Source: Patescibacteria group bacterium UBA5147
GTDB lineage: Bacteria; Patescibacteriota; Saccharimonadia; UBA4664
Length of the DNA: 64,000 nt
Assembly (NCBI GenBank): GCA_002415345.1
Contig: DHXV01000002.1
Location: 76,155 to 140,154 of the forward strand
Direction: 5' to 3'
Shown: positions 1 through 64,000 of the stretch, one piece after another
Layout: every line of letters begins with the position of its first letter
How positions within the stretch are numbered: the first letter of the stretch is position 1
The notes under the pieces: model-generated
What the model saw: the letters and a program-made list of their open reading frames with translations, nothing else
Told to the model about the DNA's origin: nothing
Databases searched by the model: none
Made by a program: the position numbers and the translations under genes

Positions 1-1051
1 TTAGACCGGTAGTGTTACCGGACAGGTGGACGCAGATTGCGGCAAGTCCCAGCAGGAGAGCTGCACCGAGGGAAATGGCCGCCGACATCAGGCTCAGGTA
101 AGTGATGCGGTATCCATGGACGCTATCGGCGGTATCGCTCATTCCCTTGATGAAGGGCATGGAATATCCGGTGGTGGCAATTTCATTGGTGATGTTTAGG
201 GCCGCTACTCCCGGAACGTTGGTAATGAACGAGCGCAGGAGGTGGACGCTGCTGTTGGCTAGCACACTCAGTCCCAAGAGCTCTCCGCCACGCCGATTAT
301 CGATAAGGAGGCCGAACACCCGTGCTGATATCACAGCGCTCACCAGTGTAATCGAAGACAGCGCTCCAACTTGCGCGTAAACGGCTGTCCCTGACCCGGC
401 CAGAACGATAATTGCGATGAAGAGGGACCACAGCGGTCCCGACGCCCCGAAATCGACGCCGGCCGCCGCTTGGGAAATCAGGTTGCGCCGGATGTGCCGC
501 AACTGCAGGCCCTTCATTTTCAGGACTTGACGGGTAGGAACCGGTTCCGGGGTAAAAAAGAGCGGTGCGGCAGCAATAATAAAGATTCCAGCGGCCACGA
601 CCATAGTAAACTGCGGGCCGAATAAACTCGCCGCAACGCCTCCGACCAGGGGACTCAAAGTCATCCCGATCTTGGTCATGATATAGAGGAAGCCCAGCTC
701 TTTGCCTTCATGGTCCAGGGCCTTGATCTTGGAAAAGTTAACGTTTGAACTGATATCATATAGCGTAACTGAAAGTCCTTGAAAAACCCCGGCAATAATC
801 AGTGAGGCGATGCCGAGCTGTGGCAGGGCGGCCAACACCAAGAGCGAGGGCACGTATAGTAGGTTACTGATCAGCGTACCGTGTTTTGGACCGATTCGGG
901 CCACCATATGAGCAGCGGGCCACACGAACAGGGCTCGAAACAAGTAATACAGACAAAAGTAACCCAGCGTGAATTCAACGCTGTAGCCGGTCCGTATCAA
1001 ATAAATCGCGATGAAGACGGAAATCATGCCTACGGCCAAGGCCCTAAGCAT
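1..1051 (-). CDS. Polytopic membrane transporter (MFS-like), C-terminus truncated by window edge
   Basis: Continuous minus-strand reading frame runs off position 1, which is why it is missing from the ORF track. Spot translations are hydrophobic and membrane-like (e.g. LSPLVGGVAASLFGPQFTM at ~600-660; RIGPKHGTLISNLLYVPSL at ~840-900). In-frame ATG at 1051 (MLRALAVG...) and upstream stop at 1187-1189; a TTG near 1117 is an alternative start. Confidence 0.45.
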   Translation of the reverse strand, partial: MLRALAVGMISVFIAIYLIRTGYSVEFTLGYFCLYYLFRALFVWPAAHMVARIGPKHGTLISNLLYVPSLLVLAALPQLGIASLIIAGVFQGLSVTLYDISSNVNFSKIKALDHEGKELGFLYIMTKIGMTLSPLVGGVAASLFGPQFTMVVAAGIFIIAAAPLFFTPEPVPTRQVLKMKGLQLRHIRRNLISQAAAGVDFGASGPLWSLFIAIIVLAGSGTAVYAQVGALSSITLVSAVISARVFGLLIDNRRGGELLGLSVLANSSVHLLRSFITNVPGVAALNITNEIATTGYSMPFIKGMSDTADSVHGYRITYLSLMSAAISLGAALLLGLAAICVHLSGNTTGL

Positions 1052-1304
1052 TCGCGTGGCATATAACTCAGCGATTTCACTAAAATCGGCAGCTCGCCAG
1101 AAATGACGCTTCAACAATAGGCGATGGATTAATCGGGTGAGCAAAACGGACTCCGGTAGGTCAGCTGATAGTATCTGTCTATTCCATCATAACCGTAAGC
1201 TTTATACAAATGGATATTGCCACTGATTGTCCAAGATGAAACCCGCCACAAGCGGTGGAGGATTCCATCGTTCGTGGCGGGCGTTTGGCAATTACTTGCG
1301 CTGG

Positions 1305-1754
1305 CTACATGAGCTCGTCGAATCCTTCTAAGGTGTCGCGCAGCTCGTGCTCATCGACGAGCCGATGGGCCAGATGAGTCCAGTTGGTGGTGAAGAGAAC
1401 CTCGGAACTCTTGTTGGGTGTTGATCTTGCGGCCTCAACTCTGAGGCCTAATGAGGCGGATCCGATCGCTTTGATGAGCTCAGCGAAGTGTATTCGCATC
1501 ACTATGCCGCGGTTGTCTTTGCCGCCGATTCGGTTGTCGAGGACATAGTCGGCAAGACTTTGAAAGCGCGACGCCGCGTGGTAAAGCTTATTCAGCACGT
1601 TACTAGGCGTAAAAGGATGCGCCAGGTCCCAAGTCATGAGGTAATCTGATAACTCAGGGGACTCATCGACAGCGTAGCCGAATTTATGTTCGGCTCTCAT
1701 AACGTCAGCATAGGCAACCAGTGGGCTGAACGTTTGGGTCATCGGAAGGTTCAT
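1305..1754 (-). CDS. Hypothetical protein (possible DinB-like fold; motif YLMTWDLAHP)
   Basis: ORF 1305..1835. Internal Met at 1754 (MNLPMTQTF) preferred as start; the N-terminal extension lies in AT-rich sequence. Weak resemblance to the HTWDLA motif of the 9816 gene. Confidence 0.35.
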   Translation of the reverse strand: MNLPMTQTFSPLVAYADVMRAEHKFGYAVDESPELSDYLMTWDLAHPFTPSNVLNKLYHAASRFQSLADYVLDNRIGGKDNRGIVMRIHFAELIKAIGSASLGLRVEAARSTPNKSSEVLFTTNWTHLAHRLVDEHELRDTLEGFDELM

Positions 1755-1951
1755 GTCAATATCCAAATCGTTGCAGGGAATTGGGTTGCTTGTCCGGGTC
1801 GTGGGATAAATCCTGCGAATGGGGCAGTTATACAATTAAACTATATTTCTGTAAAAAAAGCAACAAAACATTCTTAACCTTTGTCTCGAATTACGTCATG
1901 GTCACGATAAAACCCGCCACTGGCGGTGACGGGTTCATCGCTGGTGGCGGG

Positions 1952-2533
1952 TTAGGGGACGTAGAGGATTGATCGGCTGGTGTTGAGATCGAGCCCGACG
2001 AACGGAGCCATCCTGGCCTCTCTGAACGATATCCAAGCGTCGTCATCCAGCGATCGCCCTACGGTGAAGCCCGGCTCTAGAGTTACCAGGCGTATCTGGC
2101 CGCAATCTTCGAGACGGACGCTGCGCGCCTTTGGGTGCGTCCCTAGCTTTGTCAGGTTGTCGTCCAGTTCCAACACGAGGAACTTGGTTGTGCGTAGTTC
2201 ACGGATAGTTTGGACAAGGCCCAATTGCAGCAACCGGTGGCGGTTCCTGCTGGAACGTTTGTAATTAAGCCAGATACAGCCTAGAACGATGAACAGAACA
2301 ACAAAGGTGAGGTTCCAGATATGATCAAAGCTGTATTTAGCAGCTAGCACGATGGAAAGCAGAATAATGACCCCGACTACCGGCATTTGCAGGGAGTCAT
2401 TGTCAGGATTGGCTCGTAGTACTTCTGCCAACCGTACGTCATAAAACGCCGGGTCGATAGTGGGCCGTTGGGAGCTTGGAGATTTGTTAGCCTCCACGCT
2501 TCCCTGATTGGATGCGTTGGTCGAGGTATTCAT
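1952..2533 (-). CDS. Membrane protein with two TM helices and PH-like C-terminal domain (hypothetical)
   Basis: ORF 193 aa; hydrophobic stretches VVGVIILLSIVLAAKY and LTFVVLFIVLGCIWL; no conserved catalytic motif seen. Confidence 0.4.
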   Translation of the reverse strand: MNTSTNASNQGSVEANKSPSSQRPTIDPAFYDVRLAEVLRANPDNDSLQMPVVGVIILLSIVLAAKYSFDHIWNLTFVVLFIVLGCIWLNYKRSSRNRHRLLQLGLVQTIRELRTTKFLVLELDDNLTKLGTHPKARSVRLEDCGQIRLVTLEPGFTVGRSLDDDAWISFREARMAPFVGLDLNTSRSILYVP

Positions 2534-2638
2534 GGTGCAATCCTTTCGCAGGAGGGTGGGGTAACGCGCGAAAAGTCTATCTGCATATTATAGCAAATCG
2601 CGAGTGCTTTGTCAAATAGCCAATTCAGCTGAGCTTAC

Positions 2639-2667
2639 TTGAAAAAGAGCTCACAATCGGGTAATAT
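2639..2667 (+). promoter_or_regulatory. Sigma70-like promoter upstream of fusA (TTGAAA-17-TAATAT)
   Basis: -35 TTGAAA at 2639-2644, 17-nt spacer, -10 TAATAT at 2662-2667; 72 nt upstream of the fusA ATG. Confidence 0.35.
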
Positions 2668-2739
2668 TAAGGTAATCAGTGCGGTTAGCGCTGTTTTCTT
2701 TTGCGCCAAGTTAAATATAAGTGGAATCAATAACGAATC

Positions 2740-4821
<2,082 letters not shown>

Positions 4822-4837
4822 GGCCTATCTCAATTAA

Positions 4838-4863
4838 AAGGCCCGCTTCGGCGGGCCCTTTTG
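4838..4863 (+). terminator. Intrinsic terminator after fusA
   Basis: GGCCCGC-ttcg-GCGGGCC followed by CTTTTG. Confidence 0.75.
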
Positions 4864-5446
4864 TTAATAGACTTATGCTTGCAAGCTCTTTGACCAGCTA
4901 TTACACTGATTTCACGTCTAATTGATACGAATTGAGTTAGAAGTTCTTTTTTAAGCCACGCCAATAAAGGCAGCTCAGCGAGGCTGCATTGGCGGTACAC
5001 CCGCGGCTCGTTCTCCGCTCTTGTTCATACCAAGAGCGTACGCGACCGCAACCGGCTCCTAGGGTGGCCGGTATCTCGCGAGGACGTGAATTAGTAGGGG
5101 GTCGGTCCCCCGAGCATTCAGACGTTATGCGAGAGCGGTGGGTGCGGTTCGGACCATAAACAGGCGCACGGCGCAGCTGTAGTGCCCCGTCTGTTGGTTC
5201 GTTCCGCATCCACCTTGAACTTGGCTGCTCGCCAGAGCTGCCGTATGACTGCCGGAACGGCTTGGTACAATTCCCTGAGCCGAGTCGTTCCGGCACAACC
5301 CGTCGGGCGGCGGCGCACACCGAGGTGTCCCCCGCCCTGCTGCAGTTCTTGGAGCTGTAACTCCGAGGATAGTCGCCGTCCGGCCCATACCTTCATTGCC
5401 CTCTGCTGTTACAGCGGAGGGTTTCCTAGTTTAAGACCCCAGCCCT

Positions 5447-5475
5447 TTACAATTCGGGCGTAATTTGCCTATAAT
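5447..5475 (+). promoter_or_regulatory. Sigma70-like promoter for tuf (TTACAA-17-TATAAT)
   Basis: -35 TTACAA 5447-5452, 17-nt spacer, consensus -10 TATAAT 5470-5475; implies ~155 nt 5' leader. Confidence 0.45.
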
Positions 5476-5638
5476 ACGTAGGTCTGAAAGCGGACGATAT
5501 TTTTTTATTGTCCAAGCAAATATAAGGTTAACTATCCGGTTCTATGGCAGATAGCTGATGCGGCGCCTCACGGCACTAGCCGCTTTAAGGCCCACGGCCA
5601 CATTATCCATCTGGAATAGAACTAAAAAAGGAGTACGA

Positions 5639-6820
5639 ATGGCAACATTTGAGCGTAACAAGCCGCATCTTAACGTCGGTACCATGGGTCACGTCGACCA
5701 CGGCAAGACCACCCTCACCGCGGCTATCACAATGGTTCTGGCTAAGCATTTCCCATCAGACATCAACAAGGCCGTAAATTACGACCAGATCGACAATGCT
5801 CCTGAAGAGCGCTTGCGCGGTATTACCATCGCTACTTCCCACCAGGAGTACGAGAGCGAGAAGCGTCACTACGCCCACGTCGACATGCCAGGTCACGCCG
5901 ACTACGTCAAGAACATGATTACCGGTGCCGCTCAGATTGACGGTGCTATCCTCGTAGTTTCCGCCGCCGACGGCCCGATGCCTCAGACCCGCGAGCACAT
6001 TCTGCTAGCCAAGCAGGTTGGTGTTCCTTCGGTCCTCGTCTTCATGAACAAGATGGACATGGCCGACCCGGAGCTCGCCGAGCTAGTTGAGATGGAAATC
6101 CGCGAACTGCTCGAAAAGAACGGTTTCGACGAGAATGCCCCGATTATCAGCGGTTCCGCTCTTAAGGCCGTCGAAGGCGACGCCGATGCTGAGGCCAAGA
6201 TCCTCGAGCTGGTCAAGGCCATGGATGACTACTTCACCGACCCCGTCCGCGAAACCTCCAAGCCGTTCCTCATGCCGATCGAAGACGTCTTCTCAATCAA
6301 GGGCCGTGGAACCGTTGCTACCGGCCGTATCGAGCAGGGTGTCGTCAAAGTTAACGACTCGGTTGAAATCGTGGGTATCCGCCCAACCAAGACCACGACC
6401 GTAACCGGCGTCGAGATGTTCAAGAAATTGCTTCCTGACGCTCAGGCCGGTGACAACGTCGGAGCCTTGCTCCGCGGAATTGAGCGAACTGATATCGAGC
6501 GCGGCCAGGTTCTGGCTAAGCCCGGTTCGGTTACCCCGCACACCGACTTTGACGCTGAAGTCTACGTCCTGAGCAAAGACGAGGGCGGCCGCCACACCCC
6601 ATTCTTCAAGGGCTACAAGCCTCAGTTTTACATCCGCACCACTGACGTCACGGGTGCCGTAACTCTGCCGGAAGGTGTCGAGATGGTTATGCCAGGCGAC
6701 ACAATCAAGATGAAAGTTGAGCTTATTGCTCCAATCGCCATGGAAGAAGGCCTCCGCTTCGCTATCCGCGAAGGCGGCCGTACCGTTGGCGCTGGTGTCG
6801 TAACCAAAATCAACAAGTAG
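5639..6820 (+). CDS. tuf: Elongation factor Tu
   Basis: 394 aa from the ATG at 5639 (RBS AAAAAGGAG 7 nt upstream); [21 protein letters not shown] motifs. The ORF-track 5' extension (5558) is not supported. Confidence 0.97.
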
Positions 6821-6836
6821 TTTGACCACTACCGAT

Positions 6837-6866
6837 AAAAGAGCGGGCTTCGGCCCGCTCTTTTGT
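6837..6866 (+). terminator. Intrinsic terminator after tuf
   Basis: GAGCGGGC-ttcg-GCCCGCTC followed by TTTTGTT. Confidence 0.8.
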
Positions 6867-6891
6867 TGAGAGATCCAGCCGATAAGCATTC

Positions 6892-6920
6892 TTGTCAATT
6901 ATGACTATTAAGGTTATAAT
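6892..6920 (+). promoter_or_regulatory. Sigma70-like promoter for rpsJ (TTGTCA-17-TATAAT)
   Basis: -35 TTGTCA 6892-6897, 17-nt spacer, -10 TATAAT 6915-6920; ~88 nt leader to rpsJ. Confidence 0.45.
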
Positions 6921-7007
6921 CGCACCATTACCATTTAATTTGTACCGAGAACTCATCCGGTTAAACCCCGCGAAGAGGTTACGGTATCGCACCAGGAGAC
7001 CCAGTAC

Positions 7008-7340
7008 ATGGCAACAGCCGCCGATAAGACCCCCGAGAAGCAACGAATTCGTATTCGCCTTAAGGCTTATGACTCAAAAGTCATCGACCAGAGCGCCAAG
7101 CAGATCATCGACACCGCAATCCGCACGGGAGCCAAAGTAGCCGGCCCCATTCCGCTGCCGACCGAGCGCAACTCAATGACCGTGCTCCGCTCGCCCCACG
7201 TCTACAAGGACGCCCGTGAACAGTTCGAAATGCGCACCCACAAGCGCCTCATCGACATCACCGAGCCAACCCCCAAGACCATCGACGCCCTGATGAACCT
7301 CAACCTGCCGGCAGGTGTGGACATCGAAATTAAGATGTAA
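7008..7340 (+). CDS. rpsJ: 30S ribosomal protein S10
   Basis: 110 aa; [11 protein letters not shown]...[25 protein letters not shown] is typical S10. Confidence 0.95.
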
Positions 7341-7347
7341 TCTTACT

Positions 7348-7376
7348 TAAAAGCTCCGCTTAGGCGGAGCTTTTAA
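7348..7376 (+). terminator. Intrinsic terminator immediately after rpsJ
   Basis: AGCTCCGC-ttag-GCGGAGCT followed by TTT. It separates rpsJ from the downstream genes. Confidence 0.7.
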
Positions 7377-7391
7377 GTAAACTGGGAATAA

Positions 7392-8177
7392 ATGAAACAC
7401 CTTTCAAAGGTAACACGATTCACATATAGGCATCCGACTACTAGCGTTGTGGCAATCCTTATCGTATTTAGTGCGCTTTTCTTATACCTAGGTTTTCACA
7501 CGGCAGTCCATGCAAATCCAGCTGACCTCTATATCAACTTAGCGGCAGGTGGTATATTTTCCATCTTCGCATTACTATTTATTGAACTTTTTAGGGATAG
7601 ACAGCGCAGCTTTAGCGGCAAGGAGGGGCGTTTTGCCGCTACATCGGATGCTAATAGAATGAGCAGAATGCTTGTTGAGTGGGCAGCGGGAAACTTCGGC
7701 GAGTCAGTGCTCACTTACAAGATCGATCCAAATAATGAAGATATTTCTCGGAATCAAAATGCGATAGTGATGTCACAAAAAATGATGGCTCTATCAATGA
7801 TTAATGCTTTACGAGAATTTAGTCCAGGCAAATGGCAAATTCTACGTGATAACCTTATTGGGCTGAAAGGGCAGGTTAATGAATTCGCCGAGTACTATAA
7901 GGAGATGACCCCATTAGATGTTTATGGCAAATATCTGGAGGTAAGGCGATTGCACATGGGTATGGTTACGAGCTTTGCCCCGAACCCATTTAGCGATCTG
8001 CTCACGAAACCTGAGGATGAATGGGCTCATAACAAGTATGGTGTTGTTTATATGCGTCAACTTCGTGAAAACCAGTTAACTCAAATGGCTGAGATGTACG
8101 AGAAGTACATTTCGTCGCTAGTCAGCTTTCATCTGGCTGTAGTCTGCTGGTTTGACTTGGAGGATGGCCGCAAATAG
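7392..8177 (+). CDS. Hypothetical membrane-anchored protein (AT-rich gene)
   Basis: 261 aa; two N-terminal TM helices; local GC is clearly lower than the flanks; no recognisable domain. Confidence 0.4.
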   Translation: MKHLSKVTRFTYRHPTTSVVAILIVFSALFLYLGFHTAVHANPADLYINLAAGGIFSIFALLFIELFRDRQRSFSGKEGRFAATSDANRMSRMLVEWAAGNFGESVLTYKIDPNNEDISRNQNAIVMSQKMMALSMINALREFSPGKWQILRDNLIGLKGQVNEFAEYYKEMTPLDVYGKYLEVRRLHMGMVTSFAPNPFSDLLTKPEDEWAHNKYGVVYMRQLRENQLTQMAEMYEKYISSLVSFHLAVVCWFDLEDGRK

Positions 8178-8229
8178 CAAATCTAACTTTAGATTTGGTT
8201 CACGGGCATAGTGCCTGTTAATCTTCTGA

Positions 8230-8817
8230 TTAAATAAGAGGTGGCTCTGTGATTGTGTCTGTGATAGTCGCGTGTAAGTGTTGGGCGGAGGCCTGATATT
8301 TGCTTGGAGCGATTACAATGAGACGCTGCGCAAGAGGCAGATACAGCGCCCTGGTTTCTTCGTTTTTACGGATTTGCTTGGCTGGGCTGCATGAACCTAG
8401 CGTTCGCTGGTTATGCAGCCGGTCCGACAGCTTAATGATAAGCGTCTGCCAATCAGCCTTTTCTAATCCTGCGTAATAGTTGACCCCCGACTGCTTGGTA
8501 AGCAGGTCAAGACGGTCGGCGACTTCATCGCCGAAATTCACGCGTACCCGGTGGTCACTTAAGAGGAAGGTGTCTTCGCGCACGTCGTGGAGCAGGGCGG
8601 TAATGATGATTTTCTCATCGTAGACGTGCAACTCATCGATGAGGATCATCGCGACGGCCTTGGGGTGCTCAAAGTACCTCTCACCGCTGGAACGGGTTTG
8701 GCCGCGGTGGGCGTATTTGCTGAAGATGTAGGCTGCTTCGACAGCTTCCAACTCCAGGTGTGACATTGTAGGCGCGAGTCGGGCTAAAAATTCTGGTCGT
8801 CCGATTTTGTGGGTCAT
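8230..8817 (-). CDS. HD-domain (p)ppGpp hydrolase, SpoT/Mesh1-like small alarmone hydrolase
   Basis: Start ATG at 8817 with AAGGAG RBS. HD motif ALLHDVREDT and EHP... typical of the RelA/SpoT hydrolase domain. ~195 aa with no synthetase domain. Confidence 0.65.
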   Translation of the reverse strand: MTHKIGRPEFLARLAPTMSHLELEAVEAAYIFSKYAHRGQTRSSGERYFEHPKAVAMILIDELHVYDEKIIITALLHDVREDTFLLSDHRVRVNFGDEVADRLDLLTKQSGVNYYAGLEKADWQTLIIKLSDRLHNQRTLGSCSPAKQIRKNEETRALYLPLAQRLIVIAPSKYQASAQHLHATITDTITEPPLI

Positions 8818-8950
8818 GATATTCTCCTTGCCTTCGTTTCTCCGGAATCGAAAAAGAATAAAAAAGGCGGCTTGGAACAAGGAACGATTCCTTGTAGTAG
8901 CCGCAATAGACGCCTGATGGCCGCTGTCCTAATACAATGTGATTATAACA

Positions 8951-9358
8951 TTATGTGGCGTTACTAGCAATCGGCGGTGTCGGGTTTTCCTGTAAGAGTT
9001 CGAAATGAATCGCCAAGACCCCGTATTCAGCTTCTTCGGTAGCTGGGTATATGCCGCGATAAATTGTTATTCCGTCTGCAATGGATTTGGTACGCGGTAA
9101 CACTTGTTCCAGCCCGGTTAGCATAAGCATTCTTTCGAATGTCGGGAATGAGTCAACGAAAGTGATTTTCAATAGCGCACGGTTGGGAATTTCGCGAACC
9201 GTACCGTCTGGCAGCGTGACGTCCTCGCGTAAGTATATTAGATCACCTGGTTGGTACTGGCTGAACTTACCGCGATTGAGCCGACCTTCGACGGTCTTGG
9301 CTCCGGCTAGGATGTCGTTGATATATTCGGTCGAACGGCCAGCTTCAAAGATTTGCAT
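8951..9358 (-). CDS. ASCH-domain protein
   Basis: 135 aa; MQIFEAG...KTVEGRLNRGKF...GDLIYL resembles ASCH/PUA-like beta-barrel proteins. Confidence 0.55.
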   Translation of the reverse strand: MQIFEAGRSTEYINDILAGAKTVEGRLNRGKFSQYQPGDLIYLREDVTLPDGTVREIPNRALLKITFVDSFPTFERMLMLTGLEQVLPRTKSIADGITIYRGIYPATEEAEYGVLAIHFELLQENPTPPIASNAT

Positions 9359-9390
9359 TAGATTAGTATAACAAATATACGCAATGAAAG

Positions 9391-9418
9391 GGCCCTGTCG
9401 CTGTTAAGCGACAGGGCC
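9391..9418 (-). terminator. Perfect 11-bp hairpin (GGCCCTGTCGC/GCGACAGGGCC); likely terminator of the 9431..9646 gene
   Basis: Hairpin lies 12 nt downstream of the minus-strand stop, followed on the minus strand by CCTTTCATT. Confidence 0.5.
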
Positions 9419-9430
9419 GGGGTGGATGGG

Positions 9431-9646
9431 TTATTTACTCCCCTTGATGAAGAAGATTGTGCGGGCCTGTTCGCCGGGTTCGGGGTGGTGGCAGGTTTCG
9501 TGCGCGGTCGCAAAGTTCTGAAGGCAAACCTGGCGGTTGATCTCGAAGTTGTAGACATAGCCTGTGCCTGCCGTGAACAGGGAAAAAAATGCAAAGAGCG
9601 CGACCCAGAAGGATCGCGAGGGTCGTATCATCGCTTTCCGGGACAT
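9431..9646 (-). CDS. Small secreted/membrane protein (hypothetical)
   Basis: 71 aa; N-terminal hydrophobic signal-like segment WVALFAFFSLFTAG; followed by the hairpin terminator. Confidence 0.3.
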   Translation of the reverse strand: MSRKAMIRPSRSFWVALFAFFSLFTAGTGYVYNFEINRQVCLQNFATAHETCHHPEPGEQARTIFFIKGSK

Positions 9647-9815
9647 GAGAGCTCCAATGTCGAAGGTTCGGGACTGAAGATATTATATAACGTTTATGAT
9701 TGGAAGTCATTCTTTGTGGTCAGTACTTGCTGAATAGATTTGATGGATTGCATATGGCAAAAGAGGGCTATTTGGAGTAGAAATGACGCATAATCCCTTA
9801 AGCGAGGAATAAGCA

Positions 9816-10391
9816 ATGACTGAACTCGAAGCTTTCAAACGGGCGGACGCCTGTTTTCTGGCCGTATTAGGTAAGGTTGGCGAGCACCAATGGAAGGATC
9901 CTACACCGAACCCAGGGTGGAGTGTGACCGACTTGGCGGGGCATATTATGGAGGGAATCGTCTGGGTGGGGCACGTACTGTTAGGAGCGAGTATTGCGGC
10001 GGCCGGTGACAAATTCAGCGGCGACCTGTTGGGTGACGATCCTAAGGCTGCTGCGGAGCGGGCCTGCCGTGAGGCGGAAGCGGCCATAGATAAGACGGGC
10101 GACCTGGAAGCCATAGTGCATCTAAGCTATGGAGACGTCCCCGCCCGGACCTATTTGCGGCAGCAGATAATCGATATCACGATTCATACTTGGGACCTGG
10201 CGCGGGGCATTGGCGTCGACGAAAAATTAGACTCGGACCTGGTTGCCATAGTTTATGACTGGTTTGCGCCCGAAGCGGAGGGCTGGCGCGAAGCAGGCCT
10301 GCTGAAGCCAGCCGTTCCGGTTCCCGCCGATGCCGACCTCCAAACCAGGCTGCTCGCTTTATCAGGCCGCCAAGCCGTAATGGCGGATTAG
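9816..10391 (+). CDS. DinB-like protein, TIGR03086 / mycothiol-maleylpyruvate-isomerase N-terminal domain family
   Basis: 191 aa; motifs GWSVTDLAGHI and IHTWDLARG are typical of this family. Confidence 0.55.
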   Translation: MTELEAFKRADACFLAVLGKVGEHQWKDPTPNPGWSVTDLAGHIMEGIVWVGHVLLGASIAAAGDKFSGDLLGDDPKAAAERACREAEAAIDKTGDLEAIVHLSYGDVPARTYLRQQIIDITIHTWDLARGIGVDEKLDSDLVAIVYDWFAPEAEGWREAGLLKPAVPVPADADLQTRLLALSGRQAVMAD

Positions 10392-10494
10392 GTATATTAT
10401 GGGAGGACAGTATAGGAAACCCCGCCATGCATGAATCAAAGACCCTTATCCTCGCCTGCCGCCAGCCCGACGGAACATATGATGGTAAAAAAGT

Positions 10495-11058
10495 ATGACG
10501 ACAGTCTATTTCGATTATGCTTGCGAATATACCTACCGTCTCCAACGACTTTTGGATATGGCCGACGTTCAGGCGGACTGGCAACCTTTTTCTCTGGCGC
10601 AGGCCAAACGGGGGGAAACCGAAACTCCGGTTTGGAATCTTGCGGGTAGCGACCTTCCTGTGAGTGTGTTAGCCCTGGCCGGTCATGAATTTGTCAAAGC
10701 CCAGGGCGGTCCGGGTATCAAAGCTTACCGCCAGGAAGTCTCGCATTTGTTCCATGAAGTCGGCCACGAGCCTGACGCCGGCCAAATCTGGCATTTGGTT
10801 GAGAAGTTTACGGGTTACGCTAAAGCCGACCTCGATCTTGAGGGAGCGCTGGAGCGGGTTAAAACCAGTCATGAGTTAGCCGAAGCCAAACGGGTGTTCG
10901 ATACCCCGACGCTGTTTATCGACGAGAGCGACAAGCCGTACTTTATCCGGCTGGAGGCGATTCCCGAAACGCCACAGGCCGCTAAAGCCCTCTGGAAGTC
11001 GCTGCCAAAATCAGCCCATCATTTTCCGCGACCGATAACTATTGAGGCGGTGGACTAG
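10495..11058 (+). CDS. DsbA-like thioredoxin-fold protein (Rv2466c-like)
   Basis: 187 aa; N-terminal VYFDYACEYTYRL resembles the DSBA-like thioredoxin domain with a CxxT/CxxC-variant active site. Confidence 0.5.
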   Translation: MTTVYFDYACEYTYRLQRLLDMADVQADWQPFSLAQAKRGETETPVWNLAGSDLPVSVLALAGHEFVKAQGGPGIKAYRQEVSHLFHEVGHEPDAGQIWHLVEKFTGYAKADLDLEGALERVKTSHELAEAKRVFDTPTLFIDESDKPYFIRLEAIPETPQAAKALWKSLPKSAHHFPRPITIEAVD

Positions 11059-11154
11059 CAGGGGATTCAAGTTAATAGTCCGCAACATTTGGAGCTCTGC
11101 CCAATTAGTCTGTCGGCTATCTTATTTATGATGGTGTGGTAAGAGGAGAAGACG

Positions 11155-11427
11155 ATGCAATACACCGATACCAATGAGTATCTGCGGAGAATACTTATGC
11201 TTGAAGAGGTAGTACAACACCATCCGAAAATAATGGAGGCCGTGACCGATGGTGATAGAGTAATGTTGCAGCGGTATTTCCTCGGAGCAACTACGGCCGT
11301 TGATGTTACCGAGTATCGGCGTCAGGTAATAAAATCCGACCCCAAAATTGAAATTCAGGCAAACAAGGCCTACGAACGTTTTATGGCCGAAGCCGGCATG
11401 TCGGAGACTTTACTGCCTGTTCGATAG
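11155..11427 (+). CDS. Hypothetical protein
   Basis: 90-aa ORF in a compact intergenic slot; no domain recognised. Confidence 0.3.
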   Translation: MQYTDTNEYLRRILMLEEVVQHHPKIMEAVTDGDRVMLQRYFLGATTAVDVTEYRRQVIKSDPKIEIQANKAYERFMAEAGMSETLLPVR

Positions 11428-11520
11428 TATTGACACGATAACGAACGCCACCCGAAAGGGTGGCGTTTTCGTTTTGACGCAGTAAACCCCCGGAATCGAG
11501 GACCTACCGTGAGCCGGGGC

Positions 11521-11949
11521 TCAAGTTGATCTGGTTTTCCGGGGGCTAATTGGGATGTTCGGCACTAGGACGAACAGCGGACTGAGTTGGCCGGTGAAGC
11601 AGACGGTTGATGGGAATTCAACCTTCCGTTCAATAACTCGGCGTTGCTTCGGAGTAAATAGCATGCGATCGCGTTCGCCACGGTGCGCCTTTAAGAAAAA
11701 GGTTTTCCCTGACAAAAAGAGCACAGCTAATCCAAAGGACCGTTGAAGTACCAGACTTCCAGCGGTTGGGCTGGATAACTGCCGGATGACCGACAATACG
11801 TCTGCATCGTCGATCCCGACAAGACTTACCTCAGTTTGTTGTTTAAGGTAGGCGACCGCAAGTGCGTCAAGAATTCTGGATTTATCAAGCTCGGCCTGAG
11901 CGGCGAATTCTTGCTCGTAGGTCCGGTTGGGCCGGGTAATAGTTATCAC
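11521..11949 (-). CDS. Hypothetical protein
   Basis: 142-aa ORF; no domain recognised. Confidence 0.3.
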   Translation of the reverse strand: MITITRPNRTYEQEFAAQAELDKSRILDALAVAYLKQQTEVSLVGIDDADVLSVIRQLSSPTAGSLVLQRSFGLAVLFLSGKTFFLKAHRGERDRMLFTPKQRRVIERKVEFPSTVCFTGQLSPLFVLVPNIPISPRKTRST

Positions 11950-12113
11950 CGAATCTCATTTCATTTTCGGAGGACAGGGGCTACCGAGATTGCAGTTCGC
12001 AATCTGAGCATGGTTACAAATGTTAGCACGGGAGGGTATCTCTGTCAATAGTGACAATTAATTCCAACAGATATAAAACGAACACTTACCGAACGCCATG
12101 ATATACTATTACT

Positions 12114-13328
12114 ATGAATCTATTCGGTGAAATGAATCGGCCGTTGGCCGACAGGGTGAGGCCTCAAACTATCGACGAAGTGATCGGGCAAGGTCAAGTG
12201 GTCGGCGAGGGCCAGTTCCTGCGGACCATCGTGACTAACGGCATTCCGACGTCGCTGATTCTCTGGGGGCCGCCGGGAACCGGCAAGACGACGCTGGCCC
12301 GCATCATCGCGCGAGGCGGGGACTACGCTTTTGAAGAAATCTCCGCCGTTACCAGCGGTTTGCCGGACGTCAAGAAGGTGATCGAACGGTCCAAGGAACG
12401 CCGTCGGGCGGGCCAGACGACGCTGTTGTTCGTCGATGAAATCCATCGGTTCAACAAGGCCCAGCAAGACGCGTTCTTGCCACATATGGAAAACGGCACC
12501 ATCGTGCTGATTGGGGCGACAACCGAGAACCCGTCGTTTGAGGTCATTGGGCCGCTGTTGTCCCGCAGCCGGGTGGTGGTGCTGGAAAAATTAACAGTTC
12601 CACAGCTGGTGGCCATTTTGGACCGCGGGCTAAAGGAATTGGGCGGTCGGGCCATGAAGCCGGACGCCAAACAAATGCTGGCCGAGCTGGCCGGCGGCGA
12701 CGCACGGGTAGCTTTGGGCGGATTGGAAGCCGCCGCTACTCTGACATCGGGTGAAATAACCCTCGAACACGTCAAGCAGGCCATGCAGAAAACCGCACTG
12801 CGCTATGACAAGTCCGGCGAATACCACTACAACCTGATATCGGCTTACATCAAAAGCCTGCGCGGCTCGGCGGTGGACGCCGCTCTTCTGTATCTGGCGC
12901 GCATGCTCGAAAGCGGGGAAGACGCCAAGTTCATTGCCCGGCGGTTGGTGATTTTCGCCTCCGAGGATATCGGTACGGCCGACAACACCATGCTGACGCT
13001 GGCCGTCAGTACGTTCCAAGCCATCGAGCGCATCGGTATGCCCGAAGGCCGCATTATCCTGTCCCAGGCGACAGTGGCTCTGGCATTGGCGCCCAAGAAC
13101 CGCGACGCCTATGACGCCATCGGCCGGGCTATCGGCGCGGTCCAGAGCAATCCGGGCATGGATGTGCCGGCTCACCTCCGTAATGCTCCCACCAAACTCA
13201 TGAAAGAGCTGGAATACGGCAAGGGCTACCAGTGGGAACCGGGTTTTGAGCATCCCGACGGTTTCATGCCGACTCAAGTCCGAGGTCAAAAGTTTTATCG
13301 GCCGCACGACAAGAAATCGTCCAAATAA
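12114..13328 (+). CDS. rarA: Replication-associated recombination protein A (MgsA/RarA, AAA+ ATPase)
   Basis: 404 aa; Walker A GPPGTGKTT, Walker B LFVDEIHRFNK, and the C-terminal MgsA helical domain (KSLRGS...ALLYLARMLESGED). Confidence 0.9.
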   Translation: MNLFGEMNRPLADRVRPQTIDEVIGQGQVVGEGQFLRTIVTNGIPTSLILWGPPGTGKTTLARIIARGGDYAFEEISAVTSGLPDVKKVIERSKERRRAGQTTLLFVDEIHRFNKAQQDAFLPHMENGTIVLIGATTENPSFEVIGPLLSRSRVVVLEKLTVPQLVAILDRGLKELGGRAMKPDAKQMLAELAGGDARVALGGLEAAATLTSGEITLEHVKQAMQKTALRYDKSGEYHYNLISAYIKSLRGSAVDAALLYLARMLESGEDAKFIARRLVIFASEDIGTADNTMLTLAVSTFQAIERIGMPEGRIILSQATVALALAPKNRDAYDAIGRAIGAVQSNPGMDVPAHLRNAPTKLMKELEYGKGYQWEPGFEHPDGFMPTQVRGQKFYRPHDKKSSK

Positions 13329-13353
13329 AATAGCCCTCATAAACAGAGGGCTG

Positions 13354-14001
13354 TTAGGGGTTCCATTCGCGGATGAATTCGCCGCATGCGCGGCAGTATA
13401 GGTCTGCTTCCCGCAGTACCTCATTGAAGTTGCGCCATTCTACGCTTCCCTCACCGGCGCCGCAGTGAGGGCAACCGAACAGGGTATCTCTCTGAAATTG
13501 CGGGGTCGTACCAAGGCGTGCGGGCACTGCCTGATTGATAGCTGCGCCAATAAGTCCGTAAATCTCCCAGTCGTAAACTGCGGTCACCGATTTGACCTTG
13601 TCGTGTTCGCTCATAACATAAATGTAATGAGGGAGTCCGCTCCATTCACCGAAATGAACGACGATTTCATTAATACGGCTTGGGGCTGCCGCTGGACTGT
13701 CGACCAGGATCCGCTCCATAATAAGTCCGATCCCGGTATGGGCGGGATGCTCATTATGCCGCCACGCCCGGATGATCTGCGGGATGCATTCGGCAGTTAG
13801 CGCGGTAAAGGTGTTTTTTCCGCAATGTGAGCAGAACAGTGCCGCTTGACCGAGTCCCAGCATCCCGGTAAACGGAAGCATGAAGTCGTCCGGAGGTGCC
13901 ACACACCATTTGCAGGGTTTCAGCGGTATAGAATCTTTGACGAGTCGTTCGACGGCGATGGCGTCTTGGAGCTGGAAATCCAGGGTGATTAATCCGGTCA
14001 T
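13354..14001 (-). CDS. Cys-rich protein with multiple Zn-ribbon-like CxxC pairs (hypothetical)
   Basis: 215 aa; CKWC, CSHCG, CPHCG, CRACG motifs. Confidence 0.4.
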   Translation of the reverse strand: MTGLITLDFQLQDAIAVERLVKDSIPLKPCKWCVAPPDDFMLPFTGMLGLGQAALFCSHCGKNTFTALTAECIPQIIRAWRHNEHPAHTGIGLIMERILVDSPAAAPSRINEIVVHFGEWSGLPHYIYVMSEHDKVKSVTAVYDWEIYGLIGAAINQAVPARLGTTPQFQRDTLFGCPHCGAGEGSVEWRNFNEVLREADLYCRACGEFIREWNP

Positions 14002-14108
14002 TATGGCCTCCGGTTGATGTTAAAGGACTAATTCCACCCTAGGCGGAATTGTCACGGACTGGTAGCAAATTATTTTGTACTTCACGGATGTGGAGTATCT
14101 TAATACAC

Positions 14109-14768
14109 ATGCACTGGATTGCCCGTCACATCCTGAAGCGGCTGGCTTTTGCCGACCATTTGACCTACTCGGAGCTGAAACCGGATCAGGTTGAAGGCAA
14201 TCTGTTCCAATACTATGCCCGGAGCTTAGAGAAGGAAGGCCTGATAACCCGCGGTGTGGACGGATATGCTCTGACTTCCGCCGGTAAGGCAGTTGTGGCC
14301 GATTTGAGCCAAACCCAGCTCATGCGGCGCCACGAGCAGCCTCAGCCTATGGTGGCGGCTTTTGTCAGGAGAGGAACACAGATTCTGCTGTTCGAATGGA
14401 AGCGCCATCCTTACCGAGGGATGGTCAGTCTGTCCATGGGTCGACACGGAATCGAGATGGATTTGGTTACGGCAGCCGCCGATCAGTTGTTCTGGAAAGC
14501 CGGGCTGGCAGGTACGGCTGAATATATCGGTCAAATTGAATTAATTTCCCACGACGGCGATAATCGCGAGGCGCACACCCTCATTAATGTAGTTGAGTTT
14601 AGCGATGTAGCGGAAGTAGCAGCAACTGATGGTTTGACCGGACAATATTTCTGGTCGGAAATGGACCGGACTAAGACCGATACCTTGGTACCGGGATTCA
14701 GTGAAATTTTGGATTGGTGCAACGATGATGCACGACCGGCGTATTTATTGATCAAAACAACCCGATAG
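14109..14768 (+). CDS. Hypothetical protein, possible winged-helix N-terminus
   Basis: ORF 14049..14768; internal Mets at 14088 and 14109 are plausible starts; LKPDQVEGNLFQYYARSLEKEGLITRG is wHTH-like. Confidence 0.35.
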   Translation: MHWIARHILKRLAFADHLTYSELKPDQVEGNLFQYYARSLEKEGLITRGVDGYALTSAGKAVVADLSQTQLMRRHEQPQPMVAAFVRRGTQILLFEWKRHPYRGMVSLSMGRHGIEMDLVTAAADQLFWKAGLAGTAEYIGQIELISHDGDNREAHTLINVVEFSDVAEVAATDGLTGQYFWSEMDRTKTDTLVPGFSEILDWCNDDARPAYLLIKTTR

Positions 14769-14863
14769 CCCGTTATAGCGTAATTTATTTGGAACATACA
14801 CCAGTACCAACGCAACGCCGTTCGTCATAGGCTAGGAGTAAGCACTATAACGAGGGGAACAGC

Positions 14864-15412
14864 ATGGATTTAACTGACATCAAAATTGCTATTATCGCGA
14901 CGGATTTATTTGAAGAGACCGAGCTGATTGAACCCAAAAAAGCCTTCGAGGAGGCCGGCGCCGAAGTAACGGTCATAGCTCCGGACGAAGGCGATATCCA
15001 GGGGGTGAACCATCACGAAGATGGCCGCAGCGTGGCAGTAGATCAGACGTTGGACGGTGCTGATCCTGCCGATTACGACGCCGTATTTCTGCCCGGGGGC
15101 GTCATGAACGCCGACGCACTTCGGGTAAATCAAAAAGCCCAGGCCTTCGTTCAGGCCATGGACGCCGATGACAAGCCGCTGGGAGTAATTTGCCACGGCT
15201 CATGGCTGCTCGTCGATGCCGGTCTGGTTGACGGCCGCAGTATGACAAGCTCTCACGCCATGGCTGAAGATTTAAAGAATGCCGGGGCCGAGTGGGCGGA
15301 TAAAGAGGTGGTGGTAGATGGCAATTGGGTTTCTTCCCGCAAGCCGGATGACCTGCCGGCCTTTATCCGGGCCTTCATGGAACTTACTGAAGACTCAGCC
15401 GAAGAAGAGTAG
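14864..15412 (+). CDS. DJ-1/PfpI family protein (class I glutamine amidotransferase-like)
   Basis: 182 aa; nucleophile elbow VICHGSWLL, acidic C-terminus. Confidence 0.8.
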   Translation: MDLTDIKIAIIATDLFEETELIEPKKAFEEAGAEVTVIAPDEGDIQGVNHHEDGRSVAVDQTLDGADPADYDAVFLPGGVMNADALRVNQKAQAFVQAMDADDKPLGVICHGSWLLVDAGLVDGRSMTSSHAMAEDLKNAGAEWADKEVVVDGNWVSSRKPDDLPAFIRAFMELTEDSAEEE

Positions 15413-15446
15413 TGTCAAATCATTATTCTTATGCTTTAATATAGCT

Positions 15447-15707
15447 ATGAAGAAATCAACCGGCACCAAACACATCGCCAAAGAAACCGATAGCGTTTAT
15501 TTCTTAAAAATCCTGGTGTTTTTTGTGCTGGGTTCGATTTGGGTCAAATACCACGGCGTCGTAGTTTTCCCCGCCGGTTTGGTTTTAGGGGTAGCCCTGA
15601 CGGCTCACGACCACTTTGCAATTGACCGTAAGGTGGAATACGCGGTCCTTATTGTCTCAGCGCTGCTTACACTCGCCACGGGCTACGTAGTTTTCGTCGT
15701 CGTTTAA
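15447..15707 (+). CDS. Small membrane protein (2-3 TM, hypothetical)
   Basis: Start at the internal ATG 15447 (MKKSTG...) of ORF 15318..15707; hydrophobic. Confidence 0.4.
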   Translation: MKKSTGTKHIAKETDSVYFLKILVFFVLGSIWVKYHGVVVFPAGLVLGVALTAHDHFAIDRKVEYAVLIVSALLTLATGYVVFVVV

Positions 15708-15710
15708 GGC

Positions 15711-15920
15711 TTAGAAGTCTTCGAGGATCGTTTTTAACACGTAGGCCATTGTTGCAGCCATGGCTACGAATTGTAATATATCGATGATGCCACGACCGAC
15801 CGTCATATTTATCGGTAGAAACCCGTAGGCGAAGCTCAGGACAATGACCACGCTCATCAGCAGGCTAAAATTGCTGATGAAGGATTTAGTTCGCGCGCGA
15901 GCCGTAAAGCGGTTATACAT
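15711..15920 (-). CDS. Small membrane protein (2 TM, hypothetical)
   Basis: 69 aa; hydrophobic; convergent with the previous gene. Confidence 0.4.
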   Translation of the reverse strand: MYNRFTARARTKSFISNFSLLMSVVIVLSFAYGFLPINMTVGRGIIDILQFVAMAATMAYVLKTILEDF

Positions 15921-16004
15921 CAGCTCATTCTAGCATATATCACCGCTTATGTCAAGATTTGGGTTCTCTAGGTGACAGTTGCGCCTTTTACCCTGGCCTA
16001 GGTG

Positions 16005-16034
16005 TTGACAGAGCTCAGCCAGATAAGCTATAGT
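16005..16034 (+). promoter_or_regulatory. Sigma70-like promoter for the rplC operon (TTGACA-18-TATAGT)
   Basis: Consensus -35 TTGACA 16005-16010, -10 TATAGT 16029-16034; ~125 nt leader before rplC. Confidence 0.45.
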
Positions 16035-16159
16035 CACATGGTATTTGTTCGCCGCAACTGATGCGGTGCAATCAATCTAGGTAGCAAGCAGGTCTGATAG
16101 ATACCACTTGTAACCTGGAATTTACGTTTGTCGCAGATGTCGCATAACAAGGATCAATC

Positions 16160-16816
16160 ATGAAGGCCCTCCTCGGAATAAAACTCGGCATGACCCAGAT
16201 CTTCAGTGAAGACGGTAACGTTATGCGTCTGACCCTCGTCCAGGCTGGTCCCTGCACGGTGACCCAGGTCAAGACAGTCGACTCGGACGGTTACAACGCC
16301 GTCCAGCTTGGTTTTGGCGACGCCAAACACCAGCCAAAGCCTCAGGCCGGACATCTCAAAGACTCAGGCAGCAATGCTAAGACCATGCAGGAAGTCCGCA
16401 TCGACGACGTCCAGGCCGGCCACCCCAAGGCCAAAGCCCTACAGGCCACGGCTGACGAGGCCATGGCCTTAACGGTCGGGGCGACTATCGACGTCAACTC
16501 GTTCGAGGTCGGCGATGCAGTTCAGGTTACGGGAACTTCCAAAGGCAAGGGCTTTGCCGGTACCATCAAGCGCCACAACTTCTCCCGCGGACCCAAGACC
16601 CACGGTTCCCGCAACTACCGCGCCCCCGGTTCGATCGGCTCCGGTTATCCTGAGCACGTTTTCAAGGGTATGAAAATGGCCGGCCGCATGGGTCACGATC
16701 AGGTTACCGTCAAGGGGCTGAAGGTAATGGTAATTGACGCCGAGCAGAACATCCTGGGTATTTCCGGTGCTATTCCGGGCCCCAAGCGTGGCACAGTAAT
16801 GATTAAGGGATTCTAA
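16160..16816 (+). CDS. rplC: 50S ribosomal protein L3
   Basis: 218 aa; LLGIKLGMTQIF...GKGFAG...RMAGRMG is typical L3. Confidence 0.95.
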   Translation: MKALLGIKLGMTQIFSEDGNVMRLTLVQAGPCTVTQVKTVDSDGYNAVQLGFGDAKHQPKPQAGHLKDSGSNAKTMQEVRIDDVQAGHPKAKALQATADEAMALTVGATIDVNSFEVGDAVQVTGTSKGKGFAGTIKRHNFSRGPKTHGSRNYRAPGSIGSGYPEHVFKGMKMAGRMGHDQVTVKGLKVMVIDAEQNILGISGAIPGPKRGTVMIKGF

Positions 16817-17451
16817 TGGTAAAAGCGGTATCATTCTCCAGGACCGGCACCAAGCAAGAAACAGCTGCCAAGCTTAACGATGCTATCTTCGGTGTCGAGG
16901 CTAACCACGAACTTATCGGGCAGGCATATCGTACGTATATGGCTAACGGCCGCAGTGCCGGTGCCTCTACGCTCAAGCGCGGCGAAGTCAGAGGCGGCGG
17001 TAAGAAGCCATGGCGTCAGAAAGGCACCGGCCGAGCGCGCGTCGGTTCCATTCGTGTGCCTAACTGGCGCGGCGGCGGTGTGGTCTTCGGACCGACCGGC
17101 AACGAAAACTTTACTTTGGCATTCCCGGTCAAGATGAAACGGGCTGCTATTCGCCAGGCATTGAGCCTGCAGGCCACATCCGGCCTGATCAGCGTCATCG
17201 ACGCCTACGAGTCCACCGACGGCAAGGTCAAAGCGACACAGGCTCTGTTGACCAAGCTTGAGCTGGATGGCAATATCCTTCTGGTCGTCAATGAAAAGAC
17301 CGACCTTGTGCTGCGCGCAACTAACAACGTCGCCGGCCTGAACGTCGTCTCCGCAAATTATCTGAACGTATTTACCATCATGAACGCCGATCATATCGTC
17401 TTCACCAAGGACGCGCTTGAGACCGTTGACGGATGGTTGGGAGAGAAATAA
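16816..17451 (+). CDS. rplD: 50S ribosomal protein L4
   Basis: 211 aa; KPWRQKGTGRARVGSIRVPNWRGGGVVFGP is typical L4. Confidence 0.95.
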   Translation: MVKAVSFSRTGTKQETAAKLNDAIFGVEANHELIGQAYRTYMANGRSAGASTLKRGEVRGGGKKPWRQKGTGRARVGSIRVPNWRGGGVVFGPTGNENFTLAFPVKMKRAAIRQALSLQATSGLISVIDAYESTDGKVKATQALLTKLELDGNILLVVNEKTDLVLRATNNVAGLNVVSANYLNVFTIMNADHIVFTKDALETVDGWLGEK

Positions 17452-17731
17452 TGAGCCAGGTAACCCTAACTCCAAAGATCAGCGAGAAGGCAATCGCCCT
17501 CGCCGAACAGAATATCTACGTCTTTGAAGTACCAGTCGGTACCAATAAGATTGAAGTCAAGAAGGCCGTTGAGGCCGCTTTCAAGGTCTCGGTCATCGAC
17601 GTCAACATGGTCGTCGTCAAAGGCAAGCTCAAACGCTTCAAGCAAGTCATGGGCCGCCAGCGTGACACTAAAAAGGCCATGGTCAAGGTTAAAGCCGGTC
17701 AGAGCATAACCCTGTTCGAGGTGGCAAAATA

Positions 17732-17732
<1 letters not shown>
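17451..17732 (+). CDS. rplW: 50S ribosomal protein L23
   Basis: Start ATG at 17451 (MSQVTL...), overlapping the rplD stop; KNKIEVKKAVEAAFKVSV is typical L23. Confidence 0.9.
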
Positions 17733-18583
<851 letters not shown>

Positions 18584-18856
18584 ATGAGTCGTTCACTCAA
18601 AAAAGGACCATACGTAGACGAGCGACTGCAGGGCCGCGTTGAAGCCCTGACGGCCGGTGATAAGACCGTGCTTAAGACTTGGTCGCGTGACAGTACCGTT
18701 TCCCCGGAAATGGTCGGCTTCACGATCGCTGTTCACAACGGTCGCATTCATATGCCGGTCTTCGTCTCGGAAAACATGGTCGGCCACAAGCTCGGTGAGT
18801 TTGCCCCCACCCGTAAGTTCCGTACCCACGGCGGTAAGTTAGCGAAGGGTAAATAA
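18584..18856 (+). CDS. rpsS: 30S ribosomal protein S19
   Basis: 90 aa; SLKKGPYVD...TWSRDSTV...HNGR is typical S19. Confidence 0.95.
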
Positions 18857-19320
18857 TGAAGACCAGCGCCACAGCTAAGTTCATTGGGACATCCGCTCGC
18901 AAGACCGGACTTGTCGCTGCCCTTATTCGTGGTCGTCGCGCAATCGACGCCCAGACTATTTTGCGCAATACCGACAAACGCGCGACCATCCCGGTAGGCA
19001 AAGCTTTGGCCAGTGCCATCGCCAACGCCGAGAACAACAACAACTCACGTCTAGCCGACCTCGTTATCGAGAGCATCCTTATCGGACCTGGTCCATCGCT
19101 CAAGCGTTCCCGGCCTCGCGCCAAGGGCAGCTCCTCGGCTATCCTTAAGCGCTCGAGCCACATCACGGTCGTCGTGTCCGACGGTAAGCCGGAAGTATCG
19201 GCCAAGGCCGTCACTGCGCCAGTAGCTTCAACGGAAGCCGCTCCTGCAATCGAGACCAAAACAGCCGACGCTAAGGTTAAAGCGCCTCGCAAGACGGCAG
19301 CTAAGAAGGAGGCTAAATAA
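18856..19320 (+). CDS. rplV: 50S ribosomal protein L22 with Ala/Lys-rich C-terminal extension
   Basis: 154 aa; N-terminal L22 core (ARKTGLVAALIRG...) plus a low-complexity tail. Confidence 0.9.
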   Translation: MKTSATAKFIGTSARKTGLVAALIRGRRAIDAQTILRNTDKRATIPVGKALASAIANAENNNNSRLADLVIESILIGPGPSLKRSRPRAKGSSSAILKRSSHITVVVSDGKPEVSAKAVTAPVASTEAAPAIETKTADAKVKAPRKTAAKKEAK

Positions 19321-19946
19321 TGGGACAGAAAATCAATCCACGCAGCATGCGCCTGCAGATCGACCACGACTGGCAGTCACACTGGTACGCCGACCGCGAT
19401 TACGCGACCTTCCTGATCCAGGACCTCAAGCTGCGTGCCGCCGTCTCCAAGATGCTTAACAAGCGCGCTGGCGTCGCCCGTATCGACATTGAACGTTCAC
19501 CTGGCCAGCTCATCGTTACCATCCATACATCCAAGCCCGGCGTTGTCATCGGCCGCGGCGGTTCCGGTGCCGAAGCCCTCAAGACCATGCTGGCGAAAAT
19601 CGCCCTGGGTCCGGTCAAGGTTTCCATCGAAGAAGTCAAGAAGCCGGAAACCAACGCCATGCTCGTCGCCGAGAACATCGCCGGTCAGCTGGAGCGCCGT
19701 ATATCTTTCCGCCGCGCGATGAAGATGTCAGTTGAAAACGCCATGAAGAGCGGCGCCCTCGGTGCCAAGGTGACCATCGCCGGCCGCCTCAACGGCACGG
19801 AAATGGCTCGTCGCGAGACCGTGACGCAGGGCAGCGTCCCATTGCACACGCTCCGCGCCGACATCGATTACGCCAACGCTCTGGCTCGGACCACTTTCGG
19901 CGTCATCGGCGTCAAGGTCTGGGTCTATAAAGGCACGAAGTTTTAG
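19320..19946 (+). CDS. rpsC: 30S ribosomal protein S3
   Basis: 208 aa; MGQKINP..., KH domain, GRLNGTEMAR motif. Confidence 0.96.
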   Translation: MGQKINPRSMRLQIDHDWQSHWYADRDYATFLIQDLKLRAAVSKMLNKRAGVARIDIERSPGQLIVTIHTSKPGVVIGRGGSGAEALKTMLAKIALGPVKVSIEEVKKPETNAMLVAENIAGQLERRISFRRAMKMSVENAMKSGALGAKVTIAGRLNGTEMARRETVTQGSVPLHTLRADIDYANALARTTFGVIGVKVWVYKGTKF

Positions 19947-19955
19947 GAATTTATT

Positions 19956-20381
19956 ATGTTACTACCAAAGAAAACTAAATACCGCAAGCAAATGAAGCTG
20001 CGCAACAACGGTAACGCCACTCGTGGTACCGAAATTGCGTTCGGCTCATACGGCCTCAAGGCTGAAACCGCCGAGCGCATTACCAGCCGTCAGATCGAGG
20101 CTGCCCGTCGTGCCATGACCCGTTACGTAAAGCGTGGCGGTAAGATCTGGATCCGTATCTTCCCCGATACCCCAATCACCAAGAAGCCGGCCGAAGTCCG
20201 CATGGGTAGCGGTAAGGGTGCAGTCGACCATTACGCTGCCAAGGTTAAGCCCGGCCGCATCATGTTCGAGATGGACGGCGTTACCGAGGAAGTCGCCAAA
20301 GAGGCAATGCGTTTGGCCGCCCACAAGCTGCCGGTCCGCACCCGCTTCATTGTAAAGCACGTCCCGGGAGAGGCAGAATAA
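19956..20381 (+). CDS. rplP: 50S ribosomal protein L16
   Basis: 141 aa; [12 protein letters not shown]...IWIRIFPD is typical L16. Confidence 0.96.
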
Positions 20382-20587
20382 TGAAACTTCAAGAGATCAT
20401 CAAGAAAAACGACCAGGAACTAGCCGAGTTGCTATCTGGTGCACGCTCCGACTTGGCCAAGGCCATAATCGACAGCCGTACCAAGGAAATCCGTGACGTC
20501 AAGCAGCTTGGCCGATTAAAGAAAACGGTAGCCCGCGCCCTGACGATCACTCGTGAGCGCGAAATCGCCAAGCAGGAGCAAGCATAA
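20381..20587 (+). CDS. rpmC: 50S ribosomal protein L29
   Basis: 68 aa coiled-coil; position between rplP and rpsQ. Confidence 0.9.
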
Positions 20588-20838
20588 TGATACGTACACT
20601 ACGTGGGACGGTTGTCTCCGACAAGATGGACAAGACGGTGGTCGTCGCTGTTTCCACTTTGAAGGAACACCCGATTTACCGCAAGAAATATAAAGTAACG
20701 ACCAAGTTCAAGGCCCACGACGAAAACAACGAGTGCAAAGAGGGCGATCTGGTAGAGATCACCGAGACTCGTCCGATCAGCCGTGACAAGCGTTGGAACG
20801 TGGCCCGCAAGATGTCGGCCAAGGACATGGAGGCGTAA
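20587..20838 (+). CDS. rpsQ: 30S ribosomal protein S17
   Basis: 83 aa; [14 protein letters not shown]...[15 protein letters not shown] is typical S17. Confidence 0.95.
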
Positions 20839-20839
20839 G

Positions 20840-21208
20840 ATGATTCAAGCTGAAACACGACTCAAAGTTGCCGACAACTCCGGCGCCAAGGACCTCTACT
20901 GCATCAAGGTATTGGGTGGTTCACGCCGCCGTTACGCCGGTGTCGGTGATATCATCACCTGCAGCGTGAAGTCGGCCTTGCCCGGCGCCGCCGTCAAGAA
21001 AAAAGACATCGTCCGGGCGGTCGTCGTCCGTACCATTAAAGAAACCAAGCGCGCCGACGGCTCGAGTATCCGCTTTGACGAGAACGCCGCCGTGCTGATT
21101 ACCAAAGACGGCCAGCCGCGCGGTACCCGTATCTTCGGACCGATTGCCCGCGAGCTGCGCGAAGGCGGTTATATGAAGATAATTTCGCTCGCACCGGAGG
21201 TATTGTAA
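20840..21208 (+). CDS. rplN: 50S ribosomal protein L14
   Basis: Start ATG 20840 ([17 protein letters not shown]); 122 aa; the ORF-track 5' extension is rejected. Confidence 0.96.
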
Positions 21209-21612
21209 TGAAACTCCGAAAAGAAGATAACGTTATCGTCATCGCCGGTCGCGACAAGGGTAAGACCGGTAAGGTCCTGTCCGTAATCCCGACCGAGAAT
21301 AAGGTGCTGGTCGAGGGGATCAACGTTTCCAAGCGCCACACCAAGCCGACTGAAAAACTCCCACGCGGCGGCATCCTGGATGTCACCAAGGCGATTGACG
21401 CCTCGAAGGTCATGGTAGTTGACCCGACCACCGGCAAGCCGGCTCGCATCGGTTACGCATTTAAGGCTGACGGTACCAAGGAACGAATTTTCAAGGTCAG
21501 CGCCAGCGCCAAGGCATCCGCCAAAAAGGCCAAGCCGGCCGAGAAAAAAACTACAGAGAACAAGACTAAAGAAGCCGAGTCCGACAAGGGCGCTAAGGCA
21601 GGTAAGAAATGA
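21208..21612 (+). CDS. rplX: 50S ribosomal protein L24 with Lys/Ala-rich C-terminal tail
   Basis: KOW motif VIVIAGRDKGKTGKV; 134 aa. Confidence 0.93.
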   Translation: MKLRKEDNVIVIAGRDKGKTGKVLSVIPTENKVLVEGINVSKRHTKPTEKLPRGGILDVTKAIDASKVMVVDPTTGKPARIGYAFKADGTKERIFKVSASAKASAKKAKPAEKKTTENKTKEAESDKGAKAGKK

Positions 21613-22154
21613 CACGTTTTAAAGACAAGTACATAGAAATCGCCGTACCGGCGCTCAAGGAAGAGTTCAAGTACACCAATTCCCATCAAGTACCTCGTAT
21701 CACGAAGGTCGTGGTGAGTGCCGGTGTGGGTCGCGCAGTCGCGGATAGCAAACATCTGGACGCCGTGGCCGAGACTCTTGAGCGCGTCACCGGTCAGCAT
21801 CCTGTAACTACCGTCGCCCGCAAGAGCATCGCGTCGTTCAAGCTGCGTGACGGCAACAAAATCGGAACCACCGTGACGCTTCGCGGCAAGCGGGCTGATG
21901 AGTTCCTGGACCTGTTGGTCAGCGTCGTTCTGCCTCGTATCCGCGACTTCCGCGGTATATCCGATACCGCCTTCGACGATCATGGCAACTATTCGTTGGG
22001 TATCGTCGAGCAGTCGATCTTTCCGCAGATTGCTTTTGAAGACATCGGTACCCCGCACGGACTACAGGTAAATATCGTAACTACGGCAAAGTCGGGAGCT
22101 GAGTGCAAGAAGTTGCTCACACTGATGGGCTTTCCGTTCAGGAGGAACGCGTAA
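21609..22154 (+). CDS. rplE: 50S ribosomal protein L5
   Basis: 181 aa; typical L5 sequence and position. Confidence 0.95.
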
Positions 22155-22339
22155 TGGCACGAACTTCAATGATCGTTAAAGCCGCACGTAAGCCGAAGTT
22201 CTCGACTCGAAAAGTGAACCGGTGCCAGGTGTGCGGTCGTCCACATGGTTATATTCGAAAATTTGCGCTCTGCCGTATCTGCTTCCGTGAGTTCGCCTCA
22301 CGCGGTCAGATTCCAGGCGTAACTAAGGCAAGTTGGTAA
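22154..22339 (+). CDS. rpsN: 30S ribosomal protein S14 type Z (zinc-binding)
   Basis: Start ATG 22154; 61 aa; [20 protein letters not shown] zinc ribbon. Confidence 0.93.
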
Positions 22340-22350
22340 AGGAGATGGGA

Positions 22351-22737
22351 ATGTTTAACGATTCAATCGCTGATATGCTGACCCGGATCCGCAACGCCGC
22401 CACCGCGCGCCGTACGGACGTGGTCATGCCATATTCGAAGATGCGCGAGTCAATCGCAGTCATCCTCAAAAAGAACGGCTACCTAATCGACTACAAAGTA
22501 GCCGAAGACGGTACCTTCAAAGCCTTGGAAGTAACTCTTCCGAGCGATCCAGAAGTAATCACGGCCCTGATCCGGGTTTCCAAGCCGGGCCGCCGCGTTT
22601 ATGTCGCCAAGAGCGAAATCCCGAGTGTGCTCGGAGGCCGCGGACTGGTAATTCTCTCAACATCAAGCGGTGTCATGACCGGCCGTGAAGCCCGCAAGCA
22701 GGGCCTCGGCGGTGAACTAATCTGTAAGGTATGGTAA
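22351..22737 (+). CDS. rpsH: 30S ribosomal protein S8
   Basis: Start at ATG 22351 (MFNDSIADMLTRIRNA) after GGAG; an alternative ATG lies at 22345. Confidence 0.93.
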   Translation: MFNDSIADMLTRIRNAATARRTDVVMPYSKMRESIAVILKKNGYLIDYKVAEDGTFKALEVTLPSDPEVITALIRVSKPGRRVYVAKSEIPSVLGGRGLVILSTSSGVMTGREARKQGLGGELICKVW

Positions 22738-22738
22738 G

Positions 22739-23278
22739 ATGAGCCGAATTGGACGAAAACCAATTACTGTTCCTGCCGGAGTTACGGTTGGACAGAATGA
22801 CCGTCACATAACAGTGACCGGTCCCAAAGGAACGCTTGAGCTAGAGCTCATGCCCGACCTTAAGCTTGAGCAGGAGAACGGTGTTCTCACGCTTTCGCGA
22901 GTCGTCGAGACTCCTGAGACGCAGCGCACGTTCGGCCTGATGCGGACCCTGATCGCCAACATGGTTTCGGGTGTGTCCGAAGGTTTTACGCGTCAGCTCG
23001 AAATCAACGGTGTCGGTTTCCGCGCCGCTGTTGCTGGCAACATGATAACTTTTGCCCTGGGTTTCTCCCACCCTATCCTGTTTGAACTGCCAGAGGGCGT
23101 CGAGGCCAAGATTGAGCGCAACCTCATTACCGTCAGCGGTTTTGACAAGCAGGCTGTCGGACAGGTGGCCGCCAACATTCGAGCGCTCAAGAAGCCGGAG
23201 CCATACAAGGGCAAAGGTATTAAATATGTAGAAGAGCGGATCCGCCGTAAGGCTGGTAAGACCGCGGCGAAGGGATAA
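22739..23278 (+). CDS. rplF: 50S ribosomal protein L6
   Basis: 179 aa; SRIGRKPITVPAGV is typical L6. Confidence 0.95.
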   Translation: MSRIGRKPITVPAGVTVGQNDRHITVTGPKGTLELELMPDLKLEQENGVLTLSRVVETPETQRTFGLMRTLIANMVSGVSEGFTRQLEINGVGFRAAVAGNMITFALGFSHPILFELPEGVEAKIERNLITVSGFDKQAVGQVAANIRALKKPEPYKGKGIKYVEERIRRKAGKTAAKG

Positions 23279-23282
23279 GATC

Positions 23283-23627
23283 ATGGCAAATATACACTCA
23301 CAACTCATGCGTCGCCGTGCTCGCGTTCGCAGCAAGGTTTCCGGTACCGTGGAACGTCCACGTCTGTCGGTTAAGATCACGCTGCTTAACGTTACTGCCC
23401 AAATCATCAACGATGTTACCGGTACTACTCTCGCTTACGCCACTACGGCCGGTCAGGACGTCAAAGGGACGATGACCGACAAGGCCGTTTGGGTCGGCAA
23501 GAAAATCGGTTCAGAAGGCAAAGCCAAGAAGATCACGAAAGTCGTCTTCGACCGCAACGGCCGCATTTACCACGGACGGCTTCACGCCTTAGCGGAAGCC
23601 GCACGTCAAGCAGGATTGGAGTTTTAA
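23283..23627 (+). CDS. rplR: 50S ribosomal protein L18
   Basis: 114 aa; RPRLSV...FDRNGRIYHGR is typical L18. Confidence 0.93.
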   Translation: MANIHSQLMRRRARVRSKVSGTVERPRLSVKITLLNVTAQIINDVTGTTLAYATTAGQDVKGTMTDKAVWVGKKIGSEGKAKKITKVVFDRNGRIYHGRLHALAEAARQAGLEF

Positions 23628-23628
23628 G

Positions 23629-24126
23629 ATGGCTATTGAACAACAGCCCAAAGAGTTCGAAGAGAAGGTCATAGCCATCGACCGCGTTGCCCGTGTGGTA
23701 AAGGGCGGTCGCCGTTTCCGTTTCCGTGCCACCGTGGTTATCGGTGACGGTAAGGGCCGGGTCGGCGTCGGTGTCGGCAAGGGTGGCGAGGTTATGACCT
23801 CGATCGCCAAGGCCGTCTCACGAGCCAAGGCTCAGATGATTACCGTCCCGCTGCGCGACCACACTATCCCGCACGAAATCGAAGTCCGCTTCGCCGGTGC
23901 CCAGGTTCTGCTTAAGCCGGCTTCAGCCGGTACCGGCGTCATCGCCGGAGGTGCCGTGCGTAACGTCGTCGAGGCGGCCGGTATTCGTGACCTCTTGAGC
24001 AAGTCGCTCGGATCCAGTAATAAAGTAAACAACGCTTACGCCACAATCGCAGCCCTGTCCCAACTTAGGGCCGTGCCTGAGAAGAAGGCCAAGCCTGAAG
24101 CCAAACCTGAAAAAGTAACGGCGTAG
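23629..24126 (+). CDS. rpsE: 30S ribosomal protein S5
   Basis: 165 aa; VVKGGRRFRFRATVVIGDGKG is typical S5. Confidence 0.95.
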   Translation: MAIEQQPKEFEEKVIAIDRVARVVKGGRRFRFRATVVIGDGKGRVGVGVGKGGEVMTSIAKAVSRAKAQMITVPLRDHTIPHEIEVRFAGAQVLLKPASAGTGVIAGGAVRNVVEAAGIRDLLSKSLGSSNKVNNAYATIAALSQLRAVPEKKAKPEAKPEKVTA

Positions 24127-24136
24127 GAAAATAGTC

Positions 24137-24637
24137 ATGAAAATTCACGAATTACAACTTTCCGCCAGCAAAGACCGTAAGCGCGTCGGTCGCGGTATCG
24201 GCTCCGGTTACGGCAAGACGGCCGGCCGCGGTACCAAAGGTCAGAACTCCCGAACCGGTGGGGGCGTCCGCGTCGGTTTCGCCGGCGGACAGAACCCGCT
24301 CTCCAAACTGTTGCCAAAAAAGCGCGGTTTCCGCTCGCTCAACCCAACCCACTACCAGGTAGTCGCGGTTTCGTTGCTGAACGGCTTCAAGGACGGCGAC
24401 ACGGTCAATGCCAAGCACATGGCCGAAGTAGGCCTGGTTAAGAAGCACGATGCTCTCATAAAGCTGCTGGCCGGCGGCGAGGTCGAGCGCAAGCTCACCG
24501 TCCACGTCAACGCTGCCAGTGCCACGGCTATCGCAGCCATCGAGAAGGCCGGCGGCAGCGTCGTCATCACGCCGCTTCCGAAGACTCCTAAAAAAGCCAC
24601 CCGCCCTCAAATCACTGAGGCACCGAGCGCCGAATGA
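24137..24637 (+). CDS. rplO: 50S ribosomal protein L15
   Basis: 166 aa; KRVGRGIGSGYGKTAGRGTKGQ is typical L15. It follows rpsE after a 10-nt gap, leaving no room for rpmD (L30). Confidence 0.95.
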   Translation: MKIHELQLSASKDRKRVGRGIGSGYGKTAGRGTKGQNSRTGGGVRVGFAGGQNPLSKLLPKKRGFRSLNPTHYQVVAVSLLNGFKDGDTVNAKHMAEVGLVKKHDALIKLLAGGEVERKLTVHVNAASATAIAAIEKAGGSVVITPLPKTPKKATRPQITEAPSAE

Positions 24638-25947
24638 ATTTAGCGACGTTTCGCCAAGTCTTTCGTTCGCCTGACTTGCGCCGTCGTGTTCTCATGGTGG
24701 TGGCATTACTGATCGTATTCCGATTCCTGTCCCATGTCCCGGTCCCGGTTCCGGATAACGCGGCCTTGGCCAACTTCCTGAAGACCCTGTTTAACTCAAA
24801 CAAGGTTCTGGGCTTCGCCAACCTATTTTCCGGCGGCGCTCTGACCAACTTCTCCATCATCCTGATGGGAGTCGGTCCCTACATCAACGCCTCGATTATT
24901 ATTCAGCTCCTCACTCAGGTGATACCCAGCCTGGAATCCCTCAGCAAAGAGGGTGAGGCGGGACGGAAGAAAATCAACCAATATACCCGACTGTTGACCT
25001 TGCCGCTAGCCTTTCTTCAGTCGATCGGCATGGTCTTGCTGGTGCAGCAGAGTTCCAAGCAGATTACCGGACTGGACCTGATCGGAAAACCGAACCTGTT
25101 CCAGTGGGCCCTCATGACATTGACGATTACCGCCGGAACAATCCTGGTGATGTGGCTAGGCGAGCTGATTACCGAAAAAGGCGTTGGCAACGGTATATCA
25201 CTGATTATCTTCGCCGGAATCGTGGCTCAGCTGCCAAAGACGGCGGCGCAATTCCAGTCGCTGGTTAGCGGTGATACGGGCAAACTGTTTACGCTGTTCT
25301 TCTTCCTGGCGGCATCTTTACTGGTGGTTGCATTCATTGTCATCCTTAACGAGGGTCAACGAAACATCCCGGTTTCATACGCTAAGCGGACAAGAGGGGA
25401 TAGGGTTTACGCCGGCGTCGATACCCATTTGCCGCTCAGGGTCATCACGGCCGGTGTAATCCCGATAATCTTCGCTCTGGCCTTCCTGTCTATACCAGGC
25501 ATCGTCGGACAGCTCCTGCAGAGCGCTAAGACGCCGTGGGTGGCCAGCGCCGCTCGTAGCCTGACGACGATATTCTCGTCATCCGGGCCGACCTATGCCA
25601 TAGCGTATTTCCTGCTGGTTGTCGGTTTCACCTTCTTCTACACCTCGGTGGTGTTCAAGCCCGATGAGATCGCTGAGAACCTGCAGAAACAAGGGGGCTT
25701 CGTGCCGGGTATCAGGCCGGGCAATCAGACCGCTGCCTACCTGAAGCGCGTGATCAACCGGATTACGCTTGCCGGTGCGCTTGGGCTTGGCTTGATCGCA
25801 GTGCTGCCGTTTATCGTTCAGGGGTTCACTAAGAGCCAGGTACTTACGTTCGGCGGTACGGGAATTTTGATCGTCGTCAGCGTAGCGATCGAAACCATGA
25901 AACAGCTTGAGGCTCAGGCGGTTACCACCTCCTATGAGCAGTATTAA
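24634..25947 (+). CDS. secY: Preprotein translocase subunit SecY
   Basis: 437 aa; ~10 TM helices; SecY signature GVGPYINASIIIQLL. Confidence 0.95.
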   Translation: MNLATFRQVFRSPDLRRRVLMVVALLIVFRFLSHVPVPVPDNAALANFLKTLFNSNKVLGFANLFSGGALTNFSIILMGVGPYINASIIIQLLTQVIPSLESLSKEGEAGRKKINQYTRLLTLPLAFLQSIGMVLLVQQSSKQITGLDLIGKPNLFQWALMTLTITAGTILVMWLGELITEKGVGNGISLIIFAGIVAQLPKTAAQFQSLVSGDTGKLFTLFFFLAASLLVVAFIVILNEGQRNIPVSYAKRTRGDRVYAGVDTHLPLRVITAGVIPIIFALAFLSIPGIVGQLLQSAKTPWVASAARSLTTIFSSSGPTYAIAYFLLVVGFTFFYTSVVFKPDEIAENLQKQGGFVPGIRPGNQTAAYLKRVINRITLAGALGLGLIAVLPFIVQGFTKSQVLTFGGTGILIVVSVAIETMKQLEAQAVTTSYEQY

Positions 25948-26029
25948 CCATAAGGAAGTCTCGATAAGGTAGAATAGGCCTTTACAAGGGCCGACTAACT
26001 ATCTATAATCGACAATTGTAGTCATAGAC

Positions 26030-26263
26030 ATGTCAGAATCAAACAAAGTCACAAAGGAAGTAATCGAGTTCGAAGGCACTGTCATCGAAACTCTGCCCAA
26101 CGCCTTGTTCAAAGTGGAGCTGGCGAACGGGCATGTCGTGTTGGCTCATATATCTGGCAAGATGCGGATGCACTACATCCGAATCATCCCAGGTGACCGT
26201 GTCACTCTTGAGATGACACCGTATGACCTGTCCAAGGGTCGTATCACCTACCGGCACAAGTAA
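26030..26263 (+). CDS. infA: Translation initiation factor IF-1
   Basis: 77 aa; S1-like domain; [17 protein letters not shown] is typical. Confidence 0.95.
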
Positions 26264-26289
26264 CTAATTATTTAACGAGGACAGTAGCC

Positions 26290-26406
26290 GTGAAAGTACG
26301 CGCAAGCGTTAAGAAAATGTGCGAATCTTGCAAAGTCGTGCGTCGCGAAGGCGTCGTGCGGGTTATCTGCTCGGCTAAGCCTCGTCATAAACAGAGGCAG
26401 GGTTAA
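26290..26406 (+). CDS. rpmJ: 50S ribosomal protein L36
   Basis: GTG start; 38 aa [38 protein letters not shown] with a C4-type zinc site. Below the ORF-track size cutoff. Confidence 0.9.
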
Positions 26407-26793
26407 ATGGCACGTATAGCAGGTGTTAACATTCCGGATGCCAAGCGCGTCGAAATTGCCCTTACCTACGTATTTGGTATCGGCAATACCACCAGCCGCA
26501 AGATTCTTGAGGCAACTGGTGTCGACCCGAACACCCGGGTCAAGGACTTGAGCGAGGCTGATACTTCCAAGCTTCGTGAACATATCGACAAGAACCTTCA
26601 GGTTGAAGGGGATCTCCAACGCCAGGTTGCGCTTAACATCGCCCGGCTCAAGGAAATAAACTCGTATCGTGGTCTCCGCCACAAGGCCAACCTCCCGGTT
26701 CATGGCCAGCGTACCAAGACCAACGCCCGCACCAAGCGCGGCCGGAAGATAACGATGGGAAGCGGCCGTAAGAAATCCGCAGCTAAGACTTAA
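26407..26793 (+). CDS. rpsM: 30S ribosomal protein S13
   Basis: 128 aa; [26 protein letters not shown] is typical S13. Confidence 0.96.
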
Positions 26794-26802
26794 GGACAGA
26801 AT

Positions 26803-27207
26803 ATGGCAAAGACACCTACTAAATCCACAACCGCTGCCCGACGTCGCAAGATCAAGCGTACGGTCGCGACCGGGCAGATGCACGTTCAGGCAACGTTCAA
26901 CAATACTATAATCTCGTTCACTGATGAACGCGGCAACCTGTTGTCGTGGTCCAGTGCAGGGTCAGCCGGGTTCAAGGGCTCTCGCAAGAGCACTCCCTTT
27001 GCCGCCCAGACTGCCGCAGAAAAGGCTGCTACGATCGCCAAAGACTTCGGTCTTAGCCGAGTAGACGTCTTTGTGCGCGGCGTCGGCAGCGGTCGGGAGT
27101 CAGCTATTCGCGCCCTCATCACGGCCGGCATCGCTGTTTCGAGCATCAAGGACGTCACGGGCATTCCCCACAATGGCTGCCGTCCGCGAAAGGCACGGAG
27201 AGTCTAA
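26803..27207 (+). CDS. rpsK: 30S ribosomal protein S11
   Basis: 134 aa; typical S11 core. Confidence 0.95.
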
Positions 27208-27824
27208 TGGCACGTAACCTTACTCCAATCGTCAAATTGTCCCGCCGCGAGAAGACTCCGCTGCACCCCAAGGCCATCAAGGCCATGGTCAAGCGTCCGT
27301 ACGGCCCCGGCCAGCACGGTCCGTCGGCCGGCCGCCAGAAGCTGAGCCAGTATGCTATCCAACTGCGTGAAAAGCAGAAAGTTAAGCGTATGTACGGCCT
27401 GCTCGAGAAGCAGTTCGTCCGCGTTATCAAAGAAGCTGAGCGCCGCCAGGGCGTCAGCGGTGAAATCATGGTCCAACTGCTCGAGCAGCGTCTGGATAAC
27501 GCCGTATACCGTCTGGGATTGGCTCCATCACGCCAGGCCGCCCGTCAGGTGGTTACCCATGGCCACGTCATGCTCAACGGACGTCGCGTCGACATCCCGT
27601 CAATCCTGCTCAAGGCTGGCGATGAATTCAGTGTCCGTCCGAAAAGCGCCAGCAACAACTACTTCAAGGCTGTTTCTGCCGAGCTTAAAGGCAACGTTCC
27701 ATCGGTCCGTTGGCTGAGTCTGGATGCTGATAAACTTTCCGCTAAGGTCACCGGCCTCCCTGCCCGTGAAGACGTTAACGAAGAGATCCACGAACAACTA
27801 ATAATTGAATTTTACTCAAGGTAA
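27207..27824 (+). CDS. rpsD: 30S ribosomal protein S4
   Basis: 205 aa; S4 domain (YRLGLAPSRQAARQVVTHGHVMLNGRRVDIPS). Confidence 0.95.
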   Translation: MARNLTPIVKLSRREKTPLHPKAIKAMVKRPYGPGQHGPSAGRQKLSQYAIQLREKQKVKRMYGLLEKQFVRVIKEAERRQGVSGEIMVQLLEQRLDNAVYRLGLAPSRQAARQVVTHGHVMLNGRRVDIPSILLKAGDEFSVRPKSASNNYFKAVSAELKGNVPSVRWLSLDADKLSAKVTGLPAREDVNEEIHEQLIIEFYSR

Positions 27825-27839
27825 GGAAAGGACGATACC

Positions 27840-28784
27840 GTGTTATACCCGATTCAACTTCCAGAGCTCAAGACCGTCAATGAAGACGGCAATAAAGCCA
27901 CATTTGCGATCGAGCCGCTTCACTCCGGTTACGGCATGACTTTGGGCAACTCGCTTCGCCGAGTTATCCTCTCCAGCCTGAGCGGCGCCGCCGTTACGGC
28001 CGTCAAGATTGACACCGTCGCGCATGAATTCTCAACCATCGCCGGTGTCAAAGAAGACGTCGTCGAGATCATCCTTAACCTCAAGCGCCTGCGGTTTAGA
28101 GTTTATTCCGAGGAGCCTCAGTACCTTATGTTGACCGCCTCCGGTCAGGGTGAAGTAACCGCCGCTTCCATCAAAACGACCTCCGATGTCGAAATCGTCA
28201 ATCCGGAGCAAATCATTGCGACCCTGGATACCGCCAAGACCAAGATCGGTATGGAAATCAAAGTCGAGAAGGGCCGTGGATACGTCCCGGTCGAGAGCCG
28301 AGAGGCTGAGAAGCTCGAAGTCGGTATGATTGCCGTCGATGCCCTGTATTCACCCGTTCAGCGCGTTCGCTACAACGTTGAGAACACCCGCGTCGGTCAG
28401 ATGACGGACCTCGACCGTCTGATTATGGAAATCGAGACTGACGGCACAATTACTCCTCAGGACGCTATCCGCCAGGCGGCCGAGCTCCTGGTTGAGCACT
28501 TCCACGTTATCGCCGGCAACCCGGTTGGTGCCGTCGCCGCCGTCGCCGCTGCCGAAGAGCGCACCGAGACTGGCGCGTCTAAGATCAGTATTGAAGAAAT
28601 CAACTTAACTCCCCGCACCACCAACGCCCTCATCAACAATGAGATCAAGAGTGTTAAAGACCTGCTGAAGCTGAGCGACCAAGAACTCCGCGAGCTTAAA
28701 GGCTTCGGTTCCAAGGCTTACGAAGAGGTCAAGGACAAGATTGCTGAGCTCGGGTTCGCTTCAGCGGAGAAGGTAGGCTCGTAA
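27840..28784 (+). CDS. rpoA: DNA-directed RNA polymerase subunit alpha
   Basis: GTG start; 314 aa; N-terminal dimerisation domain plus C-terminal domain (ELRELKGFGSKAYEEV). Confidence 0.95.
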   Translation: MLYPIQLPELKTVNEDGNKATFAIEPLHSGYGMTLGNSLRRVILSSLSGAAVTAVKIDTVAHEFSTIAGVKEDVVEIILNLKRLRFRVYSEEPQYLMLTASGQGEVTAASIKTTSDVEIVNPEQIIATLDTAKTKIGMEIKVEKGRGYVPVESREAEKLEVGMIAVDALYSPVQRVRYNVENTRVGQMTDLDRLIMEIETDGTITPQDAIRQAAELLVEHFHVIAGNPVGAVAAVAAAEERTETGASKISIEEINLTPRTTNALINNEIKSVKDLLKLSDQELRELKGFGSKAYEEVKDKIAELGFASAEKVGS

Positions 28785-29242
28785 TGCATCGCCACGGATA
28801 TCAGGGGCGCAAGCTCCAACTCGCAGCCGGCCCGCGCCGCGCTCTCATACGCGGTCAGCTGACGTCGCTTGTGCTGCACGAAGCCATCACGACAACCGAA
28901 GCCAAGGCCAAGGAAATGGCCCCACGTTTTGAGCGTCTGGTAACGCACGCCAAGAAGGGCACACTGGCTGGCGGACGGATGTTGCGTAAGGATCTGCTCA
29001 CCGAAAACGCCACCCAAAAAATGCTGCTTGAACTGGCTCCGGCCTTTGCCGAGCGCCAGGGCGGCTACACCCGAATCATCAAGCTCGAGAATCGCCGCGG
29101 TGACAACGCTCCGATGGCCCGCCTGTCGCTCGTTCTTGACGACGTCAAGACGCCTGCCGAGGCTCCCAAGAAGGCTGTCAAGGCCGCTAAGCCCGAGGTG
29201 TTGACTGCCGAAGTTAAGGAAACCGCCGAGGTAACAGCATGA
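28784..29242 (+). CDS. rplQ: 50S ribosomal protein L17
   Basis: 152 aa; MHRHGYQGRKL...; C-terminal Ala/Lys-rich tail. Confidence 0.93.
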   Translation: MHRHGYQGRKLQLAAGPRRALIRGQLTSLVLHEAITTTEAKAKEMAPRFERLVTHAKKGTLAGGRMLRKDLLTENATQKMLLELAPAFAERQGGYTRIIKLENRRGDNAPMARLSLVLDDVKTPAEAPKKAVKAAKPEVLTAEVKETAEVTA

Positions 29243-29676
29243 TAAAAACCTATTCGCCTAAACCATCTGAAATTACCCATGACTGGTACGTCATCGACGC
29301 CACCGATCAGGCGTTGGGTCGTCTGTCGACTCAGGCCGCAACCTATCTGATGGGCAAGCACAAGCCGCAATTCAGCGGGCACATTGATTGCGGTGACAAC
29401 ATCGTCATCATCAATGCCAGCAAGATCCGTCTGACGGGCAACAAGCTTGAAGACAAGAAGTACTACCGTCACTCGGGTTACCCGGGCGGTATCAAGGAGA
29501 CCAGCGCGGCCGACCTCATTGAGCGCAACCCGGCTCGTATCCTTGAGACCGCTATCGCCGGCATGCTGCCCAAGAACAAGCTGCGCGATGACCGTCTCTA
29601 CCGTCTTAAAGTTTATCCAACGGCCGAGCATCCACACGGTCCTCAGTCGCCTAAGCCTCTTCAGGAGAATAAATAA
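29239..29676 (+). CDS. rplM: 50S ribosomal protein L13
   Basis: 145 aa; typical L13 (DWYVIDA...GRLS). Confidence 0.95.
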   Translation: MIKTYSPKPSEITHDWYVIDATDQALGRLSTQAATYLMGKHKPQFSGHIDCGDNIVIINASKIRLTGNKLEDKKYYRHSGYPGGIKETSAADLIERNPARILETAIAGMLPKNKLRDDRLYRLKVYPTAEHPHGPQSPKPLQENK

Positions 29677-30077
29677 TGGCTGAAATCAAAGATCACTATC
29701 ATTACGCACGCGGCCGCCGCAAGGAAGCCGTTGCAACCGTCCGTCTTTACCCTGGTAAGGGTGAGTTCATTGTCAACGACCAGCCGGCCGCAACTTACTT
29801 CAACAACGACGCCCTGATCGCCGTCGTCGAGCGTCCGGTGAAACTGACCGGTAACGACCAGAAGTTCAAAGTCAGCCTGCATGTTTCGGGCGGCGGCAAG
29901 CGCGGACAGGCCGATGCTGCCAGCCTGGCTATTGCCCGTGCCCTTAACGTCATGAGTGAAGACCTACGGCCGACGCTTAAGAAAGCTGGCATGCTGACCC
30001 GCGATCCTCGCGAAAAGGAACGCATGAAGCCAGGCCTGAAGAAGGCCCGCAAAGCCTCGCAGTTCTCGAAGCGTTAA
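29676..30077 (+). CDS. rpsI: 30S ribosomal protein S9
   Basis: 133 aa; C-terminal ...RKASQFSKR. Confidence 0.95.
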   Translation: MAEIKDHYHYARGRRKEAVATVRLYPGKGEFIVNDQPAATYFNNDALIAVVERPVKLTGNDQKFKVSLHVSGGGKRGQADAASLAIARALNVMSEDLRPTLKKAGMLTRDPREKERMKPGLKKARKASQFSKR

Positions 30078-30085
30078 TACTTCCA

Positions 30086-30116
30086 AAAAGCAGCCCTACG
30101 GGGCTTCTTTTTTGGT
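30086..30116 (+). terminator. Intrinsic terminator after rpsI
   Basis: CAGCCC-tacg-GGGCTT followed by CTTTTTTGG. Confidence 0.65.
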
Positions 30117-30152
30117 ATCGCGCGTACAGCATAAGCACGATATAATACGTAC

Positions 30153-31148
30153 ATGGATTCGCAGAAACATATTAGGGTATGGTGGTTGCTGGCGGTCGTC
30201 GTCCTGCTATTCGGAGCTGGTACGGTTGGTTTCAATGTTTTTGCCGGCCTGTCTTATTTGGATGCGTCGTATGAAACAGTCATCCTGCTGTTGACGCACT
30301 TCGACCATCATGGCTTTTCCGACGTCGGTTCTCGGACATTAGTAATAATAATGATTCTCTCAAGTTTCGGCTTGGTCGCTTATTTGCTTAAGTGGTTTGC
30401 CGAATATATGATGGGATTAAGCGACAACGTACGTCGCAGACGGGTAAAAGTGAAAGTCGATAAACTCAAAAATCATTATATTGTCTGCGGCCTTGGCCGC
30501 GTCGGTTATCAAGTTGCGCGGGAAATGCACAACGAGGGAGTGGCTTTCGTGGCGCTCGACCGCGATCCCGCCAAGGTTGAAGAAGCCTTGTCCGCCGGGT
30601 TCCTGGCGATGACACTCGACAGTTCCGACGAGGAAGCCCTCAAGGCTGCCGGTATCGACCGCGCGGCCGGCTTGGTGGCGGGACTCGGCGAGGATTCACT
30701 CAACCTGTTCATTGTCCTGGCGGCGCGGTCACTCAACCCCAACCTGCTGATTGTGGCGCGGGCCAACCGCTCCGAAAACGAAGTCAAACTCAAACGGGCC
30801 GGCGCCAACCGGGTGGCTCTGCCGTATCAGATCGGCGGCTACCACATGGCTTCTATGGCCCTGCGTCCCAACGTGGTTGATTACATGGATATCGTTTCGA
30901 GCAGAAACGGCACCGCCGACCTTGAAGTGGAAGAGATGGTCGTTAACGAGACTTCGCCCTTGTCCGGTCACCGGCTTGGCAAAATGTTGGCGGAAGGGGA
31001 AATCGGCGCCACGGTCATCGCCATTAACGGCGCGGACGGAACCAGCCGCGTCCGTCCGACCGGTAAGGAAATCATTTACCCGGGCGATCGACTTATTATA
31101 CTGGGATCGAAGCGGGACCTGACTGCCGCATCGGCAATGATCAGGTGA
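30153..31148 (+). CDS. RCK/TrkA-domain ion channel-like protein (2-3 TM + TrkA_N + TrkA_C)
   Basis: 331 aa; N-terminal TM helices; Rossmann motif IVCGLGRVGYQVAREM; C-terminal RCK_C-like segment. Confidence 0.65.
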   Translation: MDSQKHIRVWWLLAVVVLLFGAGTVGFNVFAGLSYLDASYETVILLLTHFDHHGFSDVGSRTLVIIMILSSFGLVAYLLKWFAEYMMGLSDNVRRRRVKVKVDKLKNHYIVCGLGRVGYQVAREMHNEGVAFVALDRDPAKVEEALSAGFLAMTLDSSDEEALKAAGIDRAAGLVAGLGEDSLNLFIVLAARSLNPNLLIVARANRSENEVKLKRAGANRVALPYQIGGYHMASMALRPNVVDYMDIVSSRNGTADLEVEEMVVNETSPLSGHRLGKMLAEGEIGATVIAINGADGTSRVRPTGKEIIYPGDRLIILGSKRDLTAASAMIR

Positions 31149-32035
31149 CCAGGGCTCTGACTGTTCCCCAAGGAGTCGCCCCCGGGCGGCTCGATGTGTA
31201 TTTGGCGGCCGAAACGGGTGAGCCGCGCAGCGCCTTGCAACGGCTCATTAAGGCCGACCTGGTATTGGTTAACGGCGTACCGGGGCGGGGCAGTTACAAA
31301 GTGGCCGTCGGCGATGTCATCGAGCTGCGGGATCCGCCGCCTCCCGAACCGGAGGCTTTTACTCTGAAACTGCCTGTCCTGTACCAGGACGACGACGTGG
31401 TAATCATTGATAAGCCGGCCGGGCTGTCGGTGCATCCGGGTAACGGCCGCCAGACCGAGGCGACCGTCGCGACGTTCGCCAAGACAGTCACAACCGACAT
31501 CGACGGCGACCGGCCCGGCATCGTGCACCGCTTGGACCGCGATACCTCCGGCGTGCTAATTATCGCCCGATCCACTAACGCTAAGACGTTTCTGCAGAAC
31601 GAGTGGCAAAGCCATCGGGTCGTCAAAACCTATCAACTGCTGACGATCGGCAGCGTACGGCCGTTGGAGGCAACAATCGACCTGCCGCTCAACCGCGATC
31701 CCTCGCGCCCGACACGCCGCCGTGTCATGGCGGGCGGCCGACCGTCGAAAACCCGCTATAAGGTACTGGAAGAGTATCCCGGGTTTTCTTTGGTAGAGGC
31801 ATCTCCTGAAACCGGCCGCACCCATCAGCTGCGAGTTCACTTTGCGGCCACCGGCCATCCCATCGCCGGCGATACGACCTATGGCACCCCCAAACGAGTG
31901 CTGGGACTGAAGCGCCAGTTCCTCCATGCCTCGCGCCTGAGCATTGTCGTTCCCAGCGGTAAGACCGTCACCGTGGAGAGCCCGTTGCCGCCGGATCTCA
32001 AAGAAGTTATCGATAAGCTGTATCTCAGCATATAA
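31145..32035 (+). CDS. RluA-family 23S rRNA pseudouridine synthase (RluD-like) with N-terminal S4 domain
   Basis: GTG start overlapping the upstream stop; catalytic motif HRLDRDTSGVLI. Confidence 0.8.
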   Translation: MTRALTVPQGVAPGRLDVYLAAETGEPRSALQRLIKADLVLVNGVPGRGSYKVAVGDVIELRDPPPPEPEAFTLKLPVLYQDDDVVIIDKPAGLSVHPGNGRQTEATVATFAKTVTTDIDGDRPGIVHRLDRDTSGVLIIARSTNAKTFLQNEWQSHRVVKTYQLLTIGSVRPLEATIDLPLNRDPSRPTRRRVMAGGRPSKTRYKVLEEYPGFSLVEASPETGRTHQLRVHFAATGHPIAGDTTYGTPKRVLGLKRQFLHASRLSIVVPSGKTVTVESPLPPDLKEVIDKLYLSI

Positions 32036-32042
32036 TATAGCT

Positions 32043-32930
32043 ATGAGCCTACTCCTTCACTCCCATACCGTCCGCCAACTGGGTGAGATTGTGAACGGGA
32101 CTTTGATGCACGGCTACGTCTTCCATGGCCCGGCCGGTATAGGGAAAGCCACGGCAGCACGTGATTTGTCCAAGCGTTTGAACTGCCGGCAGGGCGGCAA
32201 TGACGCCTGCATTATCTGTCGCCAAATCGACTCCGGATCTTATCCCAACGTTATAGTGGTCCGACCGCAGGACAAACCGAGTATCGGCATCGACCAGATA
32301 CGCGATCTTGGTCAAATGTTATCGCTGCAACCGTATGTTAAGTCCGGCCGGCGGGTCGTGATCATTGATGAGGCCCAGGCAATGACGCGGGAGGCACAAA
32401 ACGCCCTGCTGAAGTTCATCGAGGAGCCGCCGCCGGCGACGTTGCTCATCCTGATTTCACCGACCCTCCAAACGCTGCTGCCAACGGTAACCTCGCGGCT
32501 TGGGGCAGTGTATTTCCAGCCGCTGGATGAAACGGCCGTGGCGGCCTGGCTCATGGCCGACCGCAACGCCAGCAGCCTGGACTCAACCACGGCCGCAGCA
32601 CGGTCGGGCGGACGTCCTGGACTGGCCGTAACGCTGCTTGGGGCTGGGGGCTCGGCCGTAGAGTCCGCCGTGTCGGCCGCCGCCAAGCTCACCCACGGAA
32701 CACTCTTTGCTCGGCTGGTGGAAGCTGCCAGGATCGCCGCCGCCAAGGAGGACGCCAGTGCGGTAGCAGACGCCCTGCACGCTGCGGCTGCCGAAAACCT
32801 TAAGAATGACACTATGCCGCCGGCAGCCGCCGGCCGGATGATGGAGGCCGCCGAACGGATGAAGCGCTATCTCGGCTCAAATGTAACGCCTCGCTCCGCC
32901 TTGGAGCGGTTCGTATTGGAGGTCGTATGA
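32043..32930 (+). CDS. holB: DNA polymerase III subunit delta'
   Basis: Start at the internal ATG 32043 of ORF 31944 (the upstream part overlaps rluD); GPAGIGKATAA...CxxC motif is typical HolB. Confidence 0.8.
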   Translation: MSLLLHSHTVRQLGEIVNGTLMHGYVFHGPAGIGKATAARDLSKRLNCRQGGNDACIICRQIDSGSYPNVIVVRPQDKPSIGIDQIRDLGQMLSLQPYVKSGRRVVIIDEAQAMTREAQNALLKFIEEPPPATLLILISPTLQTLLPTVTSRLGAVYFQPLDETAVAAWLMADRNASSLDSTTAAARSGGRPGLAVTLLGAGGSAVESAVSAAAKLTHGTLFARLVEAARIAAAKEDASAVADALHAAAAENLKNDTMPPAAAGRMMEAAERMKRYLGSNVTPRSALERFVLEVV

Positions 32931-33616
32931 TTGAGCTTGTTATCGTTCTCCTGGCGGCCGGGGTGGCTTACTGGCAGATCTCACGCTCCGGAGCCAATCA
33001 ACCGGGCATGGCACCCTTGGCGCCGTCATCGGCCAAATCGCCTCAACTCGCCCAGCTGATCGAGTATGCCAACCGTCTCTACGGCGAAAAGAAGTGGCTA
33101 TCGGCTGAGAAAGCCTTTTTGAACGTCCTCAAACTTGATCACAAGAACGTCGGTGCCTACAGCCACCTGGGCATAATCTATTCGATGCAAAAGAACCTGC
33201 CGGACGCAATCGAGTGCTTTGAGATCGCGGCCCGCTTGCGCCCGTCAGGCAGCACCTACCAAAATTTGGGCATGGCCTACTATGAAAACAAAAATTCCGT
33301 TAAATCTGCCGCCGCCTTCGATAAATCAATCATGTTCGAGCCGTCGGTAAGTCGCTACATCGGGCTTAGCAAAGCCAAGAAGCAACTGTCGGATCCCAAT
33401 GGGACCATCCGCGCTTTGGAGCAGGCCGCCAAGCTTGAGCCAAGTGAGCGAATCCTGCTTCTCCTGGAAACCGCCTACATCGAGGGCAAACGGCGCGATG
33501 AGGGCCGTGCCATCAAGGACCGCATCGCCGCACTCTCGAAAGAAAGTGGGGGATACATCCCGAAGCGGGCCGCCGCCCAACCGCGTCCGACCGCCGCCCG
33601 AACCCATAGCGCTTGA
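32927..33616 (+). CDS. Membrane-anchored TPR-repeat protein
   Basis: 229 aa; N-terminal TM then TPR-like repeats (AYSHLGIIY..., YQNLGMAYY...). Confidence 0.5.
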   Translation: MIELVIVLLAAGVAYWQISRSGANQPGMAPLAPSSAKSPQLAQLIEYANRLYGEKKWLSAEKAFLNVLKLDHKNVGAYSHLGIIYSMQKNLPDAIECFEIAARLRPSGSTYQNLGMAYYENKNSVKSAAAFDKSIMFEPSVSRYIGLSKAKKQLSDPNGTIRALEQAAKLEPSERILLLLETAYIEGKRRDEGRAIKDRIAALSKESGGYIPKRAAAQPRPTAARTHSA

Positions 33617-33693
33617 TATTAACCCGCTCTACTGGTACGATAACGTGGTTGAAATCGAGCTGCCGAGAGTGATTCTTCGGCGTTAAATATACG

Positions 33694-33768
33694 CCGGTGT
33701 AGCTCAATGGTAGAGCAACTGTTTTGTAAACAGTAGGTTACGGGTTCAATTCCTGTCACCGGCTCCAG
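33694..33768 (+). tRNA. tRNA-Thr (anticodon TGT)
   Basis: Cloverleaf read by hand: acceptor GCCGGTG/CACCGGC, anticodon stem ACTGT/ACAGT with loop TTTGTAA, T-loop GGTTCAATTCC, 3' CCA encoded. Confidence 0.85.
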
Positions 33769-33786
33769 TTTTGCCTCAACAACCTG

Positions 33787-33871
33787 CCGGGTTACTCAAG
33801 TGGCCAACGAGGGCTGACTGTAAATCAGCTGACTTTCGTCTTCGGGGGTTCAAATCCCTCACCCGGCACCA
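33787..33871 (+). tRNA. tRNA-Tyr (anticodon GTA) with long variable arm
   Basis: Acceptor GCCGGGT/ACCCGGC, anticodon loop CTGTAAA, 85 nt, 3' CCA encoded. Confidence 0.8.
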
Positions 33872-33907
33872 TAAACTCTGCTCATGCTCAAGCAGCTTGG
33901 GCTACAA

Positions 33908-33982
<75 letters not shown>

Positions 33983-34005
33983 TTAACAAGGTATCATTAC
34001 CCGTC

Positions 34006-34194
34006 ATGAAACGATTGACGCTCAGCCAATCCGACAAGAAACTGACCGGCCTCTGCGGAGGAATCGCGGCCTATTTCGACGTCGACCCGACGGTTGTGCG
34101 GCTAATCACCCTGACAATTATTATTATGACCCCGCCGTTCGGAGCAATCGCATACCTGCTCGGAGCCGTGATCACACCAAAAGGAGACAATTAA
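34006..34194 (+). CDS. PspC-domain small membrane protein
   Basis: Start at internal ATG 34006 (ORF-track start 33922 would overlap the tRNA). [21 protein letters not shown] is a typical PspC domain. Confidence 0.6.
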
Positions 34195-34195
34195 C

Positions 34196-34357
34196 GTGCC
34201 AAAGCGCAACCGACCATATGTGGCCCTGGAATGCCAGAGCTGCCATAACCGTAACTACACCACATCCAAGAACCCCAAGAACACCACTGATCGCCTGGAA
34301 CTGAAGAAGTTTTGTAAGCACGAGCAGAAGGTCCTGGCCCACAAAGAGACTAAGTAA
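34196..34357 (+). CDS. rpmG: 50S ribosomal protein L33
   Basis: GTG start; 53 aa [53 protein letters not shown] with Zn-ribbon Cys pairs. Below the ORF-track cutoff. Confidence 0.9.
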
Positions 34358-34519
34358 CCCCTTAGCGCCTCAAAACGCTCCTGGAGGCTCATAGACCGGC
34401 TACACAGCCCTTACCTATGGGCCTCTCGGCATGTCCAGGGACTTTCAGGCGCGTTACGTAGCGGTAAGGCTGTACCACACGGCGTGCCTTAGGTTACAAT
34501 AAGCGGGTTCGACACATTT

Positions 34520-34594
34520 AGGGGTATAGTACAGCGGTTAGTACAAGGGTCTCCAAAACCTTAGACCGTGGTTCGATTCCACGTACCCCTGCCA
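34520..34594 (+). tRNA. tRNA-Trp (anticodon CCA)
   Basis: Acceptor AGGGGTA/TACCCCT, anticodon loop CTCCAAA, T-loop GGTTCGATTCC, 3' CCA encoded. Confidence 0.85.
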
Positions 34595-34970
34595 TATAGT
34601 TTTTGGCTTTCCTAAGCCGACAAATCGTGCAATTTTAGTGTATAATTCTGCTAACGTAAAATTATACTTTCCTAGAGCCATTATTCAGTTCGAATCCTAT
34701 CACCCATATCGTCAAACAGCACATATATCGTTCAATACACACGTGACGGTCTTGTGTAAACAACTGACAGCATTAATTTAATATGGTACCTGATTATAAC
34801 TAAATATTTGCCCATATTTCCCCAGAGTATTTGGGCTCTATGGCACGAATACCCTGGGGTATTAACTATTATCCAGAAGTAGCTGACGGCAATTTGGCTG
34901 TACAAAGCACTACCATTAACCTATCGTTAATACGGCTCGGAAAATCCGAGCTGTATTTCGACAAAAGGAG

Positions 34971-37067
34971 GTGGGCGTCGTGAGACGACGCTCAACGCGA
35001 GGAGCAATTCTCGCCATCGTACCTTTAGCACTGGCCATAATGGCCAGCGTATCGGGGCAGTCTCCCGCTAGTGCATCGGTCACCACCAATGTATTCGCAG
35101 GGACCGGTACAGCTGGTTTTAGTGGCGACACCGGAAACGCAACGGGCGCTGAGCTCAACGCGCCACAGGGAGTAGCTGCAGATGCCGCTGGTAACGTCTA
35201 CATCTTTGATAGTCAGAACCACCGAATTAGAGAAGTAGGCATCGACGGAAACATTCAGACAATCGCCGGGAACGGCTCAGGGTGCAGCACAACAGGGCTC
35301 AGCAACGTGTTCGGACCTGACAATCCAGGCATCTGTTCAAGTAGTTACCCTGTGGGCTTTGCCTCAGATGCGGCTGGTGAACTCTACTTTAATAATGGCG
35401 GCTGGGTAGATGAGACATCCTCGAATGGGTCACTCGACCACATCGCTGGCAAGGTAACTGGGAACTATTACCCAGGTGACGGCACCGCATTCAGTGTCAA
35501 TGTCGCCCCCAATAGTCTTGCCTCTGACGGCCAAGGTGGGCTGTATATTGCTGAAGGTAGCACCAGTGGCGTGCCGGGCTACAGCATAAAGTACTTGAGT
35601 TCAGACGGAATTGTCAGCACTTCCGCAGGAATGGCTAGTACCTCACTGTGCAACTCTTACCCCTACGATGGAGAAGCGGCTGCTGGAGCTTGCATCCACC
35701 CCCAAGACCTCACTCTATGGGGCCACTACCTGTACTTCTTCGACACATCGTCCGGCTATCAAGGCCCAGAAATGTATCGGATCGACCTCAGTCAGTCTAC
35801 GCTTTACCTAACAAAAATCGCAGGTACGGGGAGCTGGAGCGATTACGGTAACACCGGACTTGCGGTTAACGCCGGCATTAGCCATGTTGGCCCAATCGCT
35901 GTAAGCAGTACGGGACAGGTATACTTTGGTAACATTAGTACTGGTGAAATACGTACAATTGACTCATCCGCAGATGTTCAAGACGTCACCACTTTTTCAT
36001 CGGGCATAAATAGTATGGCTTTCGCCGCGGATGATATCCTGTACGCCTCAGTGCCAAGTAGCAATAAAGTGATGAAGGTAACGGGTCTTGGTTCTGTGGC
36101 AAACAATGGAAGACTGGTTTCTCTAGGCGACAGTGTCGCAGCTGGTGAGGGTATCAACTACGGCTTTGTATGGAATGGCTCTGGATGGACTCAGTCCGGA
36201 CCCACAAGTCCAACATGGACCGATACAACCTCAGCAACTGGAAGTAACTATCAAGTCTGCCACCAGTCAGCTTTTGCTTACAGTCGACTTCTTTACACGA
36301 GGTACCAAGTCCAGAACATGGCCTGCACTGGGGCAAGTGCCGTGCTGAATGGCATACTCGATGACCAGATAATCGGCAGTACCGACGTCCCTGCACAGCT
36401 TGGATGGTGTGGATCGAGTTGTAGTGGTGGAGAGCCTAACACGTATTACGATGGTACCTCTCATAGTAACGAACCCGATGTAGTAACCTTGACGGTCGGT
36501 ATGGATGATATCGATTTCGGATATTGGCTCAACCAATGCTATCAGCCGCTAGCAGGCGACTGTAATACCGACCCTAACGATGCCGAGGTCGATAGCTCAA
36601 TATCGGCGGCGGAGGCAGGACTGAATGGAGTCCTTCAAGAGATACATGACCGCGGGGTTGCGGCGGGTAAGTTGCCGCATGTTTTCGTGACTGGCTATTA
36701 CAATCCGTTCCCGTCTACATATCCGGGCAGCCCTTGCAAGGATCTAGTGCCGGTTGGCTGGGCCAACGCTGGTCTTAGTCCAAATGAAGCCGGTTGGATA
36801 GAAGATGAGCTTGGTCTCATGAATAGCAACATCAGCTACGAGGCGAGTTTGTTCGCCAATGTCACCTATGTGGATATGTCGACCGTAATCAACGGCCACG
36901 GAATATGCTCATCTGATCCCTGGGTCTTTGGAGCTTCTATTGACGCGCCGGCCATCTTCGGCGGCACCGGACTCTCCGGCAACATGGCACCTTTTCATCC
37001 GACACCAGCCGGGCAGTACGCTATGTATCAGGCTGTGAACGCCGAGATGGTGTCACTAGGATACTAG
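34971..37067 (+). CDS. Secreted NHL-repeat beta-propeller protein fused to C-terminal SGNH/GDSL hydrolase domain
   Basis: GTG start at 34971 or 34980 with AAAAGGAGG RBS; signal peptide AILAIVPLALAIMASVS; NHL repeat NAPQGVAADAAGNVYIFDSQNHRIREV; SGNH blocks VSLGDSVAAGEG, GYYNP, APFHPTPAGQ. Confidence 0.6.
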   Translation: MGVVRRRSTRGAILAIVPLALAIMASVSGQSPASASVTTNVFAGTGTAGFSGDTGNATGAELNAPQGVAADAAGNVYIFDSQNHRIREVGIDGNIQTIAGNGSGCSTTGLSNVFGPDNPGICSSSYPVGFASDAAGELYFNNGGWVDETSSNGSLDHIAGKVTGNYYPGDGTAFSVNVAPNSLASDGQGGLYIAEGSTSGVPGYSIKYLSSDGIVSTSAGMASTSLCNSYPYDGEAAAGACIHPQDLTLWGHYLYFFDTSSGYQGPEMYRIDLSQSTLYLTKIAGTGSWSDYGNTGLAVNAGISHVGPIAVSSTGQVYFGNISTGEIRTIDSSADVQDVTTFSSGINSMAFAADDILYASVPSSNKVMKVTGLGSVANNGRLVSLGDSVAAGEGINYGFVWNGSGWTQSGPTSPTWTDTTSATGSNYQVCHQSAFAYSRLLYTRYQVQNMACTGASAVLNGILDDQIIGSTDVPAQLGWCGSSCSGGEPNTYYDGTSHSNEPDVVTLTVGMDDIDFGYWLNQCYQPLAGDCNTDPNDAEVDSSISAAEAGLNGVLQEIHDRGVAAGKLPHVFVTGYYNPFPSTYPGSPCKDLVPVGWANAGLSPNEAGWIEDELGLMNSNISYEASLFANVTYVDMSTVINGHGICSSDPWVFGASIDAPAIFGGTGLSGNMAPFHPTPAGQYAMYQAVNAEMVSLGY

Positions 37068-37216
37068 CATCGGCGATAAGCATACCGGGAGGGGATGACC
37101 TTCCTGGTTAAATAGGTGTCAGCCCTGGCCAACTCACGAGTAATACTCGTGCAGATTGAGCCAGGACTGACACCATTAGCATTATGTTATTGTTGTAATA
37201 AATAAGGACTACTTCA

Positions 37217-37507
37217 TTGAAAAATATCAACCGTTACCCACTTGCTGCAATATTCGCCGTAATAAGTTTGATTTGTACTCGTACTGCAAATCTTAATACA
37301 ACTAGTATTTATCCTCATGTAGTTTTCTATATTTTTTGGGTTAGTCTTGGCCTAACATTTATATTGGGCGTTTATGGTTTACTGAGTGCAATTATGCGGC
37401 AAAGAAGCTGGATATTGGGGATTTCTGACTTATTGTCATTGGGTATATTAATTGGGTATGCATGGATATTAGTTATCCTAGAACATAGTCTTCGCTTTAC
37501 TCCTTAA
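37217..37507 (+). CDS. Small membrane protein (hypothetical, AT-rich)
   Basis: 96 aa; 3 hydrophobic helices; low-GC segment. Confidence 0.35.
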   Translation: MKNINRYPLAAIFAVISLICTRTANLNTTSIYPHVVFYIFWVSLGLTFILGVYGLLSAIMRQRSWILGISDLLSLGILIGYAWILVILEHSLRFTP

Positions 37508-37742
37508 GTTGCCGAACTTAGCGCACTCCCACAAACACAGCTTTAGTATTAGTGGGAGCCCACATGGGATGACACGAGACCTGTGGCTATCGAGGAAAAT
37601 ATCTCGTCTCGAATCAATTTAGGGTCTAGTTTGATTCACCTGTACGAATTCGATAAGCGGGATCATCAAAGTATTAAATATAGGTCCATCTAAGCTCCCT
37701 TAACGCCTCGGATAGTTCATTGTTACCTATAGTTGAGTCCTA

Positions 37743-38222
37743 TTACAAGAATCTGCTTAGTTTCACGAACGCTAGCATCTCCCCTGAAATCTCCTCAGAC
37801 TCAATTCGTCGCATAACCTCACAACTCGAATTTTGAGACAGTATATTAAGACTGCCTTCATACAAAATATTGCCATCTAGAATAGCCAACTTCCGGTGGT
37901 GGTTATTCGTGTATAGCACCTGAACACCCATCTCCTGCAGCTCAGTTATGGCATTGCCGGCTTCAGCCGTCATGCGCAGGTCGTGCTCCTGCGGGTCCCT
38001 GGTATTAATTATTACTCGAACTCCTCGTTTCGTAAGCCTACGAAACGTGGGGTAAAGCGCAATCATGCGCTTACGGGTTATAAAGGGGCTCTCAATGACC
38101 ACCTCGCGGCTACACTTACTTAAGTCGTTCAGGAACGCAGGGTAAAACGATTCTTCATTGTACAGTCTGGACGAGAGTAGGGGAGTCGGGTCAGCCCGCT
38201 TGCAGATGTATTTGAATATCAT
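37743..38222 (-). CDS. Phospholipase D-family HKD nuclease (Nuc-like)
   Basis: 159 aa; HKD motif HRKLAILDGNILYEGSLN; size and motif fit the single-HKD Nuc endonuclease type; low-GC gene. Confidence 0.6.
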   Translation of the reverse strand: MIFKYICKRADPTPLLSSRLYNEESFYPAFLNDLSKCSREVVIESPFITRKRMIALYPTFRRLTKRGVRVIINTRDPQEHDLRMTAEAGNAITELQEMGVQVLYTNNHHRKLAILDGNILYEGSLNILSQNSSCEVMRRIESEEISGEMLAFVKLSRFL

Positions 38223-38393
38223 GAGGTCGGCTCCTCGTCCTCGCTTTCATCGGGTGCATCTTCAAACAGGGCTCGGATTTCATCGGGATTGCACTCGACG
38301 TCTTGGTCAAAAGTTTGGTTCCAGAACATCCTCCCCTGCCAGTACTCATGCAAGGCTCTGTAGAGCCAAAAAACAATATAATATTCCAACCTA
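38223..38393 (-). CDS. Small acidic ORF translationally coupled to the HKD nuclease (hypothetical)
   Basis: Minus-strand frame ...MFWNQTFDQDVECNPDEIRALFEDAPDESEDEEPTS, whose stop TGA overlaps the nuclease ATG (ATGA). Start ambiguous: ATG gives ~36 aa, an upstream TTG gives ~57 aa. Below the ORF-track cutoff. Confidence 0.3.
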
Positions 38394-38529
38394 ATTTTCA
38401 GTAACTGAATGAATAGACAAAGTTGTTGAGTTAATTCTACTTATCCAGAGCCATAAAAGTTTGCAATCAATAGGCAATCCTTCATACTCGTAGAGTCCAC
38501 CTGCAACTTCGCAGTGGACGCTCTTCGAA

Positions 38530-40827
38530 ATGAAAGGTGTTGTCGTGTCTAATCGACCGGCACCAAATGTAAGACAGGGGCTTGGCTTCGCGCTCAGCCT
38601 CGTACTCGGGCTAGGAATCCTAGTCGGAATCCCTGTCGCCGTCATCGTGGCGACGCCACAAACGGCCCACGCTTCCGTTGCTAGTGGCGAGATCGCCTTC
38701 GTGCGACATTCAACGAGTGGAATCGTGGTGAACAAGCTCGCAATCCGTCATTCGAATGGCAGCGTCACGGACATCTTGACGCTTGACTCCAATGACTACG
38801 ACGCAGTGCCGGTCGTCTCCCCAGATGGTAGTCAGATCGCGTTCTGGAGCCGCCGATTCTGTTACGGCTCCTGCGGTGCTGGGATCATGGTAGTCAACAG
38901 TGACGGCAGTAACCTTCAGGCACTCACCACGCCATCATCGAGCAATGTCTTCGTCGACTGGTACCCCTCCTGGTCACCGGACGGCCAATGGTTAGCCTTC
39001 CGAGAGGACGTTGGCAGCAACCCACCGCAGATCAAAAAAATTCAGGCAGACGGCACGTCTGAGTCTACGGTGAGCCAGGACAGCACCAAGATCTATGACC
39101 ACCCCGCCTGGTCGCCCAACACGACCGGAACGCAGAAGATAGCCTTCTCGCGCTACGGCGGTGCGGACGCCCAAATCTACACGATGAACACGGACGGCTC
39201 TAGTGAGACGGCCGTACCAAGCCAACCGAGCCGGTACAACGACGAGGTCGTCTTTGACCCGAGCAACAGCTCACGCCTGTACTTCCATAGTATGGGCTAT
39301 GGCGGGTACTCGTTCATTTACGGTATCGACACTAACGGCAGCAATCTGGTTCAGGTGGCTTCACCCGGCTACGAGGACCCAGAGTCTCCGACTGTGTCGC
39401 CCGACGGCAGCAAAGTCTCATATTACCTCTTCCCCGACCTCTATGAGGCCAACACTGATGGCACAGGGTCGGAGATCGATCTGACGAGCAGCTCTGGTAA
39501 CGTCAACCTGAGCCCTGCCTATGTGTCTGCAACCTGGCCGCCAGTTCCGCCCAGCAACGCAACCGTGGCCGTAAATGCAGCCACGGCGCATGATGCGCCG
39601 TACACACGCCAGATCACGGTCGGTCTATCGGCAGCGGGCAACAAGTGGTACGACTACGGCTGGTCTACCTCGAGCACTGTGGCTCCAACGAGCAACCTGC
39701 AGCGGTCTACCGACATGGTTAATCGCAATGGAGTACTCAACTACATGGGTATAGAGGTCGGGTCAACCACTACGTGGAATGGAGGAACTCAACCGGGACA
39801 GAACTGGTACCTATGGGTGCGCTCGGTTCAGACCAACGGCACGATCAACGCCTGGGGCACTCCGCTGTTGGTGCATACGCCAAGACGACCTGTCTGGGTA
39901 GGCGTTGGGGACTCGTACAGCAGCGGGCATCACCAGGATTCGGACGAACCATGGTGCCCGAATCAGAGTGACACTGGGTTCCCTGAAACCTACATCAACT
40001 GTCCAGCAGGCGGACTTGATCTCACCCCGAACGACCTTAATTACTCTTGGGTCAAGAAAGCTGTAGACAGCTACAACACAGCCCTGCATGCGCCCACCGA
40101 TCCCACAACGGGATGGTCGTACGGCCTCGATCTAGTCGCCGCAAGTGGCGCCTGGACGTCGTCGTTCGGTGTAGCCGAAACCACCCCTGGCACCGACGAG
40201 TGGGCAAGCGGTACTGCGCAGTCCTACTCCATTCGGTCGGACCTTTACGGCCTCTACGACTCATGGCCTGTAGTGAGCATGACTGGAGGAGCCAACGACA
40301 CCAATTGGGCAGACAAGCTGAGTGATTTCTACAAAAGGCACTTCACAGAGCTGTCACCTGTTGCACCATGGGCCGTATCGACTTCAGATCCCTCCACTGA
40401 TTGCCCCGACAGTCAGTCGGTCTGGAATTGGCTCAAAGCCAACCAGCTCGATGGTCGGACCCTGGACGCACACATCCAAACTAACCTCCAGGGCATCGTC
40501 ACAGTAGCCACCCGCTACTCATCAGGAGTGCGGGTAATCAACATGGGTTACCCCTACATGGTGAACGCGGCGAACAGCTGCTCAGCCGATTCGGGTTCTT
40601 GGCATGGGTCGAAGAGTGTGATCGATGACCTAAACGCCGTTCATACGGCTGTCACCGGCGCCAATGTCCACTACATCAGCCTCACTGCGGCTACCGGCTT
40701 CGGGCCGAACCCCATTGCTGCCGGTGACCTTCAGCTACGAAGGTTGTACGGCTATCCGCATCCGGTAGACACCGGCCAGACGGTAATGGCTAACATATCC
40801 GTCAGCAATCTGAGCGGCGCTTGGTAA
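38530..40827 (+). CDS. Secreted PD40/TolB-like beta-propeller protein fused to SGNH/GDSL hydrolase domain
   Basis: 765 aa; signal/TM LGFALSLVLGLGILVGIPVAVIVA; PD40-like repeats (VVSPDGSQIAFWS, SWSPDGQWLAFRE, AWSPNTTGTQKIAFSR); SGNH blocks VGVGDSYSSG and MTGGANDTNW. Confidence 0.6.
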   Translation: MKGVVVSNRPAPNVRQGLGFALSLVLGLGILVGIPVAVIVATPQTAHASVASGEIAFVRHSTSGIVVNKLAIRHSNGSVTDILTLDSNDYDAVPVVSPDGSQIAFWSRRFCYGSCGAGIMVVNSDGSNLQALTTPSSSNVFVDWYPSWSPDGQWLAFREDVGSNPPQIKKIQADGTSESTVSQDSTKIYDHPAWSPNTTGTQKIAFSRYGGADAQIYTMNTDGSSETAVPSQPSRYNDEVVFDPSNSSRLYFHSMGYGGYSFIYGIDTNGSNLVQVASPGYEDPESPTVSPDGSKVSYYLFPDLYEANTDGTGSEIDLTSSSGNVNLSPAYVSATWPPVPPSNATVAVNAATAHDAPYTRQITVGLSAAGNKWYDYGWSTSSTVAPTSNLQRSTDMVNRNGVLNYMGIEVGSTTTWNGGTQPGQNWYLWVRSVQTNGTINAWGTPLLVHTPRRPVWVGVGDSYSSGHHQDSDEPWCPNQSDTGFPETYINCPAGGLDLTPNDLNYSWVKKAVDSYNTALHAPTDPTTGWSYGLDLVAASGAWTSSFGVAETTPGTDEWASGTAQSYSIRSDLYGLYDSWPVVSMTGGANDTNWADKLSDFYKRHFTELSPVAPWAVSTSDPSTDCPDSQSVWNWLKANQLDGRTLDAHIQTNLQGIVTVATRYSSGVRVINMGYPYMVNAANSCSADSGSWHGSKSVIDDLNAVHTAVTGANVHYISLTAATGFGPNPIAAGDLQLRRLYGYPHPVDTGQTVMANISVSNLSGAW

Positions 40828-40839
40828 TAAGCATCAAAA

Positions 40840-40877
40840 AGTCCTGGTCCCTAGCAATTTTGCGAGGGACCAGGACT
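40840..40877 (+). terminator. 13-bp perfect hairpin after the 38530 gene
   Basis: AGTCCTGGTCCCT-(12 nt)-AGGGACCAGGACT, 13 nt after the stop; weak T-tract. Confidence 0.5.
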
Positions 40878-40917
40878 TAAACTTTATTGATTACAAGTAA
40901 TTTTCCATGTAGCATAA

Positions 40918-41190
40918 GTGGTAATGGCAAAATCATCCTTTTCAAATCTGAAGCTCGGAGTTGTCTCGATAATTCTCGGCATACTGTCGTGGCTGATGTA
41001 CTTTTCGCCCCTTTCTCAAGTCTCGATACCCCATAGAACTGCTAGTGCTGTTCTGGGCATAGTGGGGTTTGCGTTTGGTGCAATGAGCGTAAAAACCAAA
41101 GCCGGCGTTGTAGGCATAGCCCTGAGTCTACTCGCAGTTATGTATGCTTTGTTTTTCGTCGTGTTAGCAGCTATGTACCTGAATAGCTAG
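40918..41190 (+). CDS. Small membrane protein (3 TM, hypothetical)
   Basis: 90 aa; hydrophobic. Confidence 0.4.
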   Translation: MVMAKSSFSNLKLGVVSIILGILSWLMYFSPLSQVSIPHRTASAVLGIVGFAFGAMSVKTKAGVVGIALSLLAVMYALFFVVLAAMYLNS

Positions 41191-41481
41191 TTCTCTGGCT
41201 CCGGTTCGAGCACAATATTGTGTATGAAGGCTCGGTAGAACTAATCCTCATCGTGAAGCGTTGACGTTAATAAATCGGCTGGAGCGGGTTTATTGCGGGT
41301 TAGAAGGTCGAACATGATAGTGATCCTAGTTTAAGTTACTCAGAAGTTTCAAACGGGGTCATACATCTCGTATCAAATTTAAGGGGGAAGTTCTATCATC
41401 GGACTGAGCGCCCTGCCATGGAATTATGATTTCTTCTGAAGCTTCGTTGTAGTAAACGAAAGCAGGGCGTAGAATCGGCCT

Positions 41482-41874
41482 ATGAATGGGATACTTAACA
41501 CTGGATTAAACTTCTGGCAATTCATTGTTGCCATTTTTACTATTGTTTTTAGCTTTGTCGCAATCAAAATAAGCTTTAATTTTGACCTCAACAAGTATCT
41601 GGAAAGTAGGCGGGACTCATATACCCAGAAACTCAAAAATGCCTGCACTCACGTGCAGCTTAAGCCTACAAACGATGGCCAAATCCAAGGGCAATCACTA
41701 TATGTCTCTCCCCGGGGGACTATACAGTGGCAATGCCAGCGCTGCGGAAATGTTACCCACGACCTAGGAGATGAATTTCAGGGGGCAGTGAGTTACTACC
41801 TTAAAAACATAGACGAATATCATAAGAAAAATAAGAGGTTTAGCAAGCTCTTAAAGAAGAGTGGCCAAGTTTAG
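41482..41874 (+). CDS. Membrane-anchored hypothetical protein with CxxC pair (AT-rich gene)
   Basis: 130 aa; N-terminal TM; CQRCG motif; low GC. Confidence 0.35.
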   Translation: MNGILNTGLNFWQFIVAIFTIVFSFVAIKISFNFDLNKYLESRRDSYTQKLKNACTHVQLKPTNDGQIQGQSLYVSPRGTIQWQCQRCGNVTHDLGDEFQGAVSYYLKNIDEYHKKNKRFSKLLKKSGQV

Positions 41875-42019
41875 CTCAACAGAGATTGCAGATTTGCGAT
41901 TGCACCTGCGTGAGTCTCTACCGGAGCGGTTCGAAACTCGGACTGCCACCCCTGCCAGGAATTATTGGAACCCGATTTTTGGATTCTTTTGTTTGGTCTA
42001 AACGCGGATATCTCGTAAC

Positions 42020-42892
42020 ATGGAGCCAATGAAATACTCCACCGGACAAGCTTTTCTTGATGACCCAAGCAAGCGGGTAGCACTCATGGGTTTGAGCGGC
42101 GTCGGAAAGACAACTGCCTCCCGGCTCTTGTCGCCTGACGCGTGGTTTACTTATTCAGTTGATTACCGCATCTGGACGCATTATTTAGGCGATCAACTTA
42201 ATGATTACCTCAAGTCACTGGCTATGACGCACCCCGTATTAGGGGATCTGCTGCGCCGCGATGCCATCACTATCGAGCACCGTGTCGGTTTCGACAACTT
42301 GCTGGCCACCAGTGCCTTTATGGGCATGCTCGGCAACCCCGATCAGGGCGGCTCGACCACAGCCGATTTTGGGTTGCGCATGGCCGACCACGCCCGGGCC
42401 GAAGTTCAGGCCATGCTCGATATCCCGAACTTTATTCGTCGGGCCGAGCGGCTATACGGATATTCCAACTTCCTGGTTGATGCCACCGGTAGCGCCTGTG
42501 AGGTAATCGAGCCCGAAAATCACGATGATCCGGCCTTGAAAGTGCTCGAAGATACCTGTGTCGTCATCTATATCGAGGCTACCGCCGAACATCAACAGGA
42601 ACTAATCCGCCGTGCGGCCAGCTATCCCAAGCCCATCTATTACCGTCCCGACTTCATCGATGCCAACTTGCCGGGGCTGTTGGCCGACGAAAATACCGAG
42701 CGCGTCGAGAACCTTGATCCGAAAGTGGTGGGCCGCTACTTATATCCCAGGTTGCTAGAACACCGTGCCCAACGCTACGGTGCCATCGCCGAACGTATCG
42801 GTTACACAGTGTCGATGGCTGACGTCATCGGAGTCAAAACCGGCCAGTCCGTACTGGAACTTGTCGCCGCCGCAATCGAGGAGCGAAAGTAG
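42020..42892 (+). CDS. P-loop NTPase/kinase-like protein
   Basis: 290 aa; Walker A LMGLSGVGKTTASR near the N-terminus; no other signature recognised. Confidence 0.45.
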   Translation: MEPMKYSTGQAFLDDPSKRVALMGLSGVGKTTASRLLSPDAWFTYSVDYRIWTHYLGDQLNDYLKSLAMTHPVLGDLLRRDAITIEHRVGFDNLLATSAFMGMLGNPDQGGSTTADFGLRMADHARAEVQAMLDIPNFIRRAERLYGYSNFLVDATGSACEVIEPENHDDPALKVLEDTCVVIYIEATAEHQQELIRRAASYPKPIYYRPDFIDANLPGLLADENTERVENLDPKVVGRYLYPRLLEHRAQRYGAIAERIGYTVSMADVIGVKTGQSVLELVAAAIEERK

Positions 42893-42956
42893 CCATTCCT
42901 AATGAATTTTATTGACTGCCGGGAGTATAATTCAGGATGAAATGAGGAATGTTATT

Positions 42957-43217
42957 ATGGGCAACTGGGATGGATACGGGATGATGTACGGCAATCAGTG
43001 GGGCGGTCTGTTTTCGTTTATTTTTATGATCCTAATTCTTGCGGCTATCGGGGTTGGCGCGGCGGTTTTACTGCGTCGTTTGCCCCAAGGAACCGCCCAG
43101 GGTGGGAGGACCGAGATGAGCGCCTTGGATGTGCTCAATCAGCGTTATGCCAAGGGAGAGATTACTCAGGAAGAGTATCGCAATATCAAGAAGGAAATCG
43201 CTCAAGGCGACAAATAA
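42957..43217 (+). CDS. SHOCT-domain membrane protein
   Basis: Start at internal ATG 42957; one TM; C-terminal LDVLNQRYAKGEITQEEYRNIKKEI is a typical SHOCT motif. Confidence 0.5.
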   Translation: MGNWDGYGMMYGNQWGGLFSFIFMILILAAIGVGAAVLLRRLPQGTAQGGRTEMSALDVLNQRYAKGEITQEEYRNIKKEIAQGDK

Positions 43218-43343
43218 CTAATCTCGATTTTAGACAAAGAAGAAGCCCCACTCATAAATGAGGGGGCTCTTTTTGGATCGGACGGAATGTCCTACCGTGA
43301 GGGGCCGCCGAAGTGACGACCCCTCACGGGTGAGGGTAATGGT

Positions 43344-44777
43344 CTAGTTGACCGTGATGTTCACCAAGTTGTTGGTGAGCAGCGGAGCAGTACGGGCAGC
43401 GTCACGGAAAGCCGTGAATCTGACAATCACTGTCGATCCGGCACTGATGGTGCCAGACTTGATGATAGTCACCTGACCGTTGACCAAATCCTGCGTCTGA
43501 GTCACTACTCCGTTGATACTGACGGACCCGCGGTAGAACCGTGGGCTGCCAGCCGGGGCAGTGATGGTAGCAGAAGATGTCTTGGCGGTGCAGTTGCATG
43601 AAACCGTGAACGAGGCGACGGCCCAGGCTGGGCAGACGATCTCGAACGGTGTGGCAACTACGACGGTGGCCGTGGTGCAAGCTCCACCGAGCACGGTGCC
43701 GGTGTAGCAATATGACGACGAGGTAATGATCTTGCCGTCAGTGAGACGCGCGACCGCGGAACCGGTGGTTCCGGGCTTCGCGCTCAGCGTTGCAACCACG
43801 ACCGTTCCGACCTTCTCGGTCCACTTGATGGCCTGCGTTCCCGAAGGGTTCGCAAACTTGAAAGTGACCGTGGACAGGCCGTTACAGTCGGTGTCACACA
43901 CTGAGGTGATGGACGGACGACCGGCCAGCTTGTTGTACGAATAGTACGCGACCGCACTTTCGGTGTAGCCGCCACTCAACGTACGTTGGTGACCTGCCGA
44001 GGAAATGCTGATCCCCGCCGTCGCGGACGACGGTGAGGTGAGCACTGCTTTGAAGGTGGCAGCTCCGGTGTTGGTGCGCTGGTTCGTGAACACTACTCCG
44101 GTTGACCGGGTGGTGCCCTTGGATCCTGCAACACCGTTGACCGTGAGAATCTTGGCGCCGGTAGCCGTCAGGGTGACGGTGCGGCCGACGGCAGGTTTGC
44201 CGTTGCTGCCCAGAACCTTGACTGCTCCGCTACCAATCTGACCGGGCAGCACCTGGGAGGTGCTTTCGCTCATCTTGTAGGGGGCGTGCTGTGTGGCGTC
44301 GGCCAGCATGGCGTTGACGGCGTTGTAACGCGCCGCCGTAATGACACCGTGCGACCGGGCCCAGCTGTACCACGTGTTGAACGCGGCATCGTGCTGACGC
44401 ACCCAAATTGCAAGGGAAGCATTGGCGGCTGTCTCAGGTGACGTCGTGGCCGCGTACTTGTTGGCAATGAACTTAGCCTGTTTGGATTCTTCGGCGTTCA
44501 TTCCCGGAACTAGAGCGGATGCGGAGAGGACGGTCGTACCGGCTCGGTTCGGCATTGCCTTACCGAAGTCGATACAGAATCCTCTCTTGCCGTTGTTCCA
44601 GGTAGTTGCCGACACGGTTGCCCAGTGGCCGGGGCCACCTTTGAAGCTGAGGCCCACGGCGCGGGTTGCCGTGAGGTAGGTGGCAGCCGTCGCAGTGACC
44701 GTGGTCGTTCCAATGGAGAGGCTGAGCAACAGTGCGCTCAGAAGGACGATGAAGAGCTTTCTGACAAAGCTGAACAT
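43344..44777 (-). CDS. Secreted Thr/Ser/Gly-rich surface protein with Ig-like beta-sandwich repeats (hypothetical)
   Basis: 477 aa; signal peptide LFIVLLSALLLSLSIG; AGGGAG RBS; repeated beta-strand-rich low-complexity T/S/G/V/A composition; several Cys pairs. Confidence 0.4.
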   Translation of the reverse strand: MFSFVRKLFIVLLSALLLSLSIGTTTVTATAATYLTATRAVGLSFKGGPGHWATVSATTWNNGKRGFCIDFGKAMPNRAGTTVLSASALVPGMNAEESKQAKFIANKYAATTSPETAANASLAIWVRQHDAAFNTWYSWARSHGVITAARYNAVNAMLADATQHAPYKMSESTSQVLPGQIGSGAVKVLGSNGKPAVGRTVTLTATGAKILTVNGVAGSKGTTRSTGVVFTNQRTNTGAATFKAVLTSPSSATAGISISSAGHQRTLSGGYTESAVAYYSYNKLAGRPSITSVCDTDCNGLSTVTFKFANPSGTQAIKWTEKVGTVVVATLSAKPGTTGSAVARLTDGKIITSSSYCYTGTVLGGACTTATVVVATPFEIVCPAWAVASFTVSCNCTAKTSSATITAPAGSPRFYRGSVSINGVVTQTQDLVNGQVTIIKSGTISAGSTVIVRFTAFRDAARTAPLLTNNLVNITVN

Positions 44778-45060
44778 TTGAACTCCCTGATTGTAAACGC
44801 ATATGCTCTATGCCAGTCGGCAACGAACACTTGGACTTCCGCACCTGCATAGACAGTCAAACTGTTGACAATATGACGTATCGAGTGCGCAGTATGTTGG
44901 ACAGGTAATATAGTAAACTAGTTATGCTAAAAAGTCAATGGTTTTCTCGCATCGCATTCACTACCCCAGGGGCAGAGTGGTGTGAAATTTGTGAATAAAA
45001 CCATTACAAAAGCAAAAACCATAGCCTAACTTTTAGGTATGCAGGTAACAGGGGGCAGCC

Positions 45061-45951
45061 ATGAAATTTCAAGATCGTACTCAGGCAGGCCAGCTATTAG
45101 CCAGGTCGCTGGCGCGTTATAAGGGGCGGGATGTAGTGGTTTATGCGTTACCGCGGGGAGGAGTATTGGTTGCCGCCGAAGTAGCAGCATATCTTAAAGC
45201 ACCCTTGGAATTAATCATTGCCCGTAAAATCGGCCATCCGATGTCCCCGGAATATGCCATCGGTGCGGTTACCGAAACCGGCCACCCCGTTTGGAACGAA
45301 TCCGAGCTTGGCTTCACCGAGCCGGGATGGCGCCTCAGTAAAATTGCATTAGCCCGTCAGGAGGCCAAGCGCCGGCGCATCAAGTATCAGGGCGATCGAG
45401 GACCAGCCGATCCTCAAGGGAAAGTCGCGGTTATCGTCGATGACGGCATCGCCACCGGCCTTACTATGGTAGCGGCCGTCAAAGACGTGTTGAAACAACG
45501 CCCGAAGGCGGTCGTCGTCGCCGTGCCGGTAGCGGCCGAATCCGCCCTGGATCAACTGGTTCCATTCATCGATGAGCTAGTAGCCCTTAACGTTCTAAGC
45601 GGCTATTTCGGCTCAGTGGGCGAGTATTTCGATAACTTTCCTCAAGTTGATGATGAGGAAGTACGCGTCTGCATTGAGGCCTACAGAACAGTTGCCGATA
45701 ATACGCTGGACCTGAGCGCTTTGAACTCGGTCCTCGCCACCGTAAAACAATATCCTGCGACCAGTGGTGACTTGGCCGCCAGAGCCAAACGCTTGCATTC
45801 GCCCGCAAGCGTGGTGAATTTCTTTGAATCCATCCCCAACGACGTTGAATTCACGGATCAGGCCGACGTGATGCGGCGCTCGGAAATTGCTGAATTGATC
45901 ATGGAAGAGGAGACTGTGCAACCGGATGAATCCCTGCGGAGTTATGACTAA
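45061..45951 (+). CDS. Phosphoribosyltransferase-family protein
   Basis: 296 aa; PRPP-binding motif VAVIVDDGIATGLTM. Confidence 0.6.
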   Translation: MKFQDRTQAGQLLARSLARYKGRDVVVYALPRGGVLVAAEVAAYLKAPLELIIARKIGHPMSPEYAIGAVTETGHPVWNESELGFTEPGWRLSKIALARQEAKRRRIKYQGDRGPADPQGKVAVIVDDGIATGLTMVAAVKDVLKQRPKAVVVAVPVAAESALDQLVPFIDELVALNVLSGYFGSVGEYFDNFPQVDDEEVRVCIEAYRTVADNTLDLSALNSVLATVKQYPATSGDLAARAKRLHSPASVVNFFESIPNDVEFTDQADVMRRSEIAELIMEEETVQPDESLRSYD

Positions 45952-45977
45952 GTCAATGCGGTGTAATTATTAAAGCT

Positions 45978-46009
45978 TAGGGCCCCCTGAATTAGTACAG
46001 GGGGCCCTA
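45978..46009 (+). terminator. Bidirectional hairpin terminator between convergent genes
   Basis: TAGGGCCCCCTG-aattagta-CAGGGGGCCCTA; perfect 12-bp stem. Confidence 0.6.
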
Positions 46010-46036
46010 TAGGGTATTTATCATGGTGGCCCCGTC

Positions 46037-46294
46037 TCACTTGAGGACATAGATCATGTGCTTATGGAAGTTGGTTTCCATCTGGAGCACGGGCACGCCA
46101 CGATATCGCGGTGGGTGGTGAGGGTCCTTGCATGGGTTGACCGTACGCCCGCGCCGGCTGACCAGCCGGTTCCGTTTGCCGCCGGGATTTGCCATTGCGG
46201 CCGCATTGCCGGCCGATCTGGTGCTGCTGGGGGGCTTTTTTGCGGTCGGCTTGGGCCCGCCCTGCTTGTTCTTACCTTTGGCCATTTCGTTCAC
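46037..46294 (-). CDS. Small highly basic protein (hypothetical)
   Basis: 85 aa; Lys/Arg/Gly/Pro-rich; start could be Met1 or Met4. Confidence 0.3.
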   Translation of the reverse strand: MNEMAKGKNKQGGPKPTAKKPPSSTRSAGNAAAMANPGGKRNRLVSRRGRTVNPCKDPHHPPRYRGVPVLQMETNFHKHMIYVLK

Positions 46295-46424
46295 CTCTTT
46301 CGAAGGTGGTAGGATGTGTCAAACCAGAGCCTGGATCGGCTCTGCCGACATTCTAGCATTTTTTCGGATGCATAAGCTTAATTAAGTCACTGCCGAGACT
46401 GCAAAAGGTATATACTGAGGTCAC

Positions 46425-47084
46425 ATGAAGTTACCTCAACCCAAACCAGATCAAGAAACATCAGCGACTGCTAGTTTGCGAGTTGCCACAGCCATAACGG
46501 TCGGGGTTGTCGGCGGGCTGATGGTCGGTTTTTTTGGAGCCTGGAAATATGCGCCTCTGGCCGTTTGGGACTTGGCCGCAATTACTTTTCTGGTTTGGAT
46601 ATGGGCCGCGTTGTACGGGCGCGACGCCCAACAAACGGCCAATCTGGCGGTACGGGAAGATCCGGGCCGCGGGGCCACCGATTTGCTGCTGGTGCTGGCC
46701 AGCGTGGCTAGTTTAGCAGCCGTCGGCGTTCTGCTGGCTCAGACTAAAAATTCGTCCGGAATAACCGAGATTCTTCAAATCGGGCTGGGAATCGCCAGCG
46801 TGGTAGCGTCGTGGGCCGTGGTCCATACGGTCTTCGCGCTGCGTTACGCCAGGATATATTACAGCAAGCATGGCGGTATAGACTTCAACAGTGACCAGCC
46901 GCCTCAATATTCCGATTTCGCCTACCTGGCGTTTACCATTGGCATGACTTTTCAAGTGTCTGACACGGCCTTCAGCACCCCGGAACTGCGGCATATTGCG
47001 CTACGCCAAGCGTTACTGTCATACCTGTTCGGCACGGTAATCGTGGCAACCACCATCAATTTGATTGCCGGACTTGGCAAATGA
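46425..47084 (+). CDS. Integral membrane protein (4-5 TM, hypothetical)
   Basis: 219 aa; multiple hydrophobic helices; no catalytic motif seen. Confidence 0.4.
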   Translation: MKLPQPKPDQETSATASLRVATAITVGVVGGLMVGFFGAWKYAPLAVWDLAAITFLVWIWAALYGRDAQQTANLAVREDPGRGATDLLLVLASVASLAAVGVLLAQTKNSSGITEILQIGLGIASVVASWAVVHTVFALRYARIYYSKHGGIDFNSDQPPQYSDFAYLAFTIGMTFQVSDTAFSTPELRHIALRQALLSYLFGTVIVATTINLIAGLGK

Positions 47085-47353
47085 TCAACAAAGTCTTTAT
47101 CGCCGGATTAGATTTTGGCATCGACGACGCCGCCCTGCTGGATTTATTCTCGGCCTGCGGTGAAGTGCTGAGCGCTCGCGTTGCCTTGGACCGGGAGACC
47201 GGCCAATCACGCGGCTTTGGCTTCGTGGAAATGGCCAGCGACGAGGAGGCCGAGGAAGCCATTCGCGCTTTGGACGGCAAGAATCTGGCCGGTCGTACTC
47301 TCGTAGTGAACTTAGCTAAGTCTACTGGTGGCGGCCGGGGCGGCCGGTCTTAG
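47081..47353 (+). CDS. RRM-domain RNA-binding protein with Gly/Arg-rich tail
   Basis: 90 aa; RNP-2 KVFIAGL and RNP-1 RGFGFVEM; C-terminal GGGRGGRS; the ATGA overlaps the upstream stop. Confidence 0.75.
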   Translation: MINKVFIAGLDFGIDDAALLDLFSACGEVLSARVALDRETGQSRGFGFVEMASDEEAEEAIRALDGKNLAGRTLVVNLAKSTGGGRGGRS

Positions 47354-47595
47354 GCGCGCAGGATCGCACTAATGGTTCCTCCAAAATTGCGAGATAATTA
47401 ATATTAAGCATATTTAGGTAAATTCATCGAATTTATTGACTAAGATGTATAAATATTGTAATCTTTTACCCATGTTGCCAAGTTAACAGATAAAGTTGGC
47501 TGGCACGCAGCTTCACATCATAAGTCCAAAAACAATCTCGGATGATGATGCATGTCATCCGATTCCTGTCCATTCCCCAAGATTGAGGGAGCATC

Positions 47596-49065
47596 ATGTC
47601 AAGTACACGGATCCAAATTGCGCCAGCTTCGCGTGATGCCACCCGTGGCAATATGCGCGTTCCGGCTGGTCTGTTTCATGCCTTCGCTCATCTTCTCCAT
47701 AAATGGCGGCCCGTAGTCTTTATCATTCTTTTTCTCGGAATTGTCGTGGCACCGTTCTACGTTGTCACGCAAGCCTTAGAGAGTGGTGACGGCTGTTCCG
47801 CGGTCAGCGCAACGCCAAAACGTGACGCTGAGGCAACCGTTTCAAAACCTGGCCCTCTTCCGAGTGTCGGATTCGAAAGCTATCCCGGTAATCCTAACCA
47901 GGTATTGGCAAAGTCTCGCTGCGTCTTCGACTCCAACCTGGAGCGCGTGGGCGTGGCTCAGTCAACCGCGCTGTCCAGTTCGGAGAGTGCCATCAATGAC
48001 TTTGCAGCCAGCAAGATGGGAAGCCTATCGGTTTTTTCGTTCCTGCTTTTCATCTTCGCAGCTGTTTCCTGTCTCTATTACTGGGTCAACCGGAAAGGTT
48101 CGCCTGATCGGAAGAAGGCGAGTAGTGATGATCTGTCCATGCGCGGCCGGCTCTTTGTCGGACCTGTCGCCTGGTTGATTATGGGGCTTTCGTTGCTCTA
48201 TTCGCAGAATGCCCTTGTCCTGCTGAACGCTCCGAGCCACGGCATAGTAGCCCTTAGCAGTGTGGGTTCCCTGTCGAACGACAACCTGTCCAACTACACC
48301 TACCGCACAGCAGAGCTGAACCCTTTTGGTAGCGTGATGTACGGCTACGACCGTCAGTCCGAGTTCAAAGCCTCCGCCCCACATATCGATGCCTACCTCA
48401 GTGGGAGGCCGGTGAGTCAGGTGGAGTATAAGAATTATGCCGCGCTCTATAACCAGCGGGTCATAGCCGACGATAAGGTCGGATCCATGCAGAACACCGC
48501 CAAAGCGGTCGAACGCTTTGGAACCAGCCTGAACACCACTTCAGGAATCTTGGCTCAGGCCGTGAATATCCTGCGGTCGGCTTTTTTGGCGATTTTTGTA
48601 GGCAGCTTCTTTATCTTGGTTGCCCTGTGCGCGGTCCGACCCGTGAGAGCCAGGCGTTACTTCAAGCGCTGGTTCTTTGCCAACGCGGCACCGTTTGGCC
48701 TGCTAATTCTCAGTCTCATTGTCCTGTTGGGCGTCAACTGGGGAGGCATCTACGCGGTATCCTTTGCTACAGCCCCCGAAATGTGGGGAGTGGTGTGGGG
48801 TTGGACGTTAGCCGCCTACATAGTTCAAGTGATCGGGTATCTCGTGCCTTGGTTGCTGGTCTATTCGGTTTACCGGTACTACCGGCACACCTCCGGATGG
48901 ATGCTTCAGTCGATGGCCACATCCGACGACAGGTGGGTAATGGAAGTAGGCAACCGGCTCGTTGCGGCGCGCGAACAGCGTGCCATCACGGGCAGACTGC
49001 TTCTCAAAATCCCATATTTCCGCCGTAGGCAACTTACCGCCGCTCGGGTTGGTGGCACACCATGA
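47596..49065 (+). CDS. Polytopic membrane protein (hypothetical) preceding the tandem hydrolase genes
   Basis: 489 aa; at least 7 hydrophobic helices; it ends ...GGTP with TGA overlapping the next ATG, the same junction as the next gene. Confidence 0.45.
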   Translation: MSSTRIQIAPASRDATRGNMRVPAGLFHAFAHLLHKWRPVVFIILFLGIVVAPFYVVTQALESGDGCSAVSATPKRDAEATVSKPGPLPSVGFESYPGNPNQVLAKSRCVFDSNLERVGVAQSTALSSSESAINDFAASKMGSLSVFSFLLFIFAAVSCLYYWVNRKGSPDRKKASSDDLSMRGRLFVGPVAWLIMGLSLLYSQNALVLLNAPSHGIVALSSVGSLSNDNLSNYTYRTAELNPFGSVMYGYDRQSEFKASAPHIDAYLSGRPVSQVEYKNYAALYNQRVIADDKVGSMQNTAKAVERFGTSLNTTSGILAQAVNILRSAFLAIFVGSFFILVALCAVRPVRARRYFKRWFFANAAPFGLLILSLIVLLGVNWGGIYAVSFATAPEMWGVVWGWTLAAYIVQVIGYLVPWLLVYSVYRYYRHTSGWMLQSMATSDDRWVMEVGNRLVAAREQRAITGRLLLKIPYFRRRQLTAARVGGTP

Positions 49066-49291
49066 CCACGACGACTGCCGCACCTCAAGATACGGTGCGG
49101 CAGTCGGGCCAGAGTGGAACCGGAAGCAAAGGTAATCTTTTCGTTGCCGCTGCTTTGCTACTGGCTCTGGCCTTTCTCACGGGGCTGAACCCTGCTAATG
49201 CCCGTGCTGCAACATGGGACGCGGTTCAGTCCATCGCCAAACTCGACGGCAGCGGTCTATCCAAGACCATTGTCAAGGCGGGGGACAAGGC
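49051..49291 (+). repeat. Direct repeat copy 1 (241 bp) spanning gene junction plus N-terminal module
   Basis: Identical to 49806..50046 except one substitution (A 49113 vs G 49868). Confidence 0.85.
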
Positions 49292-49820
49292 TAAGAGCCA
49301 GGCAGAGAGCAAAGGGCTCGTGAACCCCGTTACCAAGGCCGGATACCGGTATGTGGCGATGGATAGTTCATGGGTTGGTAGCTTACCTAACGGGTGCGCG
49401 AACAAAGCTCATCCCTACATCGGCATGATGAATAATTCAGCCAAACAGGCTGACGTCGATGTCCGGCTCGTTGGGTCACTAACTTGCCACGAGTCCGGTT
49501 TTTCTCCAACCGTCTGTTCAGGCGCTGGGGCCTGCGGACTCGATCAGTTAATGCCTGCAACAGCCCGAGGGCTCGGAGTAACAAACCGGAGCGACCCCCA
49601 ACAGTCCCTGAATGGTGGCGCACGCTACCTGAGGGGTCAGTTGGATCGATTCGGCAAATTATCCTTGGCTTTGGCTGCGTATAATGCCGGATCCAATGCA
49701 GTTCTCGGTTATGAGAAAGGTGTAAAGGTCCGCGGTGTCGGTGTTCCGCCCTACGGTGAGACGATCAGTTACGTCGCAAGGATCCAAAACACCTACCGGG
49801 CAACCGGTGGCACACCATGA
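49062..49820 (+). CDS. Membrane-anchored lytic transglycosylase (SLT domain)
   Basis: 252 aa; signal-anchor LFVAAALLLALAFLTGL; SLT motifs CHESGF (catalytic Glu), GLDQLMPATA, AYNAGSNAV. Confidence 0.65.
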   Translation: MTTTTAAPQDTVRQSGQSGTGSKGNLFVAAALLLALAFLTGLNPANARAATWDAVQSIAKLDGSGLSKTIVKAGDKAKSQAESKGLVNPVTKAGYRYVAMDSSWVGSLPNGCANKAHPYIGMMNNSAKQADVDVRLVGSLTCHESGFSPTVCSGAGACGLDQLMPATARGLGVTNRSDPQQSLNGGARYLRGQLDRFGKLSLALAAYNAGSNAVLGYEKGVKVRGVGVPPYGETISYVARIQNTYRATGGTP

Positions 49821-50046
49821 CCACGACGACTGCCGCACCTCAAGATACGGTGCGGCAGTCGGGCCAGGGTGGAACCGGAAGCAAAGGTAATCTTTTCGTT
49901 GCCGCTGCTTTGCTACTGGCTCTGGCCTTTCTCACGGGGCTGAACCCTGCTAATGCCCGTGCTGCAACATGGGACGCGGTTCAGTCCATCGCCAAACTCG
50001 ACGGCAGCGGTCTATCCAAGACCATTGTCAAGGCGGGGGACAAGGC
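49806..50046 (+). repeat. Direct repeat copy 2 (241 bp)
   Basis: See copy 1; both start with GGTGGCACACCATGACCACGACG. Confidence 0.85.
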
Positions 50047-50590
50047 CCAGCAGAAGGCGCAGTCCCAAGGTTTGGTTAACCCGTCAGACAATTCTGTTTC
50101 ACGCCGCGGACAAGCGTTAGTTGCCAGTGGGAGCGTAACAACCATCTCGATTGGCAAATGCAGGCCGCTACTCGATCTCAAGTCGGGTAAAATGTTCCCC
50201 CAGGCTATTACGTATCTGGAGAAACTGGCAAAAGCGGGTTTCACAGTTGAGATTAGTTGCATCTTTACCGGGCACACCTGGAACGTAGCGGGTACCAACC
50301 GAACCTCACTCCACTTCAAGGGGCAGGCGTTCGATATCACCCGCGTCAACGGTCAGCCGATCTGCGATGTCATGGTCGGTTCAGTCGACAGTCATCACGA
50401 CACACGTCACTGTTCAAAGCCGTCCGCTGCTAGCAAGAAACTCACTCACTGGCTCTTCGCCCAAGCTAACAGCCAACTTCCCTTTGAGGTTGGTGGGCCG
50501 TTTAGTACAGGGAGTCGTGACAAATCCAACGGTGGTCGGTTTTTCACCAACACCGGTCATCAGACCCATTTCCATTTCGGCTTCAAGTAG
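49817..50590 (+). CDS. Membrane-anchored peptidase M15-like peptidoglycan hydrolase
   Basis: 257 aa; first ~76 aa are nearly identical to the previous gene; C-terminal SLHFKGQAFDI (SxHxxGxAxD) and HQTHFHF (HxH) fit zinc D,D-peptidase M15. Confidence 0.55.
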   Translation: MTTTTAAPQDTVRQSGQGGTGSKGNLFVAAALLLALAFLTGLNPANARAATWDAVQSIAKLDGSGLSKTIVKAGDKAQQKAQSQGLVNPSDNSVSRRGQALVASGSVTTISIGKCRPLLDLKSGKMFPQAITYLEKLAKAGFTVEISCIFTGHTWNVAGTNRTSLHFKGQAFDITRVNGQPICDVMVGSVDSHHDTRHCSKPSAASKKLTHWLFAQANSQLPFEVGGPFSTGSRDKSNGGRFFTNTGHQTHFHFGFK

Positions 50591-50651
50591 ACTGACCCCA
50601 ATTTGCCAAGCGGAACTTGGCGGGGAGGTTCCTAGAATTAAGTTCGTTCCG

Positions 50652-50686
50652 TGGGCCCGCTCGATTTCGATCGAGCGGGCCCCTTT
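50652..50686 (+). terminator. Intrinsic terminator after the hydrolase pair
   Basis: GGGCCCGCTCGAT-ttcg-ATCGAGCGGGCCC followed by CTTTTCATTT. Confidence 0.8.
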
Positions 50687-50808
50687 TCATTTATTGCCTG
50701 GAAACTGCAAATATGATGAAACTATATATGAGATAATTTCGTTTCAAAAAGTTAATACTGTACTTAAAATCAAAAAATGATACTTAAAATAAAAATTCTT
50801 AGTAACTA

Positions 50809-50837
50809 TTGACAGTAGCTGACAACATGCCTAGAAT
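50809..50837 (+). promoter_or_regulatory. Strong sigma70-like promoter (TTGACA-17-TAGAAT) for the T4SS-like cluster
   Basis: Consensus -35 with a near-consensus -10, embedded in a very AT-rich upstream tract; ~175 nt leader to the ATG at 51014. Confidence 0.5.
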
Positions 50838-51013
50838 AGAGAAAATACAACGAGGTGGATTCTGGTCGAGTGCTGCCTCTCGAAAATTCATTTTTCGGAA
50901 GACAGGTTTCGACGAGACTGTCGGGGCTAAAGTTTCTTTGATCGAGATCTCTGTTCTTTGAATTTATGTGTCAGGAATACCGTACCCACCACACCCTCTG
51001 AAAGGGGGCCGCA

Positions 51014-53173
51014 ATGACAATGCTAGCGGGTGACTCAGCGGATGAGGCAAATCGACCTCGACCACGTACGCTTCAAGGAAGAATCAACCAGGCCATCGGA
51101 CTGACAAAAGTCTTCTCCCTCGAGGAGATGACCGAATTTCACTCCGAAGCCATCCTGTTTGCGCTGCAACAGCGCGAAGAGGCGGCCAGGAACGAGCTCG
51201 GTAGTGCGACCTTTAACGGGCCGGCTGTCGTTGCGACTTTTTCGCCCAAGGGCGGGCCGGGTAAAACGACCATTGGTGCTGGCGAAGCCATCACCTGGAG
51301 TACAGCTCGGCGCCGCGACCGCGCGGTCGTCATCGGAGCCGACTCCAACGCCGGCACACTCAGCGTCAAGATGGGGCAGACAAAGGGTTGGTCACTCCAG
51401 ATGCTTGCCGATAAGCACGACGACATCGACTCCTATGAGAAACTCATCTGGGCCTTCGGGTTCCAGGGCGAGGGTGTCATGGTGGTCGCATCCGACCCGA
51501 GCGCCGAACGCGACAATGAGAACGCCACCGACTTCAAGAAGGTGGTTAATCATCTCTCCACCTATCTCAACGTTTTCAAGATCGACTGTGGAATTGATTT
51601 CAATAATCCGCTCACGCAGTCGGTGCTTGAAGCCACGGATATCCTCGTTCTTGTGACCGATCCCACCCGGGACTGTCTCACGACGATCGACGAACTCGTT
51701 CGCAAGCAGGGTAACGCCCCCATGTTTGGTCCGCTCATGGCAAATGGCATCCTCGTGATCAACAAGGTCAAGGATGACACACCATACCTTGACCGCATCA
51801 TCGCTCGCTACGAGCGGTTCTTCTCTCGGATCCTCATCGTCAACTACGACCGCCAGCTCGACACCGGCGGCGAAATCGTCATGGAGGACCTGGATTACGA
51901 GACCCGCGTCCAGTTCACCGAGCTGTCGGCGGCAATCGCCGGTTGTCTCTCGCGCGTTCGGCCACAGCGGCCGGAGGACCAGCTTGAGGTACCGGAGATT
52001 GACTCGAACCTTGCATGGCTTACCGCTCCGGAGACGCAGCCCTATGGCCTCGCTCCGCTCGACGGTGAGGATTTTGACTGGAGTCAGAAAAAGACTCCGG
52101 TGACCGTTCACGCACAGGTCACGTCAGCACAGCTCCACAACCCCGTCTTGGTTGGTGACCCTGGTCACCACTCAATGCGTTTCGGCGGAGTTGTGAGGAT
52201 CACCAAGGCAGCAACCATTGCCGCCATCGGTGCGGCCGGGCTTGGGGGAATATTCCCAACGGTCGCCATTGCCGACTCTGGCAGCGGACAGCCACTCTCA
52301 TCGGTTTCGGACGGTGCATCGAATGACGGAGCCTCGACAAGTGTCGAGACGCCGCCGTCTGTGGCCCCCGAGGCTCCAGCAGCTCCTGCGGGTGATACCG
52401 CTGTCAAGGTGCAAAGCGGCGCTGGTGTCACGGCAGATGTCGGTGCTTCGACGAGCGATGTTCCTACAGCGCAGGTTGAAGTACCACCAACGGCCTCTCC
52501 CGTGATTACGGATCCACAGCCTGCAGCAATAGGCGAGAGCCAACGGCATGGCAATCAGGCAACCACGGGCAAGCACAGAAGGCCCATTCCAACAGTTCAA
52601 CCTGAAGCACAGGTTTCAACTAGCCCGCCCCAACAGGTGCAGGCTGAAAGCCCTCGACCAGTAGTTGCCGATCAGGCAGCACCTCAAGTGGTTACTTCAC
52701 ATCCATCAGCCGCCTCACATCCGTCAACGACGGTTACGGGCACAACAGCCGATGGAGTCTCTCCGAAGTCACCGGTGTACCAAGCACCTGTTCAGGCGCA
52801 ACGTATCCATAACGAGGCTCAAGCCGCACCTCGCGTCTACTCGTCAACCGGCAAGCCGCAGGCATCCGCCAATGTGGCCGTTAGTTCCACCGAGAAATCG
52901 GCGACCGGCATATCGCAGTCCAACGAGCCAGCCAGCTCCGCGGCACCCGAATCACCGATGGTCGGCACTGTCTTCGTTACCAACGGGGACTCTCTTTGGA
53001 AAATTGCCGAAGATGCGCTTACGGTGCATCTGAGCAGGCAGCCTACGAATCATGAGATCGACCTCTACTGGCACCAGATTTATCAGGTGCCGGCAAACCA
53101 TGAGGTTATTGGCGGAAACGACGATTTGATCCTTCCCGGACAACGTCTGGAGCTGCCGGCTTTCCATTCCTGA
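51014..53173 (+). CDS. ParA/MinD-like P-loop ATPase - TM helix - Pro/Ser/Thr-rich linker - C-terminal LysM domain protein
   Basis: 719 aa; deviant Walker A FSPKGGPGKTT; one TM (ITKAATIAAIGAAGLGGIFPTVAIA) around residue 400; ~250-aa low-complexity linker; C-terminal LysM (GDSLWKIAE...IYQVPANHEVIGGNDDLILPGQRLELP). Confidence 0.55.
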   Translation: MTMLAGDSADEANRPRPRTLQGRINQAIGLTKVFSLEEMTEFHSEAILFALQQREEAARNELGSATFNGPAVVATFSPKGGPGKTTIGAGEAITWSTARRRDRAVVIGADSNAGTLSVKMGQTKGWSLQMLADKHDDIDSYEKLIWAFGFQGEGVMVVASDPSAERDNENATDFKKVVNHLSTYLNVFKIDCGIDFNNPLTQSVLEATDILVLVTDPTRDCLTTIDELVRKQGNAPMFGPLMANGILVINKVKDDTPYLDRIIARYERFFSRILIVNYDRQLDTGGEIVMEDLDYETRVQFTELSAAIAGCLSRVRPQRPEDQLEVPEIDSNLAWLTAPETQPYGLAPLDGEDFDWSQKKTPVTVHAQVTSAQLHNPVLVGDPGHHSMRFGGVVRITKAATIAAIGAAGLGGIFPTVAIADSGSGQPLSSVSDGASNDGASTSVETPPSVAPEAPAAPAGDTAVKVQSGAGVTADVGASTSDVPTAQVEVPPTASPVITDPQPAAIGESQRHGNQATTGKHRRPIPTVQPEAQVSTSPPQQVQAESPRPVVADQAAPQVVTSHPSAASHPSTTVTGTTADGVSPKSPVYQAPVQAQRIHNEAQAAPRVYSSTGKPQASANVAVSSTEKSATGISQSNEPASSAAPESPMVGTVFVTNGDSLWKIAEDALTVHLSRQPTNHEIDLYWHQIYQVPANHEVIGGNDDLILPGQRLELPAFHS

Positions 53174-53184
53174 CAACCGCTTTT

Positions 53185-53218
53185 ATCCCTCCGGGTCCAG
53201 CAATGGACCCGGAGGGAT
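53185..53218 (+). terminator. 15-bp perfect hairpin after the ParA-LysM gene
   Basis: ATCCCTCCGGGTCCA-gcaa-TGGACCCGGAGGGAT, 12 nt after the stop; no clean U-tract. Confidence 0.5.
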
Positions 53219-53351
53219 ACCAACTTTATCCGACTCAAGTACAGTCTAGTTTTTGAGCCGGGTCGTGTTGAAAGATACTGGCCCCTATTGCAGTAAATCT
53301 GCAAGTTCTTTTCCAATTGAATCGATACAACAACGAGAAGAGGTTATTCTT

Positions 53352-54380
53352 ATGCGCTTTCCAAGCCGTAAGCGCTTCGCGCCCAGAAATGGGGGGAGCC
53401 CTCAGTTTCCAACTTCCAAGCTCCGCGCCGAAGGCGCGAGCGTTTGGATGGCCATCCGACTGCATCACATACTTCGCTACTTGCTAGCTGGCATCATTGG
53501 TGCTGCTCTTGTGGGTACGCCACTGCTTGTTAATGCAGCCCAGATACGTAGCGATAACACCAAAACAGCTAGTGAAAACGCTGTGAGGGACTCGCGTCTA
53601 AATAGTCGCATCGATGCATTTGCAGCTAGTTGCGAGGGCAAAGGAACGTGTAAAACGTTCCCGTTCACGCGAGCGTTGCAGGTCACACAGCTCTACGCCA
53701 TTACCTGCTTTAACTACAGTGCTCAGAGCCCCACCGACGATCAGCCCATTCGGCTGAAGGCGGTGCCGGGCGCGGGCGCAAGCTGTGGGTGGGGCGGGGA
53801 CGGAAGCTCGACAACCGTCGCCGTGGTGCCGGACTCCAGCTACCAGCTGGGTGTTCCAACCGCTGACGGAAAGGCACAGGACGCCTCCGTTGGTATTACC
53901 GGTGTCAGCGTTCTGCTGGCCGGCCAACAGGACGTTCTGAGTTACGTTGTTCCGCTCAAGACGACGCCATCCGGTGTCGTGATTGCATCACCAGGAGCAT
54001 TTTACTCCACACCACCGAACACACTCATACGCAGTTGTTCGCCCGACACCGTCTTCAGTGATAGTGAGGGAATTCAGAAGCGTCTCCAGCAAATGGAGGC
54101 TGGTCGTGCTCGCACACCCAACATTGATCCTCGCGACTACCTGATGCCGGGGCGTACCATCGGTACGTTCGGTAAGAGTGTCACCAAGATTACTGTGACG
54201 GGAGTTACTGTCTGCCAGGGTTCGTCCGACAACGTACGAACCGTGGTTTCGCAAGAACGTTTCGACGGCCCCACTCTGGGGAGCCACTTTGACTTTTCGC
54301 TCGGGTACGTCCTGCAGCTGATTGATAATAAGTGGTATGTACTCAACTGGGGCCCCGTCTTGAACCAGAGCTCCCTCTAG
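53352..54380 (+). CDS. Membrane-anchored/secreted protein (possible VirB8/TcpC-like NTF2-fold component)
   Basis: Start ATG 53352 with GAGAAGAGG RBS; hydrophobic anchor LLAGIIGAALVGTPLLVNAA; no enzyme motif. Any VirB8 link rests on position and architecture only. Confidence 0.35.
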   Translation: MRFPSRKRFAPRNGGSPQFPTSKLRAEGASVWMAIRLHHILRYLLAGIIGAALVGTPLLVNAAQIRSDNTKTASENAVRDSRLNSRIDAFAASCEGKGTCKTFPFTRALQVTQLYAITCFNYSAQSPTDDQPIRLKAVPGAGASCGWGGDGSSTTVAVVPDSSYQLGVPTADGKAQDASVGITGVSVLLAGQQDVLSYVVPLKTTPSGVVIASPGAFYSTPPNTLIRSCSPDTVFSDSEGIQKRLQQMEAGRARTPNIDPRDYLMPGRTIGTFGKSVTKITVTGVTVCQGSSDNVRTVVSQERFDGPTLGSHFDFSLGYVLQLIDNKWYVLNWGPVLNQSSL

Positions 54381-54398
54381 TCGCCGAAGGAGGCGAAC

Positions 54399-54857
54399 AT
54401 GGGTTACAACGACCCGTCGCTCCCACCGGCGACAACGGAATATGGTTACGGAGTGAACTACAAGGACATTTTTGCTGAGTATCGTCACATCCCTTGGCTC
54501 AATGGGGGATATACCACTTTTCAACTCATGGTCTTTGGTGCTATTCCGGTGTTTCTTGCCGGCGGCCTGACACTTATTGGTTATGTCGTGAGCTTGAAGT
54601 CTGTTTATGCGGGTGGCACGTTCTACGTCATCGCACCGGCCAGCTTCATACTTGGCATGTACCTCAGCGCGCAGCTGGCAATAAGTGTAGGTAAGACCGA
54701 ACGGCATGGAAATACACAAGCACAATACTTGTGGGACAAACTGAAGTACCACTTTGCCTCGCGACACATCGTCAACGGGCATCCGCATTACGACAGCCTG
54801 CATCGCAGGCAGTCAGTTCTTTCCACTCATTCCTCCAAGGAGGCGGCACCACGATGA
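54399..54857 (+). CDS. VirB3-like small membrane protein (2 TM)
   Basis: 152 aa; two TM helices; AAGGAGG RBS; overlaps the start of the VirB4-like ATPase gene, as VirB3/PrgI-like genes do. Confidence 0.35.
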   Translation: MGYNDPSLPPATTEYGYGVNYKDIFAEYRHIPWLNGGYTTFQLMVFGAIPVFLAGGLTLIGYVVSLKSVYAGGTFYVIAPASFILGMYLSAQLAISVGKTERHGNTQAQYLWDKLKYHFASRHIVNGHPHYDSLHRRQSVLSTHSSKEAAPR

Positions 54858-57409
54858 AGTTTTCAAGTCCATTCGGACGAACGAAGTTGTCAGGCAAGCC
54901 GCCCCTCGGGGTACTTGCCGTCGATCGAATCGCCAGCCTAGTGACGCTATTCGGAACCTCATCGCCCATTCGGGATATCGACGGGTGTTTCCTGAAAAGC
55001 GCCAAGGGGCAATGGGAGGCCTGGTTCCGGATCGATCTGATCCGGGCCTATGACCTACTCTCAAGCGGCGAAAAGATGGGCGCATTTGAACGTCACCTCA
55101 AGCTAGTCGAAGAACTGGTCGGAAAAGTAGTTCACCTCGAAATTCTCGGCGTTCCTGTCGGGTATGAAGAGCGTTACCGCCGTTTCCGGCTTCACGAGCT
55201 CGACGATAAGAACCCGCTTCGAGGTGATCCAGAATGGGAGAAGTCTCGCCATGACCGGGTTCATGACATGGCGACCTGGCTACAGGAGAACGGCGACTTC
55301 GAGTCCCGAGCCTACCTTGGCATTTCTGTTTCGCCGTCGCCAGTCAATCGTCTATCGGCAGAGGCTTTCGCGCAGCTGCCGTTGGACGAACGATTCGGAG
55401 TAAGTTACTACCAGAACAGCCACCTCATCCCCGAGGCAGCACGTCTGCAGTTGTTAATGAAGGCCGCTTGGGGTGGCAAAGTCGACCCCTTGGACCGCGA
55501 CGAACTGGATGTCCTGCTGTCTCTTACTAACTGGCCGGGGCAACCGCAGATATTTGCGCCTGATCATACGGTCGGAGCTATCGGTGGGAGAGACACAGAA
55601 ATCAGCCACTATGGCAGCAGTAACTACAAAGTGGCGGCGCCGGGGGTACTTGAGTTTGAATATCTCGGCACCCCGTCCTTCGCCAGCTTCGTTCCATTGG
55701 TAATTGCAACTGCCCGGGAGTTTTTGCCAGAGACCGAAGAGGAGTTCGCCTTCTGTACCGACGGTGCGGGCAGGCGGCTTCGAATCAGTTGGCGATTCAA
55801 AGTGTGGAAGGGTCTGGATCTTCTCAATTTTGCCCGTAAAACTGCTCGACGGAACGCTAACCATCAGGTATACCTCGGTGAAAACGAGGGACAAATGGTG
55901 GATCTCGATACGGCTGTGGCATCAGCTCAGTCATTCTACAAGCACCTGCTCGATGACGGCATCGCCATCGTCGGCCCGTGCGTGTTGGTGGTAACCGGAG
56001 ATAGCGTCAAATCGGTACAGCAGGAAGTCCGAAATCAGGCCAACAGCCTGAAGAGGAAGGCTCACCTGGTAATCGATGCCGAAGAGTATCAGCAGGCGCT
56101 TTACGAGCACTGCCGTCCAGGTTCAGCCAGGTATCTCAACCGTTTCGTGCAGTATCTCATCCCAGAGGCCTTTGCTCGAGGTATGGCGTTCGTAACGTCA
56201 GCGCCACGGACGATGGGGCCCGATTTACTGGGATGGGTACGTGGGCGAGAGGGCGTCCCTTATACAGGGGGATACGACTTGGCAACTCTCCTTCCCGGCA
56301 CCAACGTATCGCCCACGAATTTGTGGTGCGGTCCTTCGGGAGGCGGGAAAACCACTTCAATCACCGATCAGTTGATTGCGCTCGTCGAGCGGGCAGGGTA
56401 TGTCGGCTTCATTTTCGAGCTTCTCAAAGACGACACCCGTCGTCTACTCGGACGCACGCCCTTAGGCATCACCGTCAGGGCATTTACTCTCGAGAATCAC
56501 CCTGGCCTGCTCAATCCGGCCGGATTCGCTACGATTCCTTCCGAGCGCGTGGATTGCATGAGCGACTTTTTGAAAGCCTGCATCGGCACCATTCGCTGGC
56601 GGGATGAATTTGAAGATCCTTTACGGAGCGCCTGTAAAACGGCAATTCGTGAGGCCGATGAAGCGGGCAACATGAGACCCGATCTCTACCGTGTAGTTGA
56701 GCTCCTCGACGGAGTTAAACTCATCGGATCGCTACTGGAGAAGGTAGCCGGCGACCAAAAAGTTGCTCCGGTTTTCTTTTCCAATCACTACGACCAATCG
56801 CTGATTGATACAATGACCCAGCCGGGTCTGAATATCATCGGCCAGGAGCATTTCAGTATCCCCGATCGTGACAACTTCGCTGATTACACACCGCAGAACT
56901 GGCTGGCACTGGCCGGACTCGACATCGTATCCATGCTTGCACGCAAGGTCGCACATGACCGAGATATTCGCGTGGCGATGGCAACGGTCGAGTTCTGGCG
57001 CACTGCCAGGCTCTCCCGGGGCGCAACCGAAGCGGCCTACATGGGGCGTGTCGGAAGAAGCCTGAATTGTGCTTCCGGCTACGACACTCAATTCCCAGAC
57101 GATGTTGATGAAACCCTGACCAAGCAGGTAACGACTAAGCTGGCATTCTCCGTCATAGGGGCGGAGGAGGTAGAGAAGTCGCTCCATCTGGTTAGTCAGG
57201 AGATTACTCCCAAGTCCATCAGAATGTTTGAGACGATGGCAATGGATACCGAAGACGGAACGGATATCAACAAGGGGACGCACATCGTGCAACTCCCAAC
57301 TCTGGAGACACTCCGTGTCCAGAGCCTGCGCTGGTATTTGCCTGCGGGCAGGACCACCGCATCAGATCTGCCGGAACAAACTCCGGCACCAATCCCCAAG
57401 GAGGGATGA
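54854..57409 (+). CDS. VirB4/TrbE/CagE-family type IV secretion ATPase-like protein
   Basis: Start ATG 54854 with AAGGAGG RBS (ORF-track start 54731 overlaps the previous gene); ~851 aa; Walker A GPSGGGKTT around residue 495; size and context fit VirB4. Confidence 0.5.
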   Translation: MKFSSPFGRTKLSGKPPLGVLAVDRIASLVTLFGTSSPIRDIDGCFLKSAKGQWEAWFRIDLIRAYDLLSSGEKMGAFERHLKLVEELVGKVVHLEILGVPVGYEERYRRFRLHELDDKNPLRGDPEWEKSRHDRVHDMATWLQENGDFESRAYLGISVSPSPVNRLSAEAFAQLPLDERFGVSYYQNSHLIPEAARLQLLMKAAWGGKVDPLDRDELDVLLSLTNWPGQPQIFAPDHTVGAIGGRDTEISHYGSSNYKVAAPGVLEFEYLGTPSFASFVPLVIATAREFLPETEEEFAFCTDGAGRRLRISWRFKVWKGLDLLNFARKTARRNANHQVYLGENEGQMVDLDTAVASAQSFYKHLLDDGIAIVGPCVLVVTGDSVKSVQQEVRNQANSLKRKAHLVIDAEEYQQALYEHCRPGSARYLNRFVQYLIPEAFARGMAFVTSAPRTMGPDLLGWVRGREGVPYTGGYDLATLLPGTNVSPTNLWCGPSGGGKTTSITDQLIALVERAGYVGFIFELLKDDTRRLLGRTPLGITVRAFTLENHPGLLNPAGFATIPSERVDCMSDFLKACIGTIRWRDEFEDPLRSACKTAIREADEAGNMRPDLYRVVELLDGVKLIGSLLEKVAGDQKVAPVFFSNHYDQSLIDTMTQPGLNIIGQEHFSIPDRDNFADYTPQNWLALAGLDIVSMLARKVAHDRDIRVAMATVEFWRTARLSRGATEAAYMGRVGRSLNCASGYDTQFPDDVDETLTKQVTTKLAFSVIGAEEVEKSLHLVSQEITPKSIRMFETMAMDTEDGTDINKGTHIVQLPTLETLRVQSLRWYLPAGRTTASDLPEQTPAPIPKEG

Positions 57410-57645
57410 AAATGGTCAAAAACTCTGTGTTGGCCGCGATCGGTTTGATGATCCTCGTGATTGTTCTGATCGTGATGGTGATCGGTGCAAAATTCTTTTT
57501 CAAGGATCAACAGCACCGAATTGGCGGCACGGTGGTTAACGCCATCTTGCTTGTCGGCTTCGGGATTGTCGGATCTGGTGCGGGGATCGGGGTTCTTGCA
57601 AAAGGTCTCGGCGCCGACTTGAAGATCCCTGGCCTCGGCGGTTAG
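57406..57645 (+). CDS. Small hydrophobic protein (2 TM; possible pilin/VirB2-like or accessory subunit)
   Basis: 79 aa; AAGGAGG RBS; ATGA-coupled to the VirB4-like gene; Gly-rich C-terminus. Confidence 0.35.
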   Translation: MKMVKNSVLAAIGLMILVIVLIVMVIGAKFFFKDQQHRIGGTVVNAILLVGFGIVGSGAGIGVLAKGLGADLKIPGLGG

Positions 57646-57666
57646 TTCGTATCGATTCAACGTCTC

Positions 57667-57701
57667 ACCCCACTCCGGCCGCCATGTGCGGTCGGAGTGG
57701 G
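57667..57701 (+). terminator. 15-bp hairpin (one G-U) after the small TM gene; no U-tract
   Basis: CCCCACTCCGGCCGC-catgt-GCGGTCGGAGTGGGG. Confidence 0.4.
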
Positions 57702-57817
57702 GGCTCAACCAGAGTTCTTATTCTTGTTAATAAGGCCTGTGGTTGAGTCGCTCCGCGTCTCAAGTACCTGTTTACATTCAGACATCGTCTCAAACGATAT
57801 CAAAGGAGCTGATCCGC

Positions 57818-59929
57818 ATGGCCTCCGTACTTAAGTGCCGGGCCATAGCCCGGATCCTCATGACGGCAGTTTTGATGCTAATGTTGTCCTGTTTTGCTTC
57901 AAACGCTCAAGCGGCTACCAACATTACGGGTCCAACCGAGCTCAGTATTACCGCCGCCAAGGCTGATACCTCTACCGTTCAAGTATCATGGAAGCCACCA
58001 CTCGACTTTCTCGGACAGATTACGGCGTACTCCCTTCGGCTAGATGGCAATCAAGTTGCGCAGTTCAAAGTGATAAACGGTCTGCTTCCGAGCACCTATG
58101 TCATTCCGGCCGCGCCGTTCAATCCTGGTGGTGCCGTTACGGTAGTAGCTTTGTCCGGTACGGCGCAAGTTGGCGATCCGTCTAACACGGTAATCCTCAA
58201 CAAGAGTGCGTCTCCGGCGTCACAACCAACTGCCACCCAAGCCACTCCGTCCTCGTCATACCAGGACAATGGGTACGGCGGTGCTCTTCAGTCTCCGCCG
58301 TACGCCGACAAAAATCAGCCGTCACCTCTTGAGGTGTATGGCGCTGGCAGCGGCATCCGTAGCCTCATTACCACCAACAATGACGGCACCCAATGGATCT
58401 CGGCGGGCATGAACGGAACGGCTGGAGCAATTTGGTCGATGGCGGTCCTCCTGCAAATCGCAGGTAGCGCGATCTTCGGCTGGGCGCTCATCAAAAGCAT
58501 TTACGGTGCTCTCATCGGTGCGATCCTCGCACTCCTGAACAGCTTCAACGTGAGCCCTATCTTCGGTGACATCCTGCTCATAGCGGTGGCGGTTACCATG
58601 GCTTGGGGCGCAATCATGATGATTCGGGACGAAGATCGTATCCGTAAGGGTATCGGCACTGCGTTATTGGTGCTCCTCGCAGGTCTCACATTCTTTGGGA
58701 ATGCAGCGTCTTTGGTTCCTCAGGTAGTTGAGATGCCTGTTACGGTCACCCAGTTCGCAATGGCAGAGGTATCCAAATGGGAGGTTCCCGGCGACAAGCC
58801 GGAGGACTATAACCTTAGTGTCAAGCCGACCTACAATGGCAATGAGTTGGAGCAATCCATCCGGCGCTATCTGAACCAAAACTGGCTTCAGACTACTTAC
58901 CCGGCCTATTGCCAGCTGAACTTCGGAAGCGTTGCGTGGTCAACAACCCACATCGTGCCGAACGACAAAGACTTGCCTAAGTATAAGGACCTCACCTTCT
59001 GCGAGTACCTGTTGAAGGCGCAGACGGAGAACAACACCACTGCCCTCGACAAACTGCGCAGCAATGACAGCGCAGGAGGCGTTGTGGGGGCAGCTACTGG
59101 CGGTCTGCTAGGCCACCGTGTGGGATATGTAGAGGCGGCAAGCCCGGAAATCTGGAATAACTACCAAGCCAGTGCTCCGGAAGTGTCGTCGTTGCGAATG
59201 TTGTTCAGCATCGTTGCTTTGGGCTCAAACTTCATTGACTTCGTAATCAAGGCAGGTCTGGGATTGTTTATTTCCCTGACGGTTTTGCTGCTTGGAGTCA
59301 GTACCATCATGCTGGGTTTCATGCTCTTGGCCGCAGTGGCTCCGCCACTTCTCGATTACCTTTTTCAGCACCTCAAAGAGATGCTGGCGAGGACTTGGAA
59401 GCCGGGTCTGGTCATGGCGTTCTTCATGATCGTGGACAAGATCGTATCCATTCTCTTCACCGCCAGCGGTGTTCGCGGATGGCTAATTGAGACAATCCTC
59501 AGGGGCATCACCATGGTGGTGTTGCTCGGGTGGGGGCTCTTTAAGATCTTTAGGGGGCAACGTTCCCACCGCACAATACGCGAGCCCGGAGCGCCGACTC
59601 CGCCGGAGTACTATGACCGGCCAAGCACTCCCGCTTCACCAGGTTATACGGTTCCTCCGTCCCAGCCAGCCCCGGCTGCGTCTCGGCCGGTTCAGGATTG
59701 GGTGAAGGTTCCAAGTTCGCGGCCTACTGCACCGCCGCCGGCCGCCATCGGCGGTCCACGTGTCGTGCAGGGCCGGGTAATCAGCAGTCGGGATTACCCG
59801 GCAATTGGTTCGTCTGTTTCTCCGCGTGGTAGTGCCCAAGCATTACCAAGGTCCCTGCCTCCTGCACCAAGCCGACCCAGCTTAGGGTCGCCACCTGCAA
59901 AGGCGCTTCCGGCGGCTCCTCGCCGCTAA
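57818..59929 (+). CDS. VirB6/TrbL-like polytopic membrane protein with N-terminal FN3-like ectodomain and Pro-rich C-terminal tail
   Basis: Start ATG 57818 with AAAGGAG RBS; signal peptide; ~180-aa extracellular segment; at least 7 TM helices; C-terminal ~130 aa Pro/Ser/Ala-rich. Confidence 0.45.
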   Translation: MASVLKCRAIARILMTAVLMLMLSCFASNAQAATNITGPTELSITAAKADTSTVQVSWKPPLDFLGQITAYSLRLDGNQVAQFKVINGLLPSTYVIPAAPFNPGGAVTVVALSGTAQVGDPSNTVILNKSASPASQPTATQATPSSSYQDNGYGGALQSPPYADKNQPSPLEVYGAGSGIRSLITTNNDGTQWISAGMNGTAGAIWSMAVLLQIAGSAIFGWALIKSIYGALIGAILALLNSFNVSPIFGDILLIAVAVTMAWGAIMMIRDEDRIRKGIGTALLVLLAGLTFFGNAASLVPQVVEMPVTVTQFAMAEVSKWEVPGDKPEDYNLSVKPTYNGNELEQSIRRYLNQNWLQTTYPAYCQLNFGSVAWSTTHIVPNDKDLPKYKDLTFCEYLLKAQTENNTTALDKLRSNDSAGGVVGAATGGLLGHRVGYVEAASPEIWNNYQASAPEVSSLRMLFSIVALGSNFIDFVIKAGLGLFISLTVLLLGVSTIMLGFMLLAAVAPPLLDYLFQHLKEMLARTWKPGLVMAFFMIVDKIVSILFTASGVRGWLIETILRGITMVVLLGWGLFKIFRGQRSHRTIREPGAPTPPEYYDRPSTPASPGYTVPPSQPAPAASRPVQDWVKVPSSRPTAPPPAAIGGPRVVQGRVISSRDYPAIGSSVSPRGSAQALPRSLPPAPSRPSLGSPPAKALPAAPRR

Positions 59930-59941
59930 GTTCGTCCGTTC

Positions 59942-59975
59942 GCTCCACTATGCGTCGCAAGACGCATAGTGGAGC
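59942..59975 (+). terminator. 15-bp perfect hairpin after the VirB6-like gene; no U-tract
   Basis: GCTCCACTATGCGTC-gcaa-GACGCATAGTGGAGC; same GCAA tetraloop as the 53185 hairpin. Confidence 0.4.
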
Positions 59976-60052
59976 CCTAACCCGAGTATTCAATATTGGT
60001 TGAGTCATCGGGCTGGGAAATACCCAGCGATCCTTCACATCTAGGAGCACTA

Positions 60053-60670
60053 ATGACTCATGTCAGACGGCTCCTTATTGGAGCCTGCCTCGTTGCGATA
60101 GTGGCATTTGCTGCCTGGAGAGGAAATCAATTCCAGACAGCACAAGTTACTCCTCGGCAGTCGACGGCATCCAAGGCAAATACGCAAATGCTTCCCCCGG
60201 ATGCAATGTCTCCAGTGCCACTTCCAACGGCGACAAGCGAGGACTATCAACCGGTTGACTGCTCGCGCGTCATCTCCTCAAGTCAGTTGGGGGATATCTA
60301 TTCGGCCGCCAAACTTTACGCAGGCTTCCCATCGGCGAAGCCCGCGAAGCAGGATGCACTTTCGCTAGCCCGATACGTTCTCCCAGGTCCGTTTCTCAAG
60401 AACACTCAAAGCTCATGGTCGAACTCTGGTGCGCCCATTCGCCGTTCAACCGGCGTTAAGGTAATTGAGTGTTCCGCCGGAGACCAATCCAGTCTGATCC
60501 AGCTCCTGTCCGTCATCCTGAGCGTAAACTCCGTCGATACAAGCGGATATGCGAGGATGGATACGGTTTCCTACGACATGTCAGTCGTGCGTACGGCGGG
60601 CCGATATTTAGTTGTCTCCATCGTGCCTAAGGGCATGTATGGAGGTGGCGCAAATGCGGCCCCCAACTAA
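60053..60670 (+). CDS. Membrane-anchored extracytoplasmic protein (hypothetical T4SS accessory)
   Basis: Start ATG 60053 with AGGAG RBS; N-terminal TM LLIGACLVAIVAFAAW; ~180-aa soluble domain. Confidence 0.4.
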   Translation: MTHVRRLLIGACLVAIVAFAAWRGNQFQTAQVTPRQSTASKANTQMLPPDAMSPVPLPTATSEDYQPVDCSRVISSSQLGDIYSAAKLYAGFPSAKPAKQDALSLARYVLPGPFLKNTQSSWSNSGAPIRRSTGVKVIECSAGDQSSLIQLLSVILSVNSVDTSGYARMDTVSYDMSVVRTAGRYLVVSIVPKGMYGGGANAAPN

Positions 60671-61916
60671 TGCTCGGACGAACAACAAACGTCGTTTCGT
60701 CCGTAACACCGTCATTGCCTCCGTTCAAGCAGCTGCGGGTAATCCCGCTCCGCTTCTTAAACTGCTTCGACCGGTAATCGTAATTGGGTTGGCGGTAACG
60801 CTAGGCCTTTCAGCGGCTATCGGTGCGGCATTCGGGGTTGGGATGTCGCTCGCACACGCAGGGAGTGCGGCTAGCGCGAATAGTCAAAGCGGCGCTGCGA
60901 ACTGTCAAACAAAGACTGTTCGAACCGGCGCCCTCCCAACCAGCCTTCCGGTGGTATACCGCCAGATCTTTGTGAAGGCAGCAGCCTCTAAAGGCGCCGA
61001 CGTCAACCTGCTCGCGACCATATTCTGGGTCGAGAACGGTCAACGTTATCCCGATCCTCCATCACCGTATGGTTTGGGGCTTGGGTGGCCCGTATCCGGG
61101 CCAGGTGCCATGGGGCCATTCCAATTCATGCCGGGAACCTGGACAGGTTACGGCGTCGATGGGAATAGTGACGGTGTCGCTGATCCCAATGACCTGACGG
61201 ATGCCGCGTATTCTTCAGCCGCCTATCTTGTGAGTCTTGGCGGCAAGGCCGGGACACCTTTGGGGGATCCAGCAAATCCTCATGCTGCCAGCACGCTTGT
61301 AAAGGTAATGGCATCTTACAATGCCGGCCCGGCCGGCAACTTTGGCAACCCGGAGACTCAACGCTACATTCAACTTGGCGCGGCGCATTACCTGGATCTT
61401 ACCAGTGATCCGCTAGCTAACCCTGGAGCCACTTCGGTGGTGCAAATCTGCACGAATCAGGCACCGTCTGCAGCGCCTGCCCTATCAGTATCTTTACCAA
61501 CGGGCAAATGCGTTGCAGGTATAGACAAGGGTACGGCTGCTACATTTAATGCCAACACCATAACTCTGTGTGAAGTACGCGGAATATTGGTGAACGCATC
61601 GATTGCAAAGCAGATTGACTCTATGGTGGCCGCAGCCGCTAAAGACGGCATCACGCTTGCTGGTAGTGGGTTCCGCAGCTACAGGGAACAGGTAAGATTA
61701 CGAATCCAACATCACTGCGGTGATGTCTACACCGCGTCTTCAAACACCTGCTCGCCACCGACGGCAGTTCCAGGAACGTCGATGCACGAGCAAGGACTGG
61801 CGGTGGACTACAAGCTGTCTGCCGGTGTCTTCAATTGGCTTCAGCAGCACGCTGGCATCTACGGTTTCAAGAATCTGCCATCAGAAACGTGGCATTGGTC
61901 AGTCAACGGGGGCTAG
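60654..61916 (+). CDS. Bifunctional peptidoglycan hydrolase: SLT lytic transglycosylase + VanY/M15B D,D-carboxypeptidase domains (VirB1-like role)
   Basis: Start ATG 60654 with GGAGG RBS, overlapping the upstream stop; N-terminal TM; SLT motifs VENGQ...GPFQFMPGTW...AAYSSAAYL; C-terminal SGFRSYREQ, SMHEQGLAVDY, ETWHW fit VanY/M15B. Confidence 0.65.
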   Translation: MRPPTNARTNNKRRFVRNTVIASVQAAAGNPAPLLKLLRPVIVIGLAVTLGLSAAIGAAFGVGMSLAHAGSAASANSQSGAANCQTKTVRTGALPTSLPVVYRQIFVKAAASKGADVNLLATIFWVENGQRYPDPPSPYGLGLGWPVSGPGAMGPFQFMPGTWTGYGVDGNSDGVADPNDLTDAAYSSAAYLVSLGGKAGTPLGDPANPHAASTLVKVMASYNAGPAGNFGNPETQRYIQLGAAHYLDLTSDPLANPGATSVVQICTNQAPSAAPALSVSLPTGKCVAGIDKGTAATFNANTITLCEVRGILVNASIAKQIDSMVAAAAKDGITLAGSGFRSYREQVRLRIQHHCGDVYTASSNTCSPPTAVPGTSMHEQGLAVDYKLSAGVFNWLQQHAGIYGFKNLPSETWHWSVNGG

Positions 61917-61936
61917 AGCAATCTAGCACTCACTCG

Positions 61937-61983
61937 GGCGTCCGACTCTCTCCTACGATGGAGCAGGGTCGGACGCCTTTTTA
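61937..61983 (+). terminator. Intrinsic terminator after the T4SS-like cluster
   Basis: GGCGTCCGAC-(21 nt)-GTCGGACGCC followed by TTTTTA. Confidence 0.6.
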
Positions 61984-62001
61984 CGTTCTTATTATTTTGT
62001 A

Positions 62002-62030
62002 CAAAGAAAATTGGGGCGCCCGACAGAATC
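62002..62030 (-). terminator. 12-bp perfect hairpin terminator for the minus-strand gene 62055..62558
   Basis: TGGGGCGCCCGA-cagaa-TCGGGCGCCCCA; a T-rich tract follows on the minus strand. Confidence 0.6.
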
Positions 62031-62054
62031 GGGCGCCCCACTTGGGCGAAGCCG

Positions 62055-62558
62055 CTAGAAGCGGACAATGAGGAAATCTCCTGACGAATCGGAGGTAACG
62101 GTAACGCTGGCGCCACGGTCCTTGGCCCAGGTTATGAAGCGGCTGGCATACCCATCCGGGGATGTAACGCCCTGGCCATTGACCGAAATGATGTCAACTT
62201 CAGAGGTCTTGAATTCCCGGATACCTAGCTGGTAATATCTTGCCGCATCTTGCAGCATAGATACTATGGGCTCCCCGATGCAAGCCGTAACGGCTTCGTT
62301 GGCGGCGATATTCGGGACAGTGTGTCCCGCCGAGGCAAGTAGGTTTGGGTCCGCGTGAACGCAGGAAGCCTGTTGTCCCGAATTTTTTGTGTTTGTAGCG
62401 CTCGGAGAACCTTTCGAATCGAAAATAAGTGCGCTGACGGCGGCCAAAATGATAATGGCGACCGTAGCTAAGATTATTATCGTTCGTCGACTGGGCGGAG
62501 TAGTAAAGAGGTGCTGCTGACCGGGCGGTAGGCTCGGCTTCCGTATGTCGAGAGACAT
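62055..62558 (-). CDS. Membrane-anchored extracytoplasmic protein (hypothetical)
   Basis: 167 aa; N-terminal TM IIILATVAIIILAAVSALIF. Confidence 0.4.
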   Translation of the reverse strand: MSLDIRKPSLPPGQQHLFTTPPSRRTIIILATVAIIILAAVSALIFDSKGSPSATNTKNSGQQASCVHADPNLLASAGHTVPNIAANEAVTACIGEPIVSMLQDAARYYQLGIREFKTSEVDIISVNGQGVTSPDGYASRFITWAKDRGASVTVTSDSSGDFLIVRF

Positions 62559-62738
62559 GAATTGTCCTTTCGTAGCCGGTAGCTTATACCTTTATACAAT
62601 GCCTTCACCAAACTATCAAGGGAATGATATCTAATCTGCTCAGCAGTAGTGTAAATCATGATATTGCAAATTGACAGCTTAAGGGTACAATTGACCCTAT
62701 CGCTCCAGTTTGGAGAGTTCTTCGAAAGGATAAATGCC

Positions 62739-63260
62739 ATGTTTACCATTTCTGGAAGCACAATCTTGCTGACTCTGATTGTGTTTGTCATTCTGGCAAT
62801 TGCGGCGTGGATTCTCGCCCGCGGTGCCGGCGACCGTTCTGCTAACCGTCTGCAGGAGCTGATTGAGTACATTGAGCGGACACCCGATATGCGGCGAGTC
62901 ACAAAGGTACGGCGCAAGCAAGGGGTGTATCACCTGGACATCAGTGGGGAAGCGTTTGACGGTGACTGTACATATTCCCCAAGTTGGCTGCTCACAAGTG
63001 AGGTGTGCTATAGCAATAAAGATGGGCTGGAGGTAACGCACCCCATTCGTAGCGGTCGTCAGCAGGAAGATGTCGATACCTTCTTTGCCTCCTTGAATAT
63101 CCCTCACTCTCGGCCACCTCTAGCCGAGACTGTGGCTCAGTTGGATTATGATCGGGACCTCGAGCTCGATCCGGGGTCGAGTACGCCTGACACAGAGGTG
63201 ACATCCTTACCTCAACCTGAAGCCTCACAAGGTGACACAACCGTTTACCCCCGCACCTAA
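62739..63260 (+). CDS. Membrane-anchored hypothetical protein
   Basis: Start at the internal ATG 62739 of ORF 62658; TM ILLTLIVFVILAIAAWIL; acidic/Pro-rich C-terminus. Confidence 0.35.
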   Translation: MFTISGSTILLTLIVFVILAIAAWILARGAGDRSANRLQELIEYIERTPDMRRVTKVRRKQGVYHLDISGEAFDGDCTYSPSWLLTSEVCYSNKDGLEVTHPIRSGRQQEDVDTFFASLNIPHSRPPLAETVAQLDYDRDLELDPGSSTPDTEVTSLPQPEASQGDTTVYPRT

Positions 63261-63281
63261 ACCCACTTAACGTGGGTTCTT

Positions 63282-63764
63282 TTATTGCTTGAGGGTAATA
63301 GGGTTGCCAGATTCGGCCCGTGGAGCAGCGAATTCTATCTTATTATCGGTACCCATCACGACAGTGTAGCCGTTGCCTCCGTAACCCGGTCCGCCGACGG
63401 GATCGGTTGGAATGCTGGCCAGGCCAGTATCGGTTGAAACCAGGTAATTCAGATCGACCAGCTTGGTCTTCTTACACCCGGGGGTCGCCAGTGAACAAAT
63501 CTCCGTCGGGGTCTTTGGCAGAACATACGGCAACGTTTTGTGGCTGACTAGGTAGGTATTAAGGGCACCCTGAAGCTGTTTGAGGTCGGTCACACGCTTG
63601 GCATTTCGACTGACTGGCGTATCCGGGGAAGCTGATTTCACAGGCGCCGCAGTCCGGATATTGGACAAGGCGATAATGGCAATAAAGCTCCCAATCACGA
63701 GGGCGCCATACAAATATAACTTTCGGCGCTGTCGCGCGCGTTTAACATTTTCCCAAGGTTTCAT
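63282..63764 (-). CDS. Membrane-anchored secreted protein (hypothetical; possibly pseudopilin-like)
   Basis: Start ATG 63764 with AAAGGAG RBS; N-terminal [20 protein letters not shown]; Gly/Pro-rich C-terminal half. Confidence 0.35.
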
Positions 63765-63837
63765 AACTCCTTTGTACCATAAGCGACTTGATAAGACGAT
63801 GATACGTAAGCGTAATGGAAAGTGGTATAATTGTGCT

Positions 63838-64000
63838 ATGAACACTCCCAACGACACCATATACGACCTGATTATCATTGGAGCCGGGCCTACGGGTCTT
63901 GCGGCGGCCATTTATGCCTCGCGCGAGGGGATGTCGACGCTGGTTATTGAAAAGGGCATCATCGGCGGCATGGCGGCTATTACCGATGTCATCGATAATT
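63838..64000 (+). CDS. Thioredoxin-disulfide reductase-like FAD oxidoreductase, N-terminus only (truncated by window end)
   Basis: [40 protein letters not shown] is a Rossmann FAD-binding motif; the gene runs off the window. Confidence 0.55.

Follow-up and report, generated by a model that had tools for sequence, protein, structure and literature searches.

The window, that is, the whole 64-kb stretch of DNA analyzed here, contains a T4SS-like cluster of 8 co-directional ORFs, all on the plus strand (51014-61916 in the ORF list), where a preliminary description had counted nine genes. The cluster is bounded by a near-consensus promoter on the 5' side and by a palindromic terminator on the 3' side, and is preceded by 3 more conserved genes (g1, g2 and g3) that form a separate transcription unit (Table 1). 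Shine-Dalgarno sites of the GGAGG/AAGGAGG type are found at most of the cluster starts but are weak or unclear for 53352 and 60639, so that the strong sites reported earlier apply to most genes only; the ATGA overlaps, also reported earlier, are present at 54854 and 57406. The gene order of the cluster is shared by 5 other related contigs, in which VirB4 identity is 44-83%, and dN/dS is 0.07-0.38 for each of the 8 cluster genes and the 3 upstream genes. All these genes are intact; the values indicate purifying selection and, together with the retained gene order, exclude a chance ORF pattern.

Table 1. Features of the T4SS-like cluster and the preceding three-gene unit
Feature	Position	Strand	Description
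g1	47596..49065	+	489-aa polytopic membrane protein, ~6 hydrophobic segments; first gene of upstream unit
g2	49062..49820	+	252-aa membrane-anchored SLT lytic transglycosylase; Pfam SLT E 2.6e-21
g3	49817..50590	+	257-aa anchored protein, weakly Peptidase_M15-like
Terminator-like hairpin	50653..50682	+	13 bp, 10 GC, T-rich tail; ends g1-g3 unit
Predicted sigma-70-like promoter	50809..50837	+	TTGACA-17-TAGAAT, 11/12 matches, by consensus match only; 5' of lead gene
Lead gene, whole	51014-53173	+	MinD/ParA ATPase, TM helix, ~230-aa linker, LysM
Lead gene, cytoplasmic head (residues 1-345)	51014..52048	+	MinD/ParA-type ATPase
Lead gene, single TM helix (~residues 396-420)	52199..52273	+	Predicted from hydropathy
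Lead gene, extracytoplasmic linker	52274..52954	+	~230 aa, Pro/Ser/Thr/Ala/Val-rich, fast-evolving
Lead gene, C-terminal LysM and stop codon	52955..53173	+	Actinobacterial-like LysM variant with insertion
g5	53352..54380	+	342 aa, bitopic; TM helix at the N-terminus, most of the protein in a large extracytoplasmic domain
g6	54399..54857	+	152-aa 2-TM protein, VirB3-like (PrgI/TcpE type)
g7	54854..57409	+	851-aa VirB4-type ATPase, monoderm class, unsplit; Walker A GPSGGGKTT
g8	57406..57645	+	79-aa 2-TM protein, ATGA-coupled to VirB4
g9	57818..59929	+	703-aa polytopic protein: signal peptide, fn3-like ectodomain, ~4+4 TM helices, Pro-rich tail
g10	60053..60670	+	205-aa extracytoplasmic protein, N-terminal anchor
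g11	60639..61916	+	425-aa anchored predicted bifunctional peptidoglycan hydrolase: SLT_2 lytic transglycosylase and VanY/M15 peptidase
Hairpin	62012..62040	.	Perfect 13-bp GC-rich palindrome separating g11 from the ORF convergent with it, 62055-62558 (-)

The VirB4 identity proposed for the g7 protein is borne out by a match to Pfam AAA_10 (E 1.4e-9; 37.9 bits, above the 27.5-bit cut-off) and by the presence of the Walker A motif. NCBIfam TcpF is matched partially, and profile comparison with hhalign yields 98.1% for the VirB4 of Nocardiopsis plasmids (co-linear over 589 columns), 96.4% for Tn916 Orf16 and 91.9% for TcpF of pCW3; tblastn detects Tn916-like Orf16 with E 1e-13; no solved structure is matched in sequence. 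By these comparisons, the 851-aa ATPase is a VirB4 of the monoderm type. The stop codon of g6 overlaps the VirB4 start (ATGA), in the position of Tn916 Orf17 and pCW3 TcpE. Its Pfam signals are below cut-off (PrgI, E 0.0077; TcpE, E 0.042), so that the earlier VirB3 assignment holds as "VirB3-like", from weak sequence signals combined with the 2-TM topology and the position. The g8 protein varies across lineages (39-95% identity); it was considered as a VirB2/pilin, an assignment that is unsupported (Pfam TrbC, E 0.29).

The remaining cluster proteins are associated with the envelope. The g9 protein is not matched by Pfam TrbL/VirB6, but hhalign aligns it with an actinobacterial VirB6-like profile (62%, E 7.5e-5) within the Pfam TrbL region of that protein, and it comes after VirB4, like Tn916 Orf15 and the Nonomuraea VirB6-like protein. 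The VirB6 assignment of the preliminary description thus failed the Pfam test, and "VirB6-like" is retained from topology, position and the 62%-probability profile match. In the alignment, the TM helices of g9 flank a conserved Cys-containing loop, and the tail ends in a conserved AP-RR motif. The FN3-like ectodomain noted earlier is sub-threshold in Pfam (fn3, E 7e-4) yet is matched in all 5 orthologues. The g5 protein (74-76% identity among relatives, 46% in L001, the most divergent relative, with 44% VirB4 identity) occupies the slot of TcpC/ConB and is VirB8-like by position only: there is no Pfam match at E<=10, hhalign gives <1% against TcpC proteins, and the AF2 model has a pLDDT of 38. 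The g10 family (69-82% identity among relatives, 27% in L001) has no match in Pfam or hhalign searches. Both domains of the fused hydrolase g11, recognized from the outset, are above the Pfam cut-off (SLT_2, E 5.9e-11; VanY, E 8.1e-11), hhalign gives 62.6% against a Nocardiopsis SLT protein, and g11 can be regarded as a candidate analogue of VirB1/CwlT/TcpG.

In the upstream unit, the g1 family has no Pfam or NCBIfam match; g1 is also found ahead of the T4SS operon in L005, with 76% identity, and in L001, with 22%. The start of g2 overlaps g1 (ATGA), and g2 is kept in L005 and L001. Orthologues of g3, which only approaches Peptidase_M15_3 (E 0.055, sub-threshold in Pfam), are present in L005, L007 and L001. 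Through a 277-nt direct repeat (49051-49327 and 49806-50082, 94% identical), g2 and g3 share their first ~85 residues.

In gene content and sizes, the cluster resembles the minimal monoderm conjugation machines of Tn916 (Orf17-Orf13) and Clostridium perfringens pCW3 (TcpC-TcpH), which likewise combine an unsplit VirB4 of ~815-850 aa with a small 2-TM protein before it, a polytopic protein of ~700-830 aa and a bifunctional wall hydrolase after it, and a bitopic protein upstream, and lack outer-membrane parts. The order of Tn916 Orf17-16-15-14 is that of the cluster, as is that of ICEBs1 conB-cwlT; pCW3 tcpC-tcpH has the same parts, but the hydrolase precedes the VirB6-like gene. Tn916 and pCW3 differ from the window in encoding an FtsK-like coupling protein (T4CP; Orf21/TcpA) and a relaxase (MobT/TcpM), neither of which is found nearby in the window, and in lacking the ParA-TM-LysM lead gene. 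The hydrolases differ as well (SLT and VanY/M15 in the window, an annotated lysozyme/C40-peptidase in Tn916, a glucosaminidase domain in pCW3 TcpG), and the accessory proteins share no detectable sequence similarity. The best profile match of the window VirB4 comes from Nocardiopsis plasmid clusters (NZ_CP074136, NZ_CP099838). These contain genes for TcpC, TcpE and VirB4 together with those for an SLT hydrolase, a MinD/ParA protein and a TrbL/VirB6-like protein; they differ in being plasmid-borne and arranged in 2 divergent operons, and identity is only 23-29%.

As stated in the preliminary description, no T4CP, relaxase or oriT-like repeat is detectable in the window (for T4CP and relaxase, by Pfam scans of every ORF of at least 400 aa and most ORFs of 250-400 aa), and the same holds for the next 10 kb on the 3' side of the cluster, read from L003, a contig with an identical hydrolase protein; an integrase was likewise not found in either. 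It is unlikely that the locus encodes a functional conjugative DNA-transfer T4SS, with the coupling protein and relaxase encoded elsewhere in the genome: the closest characterized relatives, found in Tn916, pCW3 and actinobacterial plasmids, are machines for conjugation, the search reached only ~74 kb of the genome, and, among the thousands of VirD4-like T4CP homologues in Patescibacteria, just 148 are near virB4 (PMC12102498). Against this possibility stand the lack of all these components in the window and the 10 kb downstream, the chromosomal setting that is stable between lineages, the rarity of patescibacterial relaxases (109 in 103 of ~3,000 genomes; PMC12102498) and the case of Southlakia, where the T4SS genes are essential but the T4CP homologue is not (PMC12102498).

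Monoderm-type T4SS without a relaxase or a nearby T4CP have been described as near-universal in Patescibacteria (PMC12102498, PMC10633639); they are of monoderm ancestry, mostly lack relaxases, and have T4CP genes far from virB4 (PMC12102498). The Southlakia T4SS, without a recognizable coupling protein or relaxase, is essential for epibiotic growth (PMC10633639). The window shares this phylum-level setting with Southlakia epibionticum SEML1_0006-0019, TM7x and ~2,400 genomes, whose systems are also monoderm (MPF-FATA-related) and chromosomal, include a PrgI-type VirB3, a VirB6-like protein and wall hydrolases, lack a recognizable relaxase and an adjacent T4CP, and have been proposed to function in the epibiotic lifestyle (PMC10633639, PMC12102498). 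The earlier view that the apparatus is dedicated to secretion or contact, and not to conjugation, is kept as an interpretation, as a T4CP may be encoded at a distance; the class is not new because relaxase-less patescibacterial T4SS are already published (PMC12102498, PMC10633639). The layout of the cluster nevertheless looks unlike the canonical patescibacterial one, which features a ~612-aa VirB4 with a separate TrsD-like protein and VirB2-like pilin arrays, often near dnaA (PMC10633639, PMC12102498), whereas the window has an unsplit 851-aa VirB4, no pilin array and housekeeping neighbors.

Downstream genes of similar size and in the same order are found in L002, L003 and L007, and in L001 by ORF sizes only; Pfam identifies thioredoxin-reductase-like, cupin and class II tRNA-synthetase genes on this flank, with BipA also in L002 and L003. 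This shared flank and the dN/dS values speak for a chromosomal, vertically inherited locus. The hairpin that follows the hydrolase gene is likely to be the operon end. The neighbors of the cluster are housekeeping genes, with a ribosomal-protein/tRNA cluster ~17 kb upstream. The gene for S5 is directly followed by that for L15, the L30 gene being absent, which is a CPR trait. The organism is probably a member of the CPR with an episymbiotic type of life, within the Saccharimonadia (Patescibacteria); an episymbiotic lineage had been considered possible earlier. For VirB4 as well as for the head and the LysM variant of the lead protein, the best outside relatives are from Actinobacteria, to which the known hosts of Saccharibacteria belong (PMC12102498), and the cluster is devoid of conjugation-specific parts, as would be expected of a decaying, no longer functional remnant of an ICE from an actinobacterial host. 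This scenario is highly improbable given the intact state and the dN/dS values of the 8 cluster and 3 upstream genes, the synteny that holds down to 44% VirB4 identity with shared downstream flanks, the lack of pseudogenes, integrase and flanking repeats at the cluster, and the identity to actinobacterial proteins of only 23-33%, so that any transfer would be ancient.

The architecture first described for the lead protein, with a ParA/MinD ATPase joined through a TM helix and a Pro/Ser/Thr-rich linker to LysM, is corroborated by phmmer, PDB profiles, AF2/Foldseek and hydropathy. The head contains an intact deviant Walker A motif (PKGGPGKTT, residues 78-86) and has 855 matches at E<=1e-3 in an exhaustive phmmer search; the 10 of the top matches that were scanned with Pfam contain CbiA, most of them also AAA_31. 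Its profile matches MinD in the PDB (1e-15), and also FleN and Soj; the AF2 model (pLDDT 83.7) is closest in Foldseek to the ParA-family ATPase 3ea0 (E 1.4e-10, TM 0.78), followed by FleN and FlhG. The LysM profile matches LysM proteins in the PDB (best E 2.6e-8, 59/65 positions), whereas Pfam alone gives 20.4 bits, with a cut-off of 20.9; this region is 57-69% identical among relatives, even in L001. The head has a dN/dS of 0.076 (window vs L002), compared with 0.36-0.38 for the C-terminal part of the gene. No second ParA-TM-LysM fusion was found among the best 150 representative hits. The earlier remark that the architecture is unfamiliar from characterized T4SS or Tad systems stands for the fusion to a TM helix and LysM, which alone is rare, but not for a ParA-family partner of a T4SS, known in the Nocardiopsis plasmids. 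There, the MinD/ParA gene is located directly 5' of the VirB6-like gene and encodes a separate protein, 26% identical to the window head (E 2e-11), with a C-terminal ATPase domain, in which neither a TM helix nor LysM was found.

The head belongs to an actinobacterial subfamily whose members occur next to T4SS and ESX secretion loci, including an EspI-like MinD/ParA gene inside a plasmid ESX locus, but also in non-secretion settings, for example, in the Gordonia chromosome. MinD/ParA proteins are commonly involved in divisome positioning and LysM proteins in septal wall remodeling, and a 178-nt gap with a weak hairpin lies between the lead gene and g5, so that, together with the relatives outside secretion loci, one could envisage a factor that positions cell division or wall growth and is a mere neighbor of the T4SS operon. 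We regard this as quite unlikely because the lead gene is directly 5' of the T4SS genes in all 5 relatives that reach that far, L001 included; because the sole strong promoter-like site for the T4SS operon is upstream of the lead gene (in intergenic DNA with 75-81% identity to L007), and a strong predicted terminator parts that gene from the g1-g3 unit; and because a MinD/ParA gene directly precedes the VirB6-like and SLT genes in 2 Nocardiopsis T4SS plasmids.

Taken together, these comparisons make it probable that the region is a minimal, chromosomal, vertically inherited monoderm-type T4SS with an envelope-to-envelope role, led by the ParA-TM-LysM protein. This role is proposed because the cluster is without a coupling protein or relaxase, like the reported patescibacterial T4SS. 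The core would consist of the unsplit VirB4, translationally coupled to the VirB3-like 2-TM protein on the 5' side and to the small 2-TM protein on the 3' side, with g9, which has the fn3-like ectodomain, as the putative VirB6-like channel protein, g10 as an anchored extracytoplasmic component and the SLT and M15 wall hydrolase opening peptidoglycan for assembly of the apparatus. Most likely, we infer, the apparatus mediates interaction with a host cell, by contact or by transfer of protein or other cargo, rather than DNA self-transfer.

The lead protein could be a wall-anchored assembly or positioning/gating factor, held to peptidoglycan by the LysM on a flexible stalk of ~230 residues. Via ATP-dependent dimerization, its ParA head would bring the VirB4/VirB6 complex to this wall site or license it there. 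Such a role would be analogous to those of TadZ, VirC1 and EspI (ESX-1), MinD/ParA-fold ATPases that are also encoded with envelope-spanning secretion machines: TadZ/CpaE with Tad pili and VirC1 with the Agrobacterium T4SS. None of these is known to be joined through a membrane helix to a LysM domain outside the cell; unlike them, the window ATPase is N-terminal and membrane-tethered. EspI lowers ESX-1 secretion at low ATP (PMC11302016).

In sister operons, according to the alignment, the place of the head is taken by a ParA-like one with a dead P-loop (97.7% against the ParA family in hhalign). The swap has exact breakpoints, one at the start codon and the other at the TM helix: similarity to the L005 and L007 lead alleles restarts near 52190, just 5' of the TM helix, in the DNA identity profile and alignment. 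As judged from these alignments, what is new here is this exchange for a P-loop-dead ParA-like head among closely related operons. Since sister lineages carry P-loop-dead heads, it is probably the scaffold role that is conserved, whereas sensing of ATP would be an exchangeable regulatory add-on.

The eight-gene cluster holds up against the preliminary description with small corrections, and the interpretation placed on it is supported in part. ORF calling finds eight + strand genes, rather than nine, in the interval (see the table). ATGA overlaps couple g6 to g7 and g7 to g8 as described, and the Shine-Dalgarno sites reported as strong are present as GGAGG-type motifs at most starts but are weak or unclear at g5 and g11. 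Comparative synteny bears the cluster out: the same gene order is found in five related contigs (L001, L002, L005, L006 and L007), with VirB4 identity of 44-83%, and pairwise dN/dS is 0.07-0.38 across every gene of the cluster, so that a chance pattern of ORFs is excluded.

Features of the T4SS region, its surroundings and compared loci (positions in the window unless a contig is named)
Feature	Position	Strand	Length	Character
S5 gene	23629-24126			
L15 gene	24137-24637			
Alpha_RBS match (Rfam)	26346-26439			38.4 bits (gathering score 38)
NHL/GDSL protein	34971-37067		698 aa	NHL repeats and GDSL lipase domain
PD40 protein	38530-40827		765 aa	beta-propeller repeats
Thr/Ser/Ala-rich protein	43344-44777	-	477 aa	no family
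Upstream unit g1-g3	47596-50590; L001 2612-5609; L005 29-3029			polytopic protein, SLT protein, M15-like protein
Direct repeat	49051-49327 / 49806-50082		277 nt	94% identical
SLT protein of the unit	49062-49820			
M15-like protein of the unit	49817-50590			
Hairpin	50653-50682			strong; between g1-g3 and the T4SS operon
Promoter-like site	50809-50837			near-consensus, 11/12 matches; upstream of lead gene
g4 (lead gene)	51014-53173	+	719 aa	ParA head, TM helix, linker, LysM
Swapped head cassette	51014-52190; L007 1812-~2985; L005 3386-~4560			
g5	53352-54380	+	342 aa	single N-terminal TM helix
g6	54399-54857	+	152 aa	2 TM helices
g7	54854-57409	+	851 aa	Walker A GPSGGGKTT
g8	57406-57645	+	79 aa	2 TM helices
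g9	57818-59929	+	703 aa	polytopic
g10	60053-60670	+	205 aa	N-terminal anchor
g11	60639-61916	+	425 aa	anchored wall hydrolase
Palindrome	62012-62040			perfect, GC-rich; closes the operon
Gordonia pseudamarae MinD/ParA genes	L010/L011 10001-13660			two neighbouring genes

The identification of g7 as a VirB4-like ATPase is well founded. The protein scores above the cut-off of Pfam AAA_10 (37.9 bits against 27.5), gives a partial match to NCBIfam TcpF and, in hhalign profile-to-sequence comparisons, reaches 98.1% with the VirB4 of a Nocardiopsis plasmid (589 co-linear columns), 96.4% with Orf16 of Tn916 and 91.9% with TcpF of the Clostridium perfringens plasmid pCW3. The Nocardiopsis VirB4 itself matches AAA_10 at 1e-67, and its gene sits after genes of the TcpC and TcpE families. 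In tblastn against plasmids, g7 finds Tn916-like Orf16 proteins (27.5% identity, E 1e-13) and ATPases of actinobacterial plasmids as its top matches; no match to CagE_TrbE_VirB was obtained, and a search of solved structures in the PDB with the VirB4 profile returned nothing meaningful. The Orf17-16-15-14 order of Tn916 is matched by the window (bitopic protein, 2-TM protein, VirB4, ~700-aa polytopic protein, wall hydrolase), and tcpC-D-E-F-G-H of pCW3 comprises the same parts, but there the hydrolase TcpG precedes the polytopic TcpH. Because of its VirB4, hydrolase and synteny, the cluster is assigned, by sequence comparison, to the monoderm-type (MPF-FA/FATA-like) T4SSs. A Tad or ESX identity was rejected, no TadA/CpaF or EccC-type ATPase being present. 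In Rhodococcus, a related ParA gene has an SCO6880-type cluster beside it, but that is another system, with proteins that do not match the window VirB4.

Among the accessory proteins, the fused hydrolase is the clearest case: g11 combines SLT_2 (E 5.9e-11) and VanY (E 8.1e-11), both above the Pfam threshold, in one anchored protein, as had been claimed, and fits a dedicated peptidoglycan hydrolase analogous to VirB1, CwlT or TcpG; a second, separate SLT protein is encoded upstream. The VirB3-like assignment of g6 fares less well. Its two TM helices and ATGA overlap with the VirB4 gene fit a protein of the PrgI/TcpE/ConD type, but the Pfam matches to PrgI (E 0.0077; 17.2 bits, cut-off 27) and TcpE (E 0.042) stay below threshold, and hhalign against single TcpE and Orf17 sequences gives less than 1%. 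Similarly, g9 has the position and the topology (4+4 TM helices around a conserved loop) expected of a VirB6-like protein (TrbL/PrgH/TcpH/ConG) and aligns with a four-sequence actinobacterial VirB6-like profile (hhalign 62%, E 7.5e-5, 74 columns, inside the TrbL-matching region), but Pfam TrbL is not matched at E<=10 in any of five orthologues; tblastn of g9 against plasmids yielded no match. Neither g5 nor g10 has a Pfam match, and in a search for VirB8-like proteins (TcpC/ConB, NTF2-like) both gave less than 2% by hhalign against TcpC proteins; the AF2 model of g5, built from a shallow six-sequence alignment, has a pLDDT of 38, too low for a fold search. No family was found for g8 with Pfam or hhalign, and the reading of this protein as a VirB2 pilin was dropped (Pfam TrbC, E 0.29 only). 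Single-sequence hhalign of g1, g5, g6, g8 and g10 against the Tn916, pCW3, Nocardiopsis and Rhodococcus proteins gave no signal.

Immediately upstream lies a unit of three genes, g1-g3, joined by ATGA overlaps and encoding a 489-aa polytopic protein without a family match, an SLT protein and an M15-like protein. The unit adjoins the T4SS operon even in the relative with 44% VirB4 identity and ends at the strong hairpin. A long direct repeat within it gives the SLT and M15-like proteins a common N-terminal anchor module of ~85 residues, and this pair forms a split counterpart of the fused SLT+VanY hydrolase g11. The g1-g3 unit, absent from the cluster as originally delimited, probably belongs to the T4SS system.

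The lack of a coupling ATPase, a relaxase and oriT-like repeats, already remarked in the preliminary description, extends to the surroundings. No FtsK/VirD4/TcpA-type coupling protein (T4CP) was found by Pfam in the window (all ORFs of at least 400 aa and most of those of 250-400 aa), in the 10 kb further downstream covered by L003, a contig encoding an identical hydrolase, or in the flanks of L001 and L002. Over the same scanned window ORFs and 10 kb downstream, and in the flanks of related loci, no relaxase or integrase domain was found either, and the window contains no oriT-like or flanking repeats. Within the window and flanks, then, the neighbours are housekeeping genes, not the coupling, relaxase, oriT, integrase or replication functions of a conjugative element. 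Patescibacterial T4SSs are known to descend from monoderm conjugation machinery and mostly have no relaxase, with T4CP homologues located far from virB4 (PMC12102498), and the T4SS cluster of Southlakia, which is essential for epibiotic growth, has no recognisable coupling and relaxase proteins (PMC10633639). Given these reports, the class of relaxase-less monoderm-type T4SSs in Patescibacteria is not new.

Canonical T4SSs of Patescibacteria form a monophyletic VirB4 clade and typically include TrsD, arrays of VirB2-like pilins and proximity to dnaA (PMC12102498). Southlakia has a 612-aa VirB4 and a separate TrsD-like protein, whereas the window VirB4 is unsplit; Southlakia has a pilin array, and the window has none; and the Southlakia T4SS lies near recF where the genome numbering begins, inferred to be the origin region, whereas the window cluster neighbours housekeeping genes rather than dnaA. 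The unsplit VirB4, the missing pilin array and the housekeeping neighbours are indirect signs that point away from the canonical clade. The unsplit VirB4 appears to set the cluster apart from the published relaxase-less T4SSs of Patescibacteria, as do accessory genes that resemble those of Actinobacteria, the rare fusion of ParA, TM helix and LysM, and a natural swap between active and dead ATPase heads.

The architecture proposed for the lead protein, a ParA/MinD-type domain followed by a TM helix, a linker and LysM, is borne out by sequence searches, PDB profiles and structure prediction. Its head (residues 1-345) retains an intact deviant Walker A motif, PKGGPGKTT, at residues 78-86. An exhaustive phmmer search of 1.84 billion representatives returned 855 matches at E<=1e-3; the best non-self matches are 27-33% identical, the named ones being 'MinD/ParA family' proteins of Actinomycetota or Gordonia. 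Pfam CbiA falls below threshold on the single head sequence (16 bits against 25.4) and is found in all ten of the top matches scanned, most of which also contain AAA_31. The family profile matches MinD in the PDB at 1.1e-15, and FleN and Soj as well; the AF2 model (pLDDT 83.7, pTM 0.80) matches the ParA-family structure 3ea0 in Foldseek (E 1.4e-10, target TM 0.78), and also FleN, ParA2, Soj, FlhG and MinD. From these profiles and this model, the head is predicted to be a genuine MinD/ParA (SIMIBI) ATPase. A single TM helix at about residues 396-420 is followed by a stalk of ~230 residues rich in Pro, Ser, Thr and Ala, and the last ~65 residues form a predicted peptidoglycan-binding LysM domain: a 14-sequence profile places LysM proteins at the top of the PDB matches (E 2.6e-8, positions 5-63 of 65), and Pfam LysM gives 20.4 bits on the single sequence (cut-off 20.9).

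This fusion appears to be rare, being absent among the best 150 of the 855 representative head matches, and a linker-deleted profile search recovered only three full-length relatives. The earlier view of the architecture as unrecognised stands as far as the fusion goes, but a ParA-family partner of T4SSs is already known from two Nocardiopsis plasmids, in which a MinD/ParA gene (26% identity to the window head, E 2e-11) lies directly upstream of VirB6-like and SLT genes. All 65 plasmid matches of the head are actinobacterial, including an EspI-like gene within an ESX locus; EspI is reported to lower ESX-1 secretion when ATP is scarce (PMC11302016). Matches to LysM variants in Actinobacteria lie near secA, outside secretion clusters, and offered no functional lead. 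Two neighbouring MinD/ParA genes on the Gordonia pseudamarae chromosome are among the named head relatives; located near cca and NUDIX genes and not in a secretion locus, they were set aside as T4SS-associated candidates, and since identity is only ~28%, no recent transfer involving Gordonia is implied. Another species of Gordonia is reportedly a host of Saccharibacteria, in a study that PMC12102498 cites.

Between relatives, the head behaves as an exchangeable unit. Proteins of the window and L007 are 72-95% identical in every gene but the lead gene, and DNA identity, 75-81% in the upstream intergenic region, falls to the background level from the start codon (~51014) onwards and resumes at ~52190, where the TM helix begins. 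The heads of L005, L007 and L001 are of one alternative type, 29% identical among themselves (E 4e-44), that BLAST cannot align with the window head but whose homology to the ParA family hhalign recovers (97.7%). In this type the P-loop is two residues shorter and missing the signature lysines (FGIEPKQTT, FGLNPTDCT), and these heads are predicted to be pseudo-ATPases. The intact head is common to the window and L002 at 93% identity, with the lowest dN/dS of that comparison (0.076) and a dS of 0.56, below the 0.86-2.7 of its neighbours; in the genes downstream, the window nevertheless resembles L007 more closely than L002. With a degenerate head in the outgroup, L001, this type is most simply read as the ancestral one of the clade and the intact head as an arrival that recombination brought in and spread, a plausible route given that Saccharibacteria are naturally competent (PMC10633639).

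The cluster thus encodes a membrane complex built around VirB4 and equipped with wall hydrolases of its own, and a bitopic lead protein predicted to have a ParA head competent for ATP binding on the cytoplasmic side and a LysM domain on the extracytoplasmic side. The hydrolases would open the wall, and the VirB3-like, VirB4 and VirB6-like proteins would form the translocon. The lead protein could anchor or mark the assembly site via LysM and recruit or gate the complex by nucleotide-dependent dimerisation of its head, so that with a P-loop-dead head the scaffold function alone would remain. Fully extended, the stalk might measure up to roughly 80 nm, long enough to pass the cell's own wall, and binding of host peptidoglycan by the LysM domain is conceivable. 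We consider unlikely, taken as a whole, a joint reading that combines a trans-envelope T4SS organiser, exchangeable head cassettes and a second, actinobacterial-like T4SS lineage in Saccharimonadia. Under this reading, one polypeptide would link the nucleotide state in the cytoplasm (ParA-type ATP-dependent dimerisation) with a LysM tip bound to peptidoglycan, which the stalk might carry as far as the wall of an actinobacterial host; cassettes, either ATPase-active or P-loop-dead, would replace one another by homologous recombination in the stretch from the conserved promoter region to the TM helix; the cluster would be distinct from the canonical patescibacterial T4SS; and related epibionts would be able to regulate one and the same secretion machine in different ways.

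Epibiotic growth of Saccharibacteria requires a T4SS (PMC10633639, Southlakia), and the cluster bears on how their relaxase-less T4SSs are assembled, positioned and regulated. It is a compact variant with an unsplit VirB4, whose first gene would physically join the cell wall and a nucleotide-sensing ParA head, and its natural alleles, which keep or lose the ATP-binding loop in otherwise near-identical operons, offer a comparison for ATP control of secretion. It also connects patescibacterial T4SS accessory genes with the ParA-family genes beside T4SS and ESX loci of Actinobacteria, which include known Saccharibacteria hosts (PMC12102498). The lineage is known only through a handful of metagenomic contigs, which limits practical value; the cluster would gain in importance should the head swap and the coupling across the envelope turn out to be functional.

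Outside the T4SS region, the window consists of housekeeping genes: those for EF-G and EF-Tu, the S10-spc-alpha ribosomal operons, and genes for SecY, four tRNAs, MgsA and DNA polymerase III delta'. About 17 kb separate the T4SS operon from the ribosomal-protein and tRNA genes clustered upstream of it. The S5 and L15 genes are 10 nt apart and no L30 gene intervenes; genomes of the candidate phyla radiation characteristically lack L30 at this place, and the arrangement is consistent with such a genome. The 10 kb downstream in L003 encode thioredoxin reductase, a cupin, a class II tRNA synthetase (Pfam tRNA-synt_2; presumably AspRS-like), BipA and a histidine kinase. The Pfam-marked downstream flanks are common to L002 and L007, except for BipA in L007, and L001 has ORFs of matching size in the same order; given these common flanks, the cluster is concluded to be chromosomal and vertically inherited. 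A scan of genome contigs found a single related locus, and word-indexed protein searches found five relatives for VirB4, two for the ParA head and three full-length for the lead gene, so the lineage is sparsely sampled.

Between the tRNA cluster and the T4SS region lie genes for three large, secreted-looking proteins (NHL/GDSL, PD40 and Thr/Ser/Ala-rich), all candidates for surface or effector proteins. A match to Rfam Alpha_RBS that barely reaches the gathering score lies in the window ahead of the S13-S11-S4-RpoA region.

Follow-up and report, generated by a model that had tools for sequence, protein, structure and literature searches.

A single reading frame joining a MinD/ParA-type domain to a LysM-type domain beside a type IV secretion locus in a Patescibacteria group bacterium

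Background

Could one polypeptide carry a nucleotide switch in the cytoplasm and a cell-wall module outside, and what would such a protein do beside type IV secretion system (T4SS) genes? The question is raised by a 719-aa open reading frame of Patescibacteria group bacterium UBA5147. The window analysed here is the whole 64,000-nt stretch of contig DHXV01000002.1 (assembly GCA_002415345.1, positions 76,155 to 140,154). A sequence-only reading had described a ParA/MinD-like ATPase, a single transmembrane helix, a long linker and a LysM motif encoded in one frame. The four parts do lie in one frame. The architecture recurs, beside the same VirB3-like and VirB4-like genes, in five assemblies obtained independently (JGI permafrost, Logan, a second JGI sample, ENA and an NCBI MAG). 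Sample 3300012005 comes from permafrost. The features of the locus are listed in Table 1.

Table 1. Coordinates of the 719-aa gene, its expression signals and its neighbours in the window
Feature	Position	Strand	Basis
Intrinsic terminator of upstream gene	50653..50682	+	13-bp stem and T-run
Sigma-70-type promoter TTGACA-17-TAGAAT	50809..50837	+	11/12 consensus matches
~170-nt 5′ leader with predicted hairpins	50841..51013	+	nucleotide conservation
Whole ORF	51014..53173	+	719 aa, ATG start
N-terminal helical extension, residues 1-70	51014..51223	+	AlphaFold helices 20-27, 36-63
MinD/ParA-type P-loop domain, residues ~71-325	51224..51988	+	HMMER, AlphaFold, Foldseek, motifs
Walker A (K79, K84, T85)	51242-51271	+	within P-loop domain
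Poorly conserved, putatively cytoplasmic junction, residues 326-388	51989..52177	+	pLDDT <50, dN/dS 0.29
Putative export signal or membrane anchor, residues 389-420: RFGGVVRITK-AATIAAIGAAGLGGIFPTVAIA, then D421	52178..52273	+	Kyte-Doolittle and conserved design
Disordered A/S/P/T-rich spacer, residues 421-648	52274..52957	+	composition, model disorder, dN/dS 0.54
Extended LysM-type domain, residues 649-716	52958..53161	+	LysM fold, Pfam LysM below cut-off
12-bp hairpin directly after stop, without U-tract	53187..53216	+	read from sequence
Second conserved hairpin, T-rich tail, 5′ of partner gene	53288..53304	+	sequence and conservation
342-aa partner, N-terminal signal or anchor, no family assignment	53352..54380	+	co-conserved
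VirB3/PrgI-like protein, two TM segments	54399..54857	+	weak PrgI match E 0.0077, hydrophobicity
VirB4/TcpF-like T4SS ATPase, 851 aa	54854..57409	+	AAA_10 37.8 bits vs cut-off 27.5
Candidate polytopic VirB6-like component, nine predicted hydrophobic segments	57743-59929		

Results

The MinD/ParA-type domain

The N-terminal extension aligns with the pre-ATPase segment of MinD/ParA-type relatives. The deviant Walker A motif reads S77-P-K79-G-G-P-G-K84-T85-T86, with KGGPGKT intact, and its K79, K84 and T85, together with the switch-I D110 and the Walker B D191, line up with P. furiosus MinD. In the DxD pair, Gly (G108) takes the place of the first Asp, which 90% of relatives have. Pfam CbiA (PF01656) scores below its gathering threshold (E 0.069, 13.5 bits vs 25.4). 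An exhaustive HMMER search over residues ~65-320 gave 851 proteins at E<=1e-3, of which 189 reach E<=1e-10, and ten out of ten relatives scanned with CbiA matched it (E<=9e-5), nine of them above the cut-off. Homology of the 719-aa protein to the CbiA family is transitive only, running through relatives at E 1e-19 that pass the cut-off. AlphaFold gives a pLDDT of ~90 for residues 30-320, and Foldseek places the ATPase part with FleN, ParA, Soj, MinD and FlhG (probability 1.0, TM-score <=0.78; matched structures include ParA 3ea0, Soj 2bek and FleN 5j1j). As modelled, residues ~30-325 are a divergent MinD/ParA (SIMIBI) fold. Motif alignment, HMMER relatives and structure comparison therefore bear out the deviant Walker A and ParA-like core that had been read from the sequence.

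Two named members of this class were considered and rejected. The septum site-determining MinD model, minD_bact (TIGR01968), scores 27.4 bits vs a cut-off of 212.9, the C-terminus is replaced by the putative export segment, and MinC and MinE families have no match among ten flanking ORFs scanned. The ParA partition ATPase model NF041546 scores 17.8 bits vs 180, and no ParB-like neighbour is present among the flanking ORFs scanned.

The word ATPase suits the window protein, whose P-loop is intact, but not the family, since in three of the five orthologues the P-loop is gone; hydrolysis or nucleotide switching is therefore not the conserved function. The cytoplasmic domain comes as two deeply divergent cassettes (types A and B, ~23% identical), one with an intact and the other with a destroyed P-loop. 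A sliding-window identity profile puts the boundary between the types at about residues 339-357; the junction is 15-33% identical among orthologues, with a continuous reading frame. Close relatives have swapped cassettes, and the exchange kept the frame.

The spacer and the LysM-type domain

The long low-complexity linker is present as described earlier. Residues 422-647 consist of 16% Ala, 15% Ser, 13% Pro, 11% Val, 9% Thr and 8% Gln and are disordered in the AlphaFold model. The spacer measures 229, 228, 228, 228 and 232 aa in the five orthologues, at an identity of 15-60%. Wall-spanning segments of Gram-positive surface proteins are typically of such A/S/P/T-rich composition. The fixed length suggests a molecular ruler across the wall.

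The C-terminal domain had been called a canonical LysM. The fold and the motifs are there, but the domain is an extended variant (61-67 aa vs 43) just under the Pfam cut-off: LysM (PF01476) scores 13.3 bits in the whole protein and 20.6 bits vs 20.9 in the isolated domain. All six orthologues match the model (best E 1.1e-4), the beta-alpha-alpha-beta fold superposes on solved LysM domains, and GDSLWxIA and PGQxLxLP are invariant among orthologues. The LysM fold is under strong purifying selection (dN/dS 0.11).

The nearest structural relatives of this domain include phage and contractile-injection baseplate modules. The LysM domains of phiCD508 gp61 and P2 gpX, which are phage/contractile-injection tail-tube initiators, and of Kbp/YgaU share its W..IY...N..VIG.-P-LI.PGQ.L.-P half. 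The former sit in baseplates, where LysM modules have a role in protein assembly, not wall binding, and Kbp/YgaU is a cytoplasmic or periplasmic K+-binding protein. In contrast, the LysM of the 719-aa protein terminates a predicted secreted spacer in a putative T4SS protein.

The segment between the two halves

Residues 402-420 are the only hydrophobic segment of the protein (Kyte-Doolittle 1.88), with R389, R395 and K398 before it and D421 after it. The earlier description of a clear transmembrane helix is overstated. First, the hydrophobicity is marginal. Orthologue segments reach only 1.25-1.47, the classical threshold of 1.6 being exceeded by the window protein only, and the Hessa sum is +2.8 kcal/mol in the window protein and ranges from +2.8 to +6.8. 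These values are typical of cleavable signals and lower than those of the true transmembrane segments of neighbouring genes. Second, AlphaFold does not model the segment as a helix. Third, the design is that of a signal peptide. All five orthologues have an n-h-c layout of basic residues, an 18-20-aa Ala/Gly/Thr core, a Pro at about -6 and a final AxA↓D; 2-5 Arg/Lys precede an uncharged stretch of 22-24 residues, with Asp following. The segment thus looks like an internal signal peptide. With an ATPase inside and a wall anchor outside on one polypeptide, as first proposed, the N-in/C-out orientation is plausible, but stable bitopic anchoring is more than the data show: given the signal-peptide-like design and the AxA↓D end, the protein may be cleaved rather than stay bitopic.

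Two products could in this way arise from one ORF. Signal peptidase I may cut the inserted precursor at A420↓D421, leaving a MinD/ParA-like protein anchored by its C-terminus and releasing the spacer and LysM as a free wall protein. Alternatively, initiation at an internal GTG may produce an ordinary secreted LysM protein in its own right, with the segment as its N-terminal signal peptide. Besides the n-h-c layout and the signal-like hydrophobicity, a Tat-like RR in four of the five orthologues is consistent with this, as is a putative internal GTG preceded by GGAG or GGGG in four of five; in the window protein this GTG is the codon of V394 (52193-52195), and M388 also lies just upstream of it. 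However, the orthologue at locus L005 lacks a start codon there, and the spacing from the Shine-Dalgarno to the GTG is only 2-3 nt. Moreover, every orthologue runs from one half into the other without a stop codon although the junction diverges fast; translation from codon 1 must therefore yield the fusion, kept so by selection, and the frame was also preserved through the cassette exchange. Internal signal peptides are seldom cleaved in bacteria. On balance we consider two products rather unlikely, while giving the idea appreciable weight.

A second alternative keeps the whole protein in the cytoplasm. The segment would then be no export signal, the spacer would be disorder of the EspI type, and the LysM-like module would serve protein-protein contacts. 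The weak hydrophobicity of the orthologues and the missing AlphaFold helix agree with this, as do the baseplate LysM proteins among the best structural matches. In the distant orthologue P0008 the tail is disordered, with neither a hydrophobic segment nor a LysM (its C-terminus as a degenerate LysM was rejected, at an hhalign probability of only 5%). Long disordered regions are also usual in the relatives, and EspI likewise has one (PMC11302016). Against this, the uncharged stretch, with its flanking charges and AxA end, is conserved inside an otherwise fast-evolving region, and the two invariant LysM motifs both line the sugar groove in canonical LysM domains. The composition of the spacer, typical of wall-spanning segments, also argues for export. 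An entirely cytoplasmic protein is therefore improbable in our judgement.

Neighbourhood, synteny and expression

All six loci, even the distant L004 (40% identity, E 7e-42), have the 342-aa partner directly 3′ of the gene, and the soluble orthologue P0008 retains the same downstream partner. Beyond it, the VirB3/PrgI-like protein scores 17.2 bits against PrgI (cut-off 27), and the VirB4-like protein has TcpF as its best NCBIfam match (E 3.5e-10). Cell-wall hydrolases flank the 719-aa gene on both sides, with SLT and a fused SLT_2+VanY passing Pfam cut-offs. No relaxase or coupling protein (VirD4/TcpA) was matched by Pfam or NCBIfam in the ORFs scanned from 35 to 64 kb (the contig ends ~4 kb beyond the window), nor is one listed in the precomputed Pfam table within 10 kb on either side of L005. 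By gene content, the cluster is a putative chromosomal, Gram-positive-type (MPF-FATA-like) T4SS without a recognisable relaxase or coupling protein.

The sequence-only reading had left it to be checked whether orthologues are always near VirB4-like genes. In five assemblies they lie two genes upstream of the VirB4/TcpF-like ATPase, and the position is fixed in 6/6 loci while VirB4 identity falls to 44%.

An own strong promoter, a long leader and a downstream hairpin had also been proposed, and all are conserved at the nucleotide level. The terminator of the preceding gene, after which a separate transcription unit begins, is kept with compensatory changes in L001, L007, L008 and L005, and both promoter hexamers (-35 and -10) are kept in 5/5 syntenic loci. 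Conservation of the leader reaches L005, whose VirB4 is only 44% identical; RNAalifold predicts 36 pairs in the leader, 3 of them with compensatory changes. A leader hairpin (50994-51008) contains the Shine-Dalgarno GGGGG, which lies 5 nt 5′ of the start. An Rfam search found no family in the leader, and only four tRNAs and Alpha_RBS in the whole window. The hairpin directly after the stop is kept with compensatory changes in 5/5 loci.

These signals, with a terminator before the gene and hairpins after it, would also suit a gene that adjoins the T4SS by chance, such as a division or partition ParA/MinD paralogue or a wall-organising protein. The constant position in the face of VirB4 divergence, the lack of a parB-, minC- or minE-like neighbour among the flanking ORFs scanned and the tiny scores against the MinD and ParA equivalog models all speak against chance adjacency, which we regard as very unlikely.

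Integrity and rarity of the architecture

The ORF and its four-part architecture are real. Indels among orthologues are codon-multiples only, and every segment has a dN/dS below 1 (0.05 in the ATPase, 0.29 in the junction, 0.54 in the linker and 0.11 in the LysM); selection acts on all of them. The same uninterrupted ORF recurs in five independent assemblies from different projects and is therefore not a frameshift artefact, so that an assembly or sequencing error joining two genes, already refuted by these comparative data, has practically no chance of being the explanation.

The combination of ATPase, export-signal-like segment, spacer and LysM is rare. Out of 1.84 billion cluster representatives, the other 149 best ones all lack both a LysM motif and a hydrophobic segment following the ATPase; 124 of the 151 matches have their disordered region first and the ATPase at the C-terminal end. 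With the full-length protein as query against a 5.8-billion-protein index, low-complexity words crowded out the candidates, leaving two proteins only, and the C-terminal domain as sole query gave one fragment, P0152. Scans of genome contigs with the ATPase part and a VirB4 alignment, and of metagenome contigs with LysM and VirB4 alignments, relied on poor peptide patterns and found no relatives. A megablast of 9 kb against plasmids was without match.

Discussion

Comparison with known systems

The architecture recalls how envelope machines are known to be pinned to the cell wall; ExeA is one analogue, HubP with its ParA-like clients another. [quoted passage not shown] ExeA/GspA are thus like the 719-aa protein in having a cytoplasmic ATPase, a single membrane segment and an extracytoplasmic peptidoglycan-binding domain and in being encoded with a secretion system; unlike it, their ATPase is of AAA type, not MinD/ParA, and their peptidoglycan-binding domain is not described as LysM (PMC4098917). 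The ExeA/GspA of Aeromonas and Vibrio, moreover, have no long spacer and belong to a diderm T2SS, working with ExeB and the secretin. Homology to ExeA/GspA was rejected, the fold being MinD/ParA and the wall module LysM; the likeness is architectural only.

HubP owes its targeting to its LysM domain and recruits ParA1, ParC and FlhG (PMC8789113). In HubP/FimV, a LysM outside the membrane fixes a landmark and the cytoplasmic side organises MinD/ParA ATPases and envelope machines (PMC8789113, PMC12918733). The LysM of HubP, however, is N-terminal, and separate ATPases are recruited by an acidic cytoplasmic domain, whereas the 719-aa protein has LysM and ParA-like domain on one chain, in reverse order.

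Among MinD/ParA ATPases, VirC1, TadZ/CpaE, FlhG/FleN and BcsQ position secretion, pilus, flagellar and cellulose machines. They share the fold and the deviant Walker A; unlike the 719-aa protein they are soluble or peripheral, with no transmembrane or export segment and no wall-binding domain. VirC1 positions T4SS substrates (PMC4949242) and works with a relaxosome, which the present locus lacks.

The nearest relatives have the consensus GWR..G.S..E before KGGVGKTTT and DANPD.GTL, a pattern that probably matches EspI. The 719-aa protein is ~30% identical to the nearest MinD/ParA relatives of EspI-type layout. EspI (Rv3876), which regulates ESX-1, likewise combines a P-loop NTPase with a long Pro-rich disordered region in a specialised secretion system (PMC11302016). 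In the EspI-like relatives, however, the ATPase is C-terminal, after the disordered region, and there is neither an export signal nor a LysM, whereas here the ATPase is N-terminal and the disorder follows. With this domain order, and a T4SS instead of a type VII locus, the protein does not belong to the EspI-like class.

Chromosomal T4SS of Patescibacteria (Saccharibacteria) are similar to the present locus in having a monoderm-type VirB4, a PrgI/VirB3-like protein and wall hydrolases by virB4, in lacking a relaxase or coupling protein, and in being vertically conserved (PMC12102498, PMC10633639). RpoA and SecY lie about equally far from every solved homologue, which speaks against an origin in Actinobacteria, Firmicutes or Proteobacteria. 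The Southlakia T4SS cluster (SEML1_0006-0019) was considered as a system with an equivalent gene; the supplementary-table rows matched by term contain no ParA-like or LysM component, and the VirB4 sizes given there differ from those of the present locus.

A possible role

The protein probably helps to position or assemble a relaxase-less T4SS of Gram-positive type while tethered to the wall. More specifically, we give about even chances to its being an accessory subunit of this T4SS that forms a wall-fixed landmark for VirB3/VirB4 assembly, the T4SS link being suggested by synteny. The N-terminal ~325 residues would be a cytoplasmic MinD/ParA-class (SIMIBI) nucleotide-switch domain, as suggested by its key motif residues: the signature lysine, the P-loop Lys-Thr, the switch-I Asp and the Walker B Asp are all kept. 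The internal basic/hydrophobic/AxA segment would send the C-terminal 300 residues across the membrane in N-in/C-out topology. The fixed-length disordered spacer of ~228 aa would carry the LysM-type domain into the wall, where motif conservation suggests that it may bind glycan. With the protein so fixed, its cytoplasmic end may recruit, position or gate the assembly of the VirB3/VirB4 platform and the 342-aa partner, and the P-loop-intact form may act by ATP-dependent dimerisation. Cleavage at the conserved AxA↓D would separate the two halves, which counts against this landmark.

A bolder proposal, which we regard as a long shot, is a trans-envelope switch in an episymbiotic Patescibacteria-like bacterium. 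The LysM on its 228-aa ruler would contact the bacterium's own wall or that of a host and signal to the MinD/ParA module, which would license the non-conjugative T4SS there; the live and dead cassettes would be regulatory alleles, and the structured leader RNA would control expression.

Conclusions

Cassettes with an intact and a dead P-loop at one locus offer a natural experiment on whether ParA-like secretion proteins act as switches or scaffolds. Little is understood of how Gram-positive- and Patescibacteria-type T4SS are placed in, and built through, a thick wall. For such a role, a subunit combining a positioning module of MinD/ParA type with a domain that binds the wall would be a concrete candidate.

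Conservation and rarity of the fused protein

The 719-aa target protein matches curated libraries only weakly (Pfam CbiA, E 0.069; Pfam LysM, E 0.085), and therefore other evidence was needed to test the domain calls. A search with the neighbouring VirB4-like protein yielded four more loci carrying a target orthologue (L001, L007, L008 and L005; see table). Two JGI contigs carry the identical target protein; one of them is 266,806 bp long and comes from sample 3300012005, which a paper describes as permafrost.

In collections of about 15 billion proteins, the architecture is present at only five loci, and no LysM motif or export-type hydrophobic segment after the ATPase was found elsewhere among the 150 best representative relatives. 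The four-part architecture proposed by the sequence-only reading, with a ParA/MinD-like ATPase, a hydrophobic segment, a linker and a LysM on one chain, is thus both real and rare. An artefactual fusion is ruled out by full-length orthologues at several loci with the gene order kept. The individual parts are ordinary; their combination is unusual.

Features of the target locus, its orthologues and the shared gene order (window positions unless a locus is named)
Feature	Position	Strand	Remarks
Promoter TTGACA-17-TAGAAT	50809-50837		
Shine-Dalgarno GGGGG	5 nt upstream of target ATG		
Target ORF	51014..53173	+	719 aa, ATG start
Hairpin after stop codon	53187-53216		Compensatory changes
Second hairpin	53288-53304		T-rich tail; followed by GTTCTTTTCC; compensatory changes
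Cassette type A	51014-52050 (window) and L001		Intact KGGPGKT
Cassette type B	L007:1812-2900, L008:3386-4480, L005:6133-7200		P-loop destroyed
Target orthologue	L001 (Logan)		716 aa
Target orthologue	L007 (second JGI sample)		710 aa
Target orthologue	L008 (ENA)		710 aa
Target orthologue	L005 (NCBI GCA_038244585.1)		722 aa
Gene order 1			489-aa polytopic protein
Gene order 2			SLT hydrolase
Gene order 3			257-aa protein
Gene order 4	51014..53173	+	Target
Gene order 5	53352..54380	+	~342-aa protein (partner)
Gene order 6			VirB3/PrgI-like protein
Gene order 7	54854..57409	+	VirB4/TcpF-like ATPase
Gene order 8	57406-57645		~79-aa protein with two TM segments
Gene order 9			~690-aa polytopic protein
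Gene order 10			~205-aa protein
Gene order 11	60639-61916		SLT_2+VanY hydrolase

Genomic setting

Gene order is the same at every locus wherever the contig reaches far enough. Between the target and the VirB4-like gene there are always two genes, for the partner and the VirB3-like protein, so that its proximity to VirB4-like genes holds for the orthologues as well. No relaxase, coupling protein or integrase was detected in window positions 35000-64000 or in the L005 and L007 flanks. Downstream of the cluster, L005 and L007 both carry thioredoxin-reductase-like, AspRS and BipA genes. Given these absences and the housekeeping genes downstream in relatives, the cluster looks like a vertically inherited, conserved chromosomal T4SS and not an obvious conjugative element.

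In the window, 14-30 kb separate the cluster from a tRNA cluster and ribosomal protein operons. Within 23629-24637 and 25947-27207, the L30 gene is missing, S5 being followed directly by L15 with no space for it, and, judged from the room available, adk and map also seem to be absent between secY and the rpsM-rpsK-rpsD-rpoA block. The distances of RpoA and SecY to all solved homologues are about equal and indicate only that the lineage is not close to any with solved structures. A Patescibacteria-like lineage, or another deep uncultured one, would fit this pattern, which is non-diagnostic. Taken with the missing L30, the chromosomal T4SS is reminiscent of the relaxase-less systems of Patescibacteria (PMC12102498, PMC10633639).

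Several neighbouring genes deserve mention. Two adjacent genes, for the SLT lytic transglycosylase and the 257-aa protein, owe their shared N-terminus (~80 residues that form a signal or anchor module) to a 277-nt direct repeat (49051-49327 and 49806-50082, 94% identity). Read by eye, the 257-aa protein has VanY/M15-type motifs, H-x6-D and H-x-H; SLT_2 and VanY are fused in one protein farther downstream. In the gene table of the JGI contig L002, the position of the 489-aa gene with respect to the SLT gene differs by 100 nt from that in the window (~47596-49152); the difference is within the 277-nt repeat and may stem from assembly or gene calling. The 79-aa protein encoded directly after VirB4, with two very hydrophobic segments, is kept at all loci; no family match was found for it, and it is possibly a VirB2-like pilin or a small membrane subunit.

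The cytoplasmic domain

Residues 77-86 of the target, SPKGGPGKTT, form a deviant Walker A motif. An exhaustive HMMER search of 1.84 billion cluster representatives, with residues 1-363 as the query, returned 851 proteins at E<=1e-3, of which 189 reach E<=1e-10. Only P0002, a 70%-identical orthologue, lies beyond 1e-30, and the next best relatives are about 30% identical (E 1e-19). Pfam CbiA, the MinD/ParA nucleotide-binding domain, was matched by all ten scanned relatives and its cut-off passed by nine; none of the ten reached an NCBIfam equivalog cut-off. Membership of the target in the MinD or ParA equivalog families was rejected, as its score is far under the cut-off (NCBIfam minD_bact, 27 against 213 bits). 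The ATPase domain forms the protein end, after a variable, often Pro-rich region, in 124 of 151 proteins examined. The relatives share the consensus GWR...G.S..E...KGGVGKTTT...DANPD.GTL, which may resemble that of EspI-type proteins of Actinobacteria.

The AlphaFold model has a pLDDT of ~90 over residues 30-320, and Foldseek matched FleN, ParA, Soj, MinD and FlhG at probability 1.0 (TM-score up to 0.78). In an alignment with P. furiosus MinD, K79 of the target corresponds to the signature Lys, K84 and T85 to the P-loop residues, D110 to the second switch-I Asp and D191 to the Walker B Asp; Gly takes the place of the first switch-I Asp. The motif, the CbiA matches of the relatives and the structural comparison agree on the ParA/MinD-like core first read from the sequence. 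The N-terminal part is thus a divergent but apparently competent MinD/ParA-class nucleotide-binding domain.

The orthologues carry two different cytoplasmic cassettes. The N-terminal domain has a phylogeny of its own, distinct from the one shared by the C-terminal half and the flanking genes. For the partner protein, L001, L007 and L008 are mutually 94-96% identical, with the window at 74-76% and L005 as outgroup at 47-49%; the flanking genes are 70-95% identical between close relatives. The type A copies of the window and L001, however, are 97-100% identical over residues 63-340 against 30-60% in the rest of the gene, and type B is only ~23% identical to type A. Type B has FGIE--PKQT or FGLN--PTDC in place of the P-loop, and L007 and L008 have also lost the Walker B Asp. 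Profile-profile comparison (probability 97.9%, E 4e-13, 278 columns) shows that type B retains homology to the MinD/ParA family; it is a degenerate pseudo-ATPase.

Similarity switches at residues ~339-357, exactly at the fold end, and the window and L001 differ least at synonymous sites within the cassette. Both observations fit a recent recombinational exchange of the cassette with the reading frame preserved. It follows that selection acts on the fusion itself. The P-loop-dead type B implies that the cytoplasmic domain is not conserved for ATP turnover. The fold and motifs of the proposed ATPase therefore stand, but its activity is not conserved among orthologues.

P0008 (L004:420-2102), a distant, soluble and syntenic orthologue, is 30% identical in the ATPase part and is encoded directly upstream of a 40%-identical partner homologue. 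Its signature lysine is replaced (TQGGVGKT), and its 160-aa disordered tail has no hydrophobic or export segment and no LysM. Hence the pairing of ATPase and partner predates the fusion, and fusion to an exported half is specific to one lineage.

The probably exported half

The sole candidate hydrophobic segment spans residues 402-420 (IAAIGAAGLGGIFPTVAIA; Kyte-Doolittle mean 1.88), with R389, R395 and K398 before it and D421 after it. By the simple Hessa sum it scores +2.8 kcal/mol, the corresponding orthologue segments reach Kyte-Doolittle values of only 1.25-1.47 against 2.1-3.5 in true TM segments of neighbouring genes, and the AlphaFold model has no helix there. The "clear" hydrophobic helix was thus overstated. 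All five orthologues keep one design: R[FY]xG, 2-5 basic residues (including RR in four orthologues), 22-24 uncharged residues rich in Ala, Gly and Thr with a Pro ~6 residues before their end, then AxA and Asp. This has the layout of a cleavable signal peptide, located ~390 residues into the target, and such conservation makes export of the C-terminal part likely.

The main rival explanation is that processing or internal initiation splits the target into two products. The cleavable layout, with AxA then Asp in every orthologue, favours it, as does, in four of five loci, a GTG codon that opens the basic stretch behind GGAG or GGGG; the window also has M388. However, the spacing to the GTG is short, and L005 has no such internal start codon at that position. 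That the entire protein is cytoplasmic, as the low hydrophobicity might allow, is a smaller possibility in view of the signal-peptide-like design.

The spacer (residues 422-647) is composed of 16% A, 15% S, 13% P, 11% V, 9% T and 8% Q, with 4% large hydrophobic residues, and is modelled as disordered by AlphaFold. Its dN/dS of 0.54 against the L001 orthologue shows relaxed selection on a sequence that is yet coding in the target frame. Although identity falls to 15-25% in L005, the five spacers measure 229, 228, 228, 228 and 232 aa, an indication that it is length and not sequence that is constrained. By our estimate, 228 residues would span up to roughly 80 nm when extended and some 10-15 nm as a coil, like a Gram-positive wall.

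The last ~70 residues are the best conserved across orthologues (63-76% identity, dN/dS 0.11). A six-sequence profile matched the tail-tube initiator gp61 of phage phiCD508, a "peptidoglycan-binding LysM protein" (9g8s_T, E 7.8e-7), and more weakly the LysM domains of SafA and LytE. Pfam LysM was matched by all six orthologues, the isolated window domain scoring 20.6 bits against a cut-off of 20.9. Modelled alone (pLDDT 85.8), the domain has a beta-alpha-alpha-alpha-beta order, and Foldseek agrees with LysM. The predicted LysM fold is therefore upheld, but "canonical" was too confident for what is an extended, non-canonical variant of 61-67 aa just under the Pfam cut-off. Its nearest relatives include baseplate modules, which are not known as wall binders. 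For this reason glycan binding is something we infer, backed by the invariant GDSLWxIA and PGQxLxLP motifs.

Regulation

Across the whole upstream intergenic region (50591-51013), nucleotide conservation extends to all five loci and exceeds that of the coding sequences, even where VirB4 is only 44% identical. Its conserved elements are a terminator, a ATATTGCCT box, the promoter and a ~170-nt leader. RNAalifold predicts three hairpins in the leader and one containing the Shine-Dalgarno (50994-51008), with covariation support that is thin for five sequences; no Rfam family matched. The leader is a candidate cis-regulatory RNA, one hairpin of which would sequester the Shine-Dalgarno. The intergenic region between target and partner (53174-53351) is likewise conserved in five loci. 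The promoter, leader and downstream hairpin ascribed to this gene are hence present and conserved.

Possible role in the T4SS

There are parallels for such a design. First, ExeA combines a cytoplasmic ATPase, one TM and a peptidoglycan-binding domain, and is needed for secretin assembly (PMC4098917). Second, HubP is LysM-targeted and recruits ParA1, ParC and FlhG (PMC8789113). Third, VirC1, EspI, TadZ and FlhG represent an ATPase class that places or gates envelope machines (PMC4949242, PMC11302016). The logic of the target would copy all three. As in ExeA, the ATPase would be cytoplasmic and the wall-binding domain outside; as in HubP, a LysM would fix the position and organise MinD/ParA-type ATPases, in the target all on one chain. 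The reading as a cytoplasmic ATPase joined to an outside wall anchor is partly supported: the architecture is real, but its TM and LysM were stated too confidently, and ATPase activity is not conserved among orthologues.

This is not a new kind of system but a variant on a known theme. In the best-supported reading, the target would be a wall-tethered organiser of the T4SS. From the cytoplasmic side, its MinD/ParA-type domain would act on the VirB3/VirB4 platform and on the partner conserved with it, type A cassettes serving as a nucleotide switch and type B as a scaffold, and the exported spacer would bring the LysM into the wall, thereby fixing its position.
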